A DNA stretch of 64,000 nt from the sequence record PP579741.1; one strand, written 5' to 3'. How positions within the stretch are numbered: position 1 is the first letter of the stretch; each line of letters begins with the position of its first letter. Made by a program: the position numbers and the translations under genes. The stretch is from Enterobacter phage KKP_3711. The notes under the pieces are model-generated. The model saw nothing but the letters and a program-made list of their open reading frames with translations, did no database searches and was not told the DNA's origin. Shown here piece after piece: positions 1 through 64,000 of the stretch.

Positions 1-653
1 TAGATATTCCAATTGGTTCCTTCACTGGTTCCTTCGAAGTTACCGGTTCTCTGAGTGCATATATGAATGACAAATCTATGGGTTCTGCGGAACTTTATCA
101 GGATCTGTTAACTACTTTGAAATCTGTTAACAAATTCGAACTGTCAATCGTATTAGGTGGTGAATATGATGTTGAGCGTCCAGCAGCTATCCTTACTGCT
201 AAACAAGCTCACATGAATATTCCTTCTATCGAAACTGATGATGTACTTGGCACTACAGTTGAGTTTAAGGCTATTCCTACCGAACTGGATGCAGGTGATG
301 AAGCATTCTTGGGCTTCAGTCCTAAATATACTAAAACCACTATCAACAACTTCATCGTTAATGGTGATGGTGCAGAAGCAGTTAATGTTCCAGTAACTGG
401 TGTAACAGTTGCTCCTAAAACTGCAACTTTAGCTCCAGGTGCTACTCAACAGTTAACTCCAACTATTGCCCCAACTAATGCAACTAATAAGTCTGTAACT
501 TACTCTTCCTCTGCTAATGCAGTGGCAACTGTAAACTCTAGCGGTCTTGTTACTGTAGCACCTGCGGCAACAGATGGTCAAACAGCAACTATCACAGTAA
601 CTACTGCTGACGGTTCTAAGACCGATACTTTTGTAGTGACTGTACGAGTATAA
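1..653 (+). CDS. tail tube protein, C-terminal part (pb6-like); partial at the window edge
   Basis: The reading frame is open from position 3 with no upstream stop, so the gene starts outside the window. The C-terminal ~90 aa form a Big_2-type Ig-like domain (VTGVTVAPKTATLAPGATQQLTPTIAP...TATITVTTADGSKTDTFVVTV). Its position upstream of the chaperones and the tape-measure gene fits the T5 tail module. Confidence 0.5.
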   Translation, partial: DIPIGSFTGSFEVTGSLSAYMNDKSMGSAELYQDLLTTLKSVNKFELSIVLGGEYDVERPAAILTAKQAHMNIPSIETDDVLGTTVEFKAIPTELDAGDEAFLGFSPKYTKTTINNFIVNGDGAEAVNVPVTGVTVAPKTATLAPGATQQLTPTIAPTNATNKSVTYSSSANAVATVNSSGLVTVAPAATDGQTATITVTTADGSKTDTFVVTVRV

Positions 654-662
654 GGGACTTAA

Positions 663-1556
663 ATGCGTTACTCTTTACTGCGAGAGTCTAGAGTAGTGAT
701 TCATTATGACGGCAGGGCGTACGAATTTGACGCCCTGTCAAATGTGAGCGCCGGAATAGACTATCAAGAATACAAAACAACACGTAAAACATTACATAAG
801 CGTAGAAACTACCCTTTATCTAAAGTGGTATCTAAAAATCCTTCCGATATTTCTTTAGCTGTTAACTTAACAGATAATCAACTGGAAATCAATTTTTTCC
901 GTTGGTTAGGTCTACAGGAATACGGAGCACATATAATGTATCTTCCAGATGTATCGGAATTAACTCCGGTAGTATTTGATATGTACATTATTACTAAAGG
1001 ATCTATTCTTCGTTGTAAACACTGTTTTGTATCTGCTGTGGATTTTACACTAGAGAAAGCTGTACCTTTGTTAAATATTGCAATTGAAGGTGCAGATGTT
1101 GTCGAAGTGTATGATTACCCTGATACTGGTTCTCTAATGCAAGGTAATATCCTTACATACAGCCCGTTAAGAGTGAACATTAATAATAATGAGATGCCTG
1201 CACTAATTGGTGCTGGTATTTCTTTCCAACAGCAGTGCAATTGGAGAGAACAACGAACTATTCATGACATAGGTAGAATATACACACATAAAACAGCCAT
1301 TGTCAGCGAAATGAATGCTTCAGCTACTATTAACTTCAACTTTGCCAATAGGTTTAGTAGAAGTACAATGATAGAAGATGTTCCTCTATATAGTGTGCCA
1401 GTGGCACTTTTTAATAGACATATATCTATTAATTTTCCTAATTCCAAAATAACTAAACGCCTAAGTGTTGCTGATGTTTATTCCATCTCTTTTGATGTTA
1501 CTCCTATAGAAGAGAGTGAAGAACCAGTAACAATTCAATTCTTCGGAGAGAATTAA
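663..1556 (+). CDS. tail-associated hypothetical protein (297 aa)
   Basis: Long ORF placed tightly between the tail tube gene and the chaperone ORFs. No motif is recognisable. Confidence 0.45.
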   Translation: MRYSLLRESRVVIHYDGRAYEFDALSNVSAGIDYQEYKTTRKTLHKRRNYPLSKVVSKNPSDISLAVNLTDNQLEINFFRWLGLQEYGAHIMYLPDVSELTPVVFDMYIITKGSILRCKHCFVSAVDFTLEKAVPLLNIAIEGADVVEVYDYPDTGSLMQGNILTYSPLRVNINNNEMPALIGAGISFQQQCNWREQRTIHDIGRIYTHKTAIVSEMNASATINFNFANRFSRSTMIEDVPLYSVPVALFNRHISINFPNSKITKRLSVADVYSISFDVTPIEESEEPVTIQFFGEN

Positions 1557-1558
1557 TA

Positions 1559-1963
1559 ATGTTAAATTTAAAAGATATTGCAATTGATACCAAAGAAGTA
1601 GAAGTTTCCTTCCCTGGTTTTGATACCTTCAAAGTTCGTATTAAGTATGTAAGTCGTGCAGCTTCTAAGAAATTGCTTGAAGATTCAGAAGTTAAAGAAT
1701 TTAAAAACGGTACTCTGATTAATATCCGCCGTGACGAGGATAAATTCTCTAACCTGTTCTCACAGCACTGTATTACTGGTTGGTCTGGTCTAACTCTAGA
1801 TATCGTTAGCCATCTTATTCTGGTTGATATTGGTGATCGAGATCCTTCTGCTGAAGTTCCTTACTCTTCTGATAACGCAGCTATGCTGTTGAAGAATAGT
1901 GTAGCATTTAACCGCTTCATTGATGAAACTGTGTTCGACTTAGAAACGTTTCGTACAAAATAA
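1559..1963 (+). CDS. tail assembly chaperone candidate (G-like), 134 aa
   Basis: Small ORF immediately upstream of the tape-measure gene, where the chaperone pair normally sits. It ends in AAA-UAA. Confidence 0.4.
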   Translation: MLNLKDIAIDTKEVEVSFPGFDTFKVRIKYVSRAASKKLLEDSEVKEFKNGTLINIRRDEDKFSNLFSQHCITGWSGLTLDIVSHLILVDIGDRDPSAEVPYSSDNAAMLLKNSVAFNRFIDETVFDLETFRTK

Positions 1964-2387
1964 TCGGTTAGCTTTAGAAAAGGCTATTATACGATTTGCA
2001 AAACAAGTTAATAGTCCTGCTGCCTCTAAAATAAATAAGGAGAAATACCTCCTTATTTGTGAGCAGATGGGGCATGAACCTGATCCAGAAGCTATGCCCT
2101 TAGAAATGTCGGATTTTCCTCCTATTGTTTCTTTAGGTATACATTTATTTAACCAATTACGAGATCATTATATTCCTGGGGAAATGCCCATATATTCAGG
2201 TAAAGACCTAACCGCCCTACCGGTTTTATTTGACATATATGAAATAACTTCTCCGATAGAAAAGGAATTTTTGCTTCGAGTAATTAATATCCTAGATACT
2301 GAAGCTGTTACGGCAGCAAGAAATAAGGCTAAAAAAGCTATAAAGCCTAAAGTCTCGGATGTAAAGGGTGGTTCCAGAATTAAGTAA
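1944..2387 (+). CDS. second chaperone-like ORF. It is either a +1 frameshift extension of the preceding ORF (GT-like) or an independent gene starting at ATG 2067
   Basis: Frame 0 is open from 1944 to 2387 and overlaps the last 20 nt of ORF 1559..1963. The first ATG at 2067 has no Shine-Dalgarno sequence. The only good SD (TAAGGAG at 2035) lies 25 nt upstream and is paired in a hairpin with CTCCTTA. Confidence 0.3.
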   Translation, partial: KRFVQNNRLALEKAIIRFAKQVNSPAASKINKEKYLLICEQMGHEPDPEAMPLEMSDFPPIVSLGIHLFNQLRDHYIPGEMPIYSGKDLTALPVLFDIYEITSPIEKEFLLRVINILDTEAVTAARNKAKKAIKPKVSDVKGGSRIK

Positions 2388-2422
2388 TTTCCTCCAAGAT
2401 GGGCGTTCCACGATGAGGGTTT

Positions 2423-2455
2423 GGCTCTGAGTGTAATTGCTCAGAGCCTTTTTTA
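2423..2455 (+). terminator. rho-independent terminator between the chaperone ORFs and the tape-measure gene
   Basis: GGCTCTGAG-N8-CTCAGAGCC hairpin followed by TTTTTTATT. Confidence 0.55.
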
Positions 2456-2477
2456 TTGTCTAAAATACAGGTGAATA

Positions 2478-5400
2478 ATGGATAAGCTAATACGTGAATT
2501 GCTAATTAACGTTAAACAGCAAGGTGCTACTAAAACAACTAAAGCTATTCAAGGTATCGTTGATGCTCTGGAAGATGCAGCTGTTGGCGCTGAACTGGCT
2601 AATGAACAATTAGCTAAAATATCTCCTACGTTAGCCGGAATTGAAAAGAATGCTCGTAAAACAGCAGCTTCAATGGCTGACCTAGGTGCAACAAAAAACC
2701 TGGATAGAATTTCCAAGAGTCTTTCTACAATTGAAGATTACCTTGATGAATTACTTACTACATCTACTGTGGCTTCTGAAAAGATGGCAGCAGGATTTGG
2801 TACTGTAGCAAATGCAGTAAATAAGATGGGTAATAATATTGCAGGTACTGTAGAAAGAACAGAAGATCAATTAATTGGTCTTAATACAACTGTAGGTAGA
2901 ACAGGTAAATCTTTTACTGATACTGCTACTTCTGCAACAAAAGTAACACGTGCGGTAGGTGATACATCAGGTGCTGCTCGTGGTGCAACTAGAGACTTCG
3001 CTTCTTTAGCAAAAATTGGTGGGGGGCTACCAATAATGTATGCTGCTATTGCATCTAACGTGTTCGTTTTGCAATCAGCATTTGAACAGTTCAAGATTGG
3101 TGATCAGCTGAATCGTCTGGAAAGATTCGGTAGCCTAGTTGGTAGTATGACTGGTACTCCAGTTCAATCTCTAGCAGTAGCGTTACAAGGTGCGGTAAAT
3201 GGTGCGATCAGTTTCCAGGAAGCTATGCAACAAGCATCTGTAGCTTCTACTTATGGATTTAACACAAAACAAATTGAACAATTTGGTTTAGTAGCTCGCC
3301 GTGCATCCGCAGTATTGGGTGTTGATATGGTTGACGCTCTTAACCGTGTTATTAAAGGTGTTTCTAAGCAGGAAATTGAACTTCTGGACGAATTAGGTGT
3401 AACTATTCGTTTAAACGATGCTTATGCTAAATACGTACAAGTTCTTAATTCTGCTAATACTGGTATTACCTATAATATTAATACACTGAACACGTATCAG
3501 AAACAGCAAGCTTACGCTAACGCTGTTATTGATGATTCTACTAAAAAGCTAGGTCAATTAGATAGTGCTCTTCGTGCAACAGCATGGGAACAGTTTGCAG
3601 CTAATGCTAACGCAGCATTACGTTCTGTGCAACAAGCAGCGGCTTCTTTCTTAGACCCGGTTATTGAACGCATTAATATCATCATGAACCGTGCTCCTGT
3701 ATTAAACAGAATAGCAGAATCTCAGGCAGCAATTCAGTCTATTCAAACTATGGATTCAAAAAACGTAGGTGCTGTCCTAAACGCTTATAATAATGCCTTT
3801 CAACGTAGTGCTGAGTCAGCCAAGGAAACTATGGCTACTATGCAGCAAGTTCGTGATAATGAAAAGCAAATAGATGAAATCTACAGTAAGCGTCGTAAGA
3901 TGGAAGGTCAAACCGCTAAAGAGTTAGGCTTATCTTGGAGTGCTTACAAAGAGCAGATTACTTCTCTAGTTAGACAGGAAGATCAGTTAAGTGCTGAAAA
4001 CGAGAGATTAAATAAGAACTTAGAAGAATCTTCTAAAAATGCTTTAGCATTTACTAGAGAACAGGATGTTGCTACTAAAAAATTACAGCAGAATAAGACT
4101 TTATGGGATAGTATTACAGATGCCTCAGGTAATGTAAACCCAGATAAATTGACTGCGGCTTTAGATGCAGCAAATGCTACTACAACTTCTATTAAGAATG
4201 ATATACCTGCTATAAATGGTATGTTAGGAGATCAATCTTCTACTCTTAAGAACTCTCAGAAAATTGCAGCTGACCTAGCAGGTGTTATGAACACCGTTAA
4301 GAATAACGCAGCAGCAACTGGTAGATCAGAAGATGAGGTTTTAGCTACTTATGGTCTGCAATACAAGACTATGAAAGAGCTAGAAGCAGCTCAGAAAGGA
4401 TTTAATCAAGTATTTGAAGCTACCAAATCTAACTCTAAGGATGCTCTGGAAGTGCAGCAGAAAATCGCTGATGTTTATGCTCAAACTAGAGATAAGGAGA
4501 AAGCACAAGCTGCTGGTAGAGAATTGGAAGTTCAACAGCTTGATAAGCAACTGAGTAAGTTAAAGCAAGCGCAAGCTGCTGGTGTAGCTTCAAAAGAGAT
4601 TCAGGATGAAATTAATAAACTGGAAACTCAGAAATTAAACATCCAGAACCAGAGTATGGAAGCAGCTAAGAAAACCAAAGATATATCTGACAAAATTGTT
4701 GGTATTGAAGAGCAGATAAAACTGTTAAAAGATACTACCTTAAACTCTGATCAGTATGCTATGGCTAACTTACAGCTTCAACTGCAAATAGAGAAACAGC
4801 GTCAAGCAATTTTAGCAGGTAACGCACAGAAACAACGAGATTATATGCAGTCTAAGTTAAACGAAGCTCAGATCGAACGTCAGATCAATGAGTTAACTTT
4901 CTCTCAGGCTGAGGCTGCTAGTAAGAGACAGCGTGAGCAAGAAATTGCTATGCGTAATGCTACTGGTGAGTATACTTCTCAGGAAAACTTACTAAACCAG
5001 ATTAATAATCTCGAACGTGAACGTGTAGAGCTTATTAAAAACGCTAAAGATGCAAATGTTGCGCTAGATACTAATAGAATCACAGATTTGCAAAATCAAG
5101 TGTTGGTATTAAAGCAGCAATTAAAAACTGAACAAGCAGATAAGAATCGTAACTTCCAAAACCAAACCACTGGTTTATTAGGTGGCACTTATAGCTCTAG
5201 TATGGGTCAATCAGCCGGTATGAAGGAAATGACTGAGTTCATGAATAACCAGCAGGGATATGCACAAGCTATATCTAACCTACAGGCGATTAACTCTGAA
5301 GCTACAGCGGCAGGTCAAAGTCTTGGTAATATGGTTAATGCGATGATGCAGTTTTCCAATGGTTCTCTGGATGCTACCTCTATGGTTGCTGCCGGTATGC

Positions 5401-6134
5401 AAACTATATCTTCTGCTATTCAGTATTCTACCAGCCAACAGATTAGCTCTATTGATGCGGCTATTGCAGCTGAGCAAGCTCGTGATGGTCAATCTGAGGA
5501 ATCTAAAGCTAAGATCAAGAAGTTAGAAGCTGAGAAGATTAAAGTACAGCAAGAATCTGCTAAGAAACAAATTCTTATCCAGACAGCAGTTGCAGTAATG
5601 CAGGCAGCTACCTCTGTACCTTATCCTTGGTCTATTCCTCTGATGATTGCAGCTGCGGCAGCAGGTGCTTTATCTTATGCTCAGGCATCTAGTGCTACTC
5701 CTCAGTTGGATGGTATGTCTGGTGGTTCTGGTACTACTGCTTCTCTAACTCTAGGTAAGCGTGATAATTCTGTAGACGTATCTAGAAATTCTAGTGGCGG
5801 AGAATTATCCTATATTCGTGGTGAATCAGGTGTAGGTAACGCAAATAACTTTGTACCACGTGCAGAAGGTGGTAACATGATCCCAGGAGTTGGTTATATA
5901 ACTGGTGAGAACGGAATAGAAGTTATTACTCCTAGTGTACCATCTAAGGCAGTTCCTGCTGATCAGGTAGGTTCCGCTGGTAAAGGCGGTAGTGCAGTGA
6001 TTCTACAGGTTCAAGCTATGGACGCTAGAAGTTTTGTTGACTTTGCTAATGAAAACAGTGCAGCTCTGCGTGGTGCTGTAGAAATAGCATTAAATGAAAA
6101 TGGAATGTCCTTGGACAACCTAAGTAGACGTTAA
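2478..6134 (+). CDS. tail tape-measure protein (pb2-like), 1218 aa
   Basis: Length matches T5 pb2 (~1219 aa). It has a long coiled-coil and Q/A/K-rich central region, hydrophobic and Gly-rich C-terminal segments, and sits directly upstream of Dit. Confidence 0.85.
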   Translation: MDKLIRELLINVKQQGATKTTKAIQGIVDALEDAAVGAELANEQLAKISPTLAGIEKNARKTAASMADLGATKNLDRISKSLSTIEDYLDELLTTSTVASEKMAAGFGTVANAVNKMGNNIAGTVERTEDQLIGLNTTVGRTGKSFTDTATSATKVTRAVGDTSGAARGATRDFASLAKIGGGLPIMYAAIASNVFVLQSAFEQFKIGDQLNRLERFGSLVGSMTGTPVQSLAVALQGAVNGAISFQEAMQQASVASTYGFNTKQIEQFGLVARRASAVLGVDMVDALNRVIKGVSKQEIELLDELGVTIRLNDAYAKYVQVLNSANTGITYNINTLNTYQKQQAYANAVIDDSTKKLGQLDSALRATAWEQFAANANAALRSVQQAAASFLDPVIERINIIMNRAPVLNRIAESQAAIQSIQTMDSKNVGAVLNAYNNAFQRSAESAKETMATMQQVRDNEKQIDEIYSKRRKMEGQTAKELGLSWSAYKEQITSLVRQEDQLSAENERLNKNLEESSKNALAFTREQDVATKKLQQNKTLWDSITDASGNVNPDKLTAALDAANATTTSIKNDIPAINGMLGDQSSTLKNSQKIAADLAGVMNTVKNNAAATGRSEDEVLATYGLQYKTMKELEAAQKGFNQVFEATKSNSKDALEVQQKIADVYAQTRDKEKAQAAGRELEVQQLDKQLSKLKQAQAAGVASKEIQDEINKLETQKLNIQNQSMEAAKKTKDISDKIVGIEEQIKLLKDTTLNSDQYAMANLQLQLQIEKQRQAILAGNAQKQRDYMQSKLNEAQIERQINELTFSQAEAASKRQREQEIAMRNATGEYTSQENLLNQINNLERERVELIKNAKDANVALDTNRITDLQNQVLVLKQQLKTEQADKNRNFQNQTTGLLGGTYSSSMGQSAGMKEMTEFMNNQQGYAQAISNLQAINSEATAAGQSLGNMVNAMMQFSNGSLDATSMVAAGMQTISSAIQYSTSQQISSIDAAIAAEQARDGQSEESKAKIKKLEAEKIKVQQESAKKQILIQTAVAVMQAATSVPYPWSIPLMIAAAAAGALSYAQASSATPQLDGMSGGSGTTASLTLGKRDNSVDVSRNSSGGELSYIRGESGVGNANNFVPRAEGGNMIPGVGYITGENGIEVITPSVPSKAVPADQVGSAGKGGSAVILQVQAMDARSFVDFANENSAALRGAVEIALNENGMSLDNLSRR

Positions 6135-6139
6135 CAGAA

Positions 6140-6166
6140 GGAGGGCGAAAGCTCTCCTTTTTCTTT
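6140..6166 (+). terminator. rho-independent terminator after the tape-measure gene
   Basis: GGAGGGC-GAAA-GCTCTCC hairpin with a GNRA-type tetraloop, followed by TTTTTCTTT. Confidence 0.55.
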
Positions 6167-6187
6167 ATGTGAGATTAAAAAAGTTTG

Positions 6188-6215
6188 TTGATATATCTTT
6201 TCAATAGTGTATAAT
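6188..6215 (+). promoter_or_regulatory. sigma70-like promoter (TTGATA-N16-TATAAT) upstream of the Dit gene
   Basis: -35 at 6188-6193 and -10 at 6210-6215. A GGAGG SD lies at 6228-6232 and the ATG at 6237. Confidence 0.4.
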
Positions 6216-6236
6216 AATTATATTAACGGAGGTGAC

Positions 6237-6848
6237 ATGAGACTACCTGATCCTTTTACTAACCCGTCTCTTTGCCCTGGTTTCGAAACAGCGGATCTTG
6301 TGGATAATGACCCAATGATACGTGATGAGATGCCAAACGGCAAAGTTCTCGAGGTTAAAAGCTCAGCCCAATATTGGGGCATTAACATAACAATGCCAGA
6401 TTTACTGCCAAAAGAATTCTTCTTTTTGGACGCATTTATTGGCGAATATAAACGTACTGGTGGATACATTGATGTTCTATTGCCTCAATATGAAAATGTT
6501 CATGTTAGAGGTGGGGCAGAGTTACTTACTATTGCTTCAGGACAAAAAGGGTCTACTGTTGTATTAGGTAACTTATCAGCTTTAACAGGTTTACCTGTTG
6601 CTGGTGATATATTCCAGTTATCTACCCATCCTAAAGTTTACAAAATAACAAAAGTTGCCACAACAGCAACAACTATGACGTTATCTTTATACCCTGATTT
6701 ATTTATAACTACTACAGGTGCCGAGAAACCAGTCTTTAACGGGATTCTATTCCAGACTAAGTTAATGAATGGTGATGCTTGGTCTCAGAATATAACTAAT
6801 GATGGTGTGTATACTGGTGTAACGCTTAACCTGAGGGAAGCTCTATGA
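6237..6848 (+). CDS. distal tail protein Dit (pb9-like), 203 aa
   Basis: ATG at 6237 is preceded by GGAGG at a 5-nt spacing. The ORF tool's start at 6207 has no SD. The length matches T5 pb9 (~204 aa) and it sits between the tape-measure and baseplate hub genes. Confidence 0.6.
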   Translation: MRLPDPFTNPSLCPGFETADLVDNDPMIRDEMPNGKVLEVKSSAQYWGINITMPDLLPKEFFFLDAFIGEYKRTGGYIDVLLPQYENVHVRGGAELLTIASGQKGSTVVLGNLSALTGLPVAGDIFQLSTHPKVYKITKVATTATTMTLSLYPDLFITTTGAEKPVFNGILFQTKLMNGDAWSQNITNDGVYTGVTLNLREAL

Positions 6849-9706
6849 AAACTATTTTGCCAGCAGCTCAAACGTATCTGAATACACATACGAAAATTAA
6901 GACTGCTATGCTTATCTCCATGGAATTGCCAGGCTCAGATCCTACAGCATCTACCTTTGCATACTATACTGATTATTTTAGAGATATTACATATAGAGGC
7001 ATTCCTTATCGTGCTGGCAAGATAAAAGTGGTAGGAGCACATAAACAAGATAGACAACTATCTATTGGTACTTTATCCTTTACTATCACAGGTGCTGATG
7101 ATGTAGAAGTTATTAAATTAGTACAACAGGGTGTTTCATTTATTGATAGAAATGTAACAATACTGCAAGCAATCATTGATGACAATGGTGAAATTATGGC
7201 AGTTGATCCTGATACTAATGGACCTATTCAGTTCTTCAGAGGTAAAATTACTTCTGGCGGTATTCGTGATGATGTTACTGCATCTGATGGTGGTAGTTCT
7301 ACAATTACATGGACTTGCTCTAATGCATTTTACGATTTTGAACAAGTAAATGGTAGAGTTACAGATGATGCCTCACATAGAGGTCTAGAAGTTGTTAATG
7401 GAAAACTAGAACCTTCTAACGGGGCTAAAAGGGAAGAGTACAAAGAAGATTATGGATTCTATCACTCAAACCAGTCAGTAAATATTTTAGCTCAGTATCA
7501 AGTTAAAGAACTTAGATACAAAATGAAGTCTAAGAAAAAATTCTTTGGTTTATCAAAAAGTTATTCTCTAGTAGAATACTACGAAACAGTAACTAAAGAA
7601 GTAGATTTAGATTTGAACTTAGCTGCCAAGTATCTTCCAGTAGTTTATGGGGTTCAACAAATACCTGGTATCCCAGTGTTTGCAGACACGGAGAAAGATA
7701 ATCCAAATGTTGTCTACGTTGTATATGCTTTCTGTGAGGGAGAAATTGACGGTTTCTTAGATTTCTATTTTGGTGATAACCCAATGATTTGTGTTAACCA
7801 AGAGGATTCACAAGCAAGAACCTGTTTTGGTACTAAGAAAATAGCAGGTGATACGATGCAACGTATTGCATCTGGACAGCCTAGTACTGCAACTTCTGTT
7901 CACGGACAAGAATATGTATATAATGACGGTAATGGTGATATACGTATTTGGACATATCACGGGAAAAGAGATCAAACAGCAGCACAGGTACTAGTAGATT
8001 TAGCAGCGAAGAAAGGTTTTTATTTACAAAACCAAAATGGTAATGGCCCAGAATACTGGGATTCTAGATATAAACTATTAGATACTGCATATGCTGTTGT
8101 TCGTTTCACTATTACTGAGAACCGTACAGATATTCCTGATTTAGCTGCGGAAGTACAAGGTAAAAAGATCAGAGTTTATAAATCAGACGGTAGTTATGAT
8201 GCAAGTAAAACTTCTCTTAACCCAATCTGGCAAACTCTTGATTACTTAACTTCAGACCTATATGGACCTGGTGTTACTCTTGATCAGTTTACTATGAGTC
8301 AATTGCTGCAAGAAGCAGCAGTACTCAATACTATAGATACTAGCTACCAGATGTCTTGGCAGCCATATTGGCGTTATGTAGGTTGGACTAGTAATGCTAA
8401 TGTTGATTTCCGCCAAATGGTGCAATTAAACACCATAGTAGATACAGCAGATACCGTATTTAAAAACGTACAAGCACTATTAGATGCGTTCAAAGGAGCT
8501 TTAAATAACTTATCTGGAACTTACAGATTAACAGTTGAAAAATATAGTAAGACTCCTAGAAAAATACACTACCTAGATACTACCGGTTCTATTGATCTAC
8601 AAGATACTACAGGCAGAAGTAAATATAACTCTGTCCAAGCATCCTTAATTGATCCTGCACTTATGTGGAAAACTAACAGTGTTACATTCTTTAACTCTGA
8701 ATATAAGAATCAAGATAAAGGGGCGGACAAAAGATTACAATTATCTTTTGCTTATATTACTAACTACTATACTGCCAGAGCATTTGCTGAAAGAGAGTTA
8801 AAGAAATCTCGTTATTCCCGACAGTTAACAATAACTGTTCCTTACTCTTTTATAGGTATTGAGTGTAATGATCCTATTGCATTTACATACCCTAGGTATG
8901 GTTGGGTTGACAAATTCTTTTTAGTAGATTCTGTTGAAAATACCAGAGATGGTAAAATCAATTTAGTTCTACAAGAGTACGCAGAAGATGTGTTTATTAA
9001 CTCTGATCAAGTAGATAACTCTGGTACAGATATACCAAACGTAACAAACTCTGTATTACCTCCTAGAGACTTCAAATATGTTCCTACGCCTGTATCTACA
9101 AGCCAGGATTTTACTACAATAGGTAAAAATGGTGAATTAACATGGTTGCCTTCATTTACGGGTAATGTAATTTACTACACTATTTTACAGTCTGGTAGAC
9201 TAGACCCTTATGTAGTAGATCAACTTACTCAAGATCCTAATGTTCGATTAAAACAGGATATTATGGGTCAGCCAGCAGGACTTTATATATTTGAAATTAG
9301 AGCTGTAGATGTTAACGGTAGACGATCTTCTCCTGTTACTCTTACCGTAGAATTAAATGCTGCTAGAAATTTAGCTCCTGTATCTAACTTTAGAGCATTA
9401 AATGCTTTACCTTCTGACGGCAGTGAGTTTACGGGGCCAGATCTTCTATTAGCATGGGATCCAAACCCCGAAGAAGATTTATTAGAAGGACTTTACTACG
9501 AGCTGGAACTTTCAAACTCAGTAGGTACTATGTTAAGGAGTATAAGAATCGAGAATCAGTGGACATATGATTACTTACTCTTATACAACAAGCAAGATTA
9601 TGCTACTCAAAACAGTGGCAAAATAGGTATTAATAGACGGATAAATGCACGAATTAGGGCAAAAGGTCCTAATGGCGAACAATCCGTAACATGGACAACA
9701 CTTTAA
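6845..9706 (+). CDS. baseplate hub / tail tip protein (pb3-like), 953 aa
   Basis: Size and position match T5 pb3 (~949 aa). Its start overlaps the Dit stop (ATGA). Confidence 0.7.
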   Translation: MKTILPAAQTYLNTHTKIKTAMLISMELPGSDPTASTFAYYTDYFRDITYRGIPYRAGKIKVVGAHKQDRQLSIGTLSFTITGADDVEVIKLVQQGVSFIDRNVTILQAIIDDNGEIMAVDPDTNGPIQFFRGKITSGGIRDDVTASDGGSSTITWTCSNAFYDFEQVNGRVTDDASHRGLEVVNGKLEPSNGAKREEYKEDYGFYHSNQSVNILAQYQVKELRYKMKSKKKFFGLSKSYSLVEYYETVTKEVDLDLNLAAKYLPVVYGVQQIPGIPVFADTEKDNPNVVYVVYAFCEGEIDGFLDFYFGDNPMICVNQEDSQARTCFGTKKIAGDTMQRIASGQPSTATSVHGQEYVYNDGNGDIRIWTYHGKRDQTAAQVLVDLAAKKGFYLQNQNGNGPEYWDSRYKLLDTAYAVVRFTITENRTDIPDLAAEVQGKKIRVYKSDGSYDASKTSLNPIWQTLDYLTSDLYGPGVTLDQFTMSQLLQEAAVLNTIDTSYQMSWQPYWRYVGWTSNANVDFRQMVQLNTIVDTADTVFKNVQALLDAFKGALNNLSGTYRLTVEKYSKTPRKIHYLDTTGSIDLQDTTGRSKYNSVQASLIDPALMWKTNSVTFFNSEYKNQDKGADKRLQLSFAYITNYYTARAFAERELKKSRYSRQLTITVPYSFIGIECNDPIAFTYPRYGWVDKFFLVDSVENTRDGKINLVLQEYAEDVFINSDQVDNSGTDIPNVTNSVLPPRDFKYVPTPVSTSQDFTTIGKNGELTWLPSFTGNVIYYTILQSGRLDPYVVDQLTQDPNVRLKQDIMGQPAGLYIFEIRAVDVNGRRSSPVTLTVELNAARNLAPVSNFRALNALPSDGSEFTGPDLLLAWDPNPEEDLLEGLYYELELSNSVGTMLRSIRIENQWTYDYLLLYNKQDYATQNSGKIGINRRINARIRAKGPNGEQSVTWTTL

Positions 9707-11839
9707 ATGATTTCTAATACCGCTCCTGCCAAGATGGTGCTGCAATCCGCAGTCGCTGGATATACGATGATCTTCTTCCAGCACTCCATCTTTACAGATC
9801 CTGACGTATATGATAGATCTTTCTGGATTACTACAGGAAGCACAACGGTACGTAGGGATTATACAGATGTGTCTAAATTTACTATAACTCTTCTGGGTCT
9901 CTTAGCTGAGACCCAGTATAGTGTTCAAGGTGCATTCGTAGATAGTATTATAGATGAACAACTATTAGCTGCAAAATTCTCTTTAAACCTTTCTGATGTT
10001 GCAACGGTTAAAACAATTAAAAGACCAAAAATACTAACTGCAACATCCACTGCTCAACCTGTTGACGTGGGCGTAGGTTCTCCTGTAGTAGTTATTACTA
10101 CAGAAGGAGATGGAGATTTTTGTACAATTGAATTACAAAAAGTAGGAGAGACTACTTGGACTATTGCTTACCAAGGTCCTCTTCTTCCAACCATCCAATT
10201 TGGTGGTGTACCAATTGGAGATTATAAAGTAAGGATCTCAGGTCAAGTATCTATGCCAGACGGTGTTACTATTGATACCTCTGGAGTTGCACAATTTGCA
10301 GGTACTTTGACTGTTGCGTATAATTTCGTACCACCTTCTGCACCTACAGGTATCACCTTCAAAGTTGCGAATGTTAAGGATGGTAAGGAAAGATATGATT
10401 TACGTGTAGGATGGACGTGGACTAAAGGTAATGGGGCAAACGTTAGAGAATTCGTTCTAGAATATGTAGATTCTGCTGCATTTGCTGCATCTGGGTGGAC
10501 TAAATCTCAAAAGATAAACGTAGGCTCAGCTAAAGAAGCGACACTATTCTCCTTCCCGTTCAATGTGGAACATAAATTCCGAGTTACTGCTATTGCTTGG
10601 GGTCCAGCTACTCAAGATGCTACTCCTAGTGCTGTAGCAACATTTAGAATTACAGAATCTACTCCGATAGACAATAGCTTTATAAATGAAACTGGTATTG
10701 ATGTAAACTACGCATATATTATGGGTAAGTTGAAAGACGGAACAGCTTGGAAACAAACTTTCCTTCTAGATGCTAAAACTGGTGCCGTTGCTATTGGTTT
10801 ACTAGGTTCAGATGGTAGAGCTCCTATATCTTTTGATCCAGTTCAAAGAATTGTAAACGTTGACGGTAGAGTTATTACTAAAATAATCAACGCCGCAAGT
10901 TTTGTATTAACTAACTTAACAGGTCAAGATAACCCAGCATTATATACTCAGGGTAAAGCATATGGTGATAATAACTCCGGTGTTTGGATTGGTATGGATA
11001 ATGCCACTGCTAAACCAAAAGTAGATATAGGTGGTCCTACTCAGTATATTAGATTTGATGGTACTACATTAAGGATTGCTGGTCAAGTAGTAATTGGGAC
11101 GCCTACTGGTGATATTTCCTTAACGGAAGGTGTACAGGGTAAACAAACAGTATTTATCTATATATTAGGTACATCTATTCCTGCGAAGCCCACATCTTCA
11201 GCATATCCACCTCCAGGCTGGTCGAAATTACCTCCTAATAGAACTAATGCTACTCAGAATATTTATTCTTGTACAGGTCAAATAGATCCTGTAACTAATA
11301 CATTGTTATCTGGTACAGGTTGGTCAGATCCGGTGCAGTGGAGTGGTACTGAAGGTTCAGATGGGGCTCCTGGTTCTCCGGGTGCACCAGGGGCAACAGG
11401 CCCACAAGGTCCACAAGGACCACAAGGGCCGGCAGGTTCTAATGGTGCTGCAGGTGCTCGTGGCCCTGGGTTCTACGCGCAATCTATTGCGGGCTTAACA
11501 GCATTTAATACTACTCAAGCAAACTCATACTTCCAATCACTGTTTGGTACTGGACCTACACGTTATGATGTACTGACTCAGTATAACTCTAGTAACCCTG
11601 CAACTGCGTTTACTAGACAGTGGAATGGTTCTTCATGGATTGCTCCTGCTTTAGTAGTTCATGGTGATATGGTTGTTAATGGTACTATTACAGCACAAAA
11701 AATTGTTGCTAACTATGCTTTCTTTGCACAGTTAGGTGTAGATGTAATCTATAACAGGGCTGCTGCGCTAAGCACAAACCCAGAGAGTTCCTATACAATG
11801 AAAATTGATTTAGCAAACTCTTACATACATATACGATGA
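9707..11839 (+). CDS. pb4-like baseplate / central fibre protein with collagen-like repeat, 710 aa
   Basis: Position and size match T5 pb4 (~688 aa). It has FN3-like beta-rich segments. It also contains GSDGAPGSPGAPGATGPQGPQGPQGPAGSNGAAGARGPG, about 13 Gly-X-Y triplets. Confidence 0.6.
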   Translation: MISNTAPAKMVLQSAVAGYTMIFFQHSIFTDPDVYDRSFWITTGSTTVRRDYTDVSKFTITLLGLLAETQYSVQGAFVDSIIDEQLLAAKFSLNLSDVATVKTIKRPKILTATSTAQPVDVGVGSPVVVITTEGDGDFCTIELQKVGETTWTIAYQGPLLPTIQFGGVPIGDYKVRISGQVSMPDGVTIDTSGVAQFAGTLTVAYNFVPPSAPTGITFKVANVKDGKERYDLRVGWTWTKGNGANVREFVLEYVDSAAFAASGWTKSQKINVGSAKEATLFSFPFNVEHKFRVTAIAWGPATQDATPSAVATFRITESTPIDNSFINETGIDVNYAYIMGKLKDGTAWKQTFLLDAKTGAVAIGLLGSDGRAPISFDPVQRIVNVDGRVITKIINAASFVLTNLTGQDNPALYTQGKAYGDNNSGVWIGMDNATAKPKVDIGGPTQYIRFDGTTLRIAGQVVIGTPTGDISLTEGVQGKQTVFIYILGTSIPAKPTSSAYPPPGWSKLPPNRTNATQNIYSCTGQIDPVTNTLLSGTGWSDPVQWSGTEGSDGAPGSPGAPGATGPQGPQGPQGPAGSNGAAGARGPGFYAQSIAGLTAFNTTQANSYFQSLFGTGPTRYDVLTQYNSSNPATAFTRQWNGSSWIAPALVVHGDMVVNGTITAQKIVANYAFFAQLGVDVIYNRAAALSTNPESSYTMKIDLANSYIHIR

Positions 11840-12249
11840 GCATAGAGAATAAAATGGTTGACCTTAGCGTGGAGGCCAATATCCCTTACGGTTTATTAAT
11901 GCAGTTTGAGGATGTTGAAACGCTACTTGATTCTGAGAATATTGTTCCTATTAACTTAACAGGATCTACTTTCAAAGGAGCTATCAAAGCTTCCTTAGAT
12001 CCGGGAGCAGCTCTGTTGGAAACTTTTACCATCACAGTTGTAGACGCTGCTAGTGGGGTAGTTGCGGTAAGCTTATCCAAAACTCAAACAGCTAATCTTA
12101 CTACTAAAGCATCTAAGATAAGAGACAAGTATAATCCTAGGTTGCGTTTTGTTGGTTACTATGATATTATAATGACTAAGACAAGTAGTAATACTAACTT
12201 TAGAGTACTTGAAGGTAAAGTATATATTAGTGATGGAGTGACAACCTAA
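11836..12249 (+). CDS. collar / tail fibre attachment protein (p132-like), 137 aa
   Basis: T5 has p132 (~140 aa) between pb4 and the L-shaped tail fibre gene. The sequence is rich in predicted beta strands, consistent with an Ig-like fold. Confidence 0.5.
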   Translation: MSIENKMVDLSVEANIPYGLLMQFEDVETLLDSENIVPINLTGSTFKGAIKASLDPGAALLETFTITVVDAASGVVAVSLSKTQTANLTTKASKIRDKYNPRLRFVGYYDIIMTKTSSNTNFRVLEGKVYISDGVTT

Positions 12250-15200
12250 TGGCAACAACTACTCGTATAGTAATCCAGCAAGCTGTAAACTTAGATAAAA
12301 ATAATCTTACAGCTGGTAAGTATCCAAGATTCGTTGTGAGTCTTGGTTCTTCCATTACTGGTGTTACTATCAATGATTTAACAAACGCTATTCAGGAAAC
12401 AGCAGATAACGCAGCGGCTGCCGCTGCTTCTGCTACTGCTGCAAAAGCGTCTCAAGATGCTGCAAAAATTTCTGAGAATAATGCTCTAGCATCTCAGAAT
12501 GCTGCTAAAGCATCACAAACTGCGGCTAAAACGTCAGAAACAAATGCTAAGACTTCCGAGACTAACGCTAAAAATTCTGAAACTGCTGCAAAAACTGCTC
12601 AAACTGCTGCGGAACTAGCTGAAACAAACGCTGAGACTGCGGAAAGAAATGCTGCTGAAAGTGCTCGTTTAGCTAAAATATCCGAAACTAATGCTGCAAA
12701 CTCTGCTTCAGCTGCTGCTATTTCTGCAACTAACTCTTTTAACTCAGCAACACAATCTGCAACTTCAGCTACTAACTCTAAGAACTCTGCTGATGCTGCT
12801 GCTGCATCCGCTACTGCTGCTGCTAATAGTGCAACAAAAGCTGCTACTTCTGAAGATGAAGCTGCTGACCACGTAGTAGATGCTGCTGCCGAAGCTGATA
12901 GAGCTAAAGCAGAAGCTGATCGTGCACAATCCGTTGTTGATGCTGCTCTAGATGCTGAAGATATTGCGGGGTTCTATAAATCTTACAAGACTAAAGCTGA
13001 GGCTGATGCTGACGTTGCTAACCGTGTTGTTGATGAAGTAGTTCAGGTTTGGAATCAGACAGCTGCACAATATGGCTGGTATAAAGTAATTTCAACAAAC
13101 GGAACTAAATCTTTACAATTGGTTGAAACAGAGAATAAACTTATATCTGTTAATAACATTAAAGCAGACACTAATGGTAACGTACAGGTAACTATTCCTG
13201 GTGGTAATCCATCTCTGTGGCTTGGTGAAGTTACTCTGTTCCCATATAGAAGCACTGATACCGTTGGTTACTCTGGTATCCTTCTAGCGGATGGTCGTTT
13301 ACTTAACCGTGCAGATTATCCAGATTTATGGGCTTCTATTTCTGCTGGACTTATTCCTTCAGTTTCAGAAACTGAATGGCAAGCTGGTCAAAATCAGTTC
13401 TACTCTACAGGTAATGGAACAACGACTTTCCGTTTACCTAATATGCTTCAAGGTCAGGCTCTTCGTTCAGCCACAGCTGGTGAAACTGGCACTGGTGCCA
13501 TTAAGGCTCAGATCCCTTACATCACTACAGTTAACGGCAAAGCTCCTGCCGATGCTACCGGTGCTATAACATTAGCAATTGGCGATGTAGTATCTGGTGG
13601 TATTATCCCTATAGCTAATGGTGGTACAGGAGCTAATACTGCGGCAAATGCTAGAACTAATCTAGGGGTAGATCGTTTTTCTCAAGGTAGTACTGTTACT
13701 TATATTTACAGTGCAAATAACTCCCATACTGTACAGGTAGCTGACAATGGTTTGTGGGGATGCTACAAACAAGGAACTGGTTGGAATGCTTTAGGTATAG
13801 CCCAAGGCGGTACAGGAGCTCTTAATGCTGCTGATGCTAGAGTTAATCTAATTTTAGATAGACTTGTACAAACTTCAGCTAGTACAAACTTAAACTTCCC
13901 TACAAAAAATGCTGCATTAGTTCTTAGAGATTCAGATCTTGCTTGGGGTGTTTTTGATAATAGTGCAAATGCTTGGCAAGCTCTAGGCATTGGACAGGGC
14001 GGTACTGGTGGCAGAACTTCTTTAGAAGCACTAAATAATCTTGGTATTCCTGGTATTGGTAAAAGTTTTGGAGATGATGCTCCACTAAATGCTAACTCAA
14101 TAGCTATTAACGGTATTTTTGCAGGTGCAGGTGTTAATGGAGTTAACTGGGGACAGCAATATTCTCCTTTATTACATATGGTTAGATTTGCAGGTGGTGC
14201 ATCAGGCCAGATGCAGATTACTGGAGATGGTTATGTTTGGTTCCGTGGTAGTGCTAATGGTACTTCATGGACTGCTTGGAAATTAGCACTTCTAACCGGA
14301 GATTATGGTGTTGGACTTTCTGGTGAGTCTTTACCAGGATCTGATTGGGGTAGTAGATTCATATCTACATCTAATGCTAGTTCTGACTGGACTCCAGCAA
14401 ACGGTGCAGGTTTCCAAAGTTCTTATGCAAACAATCGTTCTGCTCAGCTGTGGATGAATACCTCTGGAGAATTATACGGACGTTTTAATATGTCTACCTC
14501 TCCACAAGCTACAAAAGCTGCATCTCCTTGGAAACGCTATTTAAATGAGTCCGATGTCTCTAATTTCTTTAGATCTGGTGGTAGTATTGGTACTGGCTCC
14601 CTTAATGTATTAAGAGGGGACTTATCTGGTGTTTATCTGCAAAGTATGAATGCTAATGCTACTCCTGCTTTAGGTTATTCCCCAAATATGCAAGCCGGTA
14701 GTTTACTAGTTCTTCAAAATGGCGCCAATGGTGCATATGGTGCTACACAGCTATATTTCAACTATTTAGGCTCTGGCGGGCTATTCTTCCGTAGATTATT
14801 AGCGTCTGATGGTGGTGCTGTAGAACCCGGCGGTAACGGAGCTGGCTGGAGAGAAATTTGCTCTAATAATGGTGATGTTTGTGGAGGAAGCACTCCAACT
14901 ATCACAGATTGGAATAGTTTTATACCTAACCATACTGGTTTTGGTTATGGAGGAGGTACTACAAACTCTCCTGGAACAAATGGTATAGTCAGAACAGATA
15001 GTAATCATAGATTTTATGAGTATAAGTCCCAGATAGCTCACGATTATGCTACCGGTAGAATGTTTATTAGAACATTCAATGCGGACTCTGTTAAAACTTG
15101 GACTGCTTGGAAAGAAGTTACAACTACTGCTGCTTCTGATGAAAACCTAAAAGAAATAAAAGGTGATTTAAACGTTGAAGGTGCATTAGACAATATAAAC

Positions 15201-15494
15201 AGAATGGACTTCAAACTGTTTAGATTCTTAGATGATGAACCTGATCGTAGTGCAAGACGAGGAGTTATCTCTCAGCAAATCAGACTGATTGATAAAGAGT
15301 ATACTAGAAAAGTAGGCGAATATTGGCACCTTGACCAAACTCCTATGCTTCTAGATGGTCTGGCAGCTATCAAAGCCCTGAGAGCTAGAGACGTAGAGAA
15401 CAAAGAGAGAATCTCTAATTTAGAAAGTGAATTAGATGCATTAAAATCTCTAGTTCAATCTTTACTTCCAAAAGAAGAGGAGACTTCTGAATAA
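12249..15494 (+). CDS. ltfA: L-shaped tail fibre protein A (LtfA) with C-terminal intramolecular chaperone, 1081 aa
   Basis: The N-terminal region is an Ala/Ser/Thr-rich coiled coil built from repeated SETNAK/AAKASQ units. It carries several phage-fibre repeats of the form GGTGA..A..AR.NLG. The C-terminal 119 aa (15135..15491) begin at SDENLKEIKG, which is the conserved autocleavage-site Ser of S74 / endosialidase-type intramolecular chaperones. Confidence 0.8.
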   Translation: MATTTRIVIQQAVNLDKNNLTAGKYPRFVVSLGSSITGVTINDLTNAIQETADNAAAAAASATAAKASQDAAKISENNALASQNAAKASQTAAKTSETNAKTSETNAKNSETAAKTAQTAAELAETNAETAERNAAESARLAKISETNAANSASAAAISATNSFNSATQSATSATNSKNSADAAAASATAAANSATKAATSEDEAADHVVDAAAEADRAKAEADRAQSVVDAALDAEDIAGFYKSYKTKAEADADVANRVVDEVVQVWNQTAAQYGWYKVISTNGTKSLQLVETENKLISVNNIKADTNGNVQVTIPGGNPSLWLGEVTLFPYRSTDTVGYSGILLADGRLLNRADYPDLWASISAGLIPSVSETEWQAGQNQFYSTGNGTTTFRLPNMLQGQALRSATAGETGTGAIKAQIPYITTVNGKAPADATGAITLAIGDVVSGGIIPIANGGTGANTAANARTNLGVDRFSQGSTVTYIYSANNSHTVQVADNGLWGCYKQGTGWNALGIAQGGTGALNAADARVNLILDRLVQTSASTNLNFPTKNAALVLRDSDLAWGVFDNSANAWQALGIGQGGTGGRTSLEALNNLGIPGIGKSFGDDAPLNANSIAINGIFAGAGVNGVNWGQQYSPLLHMVRFAGGASGQMQITGDGYVWFRGSANGTSWTAWKLALLTGDYGVGLSGESLPGSDWGSRFISTSNASSDWTPANGAGFQSSYANNRSAQLWMNTSGELYGRFNMSTSPQATKAASPWKRYLNESDVSNFFRSGGSIGTGSLNVLRGDLSGVYLQSMNANATPALGYSPNMQAGSLLVLQNGANGAYGATQLYFNYLGSGGLFFRRLLASDGGAVEPGGNGAGWREICSNNGDVCGGSTPTITDWNSFIPNHTGFGYGGGTTNSPGTNGIVRTDSNHRFYEYKSQIAHDYATGRMFIRTFNADSVKTWTAWKEVTTTAASDENLKEIKGDLNVEGALDNINRMDFKLFRFLDDEPDRSARRGVISQQIRLIDKEYTRKVGEYWHLDQTPMLLDGLAAIKALRARDVENKERISNLESELDALKSLVQSLLPKEEETSE

Positions 15495-17422
15495 TGGCAC
15501 GTAATTTTATGCCACAAAGTGGGGCGCTTGCGCCCTACGTTGTTGTTAATAGAGACGCCGCTGTGGCCGGCGTTTTCTCTGTTGACGGACTGAGAGGTTC
15601 GGTAGACTTAACTACTAAATATCTAACAATTGCAAACTTTAATGCTTATAAAACCACGACCGATGGTTCTATCTCTAGTATCAATCAGTCAATTACTGCT
15701 TTAAATACTGCTGTAAGTAATAAAGCAGCTAAAGGTGCTAATAGCGATATTACTTCTATTACTGGACTTACCACTGCATTAGGTATCGCTTATGGTGGTA
15801 CTGGTGGTAAAACAGCGGCTGAAGCTAGAACTAATCTAGGATTAACCACCGCTGCCACTACCTCTATTGGTACTGATGGTGCTCGTATACCTTTGCTTAA
15901 TGGAGTGAATACCTGGGCAACTAATCAAACTTTTAGTGGTACGCAAACAATATTCTCTAACATTAATCCTGGTGGTATAGAGATTGGTAGTTACGGAACG
16001 GCAGGAGTGGCGTATATTGACTTACATAGTTCTGGTACGGGTAATGACTATGATGTTCGTATACGATCAGATGGGGGTAATAATACGGCGGGTAGAGGTA
16101 CATTATCTATAGCTGCTGATTTAGTAAAACTTCCAGCATTAGAATTAACTTCTCCTTTAGGTATCGCTTATGGTGGTACAGGGGCAGTTAGTGCAGAAGG
16201 TGCCAGAACTAATCTAGGTTTAGGAACTAATGCAAACGCTGTATTTAGTAATTTATCTGTACCTAACGGGATATATATTACAACTTCTGATAGTGGTTCA
16301 AACCCTTCTGCACCTATAGTGGCTAAGATAATGGCTGCCAATGGTACCGACACTTTAGGTCAAGCAGAATTTAGAGCCGATAGGAATGGTAATCTATCTC
16401 TTATTAATAGAACGGATCCTTCTAGGCCTCAATTCATGACATTAGATACTACCGGTATGCTATCTGCTCCTGCATTCCAAGCTAGTGGCACAAGCAGGCT
16501 TAGTAGTTTAGAAGTAGGTATAACTACACCTAATACTGCATCTTTTATAGATTGGCACTATAGTGGTAGCTACGATTATGATTTTCGTATATTATGTAGT
16601 TCTTCTGGATCTGGTATAGGTAAAGGTGCTGTTAATTTTTATGGTGGAGTTTACACCTTTGCTGGGGATTCTTTCATATTTAATAACCCTATCACTTCCC
16701 AAAATACTATTACAGCAGAAGGAGAACTTAGAGGAGCTTCAGTAAGAACTACTTCTGGCACCGCGCTTCGTTCTGGTACCTCTAATGGTTGTTATGCGTC
16801 TGTTAGTGCAGAATCTGGATATGTATTATTGTGGAGACGAAATGATCCTGGTACTAAATCAGATGAATTTTTAGGTATAAGAAATACTGGTGATGCTATT
16901 TTCCGTCAATCAACAGGTGCTTCTACTTATGTTGATAGAATTATCTGGCACCAGGGAAATACAACTGTAGATGCTAACGGTTTTATTAAAAGAGCTTCTC
17001 CTATTGTTAAGATCTTCAATGATGATTTCTCTGTAAATGAAGAATCAGAAGGTTGTACAGTAACTCATGTTGAGACTGGAGTATACAGAATAAACGGATG
17101 TCTAGGTCTTTCTGCTGACTTAGCTTGGGGTGGTGTGAATGGTGGTATTGAAGTTCCTAAGGATATCAATGGTCAGCCATTACTATGGGTAGATTATAAG
17201 GTAGATAGTGAAGGTACTATTATTCTTAAAACTTATCATAGAGAACACCCTGAGTCTCCTGCTTTTGCACAGAATAAGCGTGAAGGATACTCAAATGGAG
17301 ATCCTATCGATATTCCATTTGATGTTTTCGTTTCTGTTCGTGTGGAAATGCCAGAAGATTCCAAATACAATCTTTGGAAACAGCAAGAAGCTAAGCTTAA
17401 TGCTGAGTCTGAAGAAGAGTAA
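15494..17422 (+). CDS. ltfB: L-shaped tail fibre protein B (LtfB), 642 aa
   Basis: Its start overlaps the LtfA stop (TAATG). The same fibre repeats appear (GIAYGGTGGKTAAEARTNLGL and GIAYGGTGAVSAEGARTNLGLG). This two-gene fibre arrangement is the one described for DT57C-type T5-like phages. Confidence 0.7.
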   Translation: MARNFMPQSGALAPYVVVNRDAAVAGVFSVDGLRGSVDLTTKYLTIANFNAYKTTTDGSISSINQSITALNTAVSNKAAKGANSDITSITGLTTALGIAYGGTGGKTAAEARTNLGLTTAATTSIGTDGARIPLLNGVNTWATNQTFSGTQTIFSNINPGGIEIGSYGTAGVAYIDLHSSGTGNDYDVRIRSDGGNNTAGRGTLSIAADLVKLPALELTSPLGIAYGGTGAVSAEGARTNLGLGTNANAVFSNLSVPNGIYITTSDSGSNPSAPIVAKIMAANGTDTLGQAEFRADRNGNLSLINRTDPSRPQFMTLDTTGMLSAPAFQASGTSRLSSLEVGITTPNTASFIDWHYSGSYDYDFRILCSSSGSGIGKGAVNFYGGVYTFAGDSFIFNNPITSQNTITAEGELRGASVRTTSGTALRSGTSNGCYASVSAESGYVLLWRRNDPGTKSDEFLGIRNTGDAIFRQSTGASTYVDRIIWHQGNTTVDANGFIKRASPIVKIFNDDFSVNEESEGCTVTHVETGVYRINGCLGLSADLAWGGVNGGIEVPKDINGQPLLWVDYKVDSEGTIILKTYHREHPESPAFAQNKREGYSNGDPIDIPFDVFVSVRVEMPEDSKYNLWKQQEAKLNAESEEE

Positions 17423-17460
17423 TAAAAAAGCCCAAGTGAATTTCACTTGGGCTTTTCTTT
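17423..17460. terminator. bidirectional rho-independent terminator where the late (+) and early (-) transcription units converge
   Basis: AAGCCCAAGTGAA-t-TTCACTTGGGCTT perfect palindrome with an A-run on the 5' side and a T-run on the 3' side. Confidence 0.65.
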
Positions 17461-17699
17461 TAGCTGTCTCTAGATCCTGCGAGAATACCTAAATTAAATA
17501 TAGTTAGCATAATATGAAATAGTGGTTCATTGGAAGTTTCGCAAACATGCACAAAACCATCTTCATCCCACTCTAATATATTACCTTCCATATCAACTTT
17601 TAAAATATCTCTACCCTTTTCATCACGAAGTACATGATATTTTCCATTTTCGGTAGGATCGTTTTTAATTTCGTCCTGAGTGTCCGAATCCATTTTCAC
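17460..17699 (-). CDS. hypothetical protein, 79 aa
   Basis: ORF immediately downstream of dut on the - strand. No motif. The start may be an internal Met. Confidence 0.35.
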   Translation of the reverse strand: MKMDSDTQDEIKNDPTENGKYHVLRDEKGRDILKVDMEGNILEWDEDGFVHVCETSNEPLFHIMLTIFNLGILAGSRDS

Positions 17700-18117
17700 C
17701 TCGTTTAGTTTCTTCTAAGGACTCTACACGTTCACGTAGCATCGGTGGGAAGTGGGGAACAATAACCATCTGACAAATACGGTCGAAATTGTACAATAGC
17801 TGTGTTTCAGTTCCATAGTTATGAACACGGAGTTTAACTTCACCAGTATAATCAGAGTCAATAACGCCGATAGTATTTTCTAACATTATACGAAGTTTAC
17901 CAGTAGAGCTACGTGGAGTCACTAAGCCCACCCACAGTTTAGGAATTTTAAACTTAACTCCCGTACCAATTACAATTGTATCTCCTGGATGAAGTTCAAT
18001 AGCTTCAACTCTGGGTTTAGGGCCGATAAAGATCCTAAGATCTAAACCGGCTGCATCTTCTGAACCTACAAAGGGTTCACAGCGATCGTCAGATAATACA
18101 TACTCTAATTTATTCAT
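17665..18117 (-). CDS. dut: dUTP pyrophosphatase
   Basis: dUTPase motifs are present (AAGLDLR and a GLV.PRSS-like motif III). At 150 aa it matches the size of the T5 dut protein. Confidence 0.8.
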   Translation of the reverse strand: MNKLEYVLSDDRCEPFVGSEDAAGLDLRIFIGPKPRVEAIELHPGDTIVIGTGVKFKIPKLWVGLVTPRSSTGKLRIMLENTIGVIDSDYTGEVKLRVHNYGTETQLLYNFDRICQMVIVPHFPPMLRERVESLEETKRGENGFGHSGRN

Positions 18118-18983
18118 ACTAATTTACGTAGCTCCTGTACAAACTCTTCCAAATATCCTGCGGCTTCTACAGCTTCTTCGCAGAAGGAAGGTAAATCAAC
18201 TAATTGAATGTTTCGTTCTATAAGATCATAAGACTCATTGAGATTCTTAATGAACATCTGTTTCCCTGGTAAAGGAATATTATCTAAGATTCCTATGACA
18301 TCTCCATACTCACGAAGTAGACCATAACAACGCTTAGGACCAATACCATCTACACCTCTAATATTATCTCCAAGATCCCCTTGGATTGCTTTCAGAGATA
18401 TAAACTGTTCAACTGTATCTACGCCATGTTCTTCATACATAGTTTCAGTAGTATATTCTCTACGAGTTTTATAAGAGAAACGTTTCACACGTCCTTTATC
18501 TGCAAGAAGAGTGTCCCAGTCACCATCGGTAGATACTAACCAAATTGTATCGTAAGTATCTTCCTCTAGCATTACTTTAACAATAACGCCAGCTAAGTCA
18601 TCTGCTTCCACACCTTTTTGATAGAAAGTTGGGAATGTAGTTTCACAAAGTTTTAGAGCTTCATGGTAGTATTCAAAGAATATACGATCATCTTCCTTCT
18701 CGTCGTCTGTCTTATTAGCAAACCTTTCATCGCGGTTCGCCTTGTATTCAGGAAAAATTTCTTTACGAAAAATTGATTTTCCTTTATCAGTCACTATGAT
18801 GACACGTCTTGCACCGTAAGATTGTGCAAGAGATTGTACGGTACGAACGTAGTCAGAGGCAAATGGCTTGCGCTTATTATGTTTCCAGCGGAATGCCAAG
18901 TTCAATCCATCAACTACTAACAGATTATTGTTTCGACCGGCTCGTTCGTTAAATTCTGCTTGAGATTGTTTCCAACTTTTCAT
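18114..18983 (-). CDS. flap endonuclease / 5'-3' exonuclease (T5 D15-like), 289 aa
   Basis: Its N-terminus and acidic cluster resemble the 5' nuclease domain of the PolI family. The size is that of T5 D15 (291 aa). A C-terminal helix-3-turn-helix motif is present (GIGPKRCYGLL). Confidence 0.85.
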   Translation of the reverse strand: MKSWKQSQAEFNERAGRNNNLLVVDGLNLAFRWKHNKRKPFASDYVRTVQSLAQSYGARRVIIVTDKGKSIFRKEIFPEYKANRDERFANKTDDEKEDDRIFFEYYHEALKLCETTFPTFYQKGVEADDLAGVIVKVMLEEDTYDTIWLVSTDGDWDTLLADKGRVKRFSYKTRREYTTETMYEEHGVDTVEQFISLKAIQGDLGDNIRGVDGIGPKRCYGLLREYGDVIGILDNIPLPGKQMFIKNLNESYDLIERNIQLVDLPSFCEEAVEAAGYLEEFVQELRKLV

Positions 18984-19468
18984 TAAACAACTAAATCCTC
19001 TAAGTTCGCCTCAGCCAACCACGGTTTAAATTTACCAATTATAATACCCGTTGTCATTCTGGACGATCTGAATGTTAAGTAAGCATTATCCATTAGGTAT
19101 GCAGCATTTTCGTCGTCTTCCCACAGAGCCATTAACCATTCACCCCTGTCTTTCTTGAAGACTAACATAGACTTGCTATTCATTTCACCAGCTTCTCTAA
19201 CTGTCTGATCCCACCATTTTTCTAAGGTAGATACTGTTGCATTTGTTAGATTACTAGTTATTGTATCATCTTTATAATGCTTAACTTCAATACAATATAG
19301 ACTACGTTTATTGGTGGAGATTGGGAGATAAATATCTCCCTTTAATCCGTGTTGTGCACCAAAGCCACCTGAGCCGGGAACTCGTTCCCAGCCTAAACCA
19401 GTTTTTTCTCTTAATAGATCACGTACATCATATTCGGCACGCTTACCTTTATCTCTACTATCAACCAT
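18983..19468 (-). CDS. D14-like protein, putative PD-(D/E)xK nuclease, 161 aa
   Basis: A GDIYLP...CIEVKHYKDD motif resembles a PD-(D/E)xK nuclease core. It sits between D15 and D13 as in T5. Confidence 0.45.
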   Translation of the reverse strand: MVDSRDKGKRAEYDVRDLLREKTGLGWERVPGSGGFGAQHGLKGDIYLPISTNKRSLYCIEVKHYKDDTITSNLTNATVSTLEKWWDQTVREAGEMNSKSMLVFKKDRGEWLMALWEDDENAAYLMDNAYLTFRSSRMTTGIIIGKFKPWLAEANLEDLVV

Positions 19469-21362
19469 TTTCTTTAATCATCGAATTCCCTTCGGAATCT
19501 CCCACCACATTTAATACGTGGGTAAGTGGATGTGTCATTCCATGCGACACTAAGAAAGAGTTTAATTCATGCTCTTCTAGTAGAAGCTCAATTAAAGTAT
19601 TCATACCTTTAGTATCTAGGAAGCTAATAACTTCATCTAAGAACAGCAGGTTAATATTTACTTTACTAATAGCACTCATTAGCTTTCGAATTGCTAATAG
19701 AGTGGAGAGCTGGATTCTATGCTGCTGTCCAGTAGAGCATGATTCGATTGTAGTTCTTACACCATCATTATAAATAACCACAAGTAGTTTAGTAGCATCA
19801 AGCTCGAAACCAAGAGCAAACTTACCACTAGTAAGAATTGATAAATATTCATTAATAAGCTCCTCAAAAGCCTTCACAGAATACTCTAGCTTATATGCTA
19901 CTAGATCCTTAAATGCTTTCTCTAGAACTTCTAAGTCAAATAGATCATTCTGTAGTGAAGCTATTTTACTGCCTATTACAGACAGATCTTTATTAGCTTT
20001 ATCTAATTGTTCTTGTAATGCCTGTATCTTAGCATTATGAACAGCAGCAGACATATTATGCTCTGTGATTCTTTCAATCTCAACTTTTTGCTGTCGGATT
20101 TGCACCTGTAGTCTATTGATTTCAGCTCTAGCGTCAGATACATCTATAATTTCATAGACATTGGTATCTAACACACTTAGTTCAGAAGCATTGAAGTCTG
20201 CAAGATTTTTTCTAGCTACCTCTAAAGAGTTCTTACTTAAAGTGTAATTAGTGTAAAGTTCTTGAGCTTTACTTAATTCAGCTTGTACTTCTTCTAGTTT
20301 AGAGCGTCTATCAAATAATGGTTGGTATTCTTTAGCTGCTATGGAGGCTGCATGTTGTGCTTCTGAAACATCCATCGGTTTTCCACATGTAGGACAATTG
20401 CAAACTTCTGCTTGTGCTTTGAATGACTTATACCGTTTCTTAACAGCTGTCGCTTCTGCACTTACAATTGCAAGCTCACGTGTAACACTTTGGAGTTCTA
20501 CAGATTTATCTTCTGGGGCGCAGGGAAGATTTTCAAATGGTTTAAAGGTTTGTTCGGCCGCTTGTACTTTGTTGTCCAAATCCTTTCGTTGCTTCTCAAT
20601 TTTTGCATTGTGAGCATCACGTTTTCGGATCTTAGCTTCTATCTCATCTACTAAGACTACCTTTGCCTTATAACCAGATATCTTTTCCAGAATCTCTTCT
20701 TCACTATACTCAAAGCTAGGAATTGCTAATACATCCATAGGGCTTCCAGCTTTTGAAGCATTAGTGATTATTTTTTGTATTGCTTGTAATTTACCAGATT
20801 CAGTGTCTAATTCGCTTTTAAACTCTTTAGCATCTGCTTTAATTTCTTCGGCAATTTGTTTATATTGCTCTTGCGCTAATAGAGTTGTTAAGAATTGTTT
20901 TCTATTAGCATCTGTAGATCTCAAGAAATCTAAACTAGACCCTACAGATTGATAAATCAACTTTGTGAATGTAGTAAAATCACAACCGATAATATCTTCT
21001 AATAGTTTATATGTTTGAGTTGCTGTATGTCCACTTATATCTTCAGATTCTTTTTTCAGAATCATTTTAGCGGTAGACTTTACAGTCTTATGCACTTCAT
21101 ATTCAACATCATCTTTAGAGAAGTAGACTGAAATAGAATATTCTTTCTTATCTAAGTTCCAGTTGAACAGTGCTTCTTTCTTAATGCCTCTAGAGTTTTT
21201 ATTATATAGGCACTCTTCAAGAATAGTAGCAATAGAAGATTTACCAGCACCATTTTCTCCTATTAACTGAGTAACAGGATGCTTCTCAAAATCAATTGAA
21301 GTATGAGAAGCATATGATAGAATGCCAGCAAATTCCATGCGTTTGATTTTAATCACGGACAT
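19461..21362 (-). CDS. SbcC/Rad50-like recombination ATPase (T5 D13-like), 633 aa
   Basis: Walker A GENGAGKSSI, a long coiled-coil middle, a CPTCG zinc hook, and a C-terminal signature/Walker B region (LLFLDEV). Confidence 0.8.
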   Translation of the reverse strand: MSVIKIKRMEFAGILSYASHTSIDFEKHPVTQLIGENGAGKSSIATILEECLYNKNSRGIKKEALFNWNLDKKEYSISVYFSKDDVEYEVHKTVKSTAKMILKKESEDISGHTATQTYKLLEDIIGCDFTTFTKLIYQSVGSSLDFLRSTDANRKQFLTTLLAQEQYKQIAEEIKADAKEFKSELDTESGKLQAIQKIITNASKAGSPMDVLAIPSFEYSEEEILEKISGYKAKVVLVDEIEAKIRKRDAHNAKIEKQRKDLDNKVQAAEQTFKPFENLPCAPEDKSVELQSVTRELAIVSAEATAVKKRYKSFKAQAEVCNCPTCGKPMDVSEAQHAASIAAKEYQPLFDRRSKLEEVQAELSKAQELYTNYTLSKNSLEVARKNLADFNASELSVLDTNVYEIIDVSDARAEINRLQVQIRQQKVEIERITEHNMSAAVHNAKIQALQEQLDKANKDLSVIGSKIASLQNDLFDLEVLEKAFKDLVAYKLEYSVKAFEELINEYLSILTSGKFALGFELDATKLLVVIYNDGVRTTIESCSTGQQHRIQLSTLLAIRKLMSAISKVNINLLFLDEVISFLDTKGMNTLIELLLEEHELNSFLVSHGMTHPLTHVLNVVGDSEGNSMIKENG

Positions 21363-22326
21363 AGATAGTTGCTTTACTCACTAAGCGTTCCACAGACTCT
21401 TTGTCAAGTCCTTGAACGTCTGTTAAATATAATGCGAGTTCTTCTAATGTGGTTTTGTTTTCTAGATTTAGCTTTGCGTCTTTCGAGACTTTGGTGTTGA
21501 TCTTCTTGTCTAATAGATCTGACCCCTTTAGCTTCTTTAGTTCGGAAACATCACCTTCTACTTCATAAATAACACGATCATAAGGATCTGGAAGTAGTTC
21601 ATCATTAATAGTTACTGTCTTACGTATAAGTTGAGGAAGATCTCCTAACTCAATCCATTTATACTCTAAAGTTTCAGTATCAATTATCAAGCATCCATTA
21701 GTATTTTTTGTTCTTTCTCTGTGGAAAGATGTAGTTAATGGTGAGCCAGGATAAAGTAGAGTTAATGAATCGTTAATTTGCTGAGTATTCTGATAACTAT
21801 GTAAGTCGCCAGCTACTACTAGCTTATAGCCATGTTCAGCAAACTTATTTAAGTCTATTTCTGGTTGTACATGCGGAGGGATTGATCCGCGTACATGTGT
21901 GAAACATAACTTACTTTTTGCAGGTTCCCATGTTTTCTTATGGAGATCTGCGTAATCTATAACATCCCAATCATGAAGTCTCTTATTTCTCAAGAGTCTC
22001 CATCTACCATTTGTAGAATCTTTAATAGCATCACTAAGATGTGTTAGACAGGATATAGTTTTTGATAACATCTCATGATTGCCTGTATAAATACGGCCTT
22101 CATGCGTCATACTTTGTAGAAATGCAAATAACAGCTCTAGTTCTTCTGTGGAAGGGTTTGCTACGTCTAGAATATCACCGCCAATAATATGTAAATCACA
22201 ATTATATTCGATGAATATCTTATTAAAACGTTCAGCAAGCATTAAGAATCTGTTCTTTTGCCATTCCTTAGGAACATTCTTTTGTCCTAGTTTAATATGA
22301 TGGTCAGCAGAGAATAATATTTTCAT
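21349..22326 (-). CDS. SbcD/Mre11-like nuclease (T5 D12-like), 325 aa
   Basis: Calcineurin-like phosphoesterase motifs (FSADHHI, GGDILD, GNHE). It overlaps the D13 start. Confidence 0.8.
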   Translation of the reverse strand: MKILFSADHHIKLGQKNVPKEWQKNRFLMLAERFNKIFIEYNCDLHIIGGDILDVANPSTEELELLFAFLQSMTHEGRIYTGNHEMLSKTISCLTHLSDAIKDSTNGRWRLLRNKRLHDWDVIDYADLHKKTWEPAKSKLCFTHVRGSIPPHVQPEIDLNKFAEHGYKLVVAGDLHSYQNTQQINDSLTLLYPGSPLTTSFHRERTKNTNGCLIIDTETLEYKWIELGDLPQLIRKTVTINDELLPDPYDRVIYEVEGDVSELKKLKGSDLLDKKINTKVSKDAKLNLENKTTLEELALYLTDVQGLDKESVERLVSKATIYVRD

Positions 22327-22334
22327 TCCATAGA

Positions 22335-22363
22335 TACGAAAAAGGAGGCCGAAGCCCCCTTTC
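22335..22363 (-). terminator. hairpin plus T-run terminator or attenuator on the - strand, upstream of the SbcD gene
   Basis: On the - strand: AGGGGGC-ttcg-GCCTCCT followed by TTTTT. Confidence 0.4.
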
Positions 22364-22368
22364 TTTTA

Positions 22369-23139
22369 TTAATCGTCCAGATCGCTAGCGGCTTCTTTTG
22401 CAGCTTCCTGCTTAGCCTCAGACTTCTCGTCTTTCTGATCACCATCTTCATCTTTCTTACCTTCAAGGAAGGAACGAATAGACTCAAGCTGTTCGTCGTA
22501 AGAAGGAATCGGGAACTGTGCATCCAGGCTAGGAACTTTTTCAAATTCAGCATCACCAGTTTCAGGATCTTCACTCAGTTCACCCAGAATTTCGAGGTCT
22601 TTCTGATGCAGTTTCCACTCGTCAGAACCTTCGACAGCTACTTTTGCCTGGAACTTAGATGCTGCGATTTCCTGAACTTTGTACTCGGTATTGAAACCAG
22701 TACCAGAACGCTCAATCACAAAGTCAATGCTCATTGGATCATCAATTTCCAGCTGACCCATAGTAGACTGAATACCTTTCAGGATAGTTGCTTTAACTTC
22801 CATGATTTTCAGCTTGTTATCAGCACGATCGATTACCCAGCAAACGTAGTTCTTTTTAGGCTTCAGAGCAGTAATTTCGCCTTTATCGTTTGGTTTTTCT
22901 TCTTTCAGACCCAGAGTAGTGATTGGATCTTTAGCACCAGACATGAAACGCTCAGTTTCACGGTTAAAACGAAGGCAATCAAATGCTGCTGGTTTACCAT
23001 CTGGATTTTTCAGCCAGTAAACGTAACGTGGAAGTACCGGAGATACGATACGAACAACGTTTTTACCGGATTTGAAAGACATATATTCAACTTTATCAGA
23101 AGAAGTAGTACCTTTAGTAGAGCCCCAAGATTTAGCCAT
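22369..23139 (-). CDS. hypothetical protein with an acidic C-terminal tail, possibly an ssDNA-binding protein, 256 aa
   Basis: C-terminal DEDGDQKDEKSEAKQEAAKEAASDLDD tail typical of phage SSBs (gp32 and gp2.5 type). Located among replication genes. Confidence 0.3.
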   Translation of the reverse strand: MAKSWGSTKGTTSSDKVEYMSFKSGKNVVRIVSPVLPRYVYWLKNPDGKPAAFDCLRFNRETERFMSGAKDPITTLGLKEEKPNDKGEITALKPKKNYVCWVIDRADNKLKIMEVKATILKGIQSTMGQLEIDDPMSIDFVIERSGTGFNTEYKVQEIAASKFQAKVAVEGSDEWKLHQKDLEILGELSEDPETGDAEFEKVPSLDAQFPIPSYDEQLESIRSFLEGKKDEDGDQKDEKSEAKQEAAKEAASDLDD

Positions 23140-23494
23140 GTGTTATTTCCTCATTGAAGATTAGTTTGTTTTGTTTAATTGCGATTAGTGGGTTGTTTTC
23201 TACAACTTCTCTAGGAATCCATGGATATATTAGTTGTATATCCAGTGAGGTATCCCCCGATACTAAGTAGTTATGATAACTGCGAATACTTAATATTCCT
23301 ATGTACTCTGCAAGTTGTTGTGATGTTAAGTGGTTTGAGTTCCAGATAACCACATCCTCATTCACAATGAATGAGGAACCTAGCAACATTTTATACTGCT
23401 CAGGTTTATATTTTATGTTCTTTATATATCTAATAATCAGGTCACTTCGTCCTGCTGCTAGAACATAAATCTTCTCATAATCAAAGAATAACAA
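23132..23494 (-). CDS. hypothetical protein, 120 aa
   Basis: ORF only. It lies downstream of an early-type promoter on the - strand. Confidence 0.4.
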   Translation of the reverse strand: MLFFDYEKIYVLAAGRSDLIIRYIKNIKYKPEQYKMLLGSSFIVNEDVVIWNSNHLTSQQLAEYIGILSIRSYHNYLVSGDTSLDIQLIYPWIPREVVENNPLIAIKQNKLIFNEEITHG

Positions 23495-23590
23495 TATTAT
23501 ACACCAAATTTTGTATATTAGGCAAGTAAAATTTTTATTTATTTGCCTAAGCTTTGGAGAAGAAATCCTTTCGTTTCAAACTATGAGAAT

Positions 23591-23619
23591 ATTATATCAA
23601 TTTTGAGGATGTTTAGCAA
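23591..23619 (-). promoter_or_regulatory. T5 early-type promoter on the - strand (TTGCTA-N17-TATAAT)
   Basis: -10 corresponds to plus 23591-23596 and -35 to plus 23614-23619. It is part of a 30-bp element that recurs at 35163-35196. Confidence 0.5.
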
Positions 23620-24967
23620 ATACAATTTCTTTAAACTTATGCTGTTGCTCTGGCGTCATCATTACAATATCCCATCCGTTATTAATATATACTGCTCGTC
23701 TACCTCTTGCCTGCCCCATAGCAATACCACCTTTCAACATTGTATCAACTACAATAGGTCTAGGCTTGCCTGGTACAATACGCTGGATACGTCCAACTAA
23801 TTGTTCCAATAGTGCTTCATTGTTGAGCAAACTAGCTGTGATTAAGCATGATAGACTATTAACAGAAATGCCTTCTGAAAATATACTTTGAGCAGCAGTA
23901 AGCACACATGGCCCGCCATTAGATAATTCTTCTATGACTTCTCCACGATTAGCTGTAGAACCTATAATCTTATACACAGGTACATTAAATTCTTCTAGAA
24001 TTTCACCTACATACTCAATTAGTTCAGTTCTGTCTGAAACAAATAAAACTTTATGACCTGCTTTCCAGTAAAGATAGCAAGATTCTATTAAATGATCTCT
24101 GTAATCATCATTATTGTAAACATCGTTAGCCCTGTTAGCCCAAGCAACCATTTGATTGCCACTAAGCTCTACTTCTAGTGGATAAATGTGTATTTCGGGA
24201 TCTACTACGTTATTCTTTGATGGAATATGTATAGTATACCCGAAATAGTCCTTAAACATCACATTGAGACCATCTTTTCTTTTTAAAGTACCGGATAGCC
24301 CTATTTTATACCTAGCATGACTAAACTCTAAAAAGTTAGAGAAAGTAGTAGCTACACAGTGATGTACTTCATCTACAATGACTAATCCAAATTCTTTGGA
24401 TAAAAGAGTAGAATGCTTATTAACTGTCTGTATATTGCTAACAGTTATAGGTTTAGAAATATCATATTTACCAGATCCTATTACACCTGGCTTAAATCCA
24501 AACCATTTTTCAATTTCTGCTTCCCACTGCTCACGTATACTTACGTTTGTACAGATAACAAGGGTTTTTTGTTGTAACTTATGTGCTATTGCTAAAGCAG
24601 TAATGGTTTTACCAAACCCCGGATTACCATTTATTAAACACGTATCATCACAAGCGTCTAATATTTCTTGTTGATCTATACTACCATCTACCCCTTTACG
24701 CAAAGTAAATGAAGGTTTTGGTATTTCTGCGGATACGCAAATCCTTTTATCCACTATTTCTAGTGGTATACCTTTGGATTGAAGAATATCCAACCTAGAT
24801 GCAGGTATACTACGTAGTCTAGCTCCTAATTTAGATGAGGTTATATAAACCTCAGGAAACTTAGCTCCTGGTCTAAATATCTGATACGTAGTTTGTGCAC
24901 AACAATGCTCCCAAAGTTCATCATCGTCACAGTTAAAATATGCTTTGTTAGATAATACTACCTTCAT
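23597..24967 (-). CDS. SF2 DNA helicase (T5 D10-like), 456 aa
   Basis: Walker A GNPGFGKT, DEAH-box DEVHH, and a helicase C-terminal domain. Position next to the polymerase gene as in T5. Confidence 0.75.
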   Translation of the reverse strand: MKVVLSNKAYFNCDDDELWEHCCAQTTYQIFRPGAKFPEVYITSSKLGARLRSIPASRLDILQSKGIPLEIVDKRICVSAEIPKPSFTLRKGVDGSIDQQEILDACDDTCLINGNPGFGKTITALAIAHKLQQKTLVICTNVSIREQWEAEIEKWFGFKPGVIGSGKYDISKPITVSNIQTVNKHSTLLSKEFGLVIVDEVHHCVATTFSNFLEFSHARYKIGLSGTLKRKDGLNVMFKDYFGYTIHIPSKNNVVDPEIHIYPLEVELSGNQMVAWANRANDVYNNDDYRDHLIESCYLYWKAGHKVLFVSDRTELIEYVGEILEEFNVPVYKIIGSTANRGEVIEELSNGGPCVLTAAQSIFSEGISVNSLSCLITASLLNNEALLEQLVGRIQRIVPGKPRPIVVDTMLKGGIAMGQARGRRAVYINNGWDIVMMTPEQQHKFKEIVFAKHPQN

Positions 24968-25455
24968 TATAATTTTATTCTATGCTTGATGTGCTCCGGC
25001 ATCTCGTCATGGACGTCAAATAAAACAAAAGAGTTGTTGTAATGTACAAGTGCTAGATAATTGTAAGGCTCTTTAGTAATAAAGGGTGTGTTTACTCCTG
25101 AGACATAGCACTGATACTTACCATTAAATATACGTACACAACTAACAACTCTTTTATAAATAATTCTACTAAACTTGGTCTTTTTAAGGGTGAATAAATT
25201 CCCCTCTTCATCAATAAAGTCTTTAGTCCTAGCATGAATAGCTTGACTTAAAGTATTAACTGAATATCTAAGTTTATAAAGCTTGTAGGGCTTATTATCG
25301 TCAGCTAGTAATTGCATTCGTCGTAGAACATAATCACCAGATAAAGAAGGCTTGTCTAGGACATACCTATCATAGTATGTCTCTAGACAAATATATCCAT
25401 TTTCTTCAAATTTACGATTAAAACCCCTTACAATGTATAAGGGGAATTTTATCAT
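24967..25455 (-). CDS. hypothetical protein, 162 aa
   Basis: ORF between the polymerase and helicase genes with an overlapping start and stop. Confidence 0.45.
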   Translation of the reverse strand: MIKFPLYIVRGFNRKFEENGYICLETYYDRYVLDKPSLSGDYVLRRMQLLADDNKPYKLYKLRYSVNTLSQAIHARTKDFIDEEGNLFTLKKTKFSRIIYKRVVSCVRIFNGKYQCYVSGVNTPFITKEPYNYLALVHYNNSFVLFDVHDEMPEHIKHRIKL

Positions 25456-28016
25456 AATGCAAAGCCCAACTTCTCGATATTGTTATAGTCCTTCACATAG
25501 GATGGGATATCAACCCCATATTCTTTGTAAAGTTCTTTTAACATCTTATCATCTTTTACAGATGCAAGATAGTCAATATCTTCTGATGCGCCAAGACGTT
25601 CAACTAGTGTGCGATATTCTGGATCATCAATACAAGCGATTGACGGATGCTGTTTTTTGATCTTACCACAAGAGTAGTCACGAGAACCACCATCTTCAGA
25701 ATCAGATTCCAGACCGATTGGACAACCTGGGATAGATAGACCACGATCATTCTGAACATGACGTAACAGAATCTCATTATAATCATCTACCAGATCTTCA
25801 CGAACCAATGCAACAACGGAGTCATGAACCAGCATAATGATTTGCATTTCTTTCTGCAAACCACGAGCAATGATTTCTTCATCAGCTCCAATTGCACCAA
25901 GCAGAAGGTTATCAGAAGACGCACCCTGAATGATTGCGTTGAAGCCAGAACGAAGTTCTTCACCCTGAACTCCACGATCTTCGGAGTTGATATTCAGCAG
26001 ACGACGCTTACGACCAAAGTGGCTGTAGATATAACCCTGAGACAGGATTTGTCCATGAGAAGCATCGATCCACTTCTTAAGCTGACGGAATGTACGGAAG
26101 TACTCATCAATATATCCCTGAGCCTGCGCTTTAGTACATTCTTCATATGGCTTACCAGTCTTTAGACTTTCTTCCAGCAGAGATTCGTTGATTGATGCAG
26201 CGACTTTAGCAGCACCAGAACCGAACAGAATACCGAATGTGATTGCTTTAGATGCCTGACGAAGAGAAGGATACAGTTTCTTCAATTCTTTTGCAGAACA
26301 TCCTGGCTTAAATACCATGTGCGCAATCATGCTGTGGAAGTCAGCACTGTTTTCTGGATCATTACGCATATCTACGAAAATTTTCTGTAGATTTCTATCA
26401 CCAGATAATACAGCAGCTACGTATACTTCAGCAGTTGTTAAGTCCCATGCAACAATTCTATAACCAGGTGGAGCTACAATACAACCTTTAATTATAGATT
26501 CATCACGAGGTAACTGCTGTAAGTTCAATTTACCAGAAGAACTCAAACGACCAGAAGTTGTCATGTGAATGTTGAAACCCGTTCTAACACGACCATCTGC
26601 ATCTATACTTTGCAGAATCTTTTCCACATAAGTAGATATCAACTTCTTGGTTTTACGAATATCTAGTAATGTTTTAGCTACTGGATGTTGATCTGCTAGT
26701 TCTTGCAATACTTCTGCATCTGTAGAGATAGCACCAGTACCTGTAAGTTTACCTGTTGGAGTAAGTCCCAGATAATCAAATAACAATACTCGTAATTGAG
26801 CTACAGAGTTAGGGTTAAATTGTTTACCTTGTGCTTTTTCTAAAGCGTGCACTTCTTCATACTGATACAGATCTTGTTCAGCAGCACGAAGTTTATCAAC
26901 TAATTGGATCTGTGCTTCTTTAAGACGAGGTATAGAAACAGGTACACCTCGATCTTCAACACGAGTTAGGAACATTGTCCCAGGAATCAAGAGATCATAG
27001 TACAAACGAGACAGATTTTCATTCTTCTCAATCTTAGGAAGGAAGAAGTTATGTAAACGAAGTGTTGCATCTGTATCTTTTGCAGCATATGGCCACATAA
27101 TATCAAATGGAATCAGATCATAGGTAAAATCTTCTTTCTTAATACCATGTGATTTGCAATAGTTGTCTTTGAACTGATCTAATTCAAAGTCATAATCACC
27201 CATATCTGTATACTTCATAGCTAGTTGTTTCAAACCATGTGTACCACGACGTTCATCAAGAACATAGTGCTGCAACATAGTATCATGAAGTCTCTTTTCA
27301 CGATATGGACGTTCAAAATCTAACCCAAAGTGATATTTATACATGTGCATATCGAACTTCAAGTTATGGAAAACGATTGGACGTTCTGGAGTATCAATAA
27401 TTTTCTGTAAATAATGCACTACCACTTCGGTAATTGCATCAGAATCAATATAAACACCTTGATACTCTTCATGACTCATTGAAAGACCTAATACATACCC
27501 ATCACGAGCATATAAAGCTGAGGTTTCGGAGTCAAAAGATACTGGAGTTGCCAGCATTGCGTAAACCATCTTAACATACGCTTCTGCTTCTTCTTCCGTA
27601 GTGATAGGTCGCCAGTCACCTTCTTTAGCAACTTTTTCATTCCCACTGATAATTGCATGGAAACTCTCTACTGTTGCTTCAAAGACAGGCTTCATCTCTG
27701 GTTTGAAGTGTAACATGGCTGGGCTGATACTTGCTAACCATCCAGAATACCCATTATACTCTACACGTTTACCAGAATAATCACCAATACCTGTTTTACC
27801 TGCATATGCTTTAAATGGTTCTGCACCTACTAGAATTACATAGTCAAATTGGTGTGGATCAAAAGGATTATCTTCTGTTCCTAGGTCAATATGTTTCTTT
27901 AGCAGACGACCGTCTAGCTTTTTAGAACACATATGGAATACTTCTAAATCCTTAATACCGAAATGCTTATCATAACGAGTATTATTCAAGGATTTATCGA
28001 CAACTGCTATTCTCAT
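25452..28016 (-). CDS. DNA polymerase, family A, with 3'-5' exonuclease domain, 854 aa
   Basis: The N-terminal half carries a 3'-5' exonuclease-like acidic motif (VSFDSETSAL). The C-terminal half carries PolA motifs A, B and C. The size matches T5 pol (855 aa). Confidence 0.9.
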   Translation of the reverse strand: MRIAVVDKSLNNTRYDKHFGIKDLEVFHMCSKKLDGRLLKKHIDLGTEDNPFDPHQFDYVILVGAEPFKAYAGKTGIGDYSGKRVEYNGYSGWLASISPAMLHFKPEMKPVFEATVESFHAIISGNEKVAKEGDWRPITTEEEAEAYVKMVYAMLATPVSFDSETSALYARDGYVLGLSMSHEEYQGVYIDSDAITEVVVHYLQKIIDTPERPIVFHNLKFDMHMYKYHFGLDFERPYREKRLHDTMLQHYVLDERRGTHGLKQLAMKYTDMGDYDFELDQFKDNYCKSHGIKKEDFTYDLIPFDIMWPYAAKDTDATLRLHNFFLPKIEKNENLSRLYYDLLIPGTMFLTRVEDRGVPVSIPRLKEAQIQLVDKLRAAEQDLYQYEEVHALEKAQGKQFNPNSVAQLRVLLFDYLGLTPTGKLTGTGAISTDAEVLQELADQHPVAKTLLDIRKTKKLISTYVEKILQSIDADGRVRTGFNIHMTTSGRLSSSGKLNLQQLPRDESIIKGCIVAPPGYRIVAWDLTTAEVYVAAVLSGDRNLQKIFVDMRNDPENSADFHSMIAHMVFKPGCSAKELKKLYPSLRQASKAITFGILFGSGAAKVAASINESLLEESLKTGKPYEECTKAQAQGYIDEYFRTFRQLKKWIDASHGQILSQGYIYSHFGRKRRLLNINSEDRGVQGEELRSGFNAIIQGASSDNLLLGAIGADEEIIARGLQKEMQIIMLVHDSVVALVREDLVDDYNEILLRHVQNDRGLSIPGCPIGLESDSEDGGSRDYSCGKIKKQHPSIACIDDPEYRTLVERLGASEDIDYLASVKDDKMLKELYKEYGVDIPSYVKDYNNIEKLGFAL

Positions 28017-28076
28017 TTATTCTCCTCTATGTAAGAAAGTTCAACTTCAGTGTTCCTTCTCAAACTTACATAAATA

Positions 28077-28964
28077 TTATACCTCATTTTTGAGGTACTT
28101 AGCAACTATTTTTTTAATATTCTCATCTAACTCTTTAACTTCATTCTCACTTAATTCTCCAGGATCTTTATTATCCGGAAGTAAGTGATTTACAACTAAT
28201 GGAGTTAATCTGGTCTTAAATTTTATCATTTTTGCTAGTTTTTCAGCAGCATCATTACCTGCTTTATCATTATCTAGTAAAATAGCTACAATTCGTGTAC
28301 CAGCTAGTATAAATGAGCTGAATTTATCAGCAATATTATCATTGCTGAACTGATGTGTACCAAAACAGCAAGAAACATTCTCCATGCCCTTATCTTCTAG
28401 ATTAAGCATGTCGAACATACCTTCTGTTAGAACTAAAATTGGTTGATTATATCTTAAAGGAAAGATAGGAGCGGAAATATCCTTGGGTTTAAGGAGGTAT
28501 TTAGGAGGTGCAGAAGATTGTCTACTTCTCCCCTGAAATACCACTATCTTACCAGTAGCATCTGTAATAGGAAATACTATGCGATCAGGCCAATCTTCCT
28601 CATGTATGAATGCAAAATATTTTTTGAAAGTTTCAGGCTTAATTCCACGATATTCTTCCTCAAACATCATAGCTGCATCAGGAATCGTTAGAACATTAGA
28701 CTGATTTAATAATTCTTTTATTCTTTTCTTAACTGTGACTAGTCTGGGAGACTGTCTAAGCATATCTTCATTAAAATAATGAAAAATACTAGGGATGCCT
28801 TTACCATAACCACAACTTAAACAGTGAAAAACACCCGTCTCTCTATCAACTCGGAGAGACGGGTGAGCATCGTTGTGTTCTGGATTAAGACAACGGATAA
28901 GTATATCACCACCCGTGTCTTTATATTCTATCCCTTTTAAATCTAAAAGTTCTAGAACGTTCAT
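28077..28964 (-). CDS. DNA primase (Zn finger plus TOPRIM), 295 aa
   Basis: CHC2-type zinc finger CLNPEHNDAHPSLRVDRETGVFHCLSCGYG. A TOPRIM-like region EGMFD...LDNDKAG. Confidence 0.8.
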   Translation of the reverse strand: MNVLELLDLKGIEYKDTGGDILIRCLNPEHNDAHPSLRVDRETGVFHCLSCGYGKGIPSIFHYFNEDMLRQSPRLVTVKKRIKELLNQSNVLTIPDAAMMFEEEYRGIKPETFKKYFAFIHEEDWPDRIVFPITDATGKIVVFQGRSRQSSAPPKYLLKPKDISAPIFPLRYNQPILVLTEGMFDMLNLEDKGMENVSCCFGTHQFSNDNIADKFSSFILAGTRIVAILLDNDKAGNDAAEKLAKMIKFKTRLTPLVVNHLLPDNKDPGELSENEVKELDENIKKIVAKYLKNEV

Positions 28965-30427
28965 TAAATGTCTGCGGCTCCTTCACCATCAGATTGTGCT
29001 TTAGCAGCAGGTTTTTGTCTTTGTTTAGACTTATTATCCTCAATAGGAAGAACAAACTCAGCTTGCATTTCGTTAATATCTATAGTAGTAAGGTTAGTAG
29101 TATTGTCAATTTTCAGACAGTTCCAATCTGTTGCAGGCATAAACTTAATACCAGACATGCTTCGGACTTTTACGAAGTCAAATAAGATACCACCTTGGTT
29201 CTTATCGTTTTTAGCAGCATTTAGGTTCATAGCCATATCACAAGAATCTAGGATACCTTGAGACATACGAGCATTACCATTTTTATCCATCTGATAAGGT
29301 GTAACACCACCCACGTTAAGTTTTGCACATGTATTCTTGAAAGATTTACTCACAATCATCTGCTGCTTCCAATCATACATATCGGTTTCACTAGATCCAT
29401 CGACTTTTACTTGGTTAATGTAATCTAGGATGATTAATGGAACTTTATCTTCACCATACTGAGATACTGTTTTGTAAGCAATACCATCTAACTTGGCTGT
29501 AGTTAATTCTGGATCATGAATAATGATCATAGGAGTATGCAGTTCAAAATCTCCCATCAATTTCTGTTCAAACTCGTAAAAGTCTGACATCTCTTTGACA
29601 GAGTACTGCTTAATATACTGTTGATAATACTCTTCGCCGCCTAAGAACATTTTAGCTCTAGTTCTAGCTAATTGCATTACAGCTAAATCTTTAACTTGCT
29701 GCTTACGAATATCCAGTGCAGATATACCAGACATTATAGCTAGATTCCTACGAAGAACTTCAACAGCTTTCATTTCTAAAGAGAAATAAGGAGCTATGTT
29801 ACCCTGCTCATACTGATTAACTTGTAAGTTAGAACATACAACTGATTTACCAGTACCGCGATAACCACCAATTAACAGAGTTTCTCCTCTACCTAATCCA
29901 CCAGAATATGCATCAAATTCATTACATAATCCTAGAGGGATAAGAGTTAGGTTTGTACTATCCTTCTCTTCAAAAATACTGATCTGATTAGCGTTAAAGA
30001 TATTACCAGTATATGAGACTTTTTCTTCTAATTTTAAAGCTAGGCCACTAACCCTATCAATAATCTCATCTTTATCCAACATGGTTATATCACGTAAAAT
30101 ATCAGAATCTACAAGCTGCAAGAATAAATCTTGTGTGTATTCAGACTCTAATACTTGGATTGCATGTAGAATATCAACTTGTGGGATTGGTGTATTAATT
30201 AATACACTCAATGCTTGAGAGAGCTTAGCGTTCCTAGAACTCTCAAGAACCAGCGAGTCAATACTCGGCATGTCACCATGCTTTTTATAATAATTGTGGA
30301 TAGACTTGTAGATAGAAGCGAAAGCATCATTGAATAAATCTTTATGCAATCTAGAGAATATGTTAATAGCAGTGATCTTATCAGCCATTAACAGCATTTT
30401 CAGCACTATAGATTGTGTATTGAACAT
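28964..30427 (-). CDS. DnaB-like replicative helicase, ~487 aa
   Basis: Walker A GGYRGTGKS with RecA-fold motifs. The start is placed at the ATG preceded by AGGAAA (MFNTQS...). The ORF tool's longer start at 30469 would translate the T-run of the upstream terminator. Confidence 0.75.
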   Translation of the reverse strand: MFNTQSIVLKMLLMADKITAINIFSRLHKDLFNDAFASIYKSIHNYYKKHGDMPSIDSLVLESSRNAKLSQALSVLINTPIPQVDILHAIQVLESEYTQDLFLQLVDSDILRDITMLDKDEIIDRVSGLALKLEEKVSYTGNIFNANQISIFEEKDSTNLTLIPLGLCNEFDAYSGGLGRGETLLIGGYRGTGKSVVCSNLQVNQYEQGNIAPYFSLEMKAVEVLRRNLAIMSGISALDIRKQQVKDLAVMQLARTRAKMFLGGEEYYQQYIKQYSVKEMSDFYEFEQKLMGDFELHTPMIIIHDPELTTAKLDGIAYKTVSQYGEDKVPLIILDYINQVKVDGSSETDMYDWKQQMIVSKSFKNTCAKLNVGGVTPYQMDKNGNARMSQGILDSCDMAMNLNAAKNDKNQGGILFDFVKVRSMSGIKFMPATDWNCLKIDNTTNLTTIDINEMQAEFVLPIEDNKSKQRQKPAAKAQSDGEGAADI

Positions 30428-30461
30428 GATGTTTCCTGATACGCATGCTTGCGTCTTTCTA

Positions 30462-30500
30462 CAAAACAAAAAGGGGAGGAGACATTAGCCCCCTCCCCTT
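30462..30500 (-). terminator. rho-independent terminator or attenuator on the - strand between the D5-like and helicase genes
   Basis: AAGGGGAGG-N11-CCTCCCCTT hairpin followed by TTTTTGTTTTG on the - strand. Confidence 0.5.
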
Positions 30501-30513
30501 AGGAGATTATTGA

Positions 30514-31275
30514 TTACTCAGCAGCTTTCTTAGCGTCCAGTTTTTCACGCTTAGCAGCACCATCATAATCAGCGACTTTAACACCACGACGAGACAGCAT
30601 GCTACGAACACCACGCTCAGTAGTACCAACCTTCTCAGCGATTTCTTTAACAGTCAGATTTGCAACATCCAGACCTTCCAGAACATCAGCACGTTCTTTA
30701 GTAGCCAGTTCACGCTGCTTAGGAATAGCGTTAATACGACCTTCACGCATCAGGCTCAGAGCCTTACCACGAACCTGTTTAACTTCACGGTTGAATGCAG
30801 AAGCGATATCTTCTACGAAAGCACCAGAGTTTACAAGATCAATAAACTTAGCTTCTTCTTCCGGAGTATAAGTACGAGGAGCAGCAACTTTTTCAGTTGG
30901 CTTAACCAGATGAGTCAGTTCTTCACTCAGGATCTTACCCTGAACCTGCTTAGCAGAGAACTTGCTACCACAAACAGCCGCAGCGATTTCGGTATAAGTA
31001 TGGGCGTTAGGATTAGCGTCCAGGAACTCTTTCAGTTCAGCAGTATCTTCGTCAGACCATGCAGATTTTGCGGTTTCAGAAGCTTTCTGAACTTCAAATC
31101 CCATCTTACGCAGTTTGGAACCGATTGAACGAGCGGTAACTTCTTTACCAGTTTCTGCACCCATAGCTTCAGCCAGAGCACTTACCTGTTCTTGAGAGAT
31201 TACTGCAACGCCCAGAGCACCAGCTTTTGCGTTCAGAGATTCAGTAGTAGTTTCGTTCCACGTTAATTTAGCCAT
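30514..31275 (-). CDS. DNA-binding protein (T5 D5-like), 253 aa
   Basis: At 253 aa the size matches T5 D5. It has C-terminal HTH-like segments and uses highly expressed-type codons. Confidence 0.5.
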   Translation of the reverse strand: MAKLTWNETTTESLNAKAGALGVAVISQEQVSALAEAMGAETGKEVTARSIGSKLRKMGFEVQKASETAKSAWSDEDTAELKEFLDANPNAHTYTEIAAAVCGSKFSAKQVQGKILSEELTHLVKPTEKVAAPRTYTPEEEAKFIDLVNSGAFVEDIASAFNREVKQVRGKALSLMREGRINAIPKQRELATKERADVLEGLDVANLTVKEIAEKVGTTERGVRSMLSRRGVKVADYDGAAKREKLDAKKAAE

Positions 31276-31283
31276 GTTATTTA

Positions 31284-32039
31284 TTATCCTTTAGTATTTT
31301 CGATTAATTCGTTAATAGAGATGACAGGAATGTCATACTCTAGAGCTTTAAGATATGAAGAGGAGCTACGTTTGCTCTCATCTTCGCAGATCAAATATTT
31401 GACATCTTTTGTCACAGATTTCTTAACTGTGAACCCAAGAGATTCCAAATGTGAACTGGCGTCTGTCCTGTTCTTGAAATCTTTCAGGCTACCAGTAATG
31501 CAAATGATAATACCGTTAGATTGAGAAATTGGTGCCGTAACATTAGTTGACGTTTTACCAAATTTCCAAGGTACTTCCATTATATCCTTGCCAACAAGTG
31601 AATCTTTCCATGATTTAAGATTTTCACCTGCCTTGCCGTCTGCTTTAACATCTTCCAGATTATTAAAGTTAACAGCTAGCTTCCTTGCAGCAACTTCACC
31701 GATCAAAGGAATACCGAGCGATCCTAGGAATTGACCGAATTCCATTTCTCCATGAAGTTTTTCTTCCAGTTCCTTTGCTAGCTTGTCTCCAGTTTTTACA
31801 CCTACTGCTTCATGCAAATCATCCAGAGTTACATAAAACAGTTCAGAAATCCTTACAAGTCCTAGCTTCTCAATAGTAGCTGGGCCAAAGCCTTTTAACT
31901 TCATCTTTTTACAGAAGTTCTCTAATAACTTTGAGGATTGTGCAGGACAGGATTCTGAATTACGACAGAATAGCTGAGCATTTACTAATTCCAACTTACC
32001 ACCACAAGAGGGGCAAGAGGTTGGCATTTCGATTTTCAT
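31284..32039 (-). CDS. ligB: NAD-dependent DNA ligase, subunit B (Zn finger, HhH, BRCT), 251 aa
   Basis: LigA-type zinc finger CPSCGGKLE...CRNSESCPAQ, HhH (GFGPATIEKL) and a C-terminal BRCT (ICITGSL...). Confidence 0.75.
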   Translation of the reverse strand: MKIEMPTSCPSCGGKLELVNAQLFCRNSESCPAQSSKLLENFCKKMKLKGFGPATIEKLGLVRISELFYVTLDDLHEAVGVKTGDKLAKELEEKLHGEMEFGQFLGSLGIPLIGEVAARKLAVNFNNLEDVKADGKAGENLKSWKDSLVGKDIMEVPWKFGKTSTNVTAPISQSNGIIICITGSLKDFKNRTDASSHLESLGFTVKKSVTKDVKYLICEDESKRSSSSYLKALEYDIPVISINELIENTKG

Positions 32040-32228
32040 TTACTCGTTGTTGCCTCTTCAATTTATATAAATATTATAGCAATAATTTTGACTCTGAGCA
32101 ACTACATTTTTAAAGTATTTGCTTGAGGCTTATTGCTTTGAGAGGTTATCCCGAATCAGTGAATATAGTATATACCTCTGATTCGAGAAAGTCAATTGTA
32201 GTTTATTTTTCTGGATAAGAAATCGGGG

Positions 32229-33194
32229 TTAATCAACTCGTTCAACAATTTTTGGAATAACACCACCAGAACGAATTACCCTGACTTGACATCCTAACTC
32301 TAAACCTAGGGCATTGATATAATCAATGTTGTTAAGGGTAGCTTTTGTAATCCTAGCATCATCAATAACTATTTCTTCGAAATGACCTACTGGAGTTACT
32401 TTACCAGATTTACCTACATCCCATGTTACTGCTAGTAATGTAGTAACTTCACCTTGTTCATCAACTTTGATAGCATAGGCTCCACGAGGGAACTTATTAG
32501 TCCAACCTAAACGATTAAACTCATTATTGCTATTAAGTCTGACTACTCTACCGTCTGACGGGAACCAAGATAATCTATTAGTCCCTAATACACTAATAAA
32601 GCCATGATTTTCCAGCCACTGCATATCTTCGGTATATGTTCCATGGCAACCCACCTTTCCAACTTCACACTGAATACCATATGCTACGAAAGTAAGTTCA
32701 GCTTCATCAATACGATTTTGGAATTCTTTGGGATCTTTAAGACCCATAGCACCAGAAGCATAGTTTCGCATATTTTCTACTGGTTTAGTAACGGTAACTT
32801 CACCAGTAATTTGAGTTGGAACTTTCTGACTGATAGATAATGGGATATTCAGAAGTTTGGCATTTTCTGTAACATCACGTCCTTTAATACCATCACCGCG
32901 AGTTAGTACTTGAACTAAACGCCCACCAATATACAGTAAAGATATTGCGCATCCATCTAGCTTAGCTGTTTCTACCTGGTCTAGTGACTTAAAGGGTACT
33001 TCATCACCACGATCGAAATATACTTTTTGCAAGGAATACATGCGGTATAAGTGAGGTACATCACCAGTCGGACCGATGGAACCTTCCGCTTGAGGAAAAC
33101 GTTTTACTAGACAATCATATTCTTCATCAGAAATAATTGCCATACCATTGTAATATGTTTCCTGGCACTGCTCAATAAAGCTCTTTACGTTCAC
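32229..33194 (-). CDS. ligA: NAD-dependent DNA ligase, subunit A (adenylation and OB domains), 321 aa
   Basis: KxDG adenylation motif (ETAKLDGCAISLLY) plus further ligase motifs. It is separated from ligB by a 189-bp spacer. Confidence 0.8.
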   Translation of the reverse strand: MNVKSFIEQCQETYYNGMAIISDEEYDCLVKRFPQAEGSIGPTGDVPHLYRMYSLQKVYFDRGDEVPFKSLDQVETAKLDGCAISLLYIGGRLVQVLTRGDGIKGRDVTENAKLLNIPLSISQKVPTQITGEVTVTKPVENMRNYASGAMGLKDPKEFQNRIDEAELTFVAYGIQCEVGKVGCHGTYTEDMQWLENHGFISVLGTNRLSWFPSDGRVVRLNSNNEFNRLGWTNKFPRGAYAIKVDEQGEVTTLLAVTWDVGKSGKVTPVGHFEEIVIDDARITKATLNNIDYINALGLELGCQVRVIRSGGVIPKIVERVD

Positions 33195-33820
33195 ACAATT
33201 TCTCCAGCACGTTTTTTGTAAAGTAAATCTAAATGACCTTTAACACCTAGATTATAGCATGGAATATTATATCGAGTGGCTAGCTTCCAAGCACTTGCAG
33301 TACCTCCCAATGCATTACCAAAACGATCTGTCTCAGCATAGCAAATAAGAAATTCTGAAGGAGTATTAAGATCACGTCCTAAAACCTGATACATATTACG
33401 AATGTGTGCTTCTCTAGCAAATCCACGTAAAAATTGACCTTTAGGATGAATACTAAACATTAAATCCTCTGCTTCTTCATAATTATCCCACTCAGAAGGA
33501 TCTAATTCACCCAGTCGACCATACTTTACATTAAAACGTTTATTTGGTACATAAATTTCTTGTTTAAGACGAGTACTACTAATCATCGCCTTTTGTTTGT
33601 GCTGATATTCTGCTCCTCGCTGAAAAGCATAATCAGAACCATCTGCTCTACCAGATCTTAGTATGTAATCAGCACCGTACAATACAACTGCTATATTACT
33701 CATTAAATCTGTAATATTTTCAGGAGTATTTCGTGAACCCACTCCTGTATAGAATTTAGACTTCATAAAATTTAGGTTCCCTACTATCTCCGTGCCATGT
33801 AAAATCTTTACATAATCCAT
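33191..33820 (-). CDS. SLOG / DprA-like Rossmann-fold protein, 209 aa
   Basis: TGVGSRNTPEN...VVLYGADYILRSGRADGSDYAFQRGA resembles the GSR/SG.A.G.D core of DprA/Smf and LOG-type SLOG domains. The true start may be the internal MKSKF. Confidence 0.4.
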   Translation of the reverse strand: MDYVKILHGTEIVGNLNFMKSKFYTGVGSRNTPENITDLMSNIAVVLYGADYILRSGRADGSDYAFQRGAEYQHKQKAMISSTRLKQEIYVPNKRFNVKYGRLGELDPSEWDNYEEAEDLMFSIHPKGQFLRGFAREAHIRNMYQVLGRDLNTPSEFLICYAETDRFGNALGGTASAWKLATRYNIPCYNLGVKGHLDLLYKKRAGEIV

Positions 33821-34025
33821 AGAAAGATGTTTTTACAATTCTTTCAGAGTTAGGTGAGTATATCTCTACCATAAGTTGATTATGTTCATAAGTATATGAA
33901 ACTAATTTGTATCCACTTCTACTTTTATGGTACTTTTGTCCATTAATTTTCTCAGTCCAGACCAAAATTAAAGACTGCCCTATAAAGGGTAGAGGCTTAT
34001 ATGCATCTATTATAATAGGTTTCAT
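33756..34025 (-). CDS. hypothetical protein, 89 aa
   Basis: ORF whose 3' end overlaps the annotated start of the next gene. Confidence 0.35.
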   Translation of the reverse strand: MKPIIIDAYKPLPFIGQSLILVWTEKINGQKYHKSRSGYKLVSYTYEHNQLMVEIYSPNSERIVKTSFYGLCKDFTWHGDSREPKFYEV

Positions 34026-34085
34026 TATGATATCCTCATTGATTTATAAGAATATTATAATAAATTTTTAACGTTTAAGCAAGTA

Positions 34086-34119
34086 ATAAAAAAGCCAAAG
34101 ACACTATTCATCTTTGGCT
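34086..34119 (-). terminator. rho-independent terminator on the - strand after the PC4-like gene
   Basis: AGCCAAAG-N11-CTTTGGCT hairpin followed by TTTTTT on the - strand. Confidence 0.55.
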
Positions 34120-34418
34120 TTGTTTGCTTCTATCATTACTTCTTGCAGAACCTCTGCCTCACTCAGTATTTCCACAAGTGCTTTGAATAGTCTAGAAGTT
34201 GAATCGAGGTTATACGGCATAGAGAAGCCAGCTTTTGTAGGAACCCATTCATTTTCTAGATCCATAATCCAATAGCGAATTCCGAGGTACAGATTGCCCC
34301 GGAATTCTGATATAGTCAATCTAACCTGTTGGCCATCATCTTTTTCCCAGATGATTACAGATTGTTCATCCTCATGACCAACATAGTCTTGATTAACTCT
34401 TTCGCTTTGGTTTGCCAA
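34104..34418 (-). CDS. PC4/Sub1-like ssDNA-binding protein, 104 aa
   Basis: QVRLTISEFRGNLYLGIRYW...PTKAGFSMP matches the conserved PC4 fold motif (..EFRG...LDIREW...PTKKGISL). Confidence 0.55.
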   Translation of the reverse strand: MANQSERVNQDYVGHEDEQSVIIWEKDDGQQVRLTISEFRGNLYLGIRYWIMDLENEWVPTKAGFSMPYNLDSTSRLFKALVEILSEAEVLQEVMIEANKAKDE

Positions 34419-34695
34419 ACGGAGAAGCTTTATCCAACTCCGAATTTAGTGAGGTAATACGACGGATCTTTTTCGTAGGGAGATAGCGGAAGCTATCATT
34501 TGTACGACTAAATACCAGAATTTCGTCCTCTTTAGCGGGACGTGGATTTTCATCCTTGAAACGTTTTGCGAGGTATTTGTCAGTAAAATCTATAGTACCT
34601 TGTAGGTAAGTAACTCCGCGTTCACGGAGTTTCTCATACTTGATATAGAATTCACCAAACTGGTCACACTGCGCAAGAATTGTTGCTTTATCCAT
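34393..34695 (-). CDS. hypothetical protein, 100 aa
   Basis: ORF only. Confidence 0.4.
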   Translation of the reverse strand: MDKATILAQCDQFGEFYIKYEKLRERGVTYLQGTIDFTDKYLAKRFKDENPRPAKEDEILVFSRTNDSFRYLPTKKIRRITSLNSELDKASPFGKPKRKS

Positions 34696-34717
34696 GTTTG
34701 CTTCCTTCTATATTGGA

Positions 34718-35119
34718 TTATTTGGTTACTTTACGGATCAGTTCTGCCAGATGCAGAGCGGCTTTACCAGTAAGTTTTTCGATAATTTCAGCGTCGATAT
34801 CTTCATCGGTAACACCACCGTCAGTCAGAGCTGCTTTCAGTTCTGCGTGAGCAGTTGCCTTAGAAGTACGAGAACCACCTTTAGATTCACCAGATTTTGC
34901 TTTGCTGGTGGATGCAGTTTGTTCTTTCTTAACATAGCAACCATCTTTAGACAGTTTCATACGGAAACCGTTACTAGATGTACCGTAAGCCTGAGCAATT
35001 TCTGCAACTACTTCAGATGAATGTTTTGGAGCATCAGCACCCAATTCTTCCATTCGAGACAGATACTCTTGTTTCATCTCTGCAAAAACTTCGTCAGTCC
35101 ACTTAAATACTTCTGCCAT
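34718..35119 (-). CDS. hypothetical Lys-rich protein, 133 aa
   Basis: ORF immediately downstream of an early-type promoter on the - strand. Confidence 0.45.
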   Translation of the reverse strand: MAEVFKWTDEVFAEMKQEYLSRMEELGADAPKHSSEVVAEIAQAYGTSSNGFRMKLSKDGCYVKKEQTASTSKAKSGESKGGSRTSKATAHAELKAALTDGGVTDEDIDAEIIEKLTGKAALHLAELIRKVTK

Positions 35120-35183
35120 ATTATGTTTATCCTTTATGTTGTTTAAGAAAAGTTTTCATAGTTCGTTTCCAAACTATGAGAAT

Positions 35184-35212
35184 ATTATATCAAGTTAATA
35201 GGTACTAAGCAA
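35184..35212 (-). promoter_or_regulatory. T5 early-type promoter on the - strand (TTGCTT-N17-TATAAT)
   Basis: -10 corresponds to plus 35184-35189 and -35 to plus 35207-35212. It shares a 30-bp element with 23572-23603. Confidence 0.5.
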
Positions 35213-35221
35213 CCACAATTT

Positions 35222-35515
35222 TTAAATTATTACCCAATCGTCCGCACAATGATCTTCCTCATCTAGCTTAAAACTATAAGGTATAGTATCTCCATCCCTG
35301 CACTTACACATAGGGATTTCGCTAACACGTACTTCTAATTCCCCCACAGTACACTTATTTCGTTTGGAAAATAATACTTCAAAACTAGTAATAATATGAG
35401 TTCTGCTAGTTAGTTCCAGCCAGAACTCTAAATACTTCTTATTCCAAGAAGGGCGAGTTACTGAAATAGTAACTCCTGCCTGTGTCATACTCGCTCTGAT
35501 TTCATCAAGAGTCAT
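35222..35515 (-). CDS. hypothetical protein, 97 aa
   Basis: ORF only. Confidence 0.4.
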   Translation of the reverse strand: MTLDEIRASMTQAGVTISVTRPSWNKKYLEFWLELTSRTHIITSFEVLFSKRNKCTVGELEVRVSEIPMCKCRDGDTIPYSFKLDEEDHCADDWVII

Positions 35516-36213
35516 TAGTCTTTATCCTTATTTGCTTGCTTACGTGCTTTTGCTAAAGCCTCATTAAGCAAAGGAATTGTATTTTCACGAGTCCACCCAT
35601 GATAACCTAATGACTTAATGTTAACACCTAGCTCCTTAAAAGGCTTCATGCTACCTAAATCCCAACCATGTTGGTGAACAAATTTTTGACGATCTTCTGC
35701 TAACAACCACACACGATATACATCGTTATCCATTACTTTACGGATTACACCCATGCACTGATAAGCAGATACCCACACTTCTTCATCTAATTCAAAAGAA
35801 TCAGCCATAAGCTGTTCTGGAATTTCAGGTGGATTCAATTCCAAAGGTTTTGCAGGATCTAACTTCTCAGAAAATTTAAGGTTTGCACCTCTGCGTTCTA
35901 GTTCTGCTTTAACCATTGCAGTTGAACGATACAAACGATTTGCAATTTCATCTAAAGAATCACCTTGTAAGTAACTTTCAATGATGATTACAATTTCATG
36001 TGGTTGTAGAGGTGTTCCGCGCTTTTTCTTTTTCATTTCAGCAGACATTACCTGCTGATCTTGCCATTCTTGGATTAGACGTTCCATCGTAGCATTAGAA
36101 CCAACGCCTAAAATTTCACAAGCACCTTTTTTGGTATTACCGTCTTCTAGCCATTTGATGGCTTCTTTGAATTTTTCATCAGAAATGGTATGTGCTTTAA
36201 TTCCACGAGCCAT
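35515..36213 (-). CDS. putative HTH DNA-binding protein, 232 aa
   Basis: N-terminal HTH-like segment (KKGACEILGVGSNATMERLIQEW). Downstream of promoter 36244-36272. Confidence 0.4.
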   Translation of the reverse strand: MARGIKAHTISDEKFKEAIKWLEDGNTKKGACEILGVGSNATMERLIQEWQDQQVMSAEMKKKKRGTPLQPHEIVIIIESYLQGDSLDEIANRLYRSTAMVKAELERRGANLKFSEKLDPAKPLELNPPEIPEQLMADSFELDEEVWVSAYQCMGVIRKVMDNDVYRVWLLAEDRQKFVHQHGWDLGSMKPFKELGVNIKSLGYHGWTRENTIPLLNEALAKARKQANKDKD

Positions 36214-36243
36214 AACAGTCTCCTCTCATCAATTTATAAAACT

Positions 36244-36272
36244 ATTATACGTGAAATTTAACTATTTTGCAA
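36244..36272 (-). promoter_or_regulatory. T5 early-type promoter on the - strand (TTGCAA-N17-TATAAT)
   Basis: -10 corresponds to plus 36244-36249 and -35 to plus 36267-36272. Its transcribed-strand downstream sequence TTATAAATTGATGAGAGG matches the conserved downstream element of the + strand early promoters. Confidence 0.55.
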
Positions 36273-36280
36273 ATACAAAT

Positions 36281-36526
36281 TTATTCAAAATCATCGAAAC
36301 GCTCTTGGCTTTGGTGGTACTGTATTAGTTCAGAGATTGTTCTATAGGCTTTTTTCAAATCGTAAGGAATAGTGGTTGATAACCTAATAGTCCTATCTTT
36401 GTAAAGCCAGTCTGCAATATCTGGAATACGAGCCAATAAAGGCGGGACAACCCTACAAATAGGATCTCCCGCCTTTTTAGGTTTAGAGACTTTGGGACGT
36501 TTATACACAGGATCCCATTTACTCAA
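36281..36526 (-). CDS. hypothetical protein, 81 aa
   Basis: ORF only. Confidence 0.4.
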   Translation of the reverse strand: MSKWDPVYKRPKVSKPKKAGDPICRVVPPLLARIPDIADWLYKDRTIRLSTTIPYDLKKAYRTISELIQYHQSQERFDDFE

Positions 36527-39261
36527 ATTTCAGTCACCTCTTCTCCATGTGTATGGATATTTAACAGAGTTCTAGGAATACCAATACCTTCCTTAGCACA
36601 ATATATTTTAACCCATTCTACCACATGATCATATTCAAGATTATAACCAATACCTATTGAATACAGAACATGCGACAATCTACTAGCTTTATAATGAAAA
36701 CCAAAAGCGTGATAAAAACCTTTCTTATTACTAGAGATGTATTGACGCAATGCACCAATTTTATCTTTAGCTGCTCTGGCTTTCTTAATTAATGGGATAA
36801 TATATGATGCAGACTGCATTAACATAATAGCTCGTTCTTCAGGTCTATTTTTAACATACCACACCGCATCTTCCATTTCAATCTCTTCGACTGTCTTTTC
36901 TAGATACATTGCACACTTTTGTTTTTCTTCAAAAGCATTCTGGTACATTGGAATAATACCTTGAGCCTGTGAAGCCATAATAGCTTCCGCATGTTTAACT
37001 TTCTCGGCAGCTCGATTAGGTTTAATAATATCCCAATCTGCAATATCTGCCTTGCTGAGAATGTCTATCTCTGCACCCTGATCTGCTAACAAATAACGTA
37101 AAGTACCTGCATAGGCTTGAGATTCACGCAAATAACGAGCTTCCATAATTTCTTTAGAACCAGTTAATATTTCACCAATTCCACTGAAAATATCTTTTAA
37201 TGTAACCCCATCAATATAAGGACTACTACACTGTGGTGCCACATAATAACAGATAAACTTAGCTCCACGATCTCGACGAATTGCCTGGAATCGAACATAC
37301 GGAGTATGGATTGGAGTATCAGTTACAGAAAATACGTTATCAAAATACCTAAAGTCAACCCCGTTAGTAACACTTGGACTACAGATTAAACCAGCTACTT
37401 TCTGTTTGAGAAGCTCTTTGTTAGTATATTGCAGAATCTTTCTGTTTACTTTCTCTAGTGAAGAATCACTATGAATAGCTCGAACAACTCCTGAAAACTG
37501 TTCACAGATTACTTCTAGATACGCATTAATGGTACTAGGTCCTTCGGTTGTTACCATTAAGGACTTCTGACCAGCTACTAAAGATTCAAAGAACCATGTC
37601 CAAACTGCTTTAGATGTTGGAACTTCTACTGCGCGAACTCCATCAAGCATTTTACGATCATGAAGAATTAGATCGATATCTTTTTCATCTTCAATAATTT
37701 GAGAATATAATTTGATAGTTTCTTCTGATAAGTCACCATCTGCCAGAACAACATAAGTTGCACTGTTAATTAATTCTGCAAATGCTCGTAAAATCTGTGG
37801 ACGTCTTGCTTCGGTTAATGAAGATTTCAGAAGATCATTTAAGATTGCGTCTGCTTCATCCAAAAACAGAAAATCACAACCACATCCTAAAAGTCTATGA
37901 GTAGAATGAATTGTAATTGACAATCTCTCTACATCACCACTAGCGTATGCATCAGCACCACCATCAGAATATGATTCCATTCCTAGTTTTAAAGCATTTG
38001 CTTCTACTAGAGATACAGTGTTTGTAATTGCAACACATCGTTTACCAACTAATTCTGGAGATTTTAACCATTGAGCTACAGTATGAGTTTTACCAGACCC
38101 AAGACTGGCCTTAATAAACGTTAGTTTATGTTTGGCCGGAAGCTCTTTAATGTCAAGATAATTACCTTTAGCATTTGGTACAATTACATTAACACCAGGC
38201 ATACTAATTTCACGTTTCGCATTAGATACCCATGCATGAACTGCTGCTTTTCTGGCGTTATTAACATAATCTGCGGGAACTTTCTGTTTATCATTATCCA
38301 TTACATATCTTTCAATATGTGGTAGAATGGCTCTGTCCAATGCATCGAAAGAATAACCTTCGGCAAGAGCTTTATGATAAATACGAAGAATGTGACGAGT
38401 ATACCATTCATCACTTTGTTCTGGCAGATTTTCTAACTCACGTTCAAGAATTGGAGAAGGAGTTTTCTGGAAGTTAATTTTTCCATAAAGTTCAAACTCT
38501 TTATCTGTTACTCTGGAACGGTTATAGGTTTTCTCAATATCCCTGTAGTAATCAGGTGGAGTCATTTTTGCACCCTTACGTTTAATAAGGCGAGGCAAAT
38601 TCTCCACAACAAAGGGATCTTTACAACGTTGGAATGTCGGACTAGCAAAATATAGAATGTGAACGCGATGATAAAGTGAGGTATCTATTAATGCTTTCTT
38701 TGTTCCCATCTTTTCACGATACTCATTATTTAGAGATGCAAAAAGTTGCCCTAACTGAATAGGGTTCAAAGCAATATTGCTTTCTAAGAACATGTGTGCA
38801 CGAATACCTGACTTAATACCAGCAGATGCTGAGCCTTGAACAATATATCCTAAATCTTTAGGGAAAATGTCTGGACGTAAGTCATGCAAAATACTTGCAA
38901 TGTGTTCACCAACCTTATACATATTACAAGGGTTTACGGATGACTCTAGGTTATCGATGTCCAAACATACAATATTACTTTCCACCAGAGGTGAAAAAGC
39001 CTCGGATACCCTTCTTAATGAACTTGGGCTATCTCCGATATATCGTTCTCGAATTACAGCAACATCCTGTCGTCCCATGAGTGATTCTACAAAATCAAAC
39101 ATTTCGTCTAAAGATTCCGGATACACTTCATCCTCTAGCACAAACCTAGATACTTTGGGAACTGACTGGAGTTCTACATAGTTGCCACTGTTGTCCATAC
39201 CAAATTGTTTTGAAAACCTAGTATTATTACGACGACCCCAAGCTTTCAATAATGTAAACAC
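36523..39261 (-). CDS. replication-origin-binding-type SF2 helicase, 912 aa
   Basis: Walker A KASLGSGKTH, DEAD-like FLFLDEAD and a helicase C domain. Its size and position match the T5 protein annotated as a putative replication origin binding protein. Confidence 0.6.
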   Translation of the reverse strand: MFTLLKAWGRRNNTRFSKQFGMDNSGNYVELQSVPKVSRFVLEDEVYPESLDEMFDFVESLMGRQDVAVIRERYIGDSPSSLRRVSEAFSPLVESNIVCLDIDNLESSVNPCNMYKVGEHIASILHDLRPDIFPKDLGYIVQGSASAGIKSGIRAHMFLESNIALNPIQLGQLFASLNNEYREKMGTKKALIDTSLYHRVHILYFASPTFQRCKDPFVVENLPRLIKRKGAKMTPPDYYRDIEKTYNRSRVTDKEFELYGKINFQKTPSPILERELENLPEQSDEWYTRHILRIYHKALAEGYSFDALDRAILPHIERYVMDNDKQKVPADYVNNARKAAVHAWVSNAKREISMPGVNVIVPNAKGNYLDIKELPAKHKLTFIKASLGSGKTHTVAQWLKSPELVGKRCVAITNTVSLVEANALKLGMESYSDGGADAYASGDVERLSITIHSTHRLLGCGCDFLFLDEADAILNDLLKSSLTEARRPQILRAFAELINSATYVVLADGDLSEETIKLYSQIIEDEKDIDLILHDRKMLDGVRAVEVPTSKAVWTWFFESLVAGQKSLMVTTEGPSTINAYLEVICEQFSGVVRAIHSDSSLEKVNRKILQYTNKELLKQKVAGLICSPSVTNGVDFRYFDNVFSVTDTPIHTPYVRFQAIRRDRGAKFICYYVAPQCSSPYIDGVTLKDIFSGIGEILTGSKEIMEARYLRESQAYAGTLRYLLADQGAEIDILSKADIADWDIIKPNRAAEKVKHAEAIMASQAQGIIPMYQNAFEEKQKCAMYLEKTVEEIEMEDAVWYVKNRPEERAIMLMQSASYIIPLIKKARAAKDKIGALRQYISSNKKGFYHAFGFHYKASRLSHVLYSIGIGYNLEYDHVVEWVKIYCAKEGIGIPRTLLNIHTHGEEVTEI

Positions 39262-39278
39262 TAATATTTCCTTCCGGT

Positions 39279-39313
39279 GAAGAAAAATAAAGCCATAACA
39301 ACATTATTATGGC
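39279..39313 (-). terminator. rho-independent terminator on the - strand
   Basis: GCCATAA-N8-TTATGGC hairpin followed by TTTATTTTTCTTC on the - strand. It ends the ncRNA-like unit that starts at the promoter 40431-40459. Confidence 0.55.
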
Positions 39314-40423
39314 ATACACAAAAGAACTACCAATATACTCATTAATCGTGGGATTAATAGTACCCTGCTTTCTGGCTACGCATCATGCTGCATTGCACAA
39401 ACATGAAGAAGATCTAATATCTAGTTTCACCTTACTCGCACATCCACTTAATGGGTGTTTCTTAATTTCCAGTATAATCCGATATTTTGCGGTCGATGGT
39501 AGACAAACCTTGATTGATACTGTCCCATAACTTTAAGTGGGGAAGTTTCATGCACTGTTCCTTGTTAGTTATCACCCTAATCATGTATAACCACGCTCTT
39601 GAATTAGTCGACGGGGAAAGCCGGCAAGCATCTCTCCCTCAGTCCAGAACCTCAGATCCCATAGCTAGTACGACGTTTTCCTAAAGTGCTTTTAGGTCAG
39701 TCTTGGCATTCAGCACCGTCTCTTGCTTATCACATATATTCAGGGGTTCGCACCCTTCGTAAAGACAGTTATCATCCTAATAGGTATGAAAACTCTGCCC
39801 CTAATATGTAGCTCAGCTTTACTCCCAGTACTAGCGTGATCAGGCCAATTTTTCCTCCCATCCCGGTCGGCACGCCCCGTTGCTTATGGTCGGGGAAGAC
39901 TCGTGGGTTTCTGCGACTTGAATCGATCTTATCTTCTTCGAAATACTTCTGCACATCATTGTCCCACAGACTTACGAGAGGTCATTGAACGCCGAGTTAT
40001 GTTACGACGACAGAAGTATGCATACGCTTTAATATGCTGTTTTGTTAGGCTCCAGAGGCCGCCGGCACCACCGGTCGATCTGCTCCTCGGACTTGTAAGG
40101 TGTAAACACTCGAACGCATCCTCTAACCCACATGTGCGCTTGACTCTACAGCTTTTCACATGTACTTATCACCATTGCATCCCATGCTCAGGTCTTCAAT
40201 CCGTCCGTCTAGCAACTCGTCTCTCATTATTGGATTTGCGGTCGAATAATAAGTTCTTAGCTCTAGAGTTTCAGAAGGTCGTAAAGCTTTTCCCTCAGGT
40301 CTACTTTACAATTTTTGACTTATATAATTGGTTGAGTATGAAATAGCTCTACGATTGAATTAACCCCCGTAAGTGAGCACGTATTTCATAGAAATTTACT
40401 TTAGGTATAATCTCCTCAACTGA
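39285..40423 (-). ncRNA. candidate ~1.1 kb non-coding transcript (no plausible ORF, GC-elevated) between a T5-type promoter and a terminator
   Basis: Promoter at 40431-40459 (TTGCCA-N17-TATAAT with the conserved downstream element) and terminator at 39279-39313. Read by eye, the segment is about 48-52% GC against about 38% for the surrounding genome. Six-frame ORFs here are short and non-protein-like (Cys/His/Arg-rich). The longest - strand ORF with an ATG near the transcript start is 9 codons. Confidence 0.4.
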
Positions 40424-40430
40424 TACAAAT

Positions 40431-40459
40431 ATTATACCTAAAATTAATCTCATTGGCAA
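40431..40459 (-). promoter_or_regulatory. T5 early-type promoter on the - strand (TTGCCA-N17-TATAAT)
   Basis: -10 corresponds to plus 40431-40436 and -35 to plus 40454-40459. The transcribed-strand downstream sequence ATTTGTATCAGTTGAGGAG matches the downstream consensus of the other early promoters. Confidence 0.55.
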
Positions 40460-40489
40460 CTAAAATTTTAAAATGATGATCGGACAGCA

Positions 40490-40528
40490 TAAAAAGACCC
40501 TGTAAACCAATTTAGTCTACAGGGTCTA
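40490..40528 (-). terminator. rho-independent terminator on the - strand (10-bp stem)
   Basis: AGACCCTGTA-N13-TACAGGGTCT hairpin followed by TTTTTA on the - strand. It lies immediately upstream of promoter 40431-40459. Confidence 0.6.
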
Positions 40529-40534
40529 ACGGAT

Positions 40535-40741
40535 TTAAAAGGGTACTACCACTTTATCCAATGGATTGACATACAACCATTCAGCAGTGGTAGCGTAGAT
40601 AGTGTTAAAGTCACTGCCAAGGGCTTCTTTGTAACCTTTCAATCTGTATTGAAATCGATAACACCAAAAGCCTTCTTTATTCATGAATATATCCCACTCA
40701 CTTCTCATTACTGTACTTATCCATAAATTTGTCAAAAGCAA
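40535..40741 (-). CDS. hypothetical small protein, 68 aa
   Basis: ORF downstream of the Sir2-like gene. No motif. Confidence 0.35.
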   Translation of the reverse strand: MLLTNLWISTVMRSEWDIFMNKEGFWCYRFQYRLKGYKEALGSDFNTIYATTAEWLYVNPLDKVVVPF

Positions 40742-40857
40742 GCTGCCGGAGATGGGATTGTTCAGAATAAGAAATAATTAGACGAGTTTCTTCCATTGAA
40801 AGATTGAATCCATGTTCTAGTTTATTTTCTAATTCTCTAACTCTATATTCTAAAACC

Positions 40858-41670
40858 TCATTTATTGGCAATATATGGTCTCCCTTCTAAATGTGCTTCT
40901 ACTCGTTCAATAAACTCTGGATCGCTAAAAGCATCCACAGCACCCTTATACCAGTAAGGAATTCCTCGCTCCTCTAGCTGATACATATCACTACGAGTCA
41001 TACCAGCGTAATCTACTTCACTGGCTTTGGTACTATCATGATAGTTAACTACCATCAGTTTAGCACCTGTTCTGTTCAACACAGGGAACAGATCCCAATA
41101 GAAGTTAATTACTTGGTTAGACGCCCCAACGATAATAACCATGTCTTCACTAGTAATATCATCGAAAGTTTCGTACATATCTTTATACGCTGGAGCTGCT
41201 TCTCCAAAGAAGATAACGTTGGGTTTGCACCAGTCATAGTCATCTGGGTCAATCTCATTATAACCAACATCAATGACCTTTTTTTGTTGCGTAAATGCAT
41301 CTTGGACAACGATTTCTTTTAGATACCCATGGATGTGAAGCACTTTATCCCTTGGAATACCTGCACGCTCTAGCAAATCATCCACGTTAGTAGTAAGGTT
41401 AACTACTTTACCCAAAGGGTAGCGTTTATACCATTCTGCAATGCGTAGATGTGCTAGGTTAGGCTCTACAGAGGCAAGCTCCTGACGACGCTTGTTGTAG
41501 AACATATGGGTCTTATGGTAGAAATTGCCACGAAAGGCATGAATGTCACACACTTCTTCAATGTTATACTCATCCCACATAGCTTTACCAGTTGCAGTAT
41601 CCGTACGAAAAGCACGGATACCACTTTCTACACTAAGACCTGCCCCACTGATAAATAACACTCTACGCAT
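40858..41670 (-). CDS. Sir2-family (sirtuin-like) NAD-dependent protein, 270 aa, without the Zn ribbon
   Basis: GAGLSVESGIRAFR matches the sirtuin GAGIS.ESGIPDFR motif. Also present are P..AH..L, the TQNID-like TTNVDDLLERAG, HIHG, FFGE and a VGAS(T)..V C-terminal Rossmann motif. There is no CxxC...CxxC module. Confidence 0.65.
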   Translation of the reverse strand: MRRVLFISGAGLSVESGIRAFRTDTATGKAMWDEYNIEEVCDIHAFRGNFYHKTHMFYNKRRQELASVEPNLAHLRIAEWYKRYPLGKVVNLTTNVDDLLERAGIPRDKVLHIHGYLKEIVVQDAFTQQKKVIDVGYNEIDPDDYDWCKPNVIFFGEAAPAYKDMYETFDDITSEDMVIIVGASNQVINFYWDLFPVLNRTGAKLMVVNYHDSTKASEVDYAGMTRSDMYQLEERGIPYWYKGAVDAFSDPEFIERVEAHLEGRPYIANK

Positions 41671-41679
41671 ATCATTTCC

Positions 41680-41961
41680 TTAGTCTTTCAAATTAATTTG
41701 AATATTGTCCGTCTGTCCCATGCTAGCTTCTTCTTCATTAATTCGAATCTGAAGGAAGTCTACTAGCTGTTCTGCTGGAATTACCGGTACATAATTTTCA
41801 TCTTGTGCAGCATTTTCTCGCTGACCTTCTACAGCAGATTCTACCGCGCGCAGCAGAGATAGAAATGCATCACGACGACCTGTAATATACATGTTATTCA
41901 TAGCAGTTTTCAGTTCGTTTACAATTTCTGCTGGAGACTGATCAATATTAGTGTTTTCCAT
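41680..41961 (-). CDS. hypothetical protein, 93 aa
   Basis: ORF only. Confidence 0.4.
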   Translation of the reverse strand: MENTNIDQSPAEIVNELKTAMNNMYITGRRDAFLSLLRAVESAVEGQRENAAQDENYVPVIPAEQLVDFLQIRINEEEASMGQTDNIQINLKD

Positions 41962-42463
41962 CTTTAATCCTCTGTTTTAAAATTTCTACATCTTCATCGG
42001 TTAACCCGACTAATCCATTAATCATATGAGTATCAAATTCATACATATATGAACCTGCATCATCAATTACAATCCAGTCTTTTAAATCGAGAGTATTAAC
42101 TATTCGTAGAACTTCCCGACCTCTTCCTAAACCCCCACCTGTGTGTTTAGATACTAGGAGGGTTCGACTGGTAAGACCTAGAAAGTCAATCATACCTAAG
42201 TTTTCTAGGATATGCTTTTTAGTTTTAGGATCTCCCCAAAACCAACTTGATACCATCACTACTCTAGCGTCAATTTCATCTAAAAATTTCTGCAAACGTT
42301 TTAGTTTATATTTGCAGATAAAATCTCCACCTTTGAAAAATTTCAAGGAGGAAATATGTCCAATTCTCATTAAATCAAGGTCCGCGCGAGAATTTAAGAC
42401 ACCATCAATATCTAAAAAGACAACAGGTCTATTCATGTACTTTATCCACAAATTTAATTTCAC
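41948..42463 (-). CDS. HAD-superfamily phosphatase-like protein, 171 aa
   Basis: HAD motif I VVFLDIDGVLNS and a later VIDD acidic motif. This may be a deoxynucleotide phosphatase-type enzyme. Confidence 0.5.
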   Translation of the reverse strand: MKLNLWIKYMNRPVVFLDIDGVLNSRADLDLMRIGHISSLKFFKGGDFICKYKLKRLQKFLDEIDARVVMVSSWFWGDPKTKKHILENLGMIDFLGLTSRTLLVSKHTGGGLGRGREVLRIVNTLDLKDWIVIDDAGSYMYEFDTHMINGLVGLTDEDVEILKQRIKDGKH

Positions 42464-42680
42464 CTACTTCTACAGAACCAGACTTTTCTTTATACTTTAT
42501 AATTAAATCTTTATCGCCAAAACCATGATATCTAATACCAAAAAATTTAAACTTTTTGTTTTCATAGTCAGCAAATTCTACTGTTCTCTTAGAGAAGCCA
42601 CCTAATTTATCCAGTGCTAACTTTTCTTTACTAGGACTACCTAAGTGAGAATACTCAGGTTTTGGGAGTAAATCAGACAT
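42429..42680 (-). CDS. hypothetical protein, 83 aa
   Basis: ORF only. It is not NrdG-like because it has no CxxxCxxC motif. Confidence 0.4.
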   Translation of the reverse strand: MSDLLPKPEYSHLGSPSKEKLALDKLGGFSKRTVEFADYENKKFKFFGIRYHGFGDKDLIIKYKEKSGSVEVGEIKFVDKVHE

Positions 42681-42733
42681 ATAGTTTCCTTATCAATTTA
42701 TGTAATTATTATATCTAAATTTTACCTGTTTAG

Positions 42734-42773
42734 CAAATAAAATAAAACCCAGACTCGTTTCCAAGCCTGGGTT
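42734..42773 (-). terminator. rho-independent terminator on the - strand after nrdD
   Basis: AACCCAG-N14-CTGGGTT hairpin followed by TTATTTTATTT on the - strand. Confidence 0.55.
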
Positions 42774-42777
42774 AATA

Positions 42778-44610
42778 TCAAGATACTTTTAAATTCATGT
42801 GTTTTATACGACCCATAACCTCAGCTTGCTTACCTGGGTTAAATGGGCGACTGCCAGGAGATCCTAAATATCCACAAACACGTTTAGTAACTTCAATATT
42901 TGTGCTACCGCATCCAGGACAAATAAACCCTTGATCTGAACTTACACTATCTCCCATAAAACCACAATCCTGACAAGTATCAATAGGAATATTCACACCA
43001 ATATAATGAGAGTGATTCAATCCATAATCAATAACCCACTCTAAGGCTGGTAAGTGCTTTTTCATTTGTGGAAGTTCTACAAAAGAAATATTACCACCGT
43101 TAGCAATACTAGTAAAGTTAGACTCATAATCGTATTTAACATTAGGAGCAACCTTTTCTCTAACATCTAAGTGATGGCTGTTAGTTAAATAGCCTTTATC
43201 TGTGAGCCAGTCATACTCTGGATATTGTTCCGCAATCAAATTATTAAAACGATTACATAGTGATTCACTAGGAGTAGCATAAAGACTGAATCCAAGTTCA
43301 GTTTCTTTGGCTTTCTCGTCACAAAATGTTTTCATATAATTTAAAACTTGCTTGGTAAATTCAATGTGATCTACCTGTTTAGCACCTTCTCCGTAAAGTG
43401 CTTGACACATTTCATAAACACCAATATATCCTATAGATACAGAGGCTCTACCTTTAAATGAATCCCAAACTAAATCATTAGGATTTAATCGCAGACCAAA
43501 TCCACCATGCATATACAAAATAGGGGCCTGCTTGGCTCGTACTCCTTTAAGTCTACTAAATGCCCAATCATGAGCTTTATATGCTAACTCCAAATATTCA
43601 TCTAATACACCAAAGAAGCTAGTTTCTCGCTCTTTACTTTCTATAGCTACCATAGGAAGATTTATAGATACAACTCCCAGGTTATTACGTCCAGCAGTTT
43701 CACCTGTCGGAATTGCACTTAAGAAGGAGCGACATCCCATAGGGAATTTAAAATCTCCTGTAACTGCACATACCCGCTCGTAACTCACATAATCTGGATA
43801 CATTCTTTCTGCTGTGCAGCGCAGGGCTAGTTTTTTAATGTCATAGTTTGGATCCCCTTCTTTTTTATTAAGCCCTTCTTTAACTGCAAAGATAAGCTTA
43901 GGGAATACAGCTGTGTGTCCTGAAGCACCCAGACCTTTCATACGAACTTCTAGAATTGATTTTTGAACCATCCTAGCTTCCCAGGATTCTCCCAAACCAA
44001 ATCCAAAAGTAACGAAAGGTTGCTGACCGTTAGAATTAAACAAAGTATTAACTTCATACTCTAATCCCTGCATAGCACTAGCTACTTCTTTTTCTGTCAT
44101 TTCAGTAGCATATACAGCAGCCTTCTTATCATTTTTGAGCCAACGAAGTCCTGTTGCGAGGTGTTTATCATATGATTTACGTACATACGGGGCTAATACT
44201 TCGTCGATACGATCAATAGAAGTACCACCATATTGGCAGCTAGACACCTGGGCAATAATCTGAGCTGTGATAGCTGTTGCTGTAGAGATAGATTTAGGAG
44301 TTTCAATTTCTGCACCACCTACTTTTAGGCCTTTCTCTAGCATATTAGCTAAATCTACTAAGCAGCAATTAGTATAGCCTTGAGCACGGTAATCCATATC
44401 ATGAATATGAATTTTACCCTTATTATGTGCGATTAATAGTCCTGCGGGAATTTCTTGGCTAACAATATATTTGCTAACTTCTCCAGCAATCATATCACGT
44501 TGGGTAGGAAATTGTTCGGATGCTTTATTTGCATTATTAAATAGGAGATCTTCATCAGCTTCCTGCTCTAGAATCCCATATACGTTATTAATTAGTTCTT
44601 GTTCGTTCAT
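42778..44610 (-). CDS. nrdD: anaerobic ribonucleoside-triphosphate reductase, 610 aa
   Basis: C-terminal glycyl-radical motif RVCGYLGS and a Cys cluster CPGCGS. The overall NrdD architecture is present. Confidence 0.9.
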   Translation of the reverse strand: MNEQELINNVYGILEQEADEDLLFNNANKASEQFPTQRDMIAGEVSKYIVSQEIPAGLLIAHNKGKIHIHDMDYRAQGYTNCCLVDLANMLEKGLKVGGAEIETPKSISTATAITAQIIAQVSSCQYGGTSIDRIDEVLAPYVRKSYDKHLATGLRWLKNDKKAAVYATEMTEKEVASAMQGLEYEVNTLFNSNGQQPFVTFGFGLGESWEARMVQKSILEVRMKGLGASGHTAVFPKLIFAVKEGLNKKEGDPNYDIKKLALRCTAERMYPDYVSYERVCAVTGDFKFPMGCRSFLSAIPTGETAGRNNLGVVSINLPMVAIESKERETSFFGVLDEYLELAYKAHDWAFSRLKGVRAKQAPILYMHGGFGLRLNPNDLVWDSFKGRASVSIGYIGVYEMCQALYGEGAKQVDHIEFTKQVLNYMKTFCDEKAKETELGFSLYATPSESLCNRFNNLIAEQYPEYDWLTDKGYLTNSHHLDVREKVAPNVKYDYESNFTSIANGGNISFVELPQMKKHLPALEWVIDYGLNHSHYIGVNIPIDTCQDCGFMGDSVSSDQGFICPGCGSTNIEVTKRVCGYLGSPGSRPFNPGKQAEVMGRIKHMNLKVS

Positions 44611-44638
44611 TTATTCCTCCTTCAAGTTGAATACAGAT

Positions 44639-44667
44639 ATTATACTCCAATTCTGCGTGGTGGTCAA
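44639..44667 (-). promoter_or_regulatory. sigma70 consensus promoter on the - strand for nrdD (TTGACC-N17-TATAAT)
   Basis: -10 corresponds to plus 44639-44644 and -35 to plus 44662-44667. A GAAGGAGG SD precedes the nrdD ATG. Confidence 0.55.
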
Positions 44668-44813
44668 TAAGAATTTTTAATAATTCAAGGCTGTTACATT
44701 TTATTAACAAAATTTTATTTGCCAACTACGAGAAATTATGTTATTCGCGTACGCCTCCGCGCGTTATAATAAAGGAAAGAAATGATCTTTCGATGGGTTC
44801 TAGAAAATTGTGG

Positions 44814-44842
44814 TTGCAAAACGCACAAAAACTTGGTAATAT
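44814..44842 (+). promoter_or_regulatory. sigma70-like promoter for phoH (TTGCAA-N17-TAATAT), divergent from the nrdD promoter
   Basis: -35 at 44814-44819 and -10 at 44837-44842. Confidence 0.45.
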
Positions 44843-44884
44843 ATAAGTGTAGTCTGAAATATATGTTCCATTTTCGGAACCTCT

Positions 44885-45667
44885 ATGAGAACTTTAAGGA
44901 AAATACCTATGGTACAAAAAGCTGTTCGTCGTAAACGTAATGGGTCACGCAATCGTAATCACGTAGCCGAGGTTTACAATATCGAAAATGGTAAACCAAT
45001 GGATATTTCTGGTTATGCTAAACCAGAACAAAAGAAACTCATTGCCAAAAACCAAGAACAATCAACGTATATTAACTCTCTTAAAAACCATACTGTGACA
45101 GTATGTTTGGGTTCAATCGGTTCTGGTAAGACCTTTATTCCTTCTGTACTAGCAGGTAATGCTCTTACTGATAAAAGTTCCGGTATTAAAAAAGTTATCT
45201 TAATACGTCCTAATGAACCTTTAGGTAAATCCTTAGGTATGTTACCGGGTGATTTAAAAGAAAAACTAAAACCTTGGCTGGCACCTATCGCTGATGGTGT
45301 GCAATACGCTGTAGGTAAAGGTTTTTACGAATACGCAGTTGAATCAGAGAAAGTTGAGTATCTTGCTGTAGAACACGTTCGTGGTCGTACATTTAATGAT
45401 GCTTATGTAATTGTAGATGAAGCTCAAAACTTGAGTGTAGAAGCTATGGTTGCAATTCTTACTCGTATTGGTGAAAACTGCAAGATGGCAATCTGTGGTG
45501 ATATAGCTCAGAAAGATATTAAGGGTGCATCAGGCTTAGGTATGCTTAAAAAGCTTTCCGAAGATTACGATTACCTTCCATACAATATTGTAGAGCTTAC
45601 TGAGTGTGTGCGTTCTAAAGAAGCCGCAGCGTTCCTGTCCGTATTCCAACAAGAAGGATTGCTTTAA
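44885..45667 (+). CDS. phoH: PhoH-like ATPase, 260 aa (an alternative start is ATG 44909)
   Basis: Walker A GSIGSGKTF and Walker B VIVDEAQN. The second ATG at 44909 has the better SD (AAGGA). Confidence 0.85.
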   Translation: MRTLRKIPMVQKAVRRKRNGSRNRNHVAEVYNIENGKPMDISGYAKPEQKKLIAKNQEQSTYINSLKNHTVTVCLGSIGSGKTFIPSVLAGNALTDKSSGIKKVILIRPNEPLGKSLGMLPGDLKEKLKPWLAPIADGVQYAVGKGFYEYAVESEKVEYLAVEHVRGRTFNDAYVIVDEAQNLSVEAMVAILTRIGENCKMAICGDIAQKDIKGASGLGMLKKLSEDYDYLPYNIVELTECVRSKEAAAFLSVFQQEGLL

Positions 45668-45867
45668 TGGCAGTAGTGCACCTTGCAAGACCTACCAAGT
45701 TTTCCCGAAAAAATATGTCAGCCGCCAATATTGTTTGTGCAAGTTATCCAGGTGATGAAGATGCACACAAGATCATTTGGGGTTTAGTATCTCGCTCTAG
45801 CAATGATATTAATCTTGAAGCCCTCAAACAAGCCGTTGAGCATATTATTTTTAAGTCTAGACTATAA
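45667..45867 (+). CDS. hypothetical protein, 66 aa
   Basis: ORF coupled to the phoH stop (TAATG). Confidence 0.4.
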   Translation: MAVVHLARPTKFSRKNMSAANIVCASYPGDEDAHKIIWGLVSRSSNDINLEALKQAVEHIIFKSRL

Positions 45868-45874
45868 CCTAGGA

Positions 45875-45908
45875 GACCCGAGTACTACTGTACTTCGGGT
45901 CTTTTTTA
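45875..45908 (+). terminator. rho-independent terminator upstream of nrdA
   Basis: GAGACCCGAGTAC-tact-GTACTTCGGGTC hairpin with one bulge, followed by TTTTTT. Confidence 0.6.
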
Positions 45909-45928
45909 TCTAAAATTTTAATTGCCTT

Positions 45929-48304
45929 ATGACCGAATCTAAAGTAAACTATTTCCTAAATCCTGCAAACCAAGGAAATTCAATGCAAACTAAACTAAAA
46001 GAAGTAATTAAACGTGATGGTAGCATCGAACCATTTATGCCAGAAAAACTAAATAACTGGGCAAAATGGTCTTGTAAAGGATCTACCGCTAGCTGGTCAA
46101 GTCTTGTACTTACAGCTGTAAAACAAATTTCTGACAGTCGTGTAACGACTGATTTTCTGCAAGAACTTCTAATTACTACGGCAATGAACTTGTTAGATGA
46201 AGATCCTGCATATGATAAAGTTGCAGTAGAGTTGATGATCGCACAACTTCGTAAGCAACTGTTCGATTCTTATTACCCACCACACCTTAAATCTTTCCAT
46301 GATCACATGGTTGAGATTGGACAGTGGTCTAACAAAGCTGAATGGCTGAGCGCAGAAGATTTCGAATATCTTAACAGCATTATCGATCATGAACGAGATC
46401 ATTTGTTTACTTCTGCTGGATTTAAACAGTTTAAGGATAAGTACTCTCGTCGTTCTACTATTACCAATGAGATCTTTGAGACTCCACAGTTCGCCTACAT
46501 GGGTATGGTAATGGAAATGTTAGCTTTACCTCACTGGGATCTTGATGATGCAGAAGAACTTTACAATGCACTTTCTCTCCAGAAAGTTAACGTTCCAACA
46601 CCTCCACTGGTTGGACTTCGCTCGGGCGATCGTGGTTTTGCTAGTTGCTGTCTGGTTGATGCAACTGATACCCTACAAAGTATTGATGCAGCTGAACATG
46701 TTGTATTTAACATGGTGGCAGCTCGTGCAGGTATCGGTTATCATCTGGAAAGCCGTTCATTAGCAGATCCAGTTCGTAATGGTACTTTCCCACACTCTGG
46801 TAAGTTACCATACTATCGTCATATTGATCGTTCAGTAAAATCCAATACTCAGCAGTCTCGTGGTGGTTCTGCAACAGTATACTACGCGTTCTTCGATCCA
46901 GAAATTATCAAGATGATTCAAGTTAAGAGCCAGCGTTCTGCTCAAGAAGATCAAATTGATAAAATGGATTACAACCTAAAATATAACCAGCTGTTATTCA
47001 AGCGTTATGTTAAGAAGCAAGATATTACTCTTATGAGTTTCTTCTATGCTCCAGAAGTATGGGAAGCATTCCATAGTGGGTCTTATGAAGAGTTTGAGCG
47101 CTTGTATATTGCAGCTGAAAAACGCCTGGAAAACGAAACTAAAGTAGGTTTCAAAGGTGAACGTCTGCCAGTAGCTCCAAAGATTCCAGCAGCTGATATT
47201 CTGGAAGAATGGGTAACTGTTCGTATGGAAACTGGTCGTGCCTATGCAATGGATATTGCGGAAACTAACCGAAACTCTCGTTTTAGTGACCCTATTCGAA
47301 TGTCTAACCTTTGCGTGGAAATTGTTCAGCCTACATATCCTATTCGACATGTAGTAGATATGTATCGTAAACCAGAAGAGTTAGATCTGATGGATCCTTC
47401 AGAATATGGAGAAGTCTCTCTGTGTAACCTGGGGGGTATTGCTCTTGGTCGAATCCATTCTTTGGAAGAATGGGAATCTATTAGCTACATTCTCTTGAAG
47501 TTTGTTGATTCAATCATTGACATTCAGGATTATCCATTCCCTACTCTAGCATATACAGCTAAAAAGCGTCGTAATGTGGGTATTGGTCTTATGAATGCTG
47601 CTGGAGCAATGGCAGAAGTAGGTTTAGCTTATGAAGGTGTAGAAGCCCGTAACTGGATTCACCGCGAAGCTGAAAAAGCATCCTATTTCCTACATAAAGC
47701 TTCTGTTCGTCTTGCTCAAGAGGTTGGTGCAGCTGAATGGTTCCATCGTACTCGCACCTCAAAAGGTGAATTGCTTGTAGATACGTACAAGAAAACTGTA
47801 GATGATCTGGTAACTGTAGGATTAGAAATGGATTGGGAGAGTCTGCGCAGCGATATTCTGAAATATGGTATGCGTAACTCTGTACTTATGGCTAACATGC
47901 CTGGTGAATCCAGTTCTGTACTGCTGGGGGTTACTAACTCTGTAGAACCTCCTCGTGGTCCTCTAACTGTTAAGACTTCTGGTGTTAACAAGGTAGTTTC
48001 TCTGGTTCCTAATATTAACGATTGGGATATCTTTGTAAACTATAAATATGCTTTTGAGTTAGATCGTACAGAGCATATTAAGTGGATTGCAGTTCTTCAG
48101 AAATTTACATGTCAGAGTTCTAGTGCTCAGCTATACTATGACTATAATAAATACCCTAAAGGTATTATTCCTCAGGCAGAAGTTATCAAAGACCTGATGA
48201 ACCAAACCAAGTATGGTATTAAAACTATCTATTACGCAAACTTTGATGTTGATAATGGTGGTGCAGCAAACTCTGGCTGCGAAAGCGGAGCTTGCCAAAT
48301 CTAA
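45929..48304 (+). CDS. nrdA: ribonucleotide reductase large subunit with N-terminal ATP cone (the probable true start is ATG 45983)
   Basis: ATP-cone signature VIKRDGSIEPF, active-site PTPPL...SCCL, and a C-terminal GCESGACQI identical in pattern to E. coli NrdA. ATG 45983 has an AAGGAA SD. Confidence 0.9.
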   Translation: MTESKVNYFLNPANQGNSMQTKLKEVIKRDGSIEPFMPEKLNNWAKWSCKGSTASWSSLVLTAVKQISDSRVTTDFLQELLITTAMNLLDEDPAYDKVAVELMIAQLRKQLFDSYYPPHLKSFHDHMVEIGQWSNKAEWLSAEDFEYLNSIIDHERDHLFTSAGFKQFKDKYSRRSTITNEIFETPQFAYMGMVMEMLALPHWDLDDAEELYNALSLQKVNVPTPPLVGLRSGDRGFASCCLVDATDTLQSIDAAEHVVFNMVAARAGIGYHLESRSLADPVRNGTFPHSGKLPYYRHIDRSVKSNTQQSRGGSATVYYAFFDPEIIKMIQVKSQRSAQEDQIDKMDYNLKYNQLLFKRYVKKQDITLMSFFYAPEVWEAFHSGSYEEFERLYIAAEKRLENETKVGFKGERLPVAPKIPAADILEEWVTVRMETGRAYAMDIAETNRNSRFSDPIRMSNLCVEIVQPTYPIRHVVDMYRKPEELDLMDPSEYGEVSLCNLGGIALGRIHSLEEWESISYILLKFVDSIIDIQDYPFPTLAYTAKKRRNVGIGLMNAAGAMAEVGLAYEGVEARNWIHREAEKASYFLHKASVRLAQEVGAAEWFHRTRTSKGELLVDTYKKTVDDLVTVGLEMDWESLRSDILKYGMRNSVLMANMPGESSSVLLGVTNSVEPPRGPLTVKTSGVNKVVSLVPNINDWDIFVNYKYAFELDRTEHIKWIAVLQKFTCQSSSAQLYYDYNKYPKGIIPQAEVIKDLMNQTKYGIKTIYYANFDVDNGGAANSGCESGACQI

Positions 48305-48310
48305 TTAACA

Positions 48311-48364
48311 GTCCAGCCGAAAGCAAAATTTCATTTGCCAGTAGGCTGGATTTTTTGTTATAAT
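48311..48364 (+). promoter_or_regulatory. terminator-like hairpin and promoter (TTGCCA-N18-TATAAT) between nrdA and nrdB
   Basis: TCCAGCC...GGCTGGA stem followed by TTTTTTG. -35 at 48335-48340 and -10 at 48359-48364. Confidence 0.35.
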
Positions 48365-48394
48365 ATTATCGAAATCTGAAAAATGAGGTAAATA

Positions 48395-50107
48395 ATGTCT
48401 ACAATTTTTAACCGTAACTGGGATTCTAATGAGAAACGTTTATTCCTGGGACAAGAGCTGGGTCTAGCAGATTATGTTAATGTTCTGTATCCACAGTTAG
48501 AAGATTTAGCGCTGAAACAGCGTTCACAGTACTGGATTGAAACTGAAATCTCTCTAGAGAATGATAAGAAACAATGGCCACTGCTTCCTGAGCATATTCG
48601 TAAGAAAACCAAATTAAACCTTGGTTGGCAGACTATGGCAGACTCTTTCATTACTCGTGCTCCAGAGAATGCGATTATGAAATTGGTTTCCCGTCCAGAA
48701 TTGGAAGGTATGCTAATTCAGTGGTCTTATTTTGAGAATATTCACAGCCGTGCTTATTCCAACATTATCCGTAACGTACTTCCCGATCCTTCAGAATTTA
48801 TTGATTCTGTAAAAGATAATGAAGAAGCGTTTGCTCGTATCGCAATGCCTGTAGCAGTTCTAGATGAACTTGCAGAAGTAGGGGATTATTTTCTTGCAGT
48901 TCGTGATGCTGAGCCTAATACTTATCCAGAAGATGAACTGGCCAAGGTAACAGAAGAATGTCAGCTCCTTCTGTTAAAAGCATACTTTGCAATTTATGGC
49001 TTAGAAGCTATGATGTTTTACGCTTCTTTTGCATGTACTTTTGCTCTGGCAGAAAATGATATTCTGTCTGGTATTGCTAAAAACTTGCAGTTAATCGCTA
49101 AAGATGAAGCACTGCATACAGTAATGTCTAAAGAGATTCTTCAAATTCTGTTTAAAGAAACTCCAGCACATATTGTAGAAGAAGCTAAATTAGCTGCTCC
49201 ATTAATTCTGCGTGAAATTCTGAAAACAGAAATTAACTGGGCGCACTATATTTTCCCAGATGATGAACCTGGACTGGTGGGTCTTAATGCAGAACTTTTA
49301 GTAGAGTACCTGTATTATATTGGTCGCATTGCTTTCCAGAATATTGGAGTAGCTTGGCCAGAAGATTTACCTGTGATTACTAAAAACCCAATCCCATGGA
49401 TTAACTTCTGGATTGAAACTAAGAATCAACAACCGGCTCCTCAGGAAATTCAGTTGTCCAACTATCGAGTTGGTCAAACTGCTGAAGCTTCTGATGATGA
49501 TATTAGCAAATTAGGGGAAAGAATTCGATTGGTAACAGCTATTTTTGCAGTAGGTTCAGAAGGTCAATTTGGTTATGAAGGGAGACTACCTTGGGGTAGT
49601 TTTCCTCAGGAATTGGAAGCATATCATTCAGCTTTAGAACATGCTTTCACTGCCAATTATAATCCTAGAGTTTTACTAGTAGGATCTAATACGTGGAAGA
49701 GTTTACCTAAAAAAGCAATAGATAGACTTTTAGGTTATACCACCAATGTTTGGGTATTATCTAGCGATGGATTTGTAAATCCTAGAGGTGGAGAAAAACT
49801 CTCAATTTTAACAAATATTGGTTATGCACTTCCTGAAAAGTGGGATCATCATAATGTTGTTTGTATTGGTGGGGCATTTCTTTTAAAAACCCTCTTCGAC
49901 CATTGTCATATTACAAAAGCATACGTTTCCACTATTTATTGGGATAAACTTGTATGGCATCCAGAAACTAAGAGCAGTTTCTTGGCAGATACATGGCTTC
50001 AGCCTCCAATTGAAGATGCTACTAAAGTGCTAATGAAAACAGGTTACATGCTAGTACCAGAACAAGATAATTGTCTACGTTTTAAACAGGAGTTACATTA
50101 CCTTTGA
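48395..50107 (+). CDS. nrdB: RNR small subunit NrdB fused in frame to dihydrofolate reductase (570-aa ORF). DHFR could alternatively initiate internally at ATT 49523 or TTG 49529
   Basis: Residues 1-~376 are NrdB, with di-iron ligands and a C-terminal tail ([19 protein letters not shown]) resembling the E. coli tail ([22 protein letters not shown]). The next residues, [11 protein letters not shown]...RLPWG...[12 protein letters not shown], are the DHFR N-terminal strand and the PWN/GR.TW motifs. There is no stop between the two parts. Confidence 0.75.
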
Positions 50108-50958
50108 AACAGTATCTAGAAGTAGGAAAAAGAATCCTTGAAGAAGGTGTATGGGTAACAAATCCTAGGACAGGGGTTCGTTGTCTAACCATAATTGATG
50201 CTGATTTTACGTTCAATGTAGGGGAGGGAGAATTCCCTCTTGTAACTACAAGAAAATCATTTGCAAAACAAGCAATTATGGAACTTATTGGATATCTACG
50301 TGGATATAGTTCTGCTGCTCAATTCCGTGAAATTGGTGTAAATACCTGGAATGCTAATGCTAATGAAAATGAAGCATGGTTAAGGAATACAAACCGTAAA
50401 GGGGAGGATGACATGGGTCGAGTATATGGTGTACAAGGTAGACAATGGACTAATTCTAGAGGAGAGGTATTTGATCAATTAGAGAAAATCTATATGAATC
50501 TTTCTCAACGAGTAGATGATCGGGGGGAGATTTTAACCTTCTGGAATCCAGGAGAGTTTTCTCAAGGTTGCTTACGTCCTTGTATGCATACACATCAATT
50601 CTCTATTTTGGGAGATACTCTTCATTTAAACTCTTTCCAGAGGTCTAATGATTTTCTTCTAGGACAAGTGTTTAATATGGTGCAGTGCTACACGCTCTTA
50701 GCACTAATGGCTCAAATTACAGGTCTTAAACCAGGGTTGGCCAAACAGAAGATCATAAATCTACACGTTTATGAAGATCAGTATAATGTATTAATGGAGC
50801 ATAAACAGTTTGATCGTAAACCTTTTGAAAGTCCAAAACTGTGGATTGATCCTGATATCAAAACTCTGGAAGATGTTCTTACTTGGGTAGATAAAGATTG
50901 TTTCCAAGTATTTGATTATAATCATCACCCTGCAATTTCTTATCCATTTACTGTTTAA
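50104..50958 (+). CDS. thyA: thymidylate synthase, 284 aa, with a TTG start overlapping the preceding stop (TTGA)
   Basis: The N-terminus [15 protein letters not shown] aligns with E. coli ThyA MKQYLELMQKVLDEG. The catalytic region is conserved ([10 protein letters not shown]). Confidence 0.9.
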
Positions 50959-50978
50959 GCCTCTTCGGAGGCTTTTAT
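50957..50978 (+). terminator. rho-independent terminator after thyA
   Basis: GCCTC-ttcg-GAGGC hairpin followed by TTTTAT. Confidence 0.5.
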
Positions 50979-51017
50979 ATAAAATTTCTTTTGCCAAACA
51001 GAAAGGATTTTTATATA

Positions 51018-51209
51018 ATGATCACAGAAATTAAGAACAGAGAGCAACTTATAAAATATTTTAACGAGCATGGTAAATTGCACGTTAGTAAATATAGTAA
51101 GGAACACACAAGATTACGAGCTTTGTGTAATAGGTTGCATAAAGAAGGTAAGTTAACTAAATTGACTTGCGCTAACACATTTTTATTCATCCAAGTAAAG
51201 GTAAAATAA
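51018..51209 (+). CDS. hypothetical basic protein, 63 aa, translationally coupled to the HslV-like gene
   Basis: ATG 51018 has an AAGGA SD upstream. The ORF tool's TTG 50991 start is less likely. Its stop overlaps the next start (TAATG). Confidence 0.4.
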   Translation: MITEIKNREQLIKYFNEHGKLHVSKYSKEHTRLRALCNRLHKEGKLTKLTCANTFLFIQVKVK

Positions 51210-51787
51210 TGACAGCTATTGTAGCATTCAAACGTAATGGCAAAGTATTTTTGGCAGGTGATCGTATGGGTTCCAACGGTTATACTAAACAAGTAGTTAG
51301 TGCCCCAAAAATCTTTTCTGTAGGCGAAGATCTTCACTTTGGATATACCCATTCATTTTACATGGGTCAGCTGCTACAGCACATGTTTATTCCGCCTACT
51401 AAAGACCACCGTGATACGGATGATCGTCACCTATTTACTAAAATTGTTCCAGCATTGAAAAAGATGTTTGACGAAAATGATTTTGGTAAGAAAAAAGATG
51501 ATACAGATAATGAACCTGATTATGGTCAATTTCTCATGGTTTATAAAAATCGTATTTTCGTATTCCAAGGCAACTCCTCTATCTTAGAGTATGATTTTGC
51601 TGGTGTAGGTTGTGGCGGTGATGATGTAGTTACTAGTATTAACACGGCTTTGGATTTGCTAGATGATAATGCAGGTGATGAAGATATTGAGTTTGTAATT
51701 GAACGAGCTTTCTATCATTCTAGCATTATCTACACTGGAGTATCTAGTGAACATGACGTAATCATTATCGGAGGTAAAAATGCCTAA
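51209..51787 (+). CDS. HslV / proteasome-beta-like Ntn-hydrolase peptidase homolog, 192 aa
   Basis: The N-terminus MTAIVAFKRNGKVFLAGDRM aligns with HslV [19 protein letters not shown]. Thr is residue 2, so it becomes the N-terminal nucleophile once Met is removed. Lys33 is conserved. GVGCGGDD aligns with the HslV GSGG motif. Confidence 0.6.
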   Translation: MTAIVAFKRNGKVFLAGDRMGSNGYTKQVVSAPKIFSVGEDLHFGYTHSFYMGQLLQHMFIPPTKDHRDTDDRHLFTKIVPALKKMFDENDFGKKKDDTDNEPDYGQFLMVYKNRIFVFQGNSSILEYDFAGVGCGGDDVVTSINTALDLLDDNAGDEDIEFVIERAFYHSSIIYTGVSSEHDVIIIGGKNA

Positions 51788-52262
51788 GTTTGTAGTATAT
51801 ACTGATGGTGGCTGTCGTGGAAATGGTAAGTCTGATGCTGTAGGTGCCTGGGCATTTATTGTTTATGACTACCAAGGTAAGCGTATTGGTAGTAAATCTG
51901 ACTGGCAGATTGGTTGTACTAATAATCAAATGGAAATGGCTGCTGTTCGTCAGGCATTAAGTTGGGCTAATAAACATGGCTACCAGATTGAAATTTATAT
52001 TGACTCTAACTTTGTTAAACAAGGTTGTGAATCTTGGCTTTGGTCTTGGGCTAAGAAAAATTGGCGTAAGTCTGATGGAGAAGTAGTTCTCAACAAGGAA
52101 CTATGGCAACAGATTCATAAAGAACTCAGTGCATATATGGATAAGCACCGTGAAATTCCTACCTTTGTCAAAGTAAAGGGTCACTCAGGTGATCCACAAA
52201 ATGATGAAGTGGACAATCTCTGTAATGTTCGTATGACAGAAGCTGAGATGGAAATGATGTAA
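51780..52262 (+). CDS. rnh: ribonuclease H (RNase HI family), 160 aa
   Basis: The RNase H catalytic motifs TDGGC and NNQMEMAAV are present. Its start overlaps the end of the previous gene. Confidence 0.8.
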   Translation: MPKFVVYTDGGCRGNGKSDAVGAWAFIVYDYQGKRIGSKSDWQIGCTNNQMEMAAVRQALSWANKHGYQIEIYIDSNFVKQGCESWLWSWAKKNWRKSDGEVVLNKELWQQIHKELSAYMDKHREIPTFVKVKGHSGDPQNDEVDNLCNVRMTEAEMEMM

Positions 52263-52270
52263 AAATTTGG

Positions 52271-52299
52271 TTGCTTTTCATCGAAAATTAAAGTATAAT
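52271..52299 (+). promoter_or_regulatory. T5 early promoter (TTGCTT-N17-TATAAT)
   Basis: -35 at 52271-52276 and -10 at 52294-52299. The downstream sequence ATTTATATAAATTGATGAGGAG is the conserved element. Confidence 0.6.
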
Positions 52300-52328
52300 A
52301 TTTATATAAATTGATGAGGAGCAACTTA

Positions 52329-52565
52329 ATGAAAACAATCATCATTATGATAAATAATGTGCCAGTATTAGTTATTCAAACTAATTGTTGGCAAGAGTTT
52401 ATTGATAAATTGTGTTCTGGCGCTTTAGTAGAAGATATGAACACAAATATTCAACTCAAAGAACTAAGTCAAAACTGGAGCAATTATAAGTTCTCTGAAC
52501 TAGAGAATGTTTGGTTCCGTTTAGGATTTGACATTTTATCATTTAAAGAGGTTCCAATTGTATAA
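52329..52565 (+). CDS. hypothetical protein, 78 aa
   Basis: ATG 52329 is preceded by a GAGGAG SD. It is the first gene after promoter 52271. Confidence 0.45.
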   Translation: MKTIIIMINNVPVLVIQTNCWQEFIDKLCSGALVEDMNTNIQLKELSQNWSNYKFSELENVWFRLGFDILSFKEVPIV

Positions 52566-52845
52566 TGAAAAGAACCCGCTTGGATTTATCCCAAAAAGAA
52601 ATCCAAAAGCTACTTCTAGACGAAGTATTAAACCAGCTAACATCGGGGAACCCTCTACGCGTCTTCCGCCAGCCCCAAAAAGTCGTTTTGTCGATTATGG
52701 GGAGAATCACGAGGAAATGCTTGCGAGAGAAGCTAAAGCACAAGCTGAAATAGAACGTAAGAAACTGTGTACAGGCATCCTCTATAATAAAGGAGGATAT
52801 CAGTATATTTATTCAGAGGAACAAGCAAAAAATCTTGGAAAGTAA
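52528..52845 (+). CDS. hypothetical protein (start uncertain)
   Basis: This frame uses more A/T at third codon positions than the overlapping 52565..52753 frame, which fits the codon usage of the rest of the phage. A protein-like C-terminal segment is present (HEEMLAREAKAQAEIERKK). Confidence 0.3.
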   Translation: MTFYHLKRFQLYNEKNPLGFIPKRNPKATSRRSIKPANIGEPSTRLPPAPKSRFVDYGENHEEMLAREAKAQAEIERKKLCTGILYNKGGYQYIYSEEQAKNLGK

Positions 52846-53365
52846 GTTATCAAACGAAGAATTAATAGGAATAGATACTCTTAAACAAAGGATAGATTAT
52901 GACCCTGTTAAAGGTACCTTAACTTGGAAATTCTTACCTGAAGGTATTCCCGATCCATCAGGATTTAATAAAAGACTAGCAGGAAAAGTAATAACCACAT
53001 TAAAAAATGGTTATATATCTTTACAATTAAATGGTATACAGTTATACGGACATAGAGTAGCTTTCTACTTATATCATGAATGGCTCCCAGTACAGGTAGA
53101 TCACGAAGACAGAGTCAGATCCAATATTAAGATAGACAATTTAAGGCCTGCTTCTCATTCTGAAAATATGAGAAATAGAACCGTTTCTTCAAAATCTGCT
53201 CTAGGCATTAAAAATGTAAGTATGGACTCGAAAGGCCTTTATTATGTAAAAATACGTTTTGAAGGTAAAAGATTAAGTAATTCTTTCGCAACGTTAGAAG
53301 CAGCCATTAGATGGAGAGATGAAAAATTACTAAGTTTACATGGTGACTTCGCGTCCTGTGGCTAG
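52835..53365 (+). CDS. HNH homing-endonuclease-like protein (HNH plus AP2-type DNA-binding domain), 176 aa, TTG start
   Basis: YGHRVAFYLYHEWLP..VDHEDRVRSNIKIDNLRPASHSENMRNR carries the HNH core (H-N-H with DH..N..NL). The C-terminal part is AP2-like (GIKNVSMDSKGLYYVKIRFEGKRLSNSFATLEAAIRWRD). Confidence 0.65.
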   Translation: MESKLSNEELIGIDTLKQRIDYDPVKGTLTWKFLPEGIPDPSGFNKRLAGKVITTLKNGYISLQLNGIQLYGHRVAFYLYHEWLPVQVDHEDRVRSNIKIDNLRPASHSENMRNRTVSSKSALGIKNVSMDSKGLYYVKIRFEGKRLSNSFATLEAAIRWRDEKLLSLHGDFASCG

Positions 53366-53393
53366 TAGCTTACTAAAAAGTTTAAAAATTTAC

Positions 53394-53422
53394 TTGCTTA
53401 ACATCACGTTTTAACGTATAAT
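53394..53422 (+). promoter_or_regulatory. T5 early promoter (TTGCTT-N17-TATAAT)
   Basis: -35 at 53394-53399 and -10 at 53417-53422. An AAAGGAAAACAAAT leader follows. Confidence 0.6.
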
Positions 53423-53458
53423 ATATTTCTAAATTCGAGAACAAAAGGAAAACAAATA

Positions 53459-53956
53459 ATGGCAAAAGCAAAGAAAGCAGCTCAGAAAGTTGAAGTAGTA
53501 GTTAACACCAAAACTGAGCAGAACCGTGCTCGTCGTCTGGCTAAGCACCAGAAAGCTCATCCGAACGACAAGCAAGCGGCTCGTGCTTCCGCAACTGCTC
53601 CTGTTCGTAAAAAATCTAAAGCTAAAGGTAACTTCCCTGCTCCGGTAGTGAAGATTCGTGATGCTGCTGGTAATCTGATCCATCGTGGTGCTATTTACGG
53701 TTTTGTACCTGATGCCCCTCGTAAGCGTGAAGAAATCATGGCTGAAAAACAGCCGTTCTATGACTTCATGGTGCGTGGTGTAGCTTCTTTTGGTGATATT
53801 AAGCCAACTGAAGATCAGATCAAGGAGAATGTAAAAGCCCTGTGCTTTGGTCTGGGTATTCAGTATACTGGTCGTCGTGCTGGTGAACGTAAAGGTAGTC
53901 GTGTGCCTGGTAAAGGGAACAAACAGCGTGCCCCTCATCAGCGTAAAGCTAAATAA
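53459..53956 (+). CDS. highly basic hypothetical protein, 165 aa, with E. coli high-expression-type codon usage
   Basis: MAKAKKAAQKVE...RKKSKAKG...QRKAK is Lys/Arg-rich. Codons are dominated by CGT, CTG, GGT, GCT and AAA, unlike the neighbouring AT-rich genes. It sits directly behind a consensus promoter and is followed by a terminator. Confidence 0.55.
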   Translation: MAKAKKAAQKVEVVVNTKTEQNRARRLAKHQKAHPNDKQAARASATAPVRKKSKAKGNFPAPVVKIRDAAGNLIHRGAIYGFVPDAPRKREEIMAEKQPFYDFMVRGVASFGDIKPTEDQIKENVKALCFGLGIQYTGRRAGERKGSRVPGKGNKQRAPHQRKAK

Positions 53957-53964
53957 TTAATAGA

Positions 53965-53989
53965 GGGAGGCTTCGGCCTCCTATCTTTT
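53965..53989 (+). terminator. rho-independent terminator
   Basis: GGAGGC-ttcg-GCCTCC hairpin followed by TATCTTTT. Confidence 0.55.
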
Positions 53990-53999
53990 GGAGAATAAA

Positions 54000-54257
54000 A
54001 TGACTGGATTTCAGAAAGATATTTTAAGAGTAGCTATTACCAGATTGTTTAATGAACAGGCTGTACAAGTAACTAAAACAGAATACCCACATATCTTCAG
54101 ATTTGATTTGTGTGGTAGTCAGTTTGATAATGATTTTCATTTGAAGATTCACTGGTTTGATTTTGAGGATGAAACTCAGAATTACTTTGATGGTTTCTTT
54201 CATACCTTAGAAGAAGCAAAAGAGTGTTTTGACAAGTACTGCAAGGAGTACCTATGA
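54000..54257 (+). CDS. hypothetical protein, 85 aa
   Basis: ATG 54000 is preceded by a GGAG SD. Confidence 0.45.
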   Translation: MTGFQKDILRVAITRLFNEQAVQVTKTEYPHIFRFDLCGSQFDNDFHLKIHWFDFEDETQNYFDGFFHTLEEAKECFDKYCKEYL

Positions 54258-54499
54258 GAAATTTTGTAGCTAAAAATGATTTCAATCGTGGTGGAGCACA
54301 TAAGTCTCCTCGTGACTACACCAGAGCTTCTAAGCAAAGTTTGCTATATGAAGCTCATGAATATAAATATCAGCAATATGATTATATTGACCCTAGCATG
54401 GAAGAAGATTGGGGAGTCCATTGGGAAGATGGAGAAGAAGACTTACCGCTGAAAGATCCCAAACAGTGGGAGTCTAGCAATAAGACCGCTTATTGCTAG
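54254..54499 (+). CDS. hypothetical acidic protein, 81 aa
   Basis: ORF with an ATGA overlap to the upstream gene. Confidence 0.45.
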   Translation: MRNFVAKNDFNRGGAHKSPRDYTRASKQSLLYEAHEYKYQQYDYIDPSMEEDWGVHWEDGEEDLPLKDPKQWESSNKTAYC

Positions 54500-54519
54500 A
54501 TTTCTATAAAGGAAAAACT

Positions 54520-55200
54520 ATGATAAATAAATTTGGTGTTCTAGATATTGAAACTCTAGGAACCCCTGGAGATTGTGGTACTACACATGTGGCTATGCCA
54601 AGTGCGGCCTTTGTAATCTGGAAAGGCAAAGATGTGTTGCCAAGCATTTATTACGGCATATATAATGTTTCTGAACAGCTTTATATGGGTGCTAAAGTAT
54701 CCACAGGAACTATTGCATTTTGGATGAATGAAGCTAAACATAATTCTGCCGCACAAGAAATTATTGATATTTTGCTTTCTAATAAAGCAGGAGTCCAAAT
54801 TTGGAATCATGTGCATAATGGGAAATTCATCCCTGTTGATTCTAATGCTGATGTAAATAGACACATCTCCAGTTTAATGTCAGCTAACAACTATAATTCC
54901 TTACGCTTTTATGGTAATGGTCCAGATTTTGATATGACTATTTTCGAAGCTAATGGTTATCATTCAAATGCTGGGACTGCTGTCGTGCCTTGGAAATTTT
55001 GGGCTGTACGTTCTGCTCGTAATGCTAACGAACATGATGTTGTAATGGCCGATATCAAGAAAGATGCAGAAGTTTGGGCACATAGAGTATTTAAAGAATA
55101 TAATATGATGGGTAGAACTAATCATACACCTTCTAAACACAATGCAATTTATGATGCTCTAGTAGAGGCATATATTATCGCACAAACCTGTGAAGCGTGA
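54520..55200 (+). CDS. DEDDh 3'-5' exonuclease (DnaQ / RNase T-like), ~226 aa
   Basis: Exo I motif VLDIETLG and Exo III motif H..IYDALVEAYI. ATG 54520 is preceded by an AAGGA SD. Confidence 0.6.
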   Translation: MINKFGVLDIETLGTPGDCGTTHVAMPSAAFVIWKGKDVLPSIYYGIYNVSEQLYMGAKVSTGTIAFWMNEAKHNSAAQEIIDILLSNKAGVQIWNHVHNGKFIPVDSNADVNRHISSLMSANNYNSLRFYGNGPDFDMTIFEANGYHSNAGTAVVPWKFWAVRSARNANEHDVVMADIKKDAEVWAHRVFKEYNMMGRTNHTPSKHNAIYDALVEAYIIAQTCEA

Positions 55201-55216
55201 TTTTGAAAAATTTCAC

Positions 55217-55245
55217 TTGCTAATCTGCTAGATTTAACGTATAAT
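55217..55245 (+). promoter_or_regulatory. T5 early promoter (TTGCTA-N17-TATAAT)
   Basis: -35 at 55217-55222 and -10 at 55240-55245. The leader AAAAGGAAATAAAG is almost identical to that of promoter 53394. Confidence 0.6.
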
Positions 55246-55280
55246 ATATCTTATAAATTTGACAACAAAAGGAAATAAAG

Positions 55281-55478
55281 ATGCCAGTATCTCGTAAAAC
55301 TCGTACTAATGGTAAGTTCAAAAATAAAGTAAAATCTCGTAATGTTTCTGTTCGTCAGCTTGGCGATCGTATTAATGGTGTACAGAAAATTCTGCAACTG
55401 ATGAATCGTGCTACCCAAGGTCGTATTGACGCTTCTGAAAACAAAGCATTTATTACTGCTACTCAGCTCGGCCTGTAA
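55281..55478 (+). CDS. small basic hypothetical protein, 65 aa, with high-expression codon usage
   Basis: MPVSRKTRTNGKFKNKVKSRNVSVRQLG. Codons are enriched for CGT and AAA. It is the first gene after promoter 55217. Confidence 0.5.
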   Translation: MPVSRKTRTNGKFKNKVKSRNVSVRQLGDRINGVQKILQLMNRATQGRIDASENKAFITATQLGL

Positions 55479-55537
55479 TACTTTATTTAACTAATCAAAT
55501 TCAAATTCAAATTTAAGCTTAAAACGAGGAAAGATAT

Positions 55538-56179
55538 ATGACACAACAGATCACTGTTACCCGCGCACTGGCTACTTCCAAAGCTCTGTCTGAAAAGATT
55601 GAGCGTGCTATTACTCGACTGAAGCTGTATGCTACAGCAGAAGGTCAGGGTGCTCTGAAACGCATTAACGGTTTCCGTGAAGGTGTTAAAGAGGAAGAAG
55701 TAACCGAAGCAATGAAACGTGATTATCAATCCGTACAGGATATGATCACACAACGCGCTGCCCTGAAAGCCGCAGTGGTTGCTAGCAACGCTGTTACGAA
55801 AGTAACAATTGCTGGTAAAGAAATGACAGTTGCTGAGGCAATTGAGCATAAAACCACTATTGGTTTCAAGGTTCAGCTTCTGGCTCAGTTGCGTAAGCAG
55901 CATTTGCTGTTAACCACTGAGGTACGTAACCAGCGTGCTTCTTTCGAGGAAAAGCTGGTTAAAGCAGAAGAGAATCTGTACGGGCGTGACAAGAAAGTTA
56001 CGGATGATGAACGTAAAGTAGCCACTAATCCTGTCTATGCTCGTTCTGAGCCTACTTCCCTTGACCCAATCAAGCTGGAAGAGGAGATTCGTAATCTGGA
56101 GAAAGAAATCGAAGATTTCCGATCTGAGGTTGATTTCGTTCTGTCCGAATCTAACGCTAAGACTCTGGTCAACGCGTAA
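55538..56179 (+). CDS. hypothetical alpha-helical protein, 213 aa, with high-expression codon usage
   Basis: ORF with an AGGAAAG SD. Codons are enriched for CTG, CGT, GCT and GGT. A terminator follows. Confidence 0.5.
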   Translation: MTQQITVTRALATSKALSEKIERAITRLKLYATAEGQGALKRINGFREGVKEEEVTEAMKRDYQSVQDMITQRAALKAAVVASNAVTKVTIAGKEMTVAEAIEHKTTIGFKVQLLAQLRKQHLLLTTEVRNQRASFEEKLVKAEENLYGRDKKVTDDERKVATNPVYARSEPTSLDPIKLEEEIRNLEKEIEDFRSEVDFVLSESNAKTLVNA

Positions 56180-56184
56180 TGCTC

Positions 56185-56209
56185 TTGCCCTAGAAATAGG
56201 GCAATTTTA
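56185..56209 (+). terminator. rho-independent terminator
   Basis: TTGCCCTA-gaaa-TAGGGCAA hairpin followed by TTTT. Confidence 0.6.
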
Positions 56210-56377
56210 AAATCACTTTGTTCAGTAGATGAAGAAGTACGTCATCTTACCTCTCAAGCGGCCACATTGGAGGAAAAACTTAGGTGGCCGACCATTATAC
56301 TATTAAATACATATGATGAATGTATTTCAGTCGTTTATACTGAAAAAGACAATCTCTCGCGAAGAGAAACCTCTTAA

Positions 56378-56420
56378 AGTTCAACGATCAAAGTTCAATG
56401 GTCAAAGCTCAAACTTTAAC
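56378..56420. repeat. three tandem ~14-bp repeats (GTTCAACGATCAAA / GTTCAATGGTCAAA / GCTCAAACTTTAAC) in a 285-bp region without an ORF
   Basis: Direct repeats seen in the intergenic region 56213-56497. That region also contains a GCGGCCAC...GTGGCCG stem and a TCTCTcgcgaaGAGA palindrome. Confidence 0.4.
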
Positions 56421-56563
56421 TTTTAAACGTTAAATACTAAAGCTGAAAGAACAAAGTTTATCCAAAACCTAGGGTAATAGCTCACGACTCATAAGATATG
56501 GTCTGTACCGCTACTAGGCTATTTATTGGACAAAGTGATTCTAAAATTAAAAAGGAGACAAAT

Positions 56564-56881
56564 ATGTTTCACATTCTTTTCGATGATCAGCGTAATTTAA
56601 CTGGAATGGATTTTATCATTCGTTCTGCTAAAGCTATGGAACGTTTCGTTGATTCATTTGATACTACTGGCCACTTTGTGTATTTTGACTCTGATATTGG
56701 AGATATGGAAGTACAAGGATATGATATTCTTTGTTATCTTATTTCTCTAGGTCAACGTCCAGCACATGTGGCCATTGTTACTTCTAATCCAGTAGACGCA
56801 GATCGTATGCGAGTTCTTCTGGCTGAGGAAAATTATACCACTACCGATCGTATTCAATACACTTATCAAGGAGATAAATAA
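56564..56881 (+). CDS. hypothetical protein, ~105 aa
   Basis: ATG 56564 is preceded by an AAGGAG SD. The ORF tool's start at 56498 is upstream of that SD. Confidence 0.45.
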   Translation: MFHILFDDQRNLTGMDFIIRSAKAMERFVDSFDTTGHFVYFDSDIGDMEVQGYDILCYLISLGQRPAHVAIVTSNPVDADRMRVLLAEENYTTTDRIQYTYQGDK

Positions 56882-57138
56882 TGAGTAATCAAGAACTTCC
56901 GGGTCACATCGTTCGCATGCAACAGGAATATGAACAGCTTACCGCTCGCACAGGTAAACTTCATAATTTCATGAACAGTGACGCTTACATGGATCTAGAA
57001 CAGGTAGATCGTCGTCTGCTAGAACTGCAATTTGCGTCTATGATTCAGTATCAGTTCTTCTTAGAACAGCGTCTACATTTCGCACTTCAACCTTTTATGC
57101 AGCCTCAAGTTCAGGAATCTGCTGAAGCAGCTAAGTAA
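56881..57138 (+). CDS. hypothetical protein, 85 aa
   Basis: ORF with an ATGA overlap to the upstream gene. Confidence 0.45.
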   Translation: MSNQELPGHIVRMQQEYEQLTARTGKLHNFMNSDAYMDLEQVDRRLLELQFASMIQYQFFLEQRLHFALQPFMQPQVQESAEAAK

Positions 57139-57152
57139 GGTAGGAACCTAGA

Positions 57153-57602
57153 ATGAAGCTAACAGCAATTATCGTTAGCTTCCTCCTAAGCTTCAATGGG
57201 ACTGTAGAAGCAGCTCCAACATTAAAAGAACAAAAACAAATAAATTGCATAGCTACTGCTGTGTACTTCGAAGCTAGAGGAAGCTCTACTGAGGGACAGG
57301 CGGCAGTCGGTCAAGTAATTCGTAACAGAGTAAATTCTGTCGGTTTTCCACAAACATATTGTGGAGTAGTATATCAAAAAGGTCAATTTTCCTGGACAAA
57401 GCATAAGAATCTTAAAATAAAAGATCGTAAGTCTTGGGAAGAGGCTAAAAAGATTGCAGCCGTTACATATTATTTAGGCTGGCCAGACTCTCTAGTAGGA
57501 AATTCCACATACTTCCACAGCGGAAAGAAACCTTACTGGACTAAATCTGTAAGTAAAGTAACAAAAATTGATGGACATAAGTTCTATCAGATAAAATCGT
57601 AG
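57153..57602 (+). CDS. secreted SleB/CwlJ-family cell-wall hydrolase-like protein, 149 aa
   Basis: N-terminal signal peptide MKLTAIIVSFLLSFNGTVEA. The Hydrolase_2 core is present (AVYFEARGSSTEGQAAVGQVIRNRV...FPQTYCGVVYQKGQFS). Confidence 0.55.
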   Translation: MKLTAIIVSFLLSFNGTVEAAPTLKEQKQINCIATAVYFEARGSSTEGQAAVGQVIRNRVNSVGFPQTYCGVVYQKGQFSWTKHKNLKIKDRKSWEEAKKIAAVTYYLGWPDSLVGNSTYFHSGKKPYWTKSVSKVTKIDGHKFYQIKS

Positions 57603-57631
57603 TTGCAAAACATCTTAAAATTCTGTATAAT
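57603..57631 (+). promoter_or_regulatory. T5 early promoter (TTGCAA-N17-TATAAT)
   Basis: -35 at 57603-57608 and -10 at 57626-57631. The downstream sequence TTATTTATAAATTGAGAACGGAG matches the conserved element. Confidence 0.6.
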
Positions 57632-57660
57632 TTATTTATAAATTGAGAACGGAGATATTT

Positions 57661-57825
57661 ATGAAAAAAGTAATTATTGGTGTTGATACTAAAGGCGTTC
57701 GTACTACTAAAGTAGTTGAAGCGGATAATAACTCTATTGTAGCAAACCCAAACAAATTCGGTTTTTCCAAAGTATCTGCTGTAATGACAGAAAAAATGTT
57801 TAATCAAATCAAAGAGGCCGAATAA
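57661..57825 (+). CDS. hypothetical small protein, 54 aa
   Basis: ATG 57661 is preceded by a GGAG SD and is the first gene after promoter 57603. Confidence 0.4.
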   Translation: MKKVIIGVDTKGVRTTKVVEADNNSIVANPNKFGFSKVSAVMTEKMFNQIKEAE

Positions 57826-58268
57826 TGGGCGAAAATATGTTGGAAATCCTGCGTGGTATGCTAGAGCGTGCACGCTATAAAGCTGATTATGACAAAATGA
57901 AAGCTGTTCAAACTGTCATTGGTGATCTTCAGCGAGTAGATAAAGATTATGTTTCTCGTGAGCAACTGGTAGCTTATGTAAAAGCCCAGATGAAAGCTGA
58001 AGAACGTTCTGCTAAGAAAGCCCAGGAATTAAATATTCCTTATGATCCAGATCATGTTTATCTTTCTTTGCTAGCAGATCTAGAATTTGACTTTGCACCT
58101 CAGCAGCTAACAGAAGTACAGATTCGCCAGTATTTTGCTGAATTAACTAAACTGAATCCAAACCTGAACAAAGGTTTGCTGATGAAGGCTATTAAAGAAG
58201 AGTTCCCAGGCCGATATGATGGGAAACTCGCAGCACAAATTGCTGGTGAATTTCATACAAATAAGTAA
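57825..58268 (+). CDS. GatB/YqeY-domain protein, 147 aa
   Basis: The C-terminal half aligns with YqeY: LPKQLSEEELEAIV...GRADGKLVNQIVREKL against the phage APQQLTEVQIRQYF...GRYDGKLAAQIAGEFH. Confidence 0.5.
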   Translation: MGENMLEILRGMLERARYKADYDKMKAVQTVIGDLQRVDKDYVSREQLVAYVKAQMKAEERSAKKAQELNIPYDPDHVYLSLLADLEFDFAPQQLTEVQIRQYFAELTKLNPNLNKGLLMKAIKEEFPGRYDGKLAAQIAGEFHTNK

Positions 58269-58286
58269 CTTAATTTAAAAATGTAG

Positions 58287-58315
58287 TTGCTTAACATCGA
58301 AAAAGTTGATATAAT
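58287..58315 (+). promoter_or_regulatory. T5 early promoter (TTGCTT-N17-TATAAT)
   Basis: -35 at 58287-58292 and -10 at 58310-58315. Confidence 0.6.
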
Positions 58316-58321
58316 AGTTTC

Positions 58322-59222
58322 ATAAATTAAAGAGAACAGCGAGCCGATTACGCTGATTCAATATGGATCTCAGATTGATGGGGTATTGAGTGAATAGAGT
58401 CGGTGAGTTGCAACGAGTAGTAATCATACCTCGAAAGTTGCGTCAAACTTGGGAGCTGTCCCGAAATCTCGTAAACTCTTCTCTTAATTTATTTATGGGG
58501 TGTCGAACTGACTTACGTAATAACACTGCCGTCCTAGTATAATAGGTATTATCATGGCGTAACTGCCGGAAGATGCAGGTTCGAATCCTGCGGTCGGAAA
58601 GAATTGGGTAACTCGGGCTTCTAACGGTGAAGCACTCGCAGACAGTTGCGCGCTGTCAAAACCATGCGGTAGTTGATTCCAGGCTAATCAACCTTAGAAG
58701 GAAAGTGTAACTACGGTTTACTTTGCCGGATTAAAGAAGAACTTTAGGCTTTAGCCTAGATAGTGAAGTTTTTCCTCCATGAGGAGTCGTTTTTCAAGCT
58801 ATCAGACGAAGAGAAAGATGCCCATTTTCTTCTCCCGTATAGACATGGGCATTATATATTGAAAAGCGGCGGTATGTAATTTGATGAGATCCCGTGGAAT
58901 TAGGATAGTGATTGGACTATCCTTATCCAATATATGTTCCAATCGAAAGTGGGAAATGGCGAAAGCCTCAATGGGACAGGTAAGATTATTAGTGAACCGC
59001 GGATAACACTATTAACGCCTGTGAAAATGCTAAGGGAGTCATGACCCTGATTGCGGCCCGATCACCAATGGGTGAATAACCACAAAATAGTCACCTTGAC
59101 TTTAACTGGAAAATATGTATGACAGCAGGGCTTAGACTTAATAAGGGGCGATCCCTCTACCTCCTGTCAATATTTTTAAGATTCTTTACGAGGAATCTTA
59201 AAAATATTAAAGAGGACTAAAT
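58322..59222 (+). ncRNA. ~0.9 kb transcribed stretch without an ORF; candidate structured stable RNA or RNAs, or degenerate tRNA-derived sequence
   Basis: No ORF of 60 aa or more on the + strand across ~900 bp immediately downstream of a consensus promoter. The stretch contains a canonical tRNA T-arm (GCAGG-TTCGAAT-CCTGC at 58564-58580) with no matching acceptor stem. It also has stable hairpins (GATGCCCAT...ATGGGCAT at ~58808-58840 and AAGATTC...GAATCTT at ~59170-59192) and looks GC-richer than its flanks. The next SD-led gene starts at 59223. Confidence 0.35.
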
Positions 59223-59699
59223 ATGAATTTAGGAACAACCTGTGTATTTGACCATATGGAGATGTGCTGCCCTAGAATTTTATATGTAGTGCATTTCACA
59301 GAACAATTGACTCTTGAAGAAGCTCGTACTAAAATGACAGAGATCACAGGTACAGATTTTTCAGAAGGTGCATATTTCAGTGTTGGATTAGATTTTGTAG
59401 ATTGTACACGACTCTACCATCTAATCCAACTCGGTGTAGAATCTGACGAAGTAAAAGAAGGAATTAAAATCCTCAAAAATTATCGTCCACAGATTCTTGA
59501 AAATGTTATCGCAGGTCGCCCTAGTAATCCACTAATGATCCGCATGTATGATGAAGATGCTAGAGATTATGAGTGGCAAAATAGGTTTCATGAACGTATT
59601 AAAGTAGTTATGGATGAAGGTTATGCGGAGCTTCGCAAACGTTCAGAAGAATATTGTGAGAAACGTCGTTTAGAGCGTGAATCTAAGACAACAGACTAA
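59223..59699 (+). CDS. hypothetical protein, 158 aa
   Basis: ORF with an AAGAGGA SD. Its stop abuts the tRNA-Arg gene. Confidence 0.5.
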   Translation: MNLGTTCVFDHMEMCCPRILYVVHFTEQLTLEEARTKMTEITGTDFSEGAYFSVGLDFVDCTRLYHLIQLGVESDEVKEGIKILKNYRPQILENVIAGRPSNPLMIRMYDEDARDYEWQNRFHERIKVVMDEGYAELRKRSEEYCEKRRLERESKTTD

Positions 59700-59774
59700 G
59701 TTCCCTTAGCTCAATGGATAGAGCAGTTGCCTTCTAAGCAATAGATATAGGTTCGATTCCTATAGGGAATACCA
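59700..59774 (+). tRNA. tRNA-Arg (anticodon UCU)
   Basis: Cloverleaf folded by hand. Acceptor GTTCCCT / AGGGAAT, D-arm GCTC-AATGGATA-GAGC, anticodon stem GTTGC / GCAAT with loop CTTCTAA, T-arm ATAGG-TTCGATT-CCTAT, CCA encoded. The D-arm and anticodon loop closely resemble E. coli argU. Confidence 0.8.
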
Positions 59775-59787
59775 ATTTGAGGAAAAT

Positions 59788-59946
59788 ATGGCTAAGTATC
59801 AGTTTACTACTAAAGATGAAAAAACTACAGAAATTGAAGCAGATGTAGTTCGTAACGAAGGTGCTTCTACTGTCTTTTATAAAGAAGGATCTATTATCAA
59901 AATGGTTCCTGTAGAATCAATTGTTAATTTAGAAGTTGTAGAATAA
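59788..59946 (+). CDS. small hypothetical protein, 52 aa (below the ORF-track cutoff)
   Basis: ATG 59788 is preceded by a GAGGAAAAT SD. The ORF reads MAKYQFTTKDEKTTEIEADVVRNEGASTVFYKEGSIIKMVPVESIVNLEVVE and fills the gap between tRNA-Arg and the next gene. Confidence 0.4.
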   Translation: MAKYQFTTKDEKTTEIEADVVRNEGASTVFYKEGSIIKMVPVESIVNLEVVE

Positions 59947-59947
59947 T

Positions 59948-61009
59948 ATGGGTTATTACTTAACTCTGATATTAATCCCTGCATTTGTTGTTGTCTTATG
60001 TGCAAAATGGTTACTCCCACATAAGATCTCTATGAAAGAGTGGGGATTACAATTTCTAGGTTTAGTAGTCTCCACATTATTATGTGCTCTGTTTATTGGT
60101 ATCGCATCTTTTGCGAATACATATGATACAGAGATTCTTAATGGTTATGTAACCAGCAAGAAATCAGTTCATGTATCTTGTGAACATCAATACAAATGTG
60201 GAGAAACATGTTCCACAGATAGTAAAGGAAATCGTAGTTGCGTACCAATTTATTGTGATGAACATGCGTATGATGTTGATTGGGATGTTCATACTACTGT
60301 AGGTACATTTACTATCGATCGTGTTGATCGTCAAGGTTTACGCGAGCCAAAGAGATTCACAGATGTAAACATTGGTGAGTTTGCAGCTACTTCTCATTAT
60401 ACTAAAAACTATCTTCTAGTAGATAAAGGTCGCTTCGACACAGACGAGGCAATTGTAAAGAAATATGAAGGCAAAGTTCCTAAGTATCCTGATACTTTTG
60501 ATTACTATCGTTTTAATCGCGTAGTAAATACAACAGATCGTTCGTTTAATTATCTTAATGTATTTTTAAACAATAATCTGCGAGAGATGGGTGCTAGAAA
60601 GCAATTAAATATTATTGTAGTAGTTACAGAATATAGTGATGACTTCTACAATGCTCTGTATAAAGAATGGAACGGCGGTAAGAAGAACGATGTAATTCTC
60701 ATATATGGGATTGATTCTTCTAATAATATTAAGTGGTTTCGTTCAACATCTTTTGCAGATGGTCAAGATAATCGTGAGCTTCTCGCTAGACTGCGTTTAG
60801 AAACGCATGATCAGCAGCTTTCCCTTAATCTTGTACAAAAGCAGTTAAGTATTATTGATAAGAACTTTACTAGACTTCCTAATGAAACTTTCAGCTATAT
60901 CGATAGTTTCCAGGACACTTCTATCGGTCTTATTTTATTTTGTATGTTCTTTAACATACTAACTTCAATCGGTATTGCATATTATATGTATAAAGAGGAC
61001 GTAGCTTAA
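59948..61009 (+). CDS. membrane protein (N-terminal and C-terminal TM helices, Cys-rich extracytoplasmic segment), 353 aa
   Basis: Hydrophobic helices at the N-terminus (LTLILIPAFVVVLCAKWLL and FLGLVVSTLLCALFIGIASF) and at the C-terminus (IGLILFCMFFNILTSIGIAYYMY). A CEHQYKCGETCSTDSKGNRSCVPIYCDEH cluster is present. Translationally coupled to the LemA-like gene. Confidence 0.5.
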   Translation: MGYYLTLILIPAFVVVLCAKWLLPHKISMKEWGLQFLGLVVSTLLCALFIGIASFANTYDTEILNGYVTSKKSVHVSCEHQYKCGETCSTDSKGNRSCVPIYCDEHAYDVDWDVHTTVGTFTIDRVDRQGLREPKRFTDVNIGEFAATSHYTKNYLLVDKGRFDTDEAIVKKYEGKVPKYPDTFDYYRFNRVVNTTDRSFNYLNVFLNNNLREMGARKQLNIIVVVTEYSDDFYNALYKEWNGGKKNDVILIYGIDSSNNIKWFRSTSFADGQDNRELLARLRLETHDQQLSLNLVQKQLSIIDKNFTRLPNETFSYIDSFQDTSIGLILFCMFFNILTSIGIAYYMYKEDVA

Positions 61010-61581
61010 TGTCAAAAGGTTTGAAAATCACTCTGGTAATTCTTGGTGTATTGTTTGCTCTGGTAGTTGCCGTGGGTGCTACATTGTTTACTAGCTATAT
61101 TTCCGCAGTAAATGATGGTGCGCGTATGGAAGGTAATGTAGTTATGCTGAACCAAGATTCAGAAAACAAACTTTCCAACTATACATTGAAGATTCAAGAA
61201 AAAGTACAGATTCCAGAAATGTATGCCAAAGATCTGAAAGAAGTGATTCGTGCTACATTTGAAGGTCGATATGGTGCTGATGGTTCTAAAGCAGTAATGC
61301 AGTGGATCCAAGAACAAAATATTCAATTTGATTCTAGTCTTTATAAAGATCTGCAAGTAACTATTGAAGCTGGTCGAGATGAATTTCGTATCTCTCAAAC
61401 ATTAAAGTTACAAGCATGTCGTGATTATAAAGTTCAGTTGAATACTTTCTGGAAGGGTATGTGGTTAAAGTTTGCTGGCTATCCTAAAGAAAACTTAGCT
61501 GATGTATGTAAAGTTGTTTCTGACTCTCGTACTTCTGAGATTTTCAAGACTGGTAAACAAGAAGCCTTGAAATTCAATTGA
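61009..61581 (+). CDS. LemA-family membrane protein, 190 aa
   Basis: N-terminal TM helix (ITLVILGVLFALVVAVGATLF) followed by a ~160-aa helical domain. The size and layout are typical of LemA family proteins. Confidence 0.5.
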   Translation: MSKGLKITLVILGVLFALVVAVGATLFTSYISAVNDGARMEGNVVMLNQDSENKLSNYTLKIQEKVQIPEMYAKDLKEVIRATFEGRYGADGSKAVMQWIQEQNIQFDSSLYKDLQVTIEAGRDEFRISQTLKLQACRDYKVQLNTFWKGMWLKFAGYPKENLADVCKVVSDSRTSEIFKTGKQEALKFN

Positions 61582-61659
61582 TACACATGTAACACTTTGC
61601 AGTACGCCTGCGTTTCCTCTGGAAGCGCAGGCAATTAGATGAATTTATATAAAATTTTG

Positions 61660-61689
61660 CTTGCTTTTGCGCGTAAAATTTTATATAAT
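61660..61689 (+). promoter_or_regulatory. T5 early promoter (TTGCTT-N18-TATAAT) driving tRNA-Ser
   Basis: -35 at 61660-61665 and -10 at 61684-61689. The tRNA starts at 61704. Confidence 0.5.
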
Positions 61690-61703
61690 ATTTACTCAAA
61701 TTT

Positions 61704-61795
61704 GGAAGGATTCGCTAATTAGGTAAGCGAGCAGATTGCTAATCTGTCGGCTCTGAAATATGGGTTTATGGGTTCGAGTCCCATTCCTTCCGCCA
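61704..61795 (+). tRNA. tRNA-Ser (anticodon GCU), class II with long variable arm
   Basis: Acceptor GGAAGGA / TCCTTCC, anticodon stem GCAGA / TCTGT with loop TTGCTAA, ~20-nt variable arm, T-arm ATGGG-TTCGAGT-CCCAT, discriminator G and CCA encoded. Confidence 0.8.
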
Positions 61796-61844
61796 CTTTT
61801 AAAGTGTTGTTGCAAAATCTACAATATATTGGTATAGTAGAAAA

Positions 61845-62162
61845 ATGAACTTGCAAAACTTACTTGTGTATCATAAATCTCTAGTAGATTTGCTAGAGAA
61901 GATTGATGAAATGGGTGGTGCTTATGACCTTCTCCCAGAGGGTTATAAAATAGTTATTGATGGAAAGACTATATATCCTGCTTTTCAATTTGTTGATAAT
62001 GATGAAGTGCAGAAAGCAATACGATATGTAGCTAATCATTATGCACTACTAGGAGATCAATCAGGATTGAGTATGTTTAGTTTTTTAATACTGAACTGGG
62101 ACTCTATAAAATCTGGTGATCCAATTAAGATAGCAAATGTGTTAAATCAGTTAAAAATGTAG
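61845..62162 (+). CDS. hypothetical protein, 105 aa
   Basis: ORF with an SD-like AGAAAA sequence upstream. No motif. Confidence 0.45.
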   Translation: MNLQNLLVYHKSLVDLLEKIDEMGGAYDLLPEGYKIVIDGKTIYPAFQFVDNDEVQKAIRYVANHYALLGDQSGLSMFSFLILNWDSIKSGDPIKIANVLNQLKM

Positions 62163-62191
62163 TTGCTAAACACCTAATTTTCAAGTATAAT
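62163..62191 (+). promoter_or_regulatory. T5 early promoter (TTGCTA-N17-TATAAT)
   Basis: -35 at 62163-62168 and -10 at 62186-62191. The downstream sequence ATTTATATAAATTGTTGAGAAGGAAAG matches the conserved element. Confidence 0.6.
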
Positions 62192-62222
62192 ATTTATATA
62201 AATTGTTGAGAAGGAAAGTGAA

Positions 62223-62486
62223 ATGCAAAAAGAACTAACTGGTTTTGAAAAGAATTTTCTTAAGTCCTGGGTTACTTGGGATCAAGATGATTTAACATTC
62301 ATCTTTATTCAAGCAAAACTGACAGATCGTTTATACGCCATCTGTAAGTGCCTGGAAATGCCAGAAGGTGAAATAGATGTTAGTTTTGATTTAGAAAACC
62401 TGATTCTAGAAATCATGGTGTACAAAGCTAATGAAGATGGTAATATGATCTGGAATCAGCAATTGCCAGTAACACTTTCTGTATAA
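62223..62486 (+). CDS. hypothetical protein, 87 aa
   Basis: ORF with a GAAGGAAAG SD. Confidence 0.45.
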   Translation: MQKELTGFEKNFLKSWVTWDQDDLTFIFIQAKLTDRLYAICKCLEMPEGEIDVSFDLENLILEIMVYKANEDGNMIWNQQLPVTLSV

Positions 62487-62505
62487 TAAAAATTTGGGGG
62501 TTTAT

Positions 62506-62582
62506 TCCGTAAGTGGTAGCGGAGCTGACTGTAAATCAGTTACCTTCGGGTTCGGGTGGTTCGACTCCATCAACCCCCACCA
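62506..62582 (+). tRNA. tRNA-Tyr (anticodon GUA) with long variable arm
   Basis: Acceptor GGGGGTT / AACCCCC. The anticodon loop CTGTAAA is identical to E. coli tRNA-Tyr. The variable arm is TTACCTTCGGGTTCGGG, the T-arm GGTTCGACTCC, and CCA is encoded. Confidence 0.75.
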
Positions 62583-62589
62583 AATTAAT

Positions 62590-62666
62590 GCACCTATCGT
62601 CTAAGCGGTTTAGGACATGAGACTTTCAATCTCAAAATCGGAGTTCGATCCTCCGTAGGTGTACCA
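62590..62666 (+). tRNA. tRNA-Glu (anticodon UUC)
   Basis: Acceptor GCACCTA / TAGGTGT. The D-arm TCGTCTAAGCGGTTTAGGACA resembles E. coli tRNA-Glu. Anticodon stem TGAGA / TCTCA with loop CTTTCAA, T-arm GGAGTTCGATCCTCC, CCA encoded. Confidence 0.75.
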
Positions 62667-62672
62667 AATTTT

Positions 62673-62747
62673 AGGAGGGTAGTCTAAAGGTATGACAACG
62701 GCCTTTGACTCCGTTAATAGTAGGTTCGATTCCTCTCCCTCCTGCCA
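62673..62747 (+). tRNA. tRNA-Gln (anticodon UUG)
   Basis: Acceptor AGGAGGG / CCCTCCT. The anticodon stem ACGG(C) / (U)CCGT has a 31-39 C-U mismatch. The loop CTTTGAC has U33 and A37. T-arm GTAGGTTCGATTCCTCTC, discriminator G and CCA encoded. Confidence 0.55.
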
Positions 62748-62790
62748 ATTTTAAAGAACGCCCATCATCACCGCCAGTCGGCAGAAACAG

Positions 62791-62976
62791 ATGGGATATA
62801 TCATGAACTTAGATCAGATATATCGTCTTGGTTTCTATGCTGCTGTATCTGGATGTGAGTCCATTGATGATTGTCCTTATACGGACTTTGAAAGGGAAGA
62901 AAAGAGAGCATGGGTGCTCGGTTTCATCGAAGGGTTACGTCAGTTATGGTCTGATGGAACTAAGCACGATGAGTAA
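62791..62976 (+). CDS. ribosome modulation factor (Rmf)-like small protein, 57-61 aa
   Basis: GFYAAVSGCESIDDCPY...RAWVLGFIEG aligns with E. coli Rmf GYQAGIAGRSKEMCPY...SQWLGGWREA. The true start may be ATG 62803. Confidence 0.5.
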   Translation: MGYIMNLDQIYRLGFYAAVSGCESIDDCPYTDFEREEKRAWVLGFIEGLRQLWSDGTKHDE

Positions 62977-62998
62977 CTTAACTTACTAGGATTAAAAA

Positions 62999-63313
62999 AT
63001 GATTCATATTCTTCGAATTACTGGTAATTATGCAGATGAATTTGATGTTTTCGGTATGCATTCTATTACAGAAGAACAGGCACAGTTTCTAGTAGAGACT
63101 GAAGGCAGATGCTTCACCCATAATAAAGAAGAAATTTATTTTGGGACTAACGAGTGTGTCCAGTTGAATGATCTTCATATTGAACTAGACACTATTACTA
63201 CAGAAGAAGCAGAAATAGTAATGCGAGTACTGAATATTCCAGATTTATCTTATGGTCTAATTGATCTTACAGATATAATCGAAGAAGCAATGGAATCTTC
63301 CACCGATAGCTGA
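62999..63313 (+). CDS. hypothetical acidic protein, 104 aa
   Basis: ORF only. Confidence 0.45.
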   Translation: MIHILRITGNYADEFDVFGMHSITEEQAQFLVETEGRCFTHNKEEIYFGTNECVQLNDLHIELDTITTEEAEIVMRVLNIPDLSYGLIDLTDIIEEAMESSTDS

Positions 63314-63393
63314 GATGGATTAGCGCTTGCCTGAAAAGCTCGAGAGACTGGATCGTTACCAGTTTGGTGGACCACTTACTAACTAGAGGTATT

Positions 63394-63648
63394 ATGAATA
63401 ACCTATTCTTCATTTACTGTACAGATGATTGTCTTAAAAGACGAATATCTAAAGTTTACACATTTAAAACAGGTAAACAATACGTGTACGGTCGTGATGG
63501 TGAAGCAATACCTTTAGTACAACTTTCACGAGATTATATGTTTCTCGAACATTTTAATGAAGAGAACATAGCAAGTGTACATAATTGTCAGAATAGTCTG
63601 ACATGGTGGTACAAGAAACGTAAGAAAGGGATTAAATATGCACGATGA
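63394..63648 (+). CDS. hypothetical protein, ~84 aa
   Basis: ATG 63394 is preceded by an AGAGG SD. The ORF tool's 63364 start has none. Confidence 0.4.
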   Translation: MNNLFFIYCTDDCLKRRISKVYTFKTGKQYVYGRDGEAIPLVQLSRDYMFLEHFNEENIASVHNCQNSLTWWYKKRKKGIKYAR

Positions 63649-63808
63649 ATTCGACGGCTTTATTATCTCTGAAGAAAATTGGGGTGTTTAATATGAAATC
63701 TGGTTGCAATGAAATCGGCTACGGAGATGGTATTCGTAATGCTGAAGATGTAGACTTTTTCGTAGGTTTTGGTGAAGGTCTCTCTTCTACTGAATTAGTT
63801 TAAGTTTC

Positions 63809-63885
63809 TATCTCCCGAGTGTTACTGGACAGCACGCCGGTCTCCAAAACCGTGCAGTCAGGGTTCGAGTCCCTGGGGATTTGCC
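63809..63885 (+). tRNA. tRNA-Trp-like sequence (anticodon CCA) with a defective acceptor stem; possible pseudogene
   Basis: The anticodon arm GCACG-CCGGT-CTCCAAA-ACCGT is nearly identical to E. coli tRNA-Trp (CCGGT-CTCCAAA-ACCGG). D-arm GTGT-TACTGGACA-GCAC, T-arm CAGGG-TTCGAGT-CCCTG and a 3' GCCA are present. However the acceptor 5' ATCTCCC against 3' GGGATTT has two mismatches, and position 8 is G rather than U. Confidence 0.35.
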
Positions 63886-63913
63886 AAATTAATGAATTTA
63901 ATTAAAAACTCAT

Positions 63914-63942
63914 TTGCTTTCTCCCTTAATAATTGATATAAT
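63914..63942 (+). promoter_or_regulatory. T5 early promoter (TTGCTT-N17-TATAAT)
   Basis: -35 at 63914-63919 and -10 at 63937-63942. The downstream sequence ATTTATATTGAAAGTTAGGAGAG follows. Confidence 0.55.
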
Positions 63943-63972
63943 ATTTATATTGAAAGTTAGGAGAGAAACCAA

Positions 63973-64000
63973 ATGACTAAAGAAGAGTTTATAACTCGGC
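63973..64000 (+). CDS. 5' end of a hypothetical early gene (partial, runs off the window)
   Basis: ATG 63973 is preceded by an AGGAGAG SD, 31 nt downstream of promoter 63914. Confidence 0.3.

Follow-up and report, generated by a model that had tools for sequence, protein, structure and literature searches.

The gene-free stretch ahead of the D2-like replication gene of Enterobacter phage KKP_3711 encodes, with hardly any doubt on our side, a real, conserved and structured non-coding RNA. The structured-RNA reading had been offered in an initial annotation of this DNA, and it is now supported by covariation in five diverged copies together with the absence of a coding signal. With regard to its mode of action, we lean, somewhat more than evenly, toward a new clade-restricted large non-coding RNA that folds autonomously and acts in trans, an RNA comparable in type to GOLLD and ROOL and unrelated to them. 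In the absence of transcript data, the production of the RNA, its release as a discrete species and its action in trans are inferred. Throughout the text, the window denotes the whole stretch of DNA that was analysed, 64,000 nucleotides of sequence record PP579741.1. The phage is classified as Kononvirus KKP3711 (Demerecviridae, Markadamsvirinae).

A GC-elevated region without genes upstream of a D2-like helicase gene

The gene-free stretch extends from 39262 to 40534 and is flanked by a 68-aa open reading frame (ORF) and a 912-aa gene. The features of the locus are given below in window coordinates, in the direction of the RNA; L002, L003, L004 and L011 are diverged relatives of the phage locus.

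40535-40741, - strand: upstream small ORF of 68 aa, complete
40485-40527, - strand: upstream intrinsic terminator, a 15-pair stem (40527-40495) followed by a T-run
40431-40459, - strand: sigma-70-type early promoter, TTGCCA-N17-TATAAT, matching 11 of 12 consensus positions
40322-40424, - strand: variable 5' leader holding a non-conserved 9-codon ORF, mostly deleted or replaced in L002, L003, L004 and L011
39358-40321, - strand: conserved structured core of ~964 nt, with 188 pairs in 34 helices
39282-39313, - strand: downstream intrinsic terminator, a 9-pair stem with 3 GC pairs (39313-39292), then TTTATTTTTC
36523-39261, - strand: downstream D2-like gene of 912 aa with a GTG start, matching phrog_3712 (E = 3e-202)

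Judged by its sequence matches, the 912-aa product is a homolog of T5 D2, the 'replication origin binding' UL9-like helicase, and it also shows a weak match to Pfam Herpes_ori_bp. The biochemistry of T5 D2 has been described (PMC3632103). Among 50,697 phage records, the Demerecviridae homologs of the helicase reached ~35% identity at most. In a large protein collection, its cluster contained the KKP_3711 form and phage contigs from Salmonella enterica assemblies, whereas no D2-like protein was retrieved from IMG/VR with a peptide pattern. The RNA is surrounded by Sir2, an accessory-type gene, by small ORFs and by the D2 helicase, and the tRNA genes of the window lie at 59700-63886, ~20 kb away.

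The region had been estimated by eye to be about 10 GC-points richer than its flanks, and the real excess amounts to 7-11 points. GC content is 45.2% in the core and 43.1% in the whole transcript, compared to 37.8% in the window and 36.7% in the downstream gene, and the sliding-window maximum within the region is 0.49. The absence of a credible ORF was likewise borne out: both strands carry only ORFs of 30-147 aa without a meaningful Pfam match, and the sole listed match, to the 147-aa ORF on the + strand, fell under the Pfam cut-off. The 9-codon - strand ORF near the 5' end (MKYVLTYGG, then stop) is readable as originally reported; it is not conserved, and the segment that contains it is deleted from the relatives.

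The region is conserved in related lineages and shows no coding signal

Relatives were recovered via the neighbouring helicase gene and represent four diverged lineages, whose helicase proteins are 92% (L011), 80% (L002), 79% (L003) and 75% (L004) identical to that of the window. One additional sequence, L005, is identical to L004. Another, contig L012, encodes the KKP_3711 form of the helicase and matches the window with 100% identity over the 1321 nt compared, which cover the whole element. In all four relatives, Sir2 and the helicase gene are separated by 1.3-1.6 kb without genes, and these gaps align with one another. The order of elements is the same, the upstream terminator and the promoter being followed by a core that consists of invariant blocks (among them CTCGTAAGnnTGTGGnnCAATGATGT, AGATAAGATyGATTCAAGT, GAGTCTTCCCCGACnnTAAGCAACGGGGC and GACCGGrATGGrAG at the DNA level) and of diverged segments between them.

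Core identity is 47-68% in pairwise comparisons among the four most diverged copies and 86% for L011. We compared the identity of the RNA to the window copy with that of the adjacent gene at four-fold degenerate sites, obtaining 0.86 vs 0.61 for L011, 0.72 vs 0.51 for L002, 0.61 vs 0.47 for L003 and 0.60 vs 0.42 for L004. By this measure, the RNA is under strong purifying selection. The linkers flanking the core are non-conserved and vary in length, from roughly 20 to 100 nt on the 5' side and from roughly 100 to 410 nt on the 3' side; in L002, L003 and L004, 350-400 nt of poorly conserved sequence separate the core from the helicase gene. L011 and L002 carry an extra 3' module that is absent from the window. 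So far, the RNA is restricted to Kononvirus and the four neighbouring lineages. Homing-endonuclease genes occur elsewhere in the module of the relatives.

No ORF is common to the relatives; the short ORFs found in them lie at different places and in different frames and are unlike in sequence. All three codon phases have nearly the same share of variable sites (0.59, 0.61 and 0.61), revealing no 3-periodicity, only 1 of 57 alignment gaps is divisible by three, and stops are abundant in every frame. We therefore rejected a protein-coding reading on account of the missing periodicity, the lack of a common ORF and the stops in all frames. Homologous regions that clearly code for protein had been named at the outset as a finding that would refute the RNA; the corresponding regions of the relatives display no coding signal.

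Covariation supports an extensive fold on the promoter strand

The consensus fold was derived with RNAalifold from four copies of the core, aligned over ~964 nt (40321-39358, - strand), and comprises 188 pairs in 34 helices. Canonical pairs occupied 96.1% of the cells, compared to 35-42% in controls in which the 3' partners were slid by 1-3 columns. Compensatory changes were seen at 91 of the 188 pairs, as opposed to 8-17 in the slid controls, and 29 of the 34 helices contained at least one compensatory pair. Not one of 500 column shuffles reached the observed values on any measure. L011, which had not been used in deriving the fold, served as an out-of-sample test. In this copy, 95.2% of the pairs were canonical (36-41% after sliding), and in comparison to the window, 17 double substitutions kept the pairing and 1 broke it, with 10 single substitutions keeping and 5 breaking it.

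The fold also discriminated between the strands. Because the promoter strand yielded more canonical pairs (172-183, vs 145-168 for the opposite strand), we infer that the functional strand is the transcribed one. The source of this difference is the G.U pairs, which number 16-28 per copy on the promoter strand. By minimum free energy, the central domain did no better than shuffled sequences (z = +0.89 for the RNA strand and +0.02 for the opposite strand), and the evidence for structure is therefore comparative and not based on stability. A stringent search for further covarying helices with exclusively canonical pairs, aimed at pseudoknots, returned only weak 4-bp candidates. With five distinct sequences from a single clade, formal covariation statistics of the R-scape type were out of reach.

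Architecture of the core

The core is closed by the long-range helix H1, which pairs 40321-40318 with 39361-39358. Within this frame, the following parts can be distinguished:

40171-40311, - strand: 5' domain with H2-H7, then the invariant GACGGAUUGAA; supported by covariation
40078-40170, - strand: variable segment with a lineage-specific hairpin, a palindrome around 40122-40143
39943-40077, - strand: H8-H12, with the invariant loop UAAAGC (H9) and the block CUCGUAAGnnUGUGGnnCAAUGAUGU
39601-39936, - strand: central multi-branched domain with H13-H28, the most conserved part
39373-39593, - strand: 3' domains with H29, H30, H31-H33 and H34; supported by covariation

In the 5' domain, compensatory pairs account for 6 of 9 in H2, 5 of 9 in H5 and 3 of 4 in H6. 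The hairpin of the variable segment is present in the window and in L002 and deleted from L003 and L004; where it is present, its stem has been exchanged in a compensatory manner, ACAUGUG/CACAUGU in the window corresponding to AUGAAUG/CAUUCAU in L002. In the adjoining part, H10 shows compensatory changes at 6 of 10 pairs, and H12 is mainly invariant.

The central domain harbors the invariant blocks AGAUAAGAUyGAUUCAAGU, GAGUCUUCCCCGACnnUAAGCAACGGGGC and GACCGGrAUGGrAG, and its alignment has a mean column identity of 77%. Covariation supports helices H15, H19, H20, H22, H23, H27 and H28. A covariance model of this domain, comprising 84 pairs and 6 branch points, found one copy per genome of the clade, scoring 341-376 bits, and detected neither a paralog in the window nor a copy in distant T5-like loci. 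The 3' domains contain compensatory pairs in H29 (5/10), H33 (5/10), H31 (3/5) and H34 (4/8), and the core is followed by a brief tail and the terminator. The many invariant unpaired blocks of the core suggest tertiary contacts or ligand surfaces.

An early promoter and a modest terminator delimit the predicted transcript

A - strand promoter, a terminator insulating it on the upstream side and a hairpin with T-run at the end of the transcript had all been read from the letters of this DNA, and each of them was recovered in our analysis at the position listed above. The upstream terminator ends the transcript of the preceding small genes and is kept in L002, L003, L004 and L011, with compensatory changes in its stem. 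The promoter is kept in every relative. Moreover, a promoter profile scan located ~20 other copies of this promoter family in the window, sharing an A/T-rich upstream part, TTGCnA, the N17 spacer, TATAATATTT and a downstream TTGAnGAG. We are therefore dealing with a standard early promoter of KKP_3711, which is not unique to the RNA element. By analogy to T5 early promoters, transcription should start near 40424. The earlier view that the element is strongly transcribed is an inference resting solely on the quality of the promoter.

The downstream terminator is located ~30 nt ahead of the D2-like GTG start in both the window and L011. The L011 hairpin occupies the same place and is almost identical, differing by a single base in the loop. 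L002 and L003 have terminator-like hairpins at different sites, and no obvious downstream terminator was seen in L004, such that four of the five lineages possess one. With its 3 GC pairs, the terminator is weak to modest. In the window and L011, our search revealed no conserved promoter that would serve the helicase gene alone, and the transcription unit probably also feeds the replication operon through read-through.

The RNA occupies the position of the T5-type D2 leader

In the curated record of T5, a terminator and a promoter are followed by a 471-nt untranslated stretch and then by T5.108 (D2). The arrangement recurs in SPC35, where the leader measures ~290 nt, and both phages have promoters of the family to which that of the RNA belongs. 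The promoter of the RNA is hence the syntenic equivalent of the T5/SPC35 D2-gene promoter. Since T5 and SPC35 share the order of terminator, promoter, leader and D2, we place the RNA in a greatly expanded D2 leader. These data modify the initial annotation, which had described a dedicated non-protein element: its non-protein nature holds, whereas an exclusive promoter cannot be maintained for what is the D2-gene promoter position of T5-type phages.

Homology between the T5-type D2 leaders and the RNA was considered and rejected, as none was detectable even by nhmmer --max. The T5-type leaders measure 290-470 nt and have an ordinary GC content (36.5%), in contrast to the ~960 nt and 45% GC of the RNA core. 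Conservation across Tequintaviruses is limited to their first ~128 nt; they have in common a conserved promoter-proximal hairpin region, and their covariation is weak, with a covariation term of about zero. Given that the T5-type leaders are not homologous, we interpret the RNA as a lineage-specific acquisition in the D2-leader slot.

The RNA does not match known families

We ran both of the searches that had been suggested for the region, cmscan and blastn, and obtained neither a known family nor a match in the collections searched. Using the 4227 models of Rfam 15, cmscan gave no relevant match for window positions 38500-41500 at E<=10, where only chance-level matches appeared, mainly miRNA-like ones over the promoter inverted repeat. 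The same held for L002-L004 at E<=1, and nothing relevant was found by Rfam in distant T5-like loci and T5. In the initial annotation, rRNA, tmRNA and RNase P had not been recognized by eye either. At the sensitivity of the Rfam models, we excluded GOLLD, ROOL, OLE, HEARO, raiA, RNase P, tmRNA and small ribozymes.

At the nucleotide level, blastn in near and distant modes yielded no match in 50,697 phage records, nor did its distant mode in E. coli genomes and plasmids. An exact scan of IMG/VR with three invariant blocks returned nothing real; its single matches, L006 and L013, were rejected as chance occurrences by nhmmer and blastn. Scanning JGI metagenomes and GTDB genomes for exact occurrences of two invariant blocks likewise gave nothing. 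Literature searches covering KKP 3711, Kononvirus, non-coding RNAs of T5 and large RNAs from phages revealed, within the searchable library, no description of the element. We thus consider the RNA family categorically new, without known relatives.

Proposed mode of action and alternative explanations

According to our preferred model, host RNA polymerase would start at the early promoter near 40424 on the - strand, producing a variable leader of ~100 nt and then the ~960-nt core (40321-39358). The core would fold into several domains with 34 helices or more, its two ends being paired in a closing helix. Most transcripts would stop at the modest terminator (39313-39292), with the remainder reading through into the D2-like gene. 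Released by the terminator or by processing, the core would accumulate early in infection as an autonomous folded RNA and would work via its three-dimensional shape, offering a protein, or further copies of the same RNA, a scaffold or binding platform. We favour this autonomous mode because the core closes on itself and variable, non-conserved linkers insulate it on both sides, because it carries many invariant unpaired blocks and because its complexity exceeds that of known cis-regulators several-fold. The synteny with the D2 promoter, the lack of a conserved promoter belonging to the helicase gene itself, the weak terminator and the distance from the tRNA cluster count against it.

In the main rival explanation, the RNA is a giant 5' leader that acts in cis on the D2/replication operon and controls transcription or translation into the helicase gene, which it might do by modulating the terminator, by shielding the 5' end of the mRNA against RNases or by responding to a factor that it senses. 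The layout and the promoter family recur in T5 and SPC35, the terminator directly precedes the D2-like start in the window and L011 with no conserved separate promoter in between, and the T5-type leaders have a conserved promoter-proximal hairpin region in common. We nevertheless judge a cis-acting leader unlikely. To our knowledge, a 960-nt core of 34 helices is several-fold larger and far more complex than any known leader, riboswitch or T-box. It is closed on itself by H1 and set apart from the gene by a spacer of 100-410 nt that is non-conserved and variable in length, and the differing terminator positions leave no conserved expression platform. Moreover, the T5-type leaders, being non-homologous and with a covariation term near zero, offer no precedent for its fold. 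In comparison, an anti-defence role is compatible with the autonomous folded RNA that we prefer, of which it would be a specific version, the 'binding platform' being a decoy or sponge with which the phage, early in infection, would bind and inactivate an immune protein or a nuclease of the host. The inferred expression from an early-type promoter, the clade-restricted and apparently recent acquisition, and accessory-type neighbours such as Sir2 would fit; direct evidence is missing, Rfam and ARAGORN revealed no CRISPR repeats, retron msr/msd or tRNA-like parts, and we regard this specific function as improbable.

The position immediately upstream of a gene for a UL9-like 'origin binding' helicase, with a strong promoter firing through the region, also brings to mind a replication origin, at which the transcript primes or opens the DNA as an R-loop or primer, as for ColE1 RNA II and phage T4 origins. 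The T5 origins are multiple and unmapped (PMC3632103), so no known origin contradicts this idea. We hold it to be decidedly improbable, since the region lacks iterons or convincing repeated binding sites (only short two-copy matches were seen), is richer in GC than its flanks and the rest of the genome, unlike an AT-rich unwinding element, and has no counterpart at the equivalent position of T5 and SPC35. In addition, 34 covarying helices with G.U pairs reflect selection for a folded RNA beyond the needs of priming. Both the origin or priming transcript and the anti-defence decoy, which had been among the candidate roles first put forward, are neither supported nor excluded. The remaining candidate, a degenerate group I intron or homing-element relic, found no support, as there is no Rfam match, the promoter lies inside the unit and no split exons flank it. 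Its broader form, the decayed remnant of a group I or group II self-splicing intron or of another mobile ribozyme whose ORF was lost, is very unlikely: size and multi-domain fold are within the range of ORF-less group II introns, and homing-endonuclease genes are found elsewhere in the relatives' module, but Rfam gave no group I, group II or ribozyme match (window at E<=10, three relatives at E<=1). A promoter and a terminator mark the 5' edge, the upstream ORF and the D2 gene are complete and leave no exons, and purifying selection is strong.

Comparison with other large structured RNAs

GOLLD and ROOL are giant 'ornate' RNAs of phages and prophages that cryo-EM has resolved as RNA-only nanocages (PMC12286853); they measure 600-800+ nt, are expressed in lytic growth and have no known protein partner or function. 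The KKP_3711 RNA resembles them in being phage-encoded and non-coding and in having an elaborate, covariation-supported structure. It differs in its longer core (~960 nt), in the absence of any Rfam model match (window E<=10; relatives E<=1), in its confinement to a narrow clade of enterobacterial T5-family phages and in its location, as it lies within a replication-helicase leader, with the tRNA cluster ~20 kb away. Proximity to tRNA islands is frequent for GOLLD and ROOL, though not obligatory.

With ORF-less group II introns, the RNA has in common a comparable length, a multi-domain fold about a central closing helix and a purine-rich transcript. In contrast to them, it has its own promoter, no exons and no match to domain V/VI or D1-D4. 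OLE and HEARO, which are RNAs of unclear or RNP function, are similarly large, highly structured and defined by covariation; again, there is no Rfam match, and neither oap genes nor IS605-type TnpB/IscB were seen near the RNA.

Outside ribosomes and introns, natural RNAs as large and complex as this one are known in very few cases. GOLLD and ROOL stem mostly from metagenomes or hosts that are difficult to handle. Here, an RNA larger than GOLLD/ROOL and without an Rfam 15 family is found in a cultured, strictly lytic phage. As a further-reaching and rather tentative reading, the RNA would be the first representative of a new class of giant RNA machines in phages, either an RNA-only particle like GOLLD/ROOL or a catalytic RNA, used early in infection and possibly coupled to the start of DNA replication via co-transcription with the D2 initiator helicase. 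Its position as leader of the replication-initiator helicase provides a testable hypothesis, which could for the first time tie an RNA of this size to a particular step in infection. The KKP_3711 system permits deletion, trans-complementation, probing and cryo-EM, the relatives are genetically tractable, and near-identical phage contigs are present in Salmonella assemblies.

Optional domains of the RNA and its promoter region

Two of the diverged relatives that carry the same RNA, L011 and L002, possess an additional 3' module that follows the RNA core and precedes the terminator:

L011:3774-3940, extra 3' module
L002:5590-5700, extra 3' module

In both, this module contains repeats of the AAGTCCCTCGYGC motif together with a shared CCCTGAAYAAGG block. 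The module has been lost from the window copy, and the RNA thus has optional peripheral domains.

At the opposite end of the unit, we observed a 21-nt inverted repeat (window 40391-40411 and 40431-40451, arms 86% complementary), which pairs the -10 region of the promoter with the stretch from about +13 to +33 of the transcript. An equivalent repeat is present in L002, where both arms have changed to match (GATATAAT...ATTATATC versus GGTATAAT...ATTATACC). The repeat, which also gave rise to spurious Rfam miRNA matches, could represent an operator or a regulatory hairpin acting at the DNA level.

A single early-promoter family is represented by about 20 copies across window 23493-63958, each having an A/T-rich upstream part followed by TTGCnA, N17, TATAATATTT and a downstream ...TTGAnGAG. 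Copies up to about 44.7 kb lie on the - strand and those beyond on the + strand, a switch that implies two divergent early transcription blocks meeting near this position.

Genomic neighbourhood

Immediately upstream of the RNA unit, window 40535-40871 harbours a pair of small overlapping ORFs. The 57-aa ORF is kept in L002, while the 68-aa ORF matches phrog_5116 (unknown function) and can be aligned at its 3' end with the relative L003, upstream of the terminator. If the RNA has a protein partner, these two are the candidates encoded closest to it. The Sir2 gene (window 40858-41670) is about 75% identical at the DNA level to Tequintavirus Sir2 genes, whereas the D2-like helicase adjoining the RNA (36523-39261) shares just about 35% protein identity with any known homolog. 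Judged from these identities, a mosaic ancestry or a recent exchange of the Sir2 module is suggested.

The relatives L003 and L004 carry homing-endonuclease-type genes of the T5orf172/MUG113, GIY-YIG and HNH types:

L003:143-808 and 12464-13159
L004:13047-13571 and 14485-14736

These insertions surround the NrdD gene and split DNA ligase genes. As they are missing from the corresponding sites in other copies, they indicate that mobile endonucleases are active in the clade. About 20 kb from the RNA lies a tRNA cluster:

window 59700-63886 (+), six tRNAs (Arg, Ser, Tyr, Glu, Gln, Trp)

Leaders of T5-type D2 genes

In ordinary T5-type D2 leaders, the promoter-proximal region is strongly conserved:

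L001:4065-4356 (-)
L007:14-420
L014:1507-1800

It comprises two hairpins, one of them invariant, UUAGUAAAA...UUUUGCUAA, and the other showing a few compensatory changes. The conservation extends to the distant metagenomic relative L007. This region, unannotated in T5, may serve the Tequintavirus D2 gene as a small cis-regulatory element.

Occurrence in Salmonella assemblies

A phage protein of the P0001 cluster, which includes the KKP_3711 form of the D2-like protein, has been deposited at 99.8% identity under Salmonella enterica as 'hypothetical protein':

EAT0097265.1 and EBX7861904.1, on contigs of 110-111 kb

Given this identity and contig size, public Salmonella assemblies contain the phage as entire genomes, suggesting that Salmonella is a host in addition to Enterobacter.

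What the first reader, a model, noticed from the sequence alone, without database searches (positions are those of the whole stretch)
40858..41670. Sir2-family protein encoded by the phage
ORF 40858..41670 (-) carries the diagnostic sirtuin motifs (GAGLSVESGIRAFR, P..AH..L, TTNVDDLLERAG, HIHG, FFGE, VGASNQV) but not the Zn-ribbon Cys pairs. Bacterial Sir2 domains are NAD+-consuming effectors of Thoeris, DSR and other defence systems. A phage-borne Zn-less Sir2 could be an NAD-salvage or counter-defence enzyme, an ADP-ribosyltransferase or deacylase acting on host proteins, or an enzyme that reprograms NAD+ pools. It lies next to a HAD phosphatase and nrdD, both linked to nucleotide and cofactor metabolism. 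I believe T5 has been annotated with a Sir2-like ORF, but to my knowledge its function is unexplored.
Basis: partly seen in the sequence, partly recalled or inferred. Interest (0 to 1): 0.55.

Follow-up and report, generated by a model that had tools for sequence, protein, structure and literature searches.

The report
T5-type zinc-less phage sirtuin gene
This is a real sirtuin gene, the counterpart of gene T5.102 that T5-like phages have long been known to carry; it sits in a small operon with an RNA-repair-type phosphatase, and no paper I found has tested what it does.

Summary
ORF 40858..41670 (-) encodes a 270-aa Sir2-family protein (Pfam SIR2 E=1e-24; PHROG 2162 E=5e-113). A confident model (pLDDT 92) is closest to E. 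coli CobB. All the NAD-binding and catalytic motifs are present, and the four zinc cysteines are absent.

The gene is not new. It is the orthologue of T5.102, and 1002 phage records hold a match. The missing zinc site and the link to a HAD phosphatase are both already published.

The comparison with Thoeris/DSR defence enzymes fails: no defence model matches, and the nearest relatives are CobB/SIRT5-type deacylases. The neighbour that matters is not nrdD, which has its own terminator. It is a conserved three-gene cassette: a HAD_SAK_2 phosphatase, a small acidic protein and Sir2.

This phage clade has two derived features that occur together: loss of the zinc site, and TNVD in place of the canonical QNxD. 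It keeps the class III Tyr-x-x-Arg motif.

My best guess (about 0.38) follows Iyer et al. 2022: NAD+-dependent, Tpt1-like removal of phosphate from RNA ends. A CobB-like protein deacylase is almost as likely (about 0.33). No experimental work was found. Overall this is an ordinary member of a known, uncharacterised family.

The parts
40858..41670 (-). Sir2-family protein, 270 aa (stop codon included). Orthologue of T5.102 and member of the zinc-less 'TTNVD' phage sirtuin clade.
   Evidence: Pfam SIR2 E=1e-24; PHROG 2162 E=4.7e-113. AlphaFold model pLDDT 92.4, closest to CobB 1s5p (Foldseek E=1.9e-17, TM 0.70/0.83). Invariant across 66 relatives: G9 A10 G11 S13, F21 R22, Y58 R61, T94 N95 D97, H114 G115, F154 F155 E157, G182 S184, N209.
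41680..41961 (-). Small acidic protein, 93 aa (pI 4.2, net charge -10.5), lying between the HAD and Sir2 genes. It is the positionally conserved middle gene of the cassette; function unknown.
   Evidence: No Pfam, PHROG, NCBIfam or PADLOC family. Homologous ORFs (28-30% identity) lie at the same place in L074, L075 and L076. Charge.
41948..42436 (-). HAD-superfamily phosphatase of the RNA-repair type (HAD_SAK_2), 162 aa from the ATG at 42436. A 171-aa form from the GTG at 42463 is possible.
   Evidence: Pfam PF18143 E=2.4e-19. Motifs FLDIDGV, VSSW and (I/L)DDAG are conserved. Gene callers use the 162-aa form in relatives. Model pLDDT 91.5. It has only weak, non-significant fold resemblance to the T4 Pnkp and mammalian PNKP 3'-phosphatase domains.
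42429..42680 (-). First ORF of the operon, 83 aa, function unknown. It is dispensable, being absent from close relatives.
   Evidence: phrog_7953 E=9.4e-15. An AAGGAAA ribosome-binding site precedes its ATG, and its stop overlaps the HAD ATG. The stretch 42444-42677 is missing in L068 and L070.
42708..42736 (-). Promoter-like site of the Sir2 operon (TTGCTA, 17 nt, TATAAT).
   Evidence: 10 of 12 consensus matches; sequence read. T5 has an annotated promoter at the equivalent place, after the nrdD terminator. A consensus match only.
42746..42773 (-). Terminator-like hairpin directly after the nrdD stop codon. It separates nrdD from the Sir2 operon.
   Evidence: 12-bp stem with 6 G-C pairs, followed by a T run. 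T5 has an annotated terminator at the same position.
40535..40741 (-). Small ORF downstream of Sir2. Its conserved part is about 57 aa starting at M12.
   Evidence: phrog_5116 E=1.9e-10 over residues 11-56. The gene directly downstream of Sir2 in phage bombadil belongs to the same PHROG (E=7e-29).
40698..40871 (-). Possible 57-aa ORF with a TTG start, overlapping the Sir2 stop by 14 nt. Its reality is uncertain.
   Evidence: Listed mechanically. No family hit. Not called in relatives L066-L070.
40495..40527 (-). Strong terminator-like hairpin ending the Sir2 operon.
   Evidence: 15-bp stem with 6 G-C pairs, a 3-nt loop and a T run. The same inverted repeat was found independently (I2).

Best explanation
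SHOWN. The ORF encodes an intact sirtuin-fold, NAD+-binding enzyme, the orthologue of phage T5 gene T5.102. It belongs to a derived, phage-borne offshoot of the CobB/SIRT5-like (class III) sirtuins. That offshoot has lost the zinc-binding cysteines and changed the canonical QNxD motif to TNVD. It has kept the catalytic His114 and the Tyr58-x-x-Arg61 pair. The gene sits in its own small operon. The conserved core of that operon is a HAD_SAK_2 phosphatase, a small acidic protein, and Sir2.

INFERRED (most likely mechanism). The enzyme spends NAD+ to remove a phosphate monoester from an RNA end or junction, the way RNA 2'-phosphotransferase Tpt1/KptA does.
1. A 2'-phosphate (or terminal phosphate) oxygen attacks C1'' of NAD+ and displaces nicotinamide. 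This mirrors the attack by the acyl oxygen in normal sirtuin chemistry.
2. His114 then promotes attack by the ADP-ribose 2''-OH. [quoted passage not shown]
3. The HAD phosphatase either removes the other (3') phosphate from the RNA end or dephosphorylates the ADP-ribose-phosphate by-product.

The net effect would be to heal RNA or tRNA ends damaged or blocked by host nucleases or toxins. This would be an accessory, dispensable counter-measure. Which RNA is the target, and the role of the small acidic protein, are unknown.
For: - Sirtuin identity and fold.
- Catalytic inventory conserved across 66 relatives that are only 54-87% identical. His114 is present in 151 of 151 representatives.
- Partner gene: HAD_SAK_2, 'HAD domain in Swiss Army Knife RNA repair proteins', E=2.4e-19.
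- The HAD stays linked to Sir2 in two different gene orders. About 31 T5-like loci have it 0-0.5 kb downstream. The window's lineage has HAD, small ORF, Sir2 in that order upstream, including one locus with no nrdD called beside it. The window's HAD is only 36-41% identical to the downstream type, while Sir2 is 77% identical.
- Phage DT57C has lost most of Sir2 and has no HAD homologue or gene at that place.
- Independent contexts in other phage groups. In rV5 the order is calcineurin-like phosphoesterase, P-loop polynucleotide-kinase-like protein, T4-type RNA ligase 1, cREC 'cyclic-phosphate processing' domain, Sir2, MazG-like pyrophosphatase, next to a tRNA cluster. The same set is present in PVP-SE1 and in 12 further uncultured loci.
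- Iyer et al. 2022 reached this prediction from a survey of 21,191 viral proteomes, and add a third, jumbo-phage context with 2H, Nudix, cREC and PIN (PMC9503650).
- Tpt1's two-step chemistry (PMC11417386 abstract) is formally parallel to sirtuin chemistry (established knowledge).
- Three normally strict sirtuin features are altered in this clade: Gln to Thr94, loss of the zinc Cys tetrad, and Pro to Asn/Asp in the V-x-P substrate loop. Thr94 and zinc loss co-occur (odds ratio 35, p=4e-15, not corrected for phylogeny). This suggests a changed substrate rather than a plain copy of CobB.
Against: - No biochemical or genetic data exist for any member.
- The residues lining CobB's acyl-lysine pocket (A76, Y92, R95, I131, V187) correspond to C41, Y58, R61, V96 and V152. 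All are invariant in the phage clade. An enzyme that still binds an acidic acyl-lysine would look just like this.
- The family is acidic: median pI 5.2, net charge about -12. That resembles the CobB core (-10) and is not what is usual for an RNA-binding enzyme.
- T5 (bases 9-111 kb) and this window encode no homologue of the rV5-type RNA ligase, kinase, cREC or metallophosphoesterase. No RNA ligase is annotated in T5. A classical heal-and-seal pathway is therefore incomplete in T5-like phages.
- In a Vibrio-phage-like relative the neighbour is NAMPT. That fits any NAD+-consuming role.
- About 14 of 64 loci showed none of the partners I searched for.
- Gene neighbourhood in densely packed phage early regions is weak evidence, and most T5-like loci share it by descent.
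- The fold resemblance of the HAD to polynucleotide 3'-phosphatases is not statistically significant.
Confidence: 0.38

Rival explanations
1. It does what its closest relatives do. It is a CobB-like NAD+-dependent protein lysine deacylase (deacetylase, desuccinylase or demalonylase) that strips acyl groups from host or phage proteins during infection. Possible targets are metabolic enzymes, the transcription or translation machinery, or the catalytic lysines of ligases.
For: - The best sequence and fold relatives are all protein deacylases: CobB, Sir2Af1/2, Sir2Tm, SIRT5.
- NCBIfam's best models are 'NAD-dependent protein deacylase'.
- The class III Tyr-x-x-Arg pair, which recognises acidic acyl groups, aligns exactly with CobB Y92/R95 and is invariant. 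So are the equivalents of CobB's engineered acyl-pocket residues and the FGE motif.
- The protein is acidic, like CobB.
- This is the standing database annotation and the reading of Skliros et al. 2016 (PMC5107563).
Against: - Scores against the CobB models are far below their curated cut-offs: 113 bits against 243, and 101 against 320.
- Three normally strict sirtuin features are changed: Gln to Thr in QNxD, the zinc site lost, and the Pro of the V-x-P peptide-binding loop lost.
- The recurrent partners are phosphoesterases, an RNA ligase, a kinase and a cyclic-phosphate domain, not protein-modifying enzymes.
- E. coli, a host of the related phages, has its own CobB (PDB 1s5p).
Confidence: 0.33
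2. It acts on a soluble nucleotide rather than on RNA or protein. Together with the HAD phosphatase it would make or destroy an NAD+- or ADP-ribose-derived small molecule. Examples would be an ADP-ribose phosphate, an immune signalling nucleotide, or an unusual riboside made by base exchange or phosphoribosyl transfer.
For: - The partner enzymes across lineages (HAD, calcineurin-like phosphoesterase, MazG-like or Nudix pyrophosphatase, cREC, kinase) could equally well process nucleotides (PMC9503650).
- An acidic protein suits a small-molecule substrate.
- NAMPT lies next to Sir2 in a Vibrio-phage-like relative.
- T5-like phages invest in NAD+ supply and use: NARP3 in the phage Bas30 (PMC13464706), and a split NAD-dependent DNA ligase in this window at 31299-33191.
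- CobB was first found through a phosphoribosyltransferase-like activity in cobalamin synthesis (as cited in PMC9503650).
Against: - No candidate metabolite is known.
- The RNA ligase in the rV5-type operon points to RNA rather than to nucleotides.
- The conserved acyl-lysine-type pocket is not explained.
Confidence: 0.1
3. It is an NAD+ glycohydrolase or a protein ADP-ribosyltransferase that reprograms host NAD+ pools or host proteins. These were the first reader's options.
For: - Some sirtuins ADP-ribosylate proteins or hydrolyse NAD+ (PMC9503650).
- The altered Gln-to-Thr94 near the nicotinamide ribose could shift the chemistry (inference).
- T5.102 is annotated 'NAD-dependent deacetylase, ADP-ribosylase, transcription regulator' from an InterPro match only.
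Against: - No resemblance to the NADase-type SIR2 domains of defence systems.
- There is no adjacent macrodomain, as there is in the ADP-ribosylating SirTM systems.
- Draining NAD+ would work against a phage that needs it for its own NAD-dependent DNA ligase and whose relatives rebuild NAD+.
- The catalytic His and the acyl pocket are fully conserved. A simple NADase would not obviously need them.
Confidence: 0.1
4. It is a phage-carried defence or superinfection-exclusion effector of the Thoeris, DSR or Sir2-HerA kind, which kills the cell or blocks rival phages by depleting NAD+.
For: Phages do sometimes carry defence systems, and a small subset of viral sirtuins is paired with HerA (PMC9503650).
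Against: - No PADLOC hit at E<=1.
- It belongs to Pfam SIR2 proper, and no other Pfam family matched.
- No defence SIR2 structure appears among the top 50 fold matches.
- No sensor or partner gene is present.
- The gene sits in the conserved early region of a strictly lytic phage type, at a fixed syntenic position in dozens of genomes.
Confidence: 0.03

Closest known systems
Phage T5 gene T5.102 (YP_006930) and its orthologues: PHROG 2162, 'Sir2 (NAD-dependent deacetylase)' of Demerecviridae, Vequintavirinae, Stephanstirmvirinae, KVP40-like and jumbo phages
   Same: - Full-length match to the family profile (E=4.7e-113).
- About 77% amino-acid identity to the T5 and Epseptimavirus proteins.
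- Same syntenic slot between nrdD and the origin-binding-protein gene.
- Same zinc-less TTNVDD and FYNxRR signature.
   Different: - In this lineage the HAD_SAK_2 gene lies upstream of Sir2, with a small acidic ORF between them. In T5 it lies downstream.
- The two DUF7415 genes of T5 are replaced by about 1.3 kb without a credible ORF.
- The closest record in the phage collection searched is only about 75% identical in DNA.
E. coli CobB (PDB 1s5p, 6rxj) and other class III sirtuins such as human SIRT5
   Same: - Same fold (Foldseek E=1.9e-17, TM 0.70/0.83, 27% identity).
- Shared GAGxS, FR, NxD, HxHG, FGE and GxS motifs.
- The Tyr-x-x-Arg pair aligns with CobB Y92/R95. The pocket residues A76, I131 and V187 correspond to invariant C41, V96 and V152.
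   Different: - No zinc cysteines.
- Thr in place of the Gln of QNxD.
- Asn/Asp in place of the Pro of the V-x-P loop.
- A TDTxSG insertion in the cofactor-binding loop and a conserved C-terminal helix (GAVDAF...VE.HLEG).
- Scores fall far below the curated CobB cut-offs.
- Phage-borne, with RNA-repair-type neighbours.
RNA 2'-phosphotransferase Tpt1/KptA
   Same: Proposed function only. [quoted passage not shown] Both are associated with RNA ligases and end-healing enzymes.
   Different: - Unrelated fold and no sequence similarity; Pfam finds only SIR2.
- The activity is untested for any sirtuin.
- The phage protein is acidic.
Defence-associated SIR2 NADases (Thoeris ThsA, DSR1/DSR2, Sir2-HerA, short pAgo Sir2-APAZ)
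   Same: A distant common Rossmann-type SIR2 superfamily, and use of NAD+.
   Different: - No hit to any PADLOC model.
- Absent from the top 50 structural matches.
- No sensor or partner domain.
- Encoded at a fixed place in a lytic phage's early region rather than in a host defence island.
Macrodomain-linked ADP-ribosylating sirtuins (SirTM)
   Same: A sirtuin fold used for ADP-ribosyl transfer rather than deacylation. This is a precedent for non-deacylase sirtuins (PMC9503650).
   Different: No macrodomain gene in or near the operon. The catalytic His is retained here.

Membership tests
Sirtuin / Sir2 family (Pfam PF02146) | Match to the family profile above its curated threshold | tested here: met
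   87.9 bits against a 24-bit cut-off, E=1e-24, profile positions 1-178 of 180.
Sirtuin / Sir2 family (Pfam PF02146) | Rossmann-fold large domain plus a small domain; nearest solved structures are sirtuins | tested here: met
   Model pLDDT 92.4, pTM 0.89. All of the top 50 PDB matches are sirtuins, led by CobB.
Sirtuin / Sir2 family (Pfam PF02146) | NAD-binding and catalytic motifs: GAGxS, FR, (Q)NxD, catalytic His in HG, FGE, GxS, N | tested here: met
   All are present and invariant in 66 relatives, except that the Gln of QNxD is an invariant Thr94.
Sirtuin / Sir2 family (Pfam PF02146) | Zinc ribbon with two Cys-x-x-Cys pairs in the small domain (typical, but not part of the catalytic centre) | tested here: not met
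   Only C41 and C148 are present, and no relative in the T5/rV5-type clade has the tetrad. Jumbo-phage relatives and CobB do have it. The three-stranded module is still predicted with pLDDT about 97.
Sirtuin / Sir2 family (Pfam PF02146) | NAD+-dependent deacylase or ADP-ribosyl-transfer activity | not testable with these tools
   Needs enzyme assays. No published assay of a phage member was found.
Class III sirtuins (CobB / SIRT5 type) | Tyr-x-x-Arg pair that binds acidic acyl groups | tested here: met
   Y58 and R61 are invariant. Y58 aligns with CobB Y92, as fixed by the Y92A mutant sequence of PDB 6rxs.
Class III sirtuins (CobB / SIRT5 type) | Reaches the curated score of the CobB protein-deacylase models (NCBIfam) | tested here: not met
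   113.4 bits against 243 (NF001753) and 100.6 against 320 (NF040867). It is a relative, not an equivalent.
Defence-associated SIR2 NADases (ThsA, DSR1/2, Sir2-HerA, Sir2-APAZ) | Match to a defence-system SIR2 model | tested here: not met
   No PADLOC family at E<=1.
Defence-associated SIR2 NADases (ThsA, DSR1/2, Sir2-HerA, Sir2-APAZ) | Fused or adjacent sensor or partner (SLOG, TIR, HerA, Argonaute/APAZ, long sensor domain) | tested here: not met
   A stand-alone 270-aa protein. Its neighbours are HAD_SAK_2 and small ORFs with no such domains.
Macrodomain-linked sirtuins (SirTM) | Operon partner with a macrodomain | tested here: not met
   No macrodomain among the operon ORFs. Iyer et al. also note its absence for this viral clade.
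Phage RNA-repair-associated sirtuin clade (Iyer, Burroughs, Anantharaman and Aravind 2022) | Phage-encoded stand-alone sirtuin in a conserved neighbourhood with RNA-end-processing enzymes (HAD_SAK in T5-like phages; RNA ligase, kinase, cREC and MazG in rV5-like phages) | tested here: met
   HAD_SAK_2 lies one small gene upstream. The same trio is found in L066-L070 and L074-L076. A downstream HAD is found in about 31 T5-like loci and in T5 itself. The rV5 and PVP-SE1 contexts were verified.
Phage RNA-repair-associated sirtuin clade (Iyer, Burroughs, Anantharaman and Aravind 2022) | Predicted Tpt1-like removal of RNA 2'-phosphate | not testable with these tools
   A prediction only. It needs RNA substrates and NAD+ in vitro, or yeast tpt1 complementation.
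Tpt1 / KptA RNA 2'-phosphotransferases | Homology to the Tpt1 family | tested here: not met
   Pfam reports only SIR2 at E<=1, and all top 50 fold matches are sirtuins. Any similarity is in proposed function, not in membership.
T5.102 orthologue group (PHROG 2162) | Full-length profile match and the conserved genomic position between nrdD and the origin-binding-protein gene | tested here: met
   E=4.7e-113 over residues 1-267. Synteny.

The most novel reading that the evidence does not exclude
The zinc-less TNVD sirtuins of T5-like, rV5-like and related phages are the first sirtuins whose substrate is RNA. They would be non-homologous functional analogues of Tpt1: they ADP-ribosylate and thereby remove 2'- or terminal phosphates.

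In T5-like phages, which lack an RNA ligase, they would work with the HAD_SAK_2 phosphatase and the small acidic protein as a ligase-independent kit. This kit would clean tRNA or mRNA 3' ends blocked by host immunity. Candidate lesions are 2',3'-cyclic or 2'-phosphate ends left by anticodon nucleases, and CCA ends pyrophosphorylated by toxSAS/CapRel-type effectors (PMC11559606, PMC9712102).

The link to those particular defences is my own speculation.
Probability: 0.3. Interest if true: 0.75.

Novelty: new member of a known kind. Interest (0 to 1): 0.3.

Why it matters
As it stands, this is one more copy of a gene annotated in T5 and now found in about a thousand phage genome records, so the finding adds little.

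What keeps it from being trivial is that no paper I found has tested the family's function. Meanwhile its sequence signature (zinc site lost, QNxD changed to TNVD, Tyr-x-x-Arg kept) and its faithful pairing with RNA-repair-type phosphoesterases point to something other than a spare host deacetylase.

If the RNA-directed reading is right, it would extend sirtuin chemistry from proteins to nucleic acids. It would also reveal a new phage counter-measure to RNA-targeting immunity.

If the deacylase reading is right, it would show that large lytic phages actively edit the host acyl-proteome.

Simple assays on an easily expressed 270-aa protein could settle either question.

Tried and rejected
- **Defence-type Sir2.** Scanned PADLOC and found no hit at E<=1. 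No defence SIR2 appears among the fold matches. Rejected.
- **Informative domain fusions.** Ten unusually long homologues from the 1.84-billion-protein representative search contain only tandem SIR2, WG repeats, LRR or unassigned sequence. All 24 homologues of the HAD are stand-alone. The apparent 'Sir2' PHROG 18062 that hits the HAD, and the RefSeq naming of T5.105 as Sir2, look like annotation artefacts. They may derive from the short DT57C-type 'defective' sir2 ORF.
- **RNA ligase or kinase in T5-like phages.** tblastn with the rV5 Rnl1, kinase, cREC, metallophosphoesterase and MazG-like proteins found nothing in T5 (9-111 kb) or in the window.
- **HAD structure.** The model is confident, but no PDB match reaches E<=0.001. 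The T4 Pnkp and mammalian PNKP 3'-phosphatase domains are merely the best HAD-type hits.
- **ORF-free, G+C-rich stretch 39262-40534 as a structured RNA.** Rfam gave nothing credible. Folding z-scores were +1.07 and +1.42. There is no DNA homologue in the phage or E. coli collections. Left unexplained.
- **Experimental literature.** Seven successful full-text searches found annotation and two computational papers, but no assay or knockout.
- **NARP3 (Bas30_86/87).** These turned out to be a NadR-like enzyme and a PnuC-like transporter, not the sirtuin.
- **tRNA adjacency.** The window's tRNA genes lie 17-23 kb away at 58.5-63.9 kb, unlike in rV5.
Full report
**1. The observation**

ORF 40858..41670 on the minus strand is open for 270 codons. 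It starts at an ATG preceded by an AAGGAAA ribosome-binding site.

The match to the Sir2 family is far beyond chance:
- Pfam PF02146 scores 87.9 bits against a 24-bit threshold, E=1e-24, covering almost the whole profile.
- PHROG 2162 'Sir2 (NAD-dependent deacetylase)' matches at E=4.7e-113.
- E. coli CobB is the best solved relative, at E=1.9e-18 for the sequence and 1.6e-30 for a 66-member family profile.
- An AlphaFold model built on that alignment is confident (pLDDT 92.4, pTM 0.89). It keeps a three-stranded module where the zinc ribbon normally sits.
- Its best PDB matches are CobB (E=1.9e-17, TM 0.70/0.83, 27% identity), then Sir2Af1, Sir2Tm and SIRT5.

**2. Where the window comes from, and how common the gene is**

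The window is a T5-like (Demerecviridae) phage. Gene order is PhoH, nrdD, Sir2 operon, origin-binding protein. A split NAD-dependent DNA ligase and a tRNA cluster lie further away.

No record in the phage collection is closer than about 73-75% in DNA. A 111-kb contig inside a Salmonella Bareilly assembly is 96% identical over the 5.7 kb compared, and metagenome contigs are about 98% identical.

The Sir2 protein has matches in 1002 phage records. These span T5-like, rV5/PVP-SE1-like, phi92-like, KVP40-like and jumbo phages. In T5 the gene is T5.102 (YP_006930), annotated from an InterPro match.

**3. What kind of sirtuin it is**

It is not the defence kind:
- No PADLOC model matches even at E<=1.
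- No defence SIR2 structure appears in the top 50 fold hits.
- There is no sensor or partner domain.

It is a relative of the class III deacylases, but not an equivalent. The best NCBIfam models are CobB-type deacylases, yet the scores (113 and 101 bits) are far under their curated cut-offs (243 and 320).

I used the engineered CobB mutants in the PDB as rulers. By that mapping:
- CobB Y92/R95, the acidic-acyl recognition pair, correspond to Y58/R61.
- CobB pocket residues A76, I131 and V187 correspond to C41, V96 and V152.
- All five are invariant across 66 relatives that are otherwise only 54-87% identical.
- The catalytic His114 is present in 151 of 151 representatives from a search of 1.84 billion proteins.

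Three normally strict sirtuin features are changed:
- The Gln of QNxD is an invariant Thr94.
- The Pro of the V-x-P substrate loop is Asn or Asp.
- The zinc cysteines are gone.

Jumbo-phage relatives (L063, L064) and CobB still have both Gln and the Cys tetrad. The T5-like, rV5-like and two more distant uncultured members (L061, L062) have neither.

Across 152 sequences the two traits are strongly associated: Gln with zinc 77, Thr without zinc 35, mixed states 19. The odds ratio is 35, p=4e-15. That figure is not corrected for shared ancestry. The window's protein therefore belongs to a derived, zinc-less 'TNVD' subclade.

**4. The surroundings**

The gene is not functionally tied to nrdD. A terminator-like hairpin follows the nrdD stop (42773..42746). 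A promoter-like TTGCTA-17-TATAAT follows that (42736..42708). A strong hairpin with a T run closes the unit at 40527..40495. T5 is annotated with the same terminator and promoter arrangement.

The operon reads:
- an 83-aa ORF
- a HAD phosphatase
- a 93-aa acidic ORF
- Sir2
- one or two small ORFs

Start and stop codons overlap or nearly abut.

The HAD is Pfam PF18143, 'HAD domain in Swiss Army Knife RNA repair proteins' (E=2.4e-19). Its catalytic motifs are intact.

In a survey of 64 loci that encode a relative of this Sir2:
- About 31 T5-like loci, T5 itself included, carry a HAD_SAK_2 gene just downstream of Sir2.
- The window's own lineage carries it upstream, in the order HAD, small ORF, Sir2.
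- One of those loci (L075) has no nrdD called between PhoH and HAD, yet keeps the trio.
- The middle ORF is homologous across these loci (28-30% identity), so the conserved unit is a three-gene cassette.
- DT57C retains only a 90-aa 'defective' sir2 and has no HAD at that place, so the cassette is dispensable there.

In Vequintavirinae the partners differ but share a theme. The order is calcineurin-like phosphoesterase, polynucleotide-kinase-like P-loop protein, T4-type RNA ligase 1, a 'cyclic-phosphate processing' cREC domain, Sir2, and a MazG-like pyrophosphatase. In rV5 this lies beside a tRNA cluster.

In a Vibrio-phage-like contig the neighbour is NAMPT, which recycles nicotinamide. About 14 loci showed none of the partners I searched for.

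**5. What is already published**

- Skliros et al. 2016 noted that the Sir2/CobB proteins of KVP40-type Vibrio phages lack the zinc ligands. They listed T5 among the carriers and proposed deacetylation of host enzymes such as acetyl-CoA synthetase (PMC5107563).
- Iyer, Burroughs, Anantharaman and Aravind 2022 found that most viral sirtuins form a distinct clade in RNA-repair neighbourhoods. They explicitly included a T5-like type with a 'Swiss-army-knife' HAD phosphatase. They proposed that the sirtuin removes RNA 2'-phosphates as KptA/Tpt1 does (PMC9503650, section 3.7.3).
- My context checks reproduce their description.
- I found no enzymology, structure or knockout for any phage member.

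**6. How it most likely works**

Two readings are close.

The RNA reading (0.38) rests on these points:
- The association with RNA-end-processing enzymes recurs and is rearrangement-proof.
- The altered substrate-facing features argue against a plain CobB copy.
- The chemistry is parallel. [quoted passage not shown] In sirtuins, an acyl oxygen makes the first attack and the His-activated 2'-OH makes the second (established knowledge).
- The partner sets fit either of two jobs: preparing the 2'-phosphate, or degrading the cyclic ADP-ribose phosphate by-product. Each set has a cyclic phosphodiesterase-like cREC or 2H, a phosphomonoesterase (HAD or calcineurin-like), and a pyrophosphatase (MazG or Nudix).

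The deacylase reading (0.33) rests on different points:
- The acyl-lysine pocket is fully conserved, including the acidic-acyl Tyr/Arg pair.
- The family has an acidic charge, median pI 5.2 and net charge about -12, like CobB.
- T5-like phages have no RNA ligase or kinase with which to complete a heal-and-seal pathway.

A small-molecule role (0.10), an NADase or protein ADP-ribosyltransferase role (0.10), and a defence-effector role (0.03) are less likely. The reasons are given under the rival explanations.

**7. Verdict**

The gene is a new member of a known, widely annotated but apparently uncharacterised family.

The useful corrections are:
- The enzyme is CobB-derived, not defence-type.
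- The meaningful partner is the HAD_SAK_2 and acidic-protein cassette, not nrdD.
- The zinc loss travels with a Gln-to-Thr change in the NAD-ribose motif.

Interest is modest (0.3). A specialist would not be surprised by the gene, but the function question is open and cheaply testable.

Noticed in passing
window 39262-40534: About 1.3 kb lies between the Sir2-operon terminator and the origin-binding-protein gene with no credible ORF. G+C rises to 45-49% against about 35-38% around it. On the minus strand it is framed by a strong promoter-like site (40459..40431, 11 of 12) and a terminator-like hairpin (39313..39292). Other T5-like phages have HAD_SAK_2 and two DUF7415 genes here. There is no Rfam family, no tRNA, no excess RNA structure (z +1.07 and +1.42), and no DNA homologue in the phage or E. 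coli collections. It is 99.7% conserved in close relatives. Unexplained; it could be a foreign insert, a decayed gene or an origin-related region.
   Followed up: partly
window 41131-41490 (codons ~61-180 of the Sir2 gene): Against the 96%-identical relative L067, 112 of the 116 nucleotide differences in Sir2 fall within nt 180-540 of the gene. The flanking genes are 96-99.7% identical. This looks like a recombination patch that swaps the central part of the enzyme (TTNVD, HxHG, the zinc-less beta module, FFGE) between alleles.
   Followed up: partly
window 41680-41961: A 93-aa strongly acidic protein (pI 4.2, net charge -10.5) matches no known family. It is positionally conserved and homologous (28-30% identity) between HAD and Sir2 in several uncultured T5-like contigs. 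It may be an adaptor or regulator of the cassette.
   Followed up: partly
L065 (phage DT57C) 3968-4240; L071 (T5) 21589-22095: DT57C keeps only a 90-aa 'defective' sir2 ORF and has no HAD gene at that place. PHROG 18062, named 'Sir2', matches the C-terminal half of the window's HAD phosphatase. RefSeq names T5.105, which is the HAD, 'Sir2 (NAD-dependent deacetylase)'. This looks like a propagated mis-annotation.
   Followed up: partly
window 42444-42677: The 83-aa first ORF of the operon (phrog_7953) is an insertion/deletion polymorphism. The stretch is missing from the roughly 98%-identical metagenome contigs L068 and L070.
   Followed up: partly
window 31299-33191: A split NAD+-dependent DNA ligase, LigB at 31299-32039 and LigA at 32235-33191, both on the minus strand. 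They are 65% and 68% identical to T5 LigB and LigA. This is a second NAD+-consuming enzyme on the same phage. A relative, Bas30, carries an NAD+-rebuilding NadR/PnuC pair (PMC13464706), which I did not look for in the window.
   Followed up: partly
whole window: The phage is a divergent Demerecviridae lineage with no close relative in the phage collection searched (best about 73-75% DNA identity). It is 96% identical, over the 5.7 kb compared, to a 111-kb contig filed inside a Salmonella enterica serovar Bareilly assembly (GCA_007266745.1). That contig is probably a phage co-assembled with its host.
   Followed up: partly
window 58528-58599 and 63300-63371: Two weak tRNA-like matches from Rfam (30.1 and 34.3 bits) were not called by ARAGORN. 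They lie within the tRNA cluster at 58.5-63.9 kb. T5 is annotated with several 'tRNA-like stable RNAs' in its own cluster.
   Followed up: no

What the first reader, a model, noticed from the sequence alone, without database searches (positions are those of the whole stretch)
48395..50107. nrdB reads straight into dihydrofolate reductase with no stop: either a fusion protein or an internal non-AUG start
The NrdB homology ends at ...[19 protein letters not shown]. This corresponds to the extreme C-terminal peptide of E. coli NrdB that binds NrdA. The very next residues ([11 protein letters not shown]...RLPWG...[12 protein letters not shown]) align with the DHFR N-terminal beta strand (MISLIAALAV) and the PW/GR.TW motifs. 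Either a bifunctional 570-aa NrdB-DHFR is made, which would bury the R1-binding tail, or DHFR initiates internally. Candidate internal starts are ATT 49523, which aligns exactly with Met1 of DHFR and sits 4 nt after GGGGA, or TTG 49529. A TTG start is used by thyA 600 bp downstream, and thyA itself overlaps the stop by TTGA. So the whole nrdA-nrdB-frd-thyA block appears tightly translationally coupled and uses unusual starts.
Basis: seen in the sequence. Interest (0 to 1): 0.55.

Follow-up and report, generated by a model that had tools for sequence, protein, structure and literature searches.

The report
One-base error fuses nrdB and DHFR
The apparent 570-residue ribonucleotide-reductase/dihydrofolate-reductase "fusion" most likely comes from one extra A in a nanopore-only phage genome assembly.

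Summary
The 570-aa ORF (48395..50107) is present in the window as written. The window is Enterobacter phage KKP_3711 (GenBank PP579741; the ORF is XAG95907.1). This T5 relative was sequenced by Nanopore only and assembled with Flye, with no polishing step reported.

An independent assembly of what is evidently the same phage (Logan contig from SRR28469845) matches the window over 38,237 columns with 0 substitutions. It differs by three one-base homopolymer-length changes. One is the A-run at 49518-49520 (AAA in the window, AA in the contig).

- **With AA:** NrdB ends ...KLGEEFDW* (379 aa, stop TAA 49533-35). This matches the C-terminus found in every relative checked.
- **DHFR gene (frd):** it starts at TTG 49529 and gives 192 aa. 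It overlaps the nrdB stop by 7 nt (TTGGTAA).
- **Relatives:** they have GTG, ATG or TTG at that position. T5 has an ATGA overlap. Two relatives have a homing-endonuclease-like gene inserted between nrdB and frd.
- **Wider search:** no protein spanning both domains appeared among the best 150 matches in a 1.84-billion-representative search.

The fusion is almost certainly an assembly artefact. The TTG-start alternative is correct but ordinary. ATT 49523 is not the conserved start. The thyA TTG/TTGA overlap is real and conserved.

The parts
48395..50107 (+). 570-aa ORF as deposited (GenBank XAG95907.1, 'hypothetical protein U7154_000140'). It is an artefactual join of nrdB and frd.
48395..49535 (+). 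nrdB (class Ia RNR beta subunit). The true gene is 379 aa once one A of 49518-49520 is removed, ending ...KLGEEFDW with stop TAA at 49533-49535.
   Evidence: The corrected translation is identical to P0126. The same-phage contig L006/L007 calls a 379-aa gene. Aligned to E. coli R2 at E=6e-66, with the metal ligands, Tyr122 and Tyr356 equivalents conserved.
49518..49520 (+). AAA run containing one surplus A. This is the only difference from the independent assembly across 21,141 aligned columns around the genes.
49521..49535 (+). GAATTCGATTGGTAA = EFDW*. This is the native NrdB C-terminus and stop, stranded in the +1 frame of the deposited sequence.
   Evidence: relatives end EEFDW / EEFEW / EEFGW / EEFDF
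49529..50107 (+). frd (T5-type dihydrofolate reductase), 192 aa. It has a TTG start and overlaps the end of nrdB by 7 nt (TTGGTAA).
   Evidence: The exact 192-aa product is called as a separate gene on the Logan contig (P0121). phrog_316 at E=1e-21. PDB DHFRs at E~1e-4. T5 frd at 33% identity, E=7e-27. Six stand-alone homologues start at query residue 379.
49514..49518 (+). GGGGA, a Shine-Dalgarno-like element. It lies 11 nt (10 nt after correction) upstream of TTG 49529. GGAG or GGGG sits at the equivalent place in T5, L003 and L004.
   Evidence: sequence comparison; function is inferred
50104..50958 (+). thyA (thymidylate synthase), 284 aa. It has a TTG start and overlaps the frd stop as TTGA.
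   Evidence: Pfam Thymidylat_synt 228.9 bits, residues 2-283. The TTG/TTGA overlap is conserved in L003, L004, L005, L007, L008 and L009; T5 has ATG.
48335..48364 (+). Promoter-like site TTGCCA-18-TATAAT (11 of 12 matches, TG extension) in the 90-nt nrdA-nrdB spacer.
   Evidence: T5 has an annotated promoter between nrdA and nrdB
45929..48304 (+). nrdA (RNR alpha subunit), 791 aa. It does not overlap nrdB.

Best explanation
nrdB, frd and thyA are three separate, overlapping genes arranged as in phage T5. The deposited KKP_3711 genome carries one spurious A in the run at 49518-49520 (GGGGAAAGAATTC instead of GGGGAAGAATTC). It lies 15 nt before the nrdB stop. The surplus base shifts the last four nrdB codons (EFDW*) into the frame of the overlapping frd gene, so nrdB appears to read through into frd.

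In the real phage, NrdB (379 aa) should end in a free acidic/aromatic tail, ...KLGEEFDW. DHFR (192 aa) should be initiated separately at TTG 49529, inside the last codons of nrdB (TTGGTAA). ThyA should be initiated at TTG 50104 (TTGA overlap).

Shown: the sequence differences, the conservation of separate genes, and the conserved start positions. Inferred: that the extra base is a base-calling or consensus error rather than a mutation in the stock; that terminating ribosomes re-initiate at the weak TTG starts with help from the upstream GGGG/GGAG elements; and that transcription starts at the promoter-like site 48335-48364.
For: 1. The window is Enterobacter phage KKP_3711. The 570-aa ORF is exactly XAG95907.1.

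2. The describing paper states Nanopore-only sequencing (Rapid Barcoding, Guppy 6.3.8) and Flye 2.8.1 assembly. The words 'polish', 'Medaka' and 'Illumina' do not occur in it (PMC11172527).

3. Logan contig SRR28469845_14 matches window 38395-59535 over 21,141 columns with 0 mismatches and 1 gap, which is the A at 49518-20. It matches window 20922-38017 over 17,096 columns with 0 mismatches and 2 gaps. All three differences are homopolymer lengths: A3/A2, T6/T5 and C5/C4.

4. Relatives settle which version is right. At 49518 all four distinct relatives agree with the Logan contig. At 33212 all six relatives agree with the Logan contig. At 22355 the six relatives agree with the window's run length. 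Both assemblies therefore carry homopolymer noise. At both discordant sites that lie inside genes, the deposit is the outlier.

5. Deleting one A gives a NrdB identical to P0126 (379 aa...GEEFDW*). The TTG-initiated frd product is identical to P0121.

6. Every relative has separate genes. In L008 and L009 a 196-aa T5orf172-domain gene sits between them.

7. None of the 120 listed hits in the 5.8-billion-protein search covers more than 66% of the ORF. No protein spans both domains among the best 150 of 1,238 hits against 1.84 billion representatives, and six stand-alone DHFR-type hits begin at query residue 379.

8. Homopolymer indels that produce frameshifts are documented as common in long-read-only phage assemblies (PMC10438801).
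Against: The reads themselves could not be inspected. That SRR28469845 is the same phage, and that its reads are noisy at homopolymers, are both inferred, the first from 38 kb of identity without substitutions.

All three discordant sites are shorter in the Logan contig. At one of them (C5/C4) the Logan contig is the one that is wrong. A deletion bias in that assembly is therefore possible, so its call at 49518 is not independent proof. The decision rests on agreement with the relatives.

A 3-nt run is short for a classical homopolymer error. However, it abuts a GGGG run and a GAATTC site.

A genuine, recent frameshift in the laboratory stock would look identical in the deposited sequence.
Confidence: 0.9

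Rival explanations
1. The extra A is a real, recent frameshift mutation in the KKP_3711 stock. The phage would then make a NrdB(lacking EFDW)-DHFR fusion. It might also make free DHFR from TTG 49529. For deoxynucleotides it would depend on host RNR or on its own anaerobic NrdD (42778..44610).
For: The deposited consensus has AAA. The Logan contig is demonstrably wrong at another homopolymer (C4 against C5), so it cannot settle the matter alone. Phage nucleotide-metabolism genes are often dispensable in rich laboratory hosts (general knowledge).
Against: Two assemblies of the same phage disagree at exactly this base and only at homopolymers, with 0 substitutions in 38 kb. That is the pattern of read noise, not of divergence. 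A second deposit-only frameshift occurs 21 nt from the stop of another gene (33191..33820). All relatives and about 40 cluster members read keep the separate 379-aa NrdB. The mutation would remove the conserved tail terminus.
Confidence: 0.06
2. Programmed +1 ribosomal frameshifting at GGG-GAA-AGA. AGA is a rare, 'hungry' codon, and GGGG would allow tRNA-Gly to slip. This would restore a normal NrdB tail, while non-shifted ribosomes would make the fusion.
For: The sequence context alone: a GGGG run followed by the rare codon AGA at 49514-49522.
Against: No relative has the extra base, so no relative needs a shift. The same-phage contig lacks it. Nothing here shows conservation of a shift site.
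Confidence: 0.01
3. An evolved bifunctional NrdB-DHFR enzyme that channels nucleotide metabolism, analogous to DHFR-TS.
For: Only the ORF continuity in the deposit.
Against: No second example among the best 150 matches from 1.84 billion representatives, nor among the 120 listed hits of the 5.8-billion-protein search. The junction has no linker. It destroys the conserved NrdB terminus and reuses the frd upstream region. Close relatives (96-98% identical DNA) have two genes, some with a mobile gene between them.
Confidence: 0.005

Closest known systems
Phage T5 (Tequintavirus) nrdB-frd-thy gene cluster (T5.094-T5.092, AY543070)
   Same: Same gene order: phoH, nrdA, nrdB, frd, thy, rnh. nrdB and frd overlap at stop/start, as do frd and thy. 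NrdB is about 66% identical and DHFR 33% identical. An SD-like GGAG lies upstream of the frd start.
   Different: T5 uses ATG for both frd and thy, with 4-nt (ATGA) and 1-nt overlaps. KKP_3711 and its near relatives use TTG, GTG or ATG for frd with a 7-nt overlap, and TTG for thyA with a 4-nt overlap. T5 has an HNH endonuclease gene between nrdA and nrdB.
Homopolymer indel artefacts in long-read-only phage assemblies (for example the HYPPA study, PMC10438801)
   Same: Single-base length errors in base runs that create frameshifts, split genes or merge genes, and that only short-read polishing removes. Here two assemblies of one phage differ at three such sites and at nothing else.
   Different: The run is only 3 nt long. 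The outcome is an in-frame merger of two overlapping genes rather than a truncated gene, so it looks like a fusion protein.
Genuine bifunctional nucleotide-metabolism fusions (protozoan and plant DHFR-TS; glutaredoxin-NrdB fusions)
   Same: Two enzymes of the dNTP/thymidylate pathway in one ORF. Grx-NrdB architectures (PF00462+PF00268, 450 aa) did appear among distant hits (P0107-P0111).
   Different: Those fusions are conserved across lineages and leave the NrdB C-terminus free. The ORF here is unique to one deposit and would bury and truncate that terminus.

Membership tests
Class Ia ribonucleotide reductase beta subunit (NrdB/R2, Pfam PF00268) | Significant match to the family profile | tested here: met
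   134.5 bits against a cut-off of 33.6, residues 28-319. phrog_86 at E=1.7e-114. E. coli R2 at E=6e-66.
Class Ia ribonucleotide reductase beta subunit (NrdB/R2, Pfam PF00268) | Di-iron ligands (E. coli D84, E115, H118, E204, E238, H241), radical Tyr122, and pathway residues Trp48 and Tyr356 | tested here: met
   In the alignment to 1PIY, the motifs [27 protein letters not shown] and SNYRVGQ line up with the E. coli residues. This was read by eye from the alignment.
Class Ia ribonucleotide reductase beta subunit (NrdB/R2, Pfam PF00268) | Free C-terminal tail that docks on the alpha subunit | tested here: inconclusive
   Not met in the deposited frame, where the tail runs on into DHFR. Met after removing one A (...KLGEEFDW*, identical to P0126). 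Binding itself is not testable here.
Dihydrofolate reductase (Pfam PF00186 DHFR_1; T5 frd type) | Match to the Pfam profile above the gathering score | tested here: not met
   22.4 bits against a cut-off of 25, E=1.1e-4.
Dihydrofolate reductase (Pfam PF00186 DHFR_1; T5 frd type) | Homology to phage DHFR families and to solved DHFRs, with the characteristic motifs | tested here: met
   phrog_316 at E=1e-21. T5 frd at E=7e-27. Candida and human DHFR chains at E=1e-4 to 2e-3 over about 140 residues. Motifs LPWG, an acidic residue 6 positions after the Trp, GSNTW and IGG are visible in the sequence. Enzyme activity was not tested.
Bifunctional fusion enzyme (a conserved multidomain ORF) | The fused architecture recurs in relatives | tested here: not met
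   No spanning protein among the listed hits. All eight loci examined have two genes. An independent assembly of the same phage has two genes.
Overlapping, translationally coupled genes (stop/start overlap) | The start codon of the downstream gene overlaps or abuts the upstream stop, and this is conserved | tested here: met
   nrdB/frd overlaps: TTGGTAA, GTGGTAA, ATGGTGA, TTGA and ATGA. frd/thyA overlap: TTGA in six loci.
Overlapping, translationally coupled genes (stop/start overlap) | Downstream translation depends on upstream translation | not testable with these tools
   This needs reporter fusions or ribosome profiling.

The most novel reading that the evidence does not exclude
The surplus A is genuine in the KKP_3711 stock. 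The phage would then express a NrdB-DHFR fusion lacking the NrdB docking terminus, alongside TTG-initiated free DHFR. This would be a natural experiment showing that the phage's aerobic RNR beta subunit is dispensable, or that it tolerates a C-terminal fusion.
Probability: 0.05. Interest if true: 0.35.

Novelty: not a real feature. Interest (0 to 1): 0.07.

Why it matters
It matters mainly for data quality. GenBank PP579741 and protein XAG95907.1 (UniRef100_A0AAX4Q4K0) appear to carry a frameshift artefact that creates a chimeric 'protein'. That chimera already has a downstream effect: in the 90%-identity clustering it bridges unrelated 379-aa NrdB and 192-aa DHFR sequences into one cluster. 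A second probable frameshift of the same kind lies at about 33212.

Biologically, the locus is the ordinary T5-type nrdB-frd-thyA operon. The only mildly interesting real feature is the recurrent use of TTG or GTG starts embedded in the preceding gene's last codons.

Tried and rejected
- **Megablast of the ORF against the phage collection:** no match. The phage and its genus are absent from that collection, so T5-level relatives had to be reached by tblastn.
- **IMG/VR scan with the DHFR protein:** nothing found.
- **Look-up of a conserved 253-aa protein:** it did not return the same-sample contig. It did supply six roughly 97%-identical relatives, which were later used to settle the other homopolymer sites.
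- **ATT 49523 as the frd start:** rejected. L004 has GTT there and ATG at the 49529-equivalent position, and T5 and the stand-alone homologues begin at the 49529 position. One NCBI-annotated relative (P0124, 'MRLVTAIF...') does use the ATT-equivalent codon, but that is an annotation choice, not evidence.
- **Programmed +1 frameshift at GGG-GAA-AGA:** rejected, because no relative carries the extra base.
- **Long hits (680-760 aa) as possible fusions:** rejected. Their two matched stretches both lie in the NrdB part of the query, as expected for NrdBs carrying a large insertion.
- **Treating the Logan contig as ground truth:** rejected, because it is wrong at the C5 run near 22355. Relatives were used to decide instead.

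Full report

Yes, for the sequence as written. The ORF listing gives one ATG-initiated ORF at 48395..50107 (+) of 570 aa. The bases are shown.

- Pfam finds Ribonuc_red_sm at residues 28-319 (134.5 bits). It finds a sub-threshold DHFR_1 match at 380-512 (22.4 bits against a cut-off of 25).
- The C-terminal 192 aa match PHROG 316 'dihydrofolate reductase' at E=1e-21.
- They match solved DHFRs at E about 1e-4 and T5 frd at 33% identity, E=7e-27.
- The downstream ORF at 50104..50958 is thymidylate synthase (228.9 bits). It starts at a TTG that overlaps the stop as TTGA.

**2. What the window is**

An exact-sequence look-up identifies the 570-aa product as XAG95907.1, 'hypothetical protein U7154_000140 [Kononvirus KKP3711]'. 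This is Enterobacter phage KKP_3711, genome length 113,711 bp. The GenBank accession is PP579741.

The describing paper (PMC11172527) states that the genome was sequenced only with Oxford Nanopore (Rapid Barcoding Kit, GridION, Guppy 6.3.8). It was assembled with Flye 2.8.1 at a planned depth of at least 50x. The words 'polish', 'Medaka' and 'Illumina' do not occur in the text.

**3. The junction in relatives**

In T5 and HildyBeyeler, nrdB and frd are separate genes in different frames with an ATGA overlap. frd and thy overlap by 1 nt.

The large protein search returned only NrdB-length hits. The best is 98% identical and 379 aa long, and none of the 120 listed hits covers more than 66% of the query.

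Loci around the closest hits give the following:

| Locus | NrdB C-terminus | frd start | nrdB/frd arrangement |
|---|---|---|---|
| L003 | ...GEEFEW* | GTG | 7-nt overlap |
| L004 | ...GEEFGW* | ATG | 7-nt overlap |
| L005 | ...GEEFDF* | TTG | TTGA overlap |
| L008, L009 | ...GEEFDW* | ATG | A 196-aa T5orf172/MUG113-domain gene is inserted between the two genes |

The two genes are therefore separable units throughout this lineage.

**4. The decisive comparison**

The exact 192-aa product from TTG 49529 (P0121) is called as a separate gene on Logan contig SRR28469845_14. So is a 379-aa NrdB (P0126).

- That contig matches window 38395-59535 over 21,141 columns with 0 mismatches and a single gap. 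The gap is one A of the run at 49518-49520.
- The rest of the contig matches window 20922-38017 over 17,096 columns with 0 mismatches and 2 gaps.
- All three differences are homopolymer lengths: A3 against A2, T6 against T5 near 33212, and C5 against C4 near 22355.

The next-closest relatives are at most about 97% identical. This contig must therefore be the same phage, very probably the same read set. That is an inference; the SRA metadata could not be read.

Zero substitutions alongside three run-length differences is the pattern of consensus noise, not of evolution.

**5. Which assembly is right?**

I settled each site using relatives.

- At 49518, all four distinct relatives (L003, L004, L008, L009) lack the extra base.
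- At 33212, all six relatives (L010-L015) lack the extra T. The window's version changes the end of a conserved ORF from ...LLYKNVLEKLCERKELY* to ...LLYKKRAGEIV*.
- At 22355, the six relatives agree with the window's run length, so there the Logan contig is the one in error.

Both assemblies are therefore noisy at homopolymers. At both discordant sites that lie inside genes, the deposit is the outlier.

Deleting one A from the window gives a NrdB identical to P0126 (379 aa...[14 protein letters not shown], stop TAA 49533-35). frd is left unchanged. The native terminus EFDW* is intact in the +1 frame at 49521-49535.

Homopolymer indels that give frameshifts in coding regions are documented as typical of long-read-only phage assemblies. 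They can be corrected only by short-read polishing (PMC10438801).

**6. Does such a fusion exist anywhere?**

A full HMMER scan of 1.84 billion representatives returned 1,238 hits. No protein among the best 150 spans both domains.

- NrdB-type hits cover query residues 1 to about 375.
- The six DHFR-type hits (P0155, P0173, P0225, P0226, P0256, P0263) all begin with their residue 1 at query residue 379. That residue is exactly the TTG 49529 codon.
- The 680-760-aa hits have both matched stretches inside the NrdB part, so they are NrdBs with large insertions.

**7. How it most likely works**

nrdB, frd and thyA form a T5-type operon. A strong promoter-like site (TTGCCA-18-TATAAT with a TG extension, 48335-48364) lies in the 90-nt spacer after nrdA. 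nrdA is therefore not translationally coupled to nrdB.

- NrdB (379 aa) keeps the di-iron ligands, the radical tyrosine and the Tyr356 equivalent in the alignment to E. coli R2. It ends in a free acidic/aromatic tail.
- frd initiates at TTG 49529, inside TTGGTAA. A GGGG(A) element lies 10 nt upstream in the corrected sequence. T5, L003 and L004 have GGAG or GGGG at the equivalent place.
- thyA initiates at TTG 50104 (TTGA), with GGAG 11 nt upstream. This is conserved in six loci.

Termination-reinitiation coupling at these weak starts is inferred from the anatomy and was not tested.

ATT 49523 is not the conserved start. L004 has GTT there and ATG at the 49529-equivalent position.

**8. Rival explanations**

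- **A real frameshift in the stock (about 6%).** This cannot be excluded without the reads. The Logan contig is shorter at all three sites and is wrong at one of them, so a deletion bias in it is conceivable.
- **Programmed +1 frameshifting at GGG-GAA-AGA (about 1%).** This has no comparative support.
- **An evolved bifunctional enzyme (below 1%).** This also has no comparative support.

**9. Verdict**

The fusion interpretation is not supported. The 'internal TTG start' alternative is correct but is simply the normal frd start of an ordinary, already known gene arrangement. Interest is low. The useful outputs are a probable erratum for PP579741/XAG95907.1, and a warning that the chimeric ORF bridges NrdB and DHFR sequences into one protein cluster.

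Noticed in passing
window 33191..33820 (-), run at ~33207-33212: A second probable homopolymer frameshift in the deposit. The window has T6 where the same-phage Logan contig and six relatives have T5. As a result the ORF ends ...LLYKKRAGEIV* instead of the conserved ...LLYKNVLEKLCERKELY*.
   Followed up: yes
window ~22340-22365: Intergenic GC-rich hairpin followed by a T-run (GGAGGCCGAAGCCCCCTTTCTTTT). The Logan contig has C4 where the window and five of the six relatives have C5; the sixth, L013, has CCTCC, the same length. The independent assembly is therefore also homopolymer-noisy.
   Followed up: partly
L008 9603-10193; L009 11230-11820: In two relatives that are about 97% identical, a 196-aa T5orf172/MUG113-domain (homing-endonuclease-like) gene is inserted exactly between nrdB and frd. 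frd there starts with ATG (MSVTAIF...).
   Followed up: partly
window 52835..53365 (+): A 176-aa HNH_3-domain gene is present in the window and in the same-phage contig. The corresponding stretch does not align in L003 or L008, so it is likely a mobile endonuclease insertion.
   Followed up: no
L004 ~1244-1484 (P0002, 439 aa): One relative's NrdB carries an insertion of about 60 aa, rich in charged residues, that replaces [21 protein letters not shown] of the window protein.
   Followed up: no
protein cluster of P0001: The 90%-identity cluster mixes 379-aa NrdBs and 192-194-aa DHFRs, apparently because the 570-aa chimeric ORF links them. One NCBI-annotated member (P0124, MRLVTAIF...) uses the ATT-equivalent codon as its start.
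   Followed up: partly
window 48335-48364 and 48313-48350: A promoter-like TTGCCA-18-TATAAT lies upstream of nrdB. An inverted repeat CCAGCC...GGCTGG followed by TTTTTT lies just after nrdA (seen). The terminator scan did not call it because its loop is long.
   Followed up: partly
window 42778..44610 (-): The phage also encodes an anaerobic class III RNR (NrdD, 610 aa), divergently oriented from the phoH-nrdA-nrdB block.
   Followed up: no
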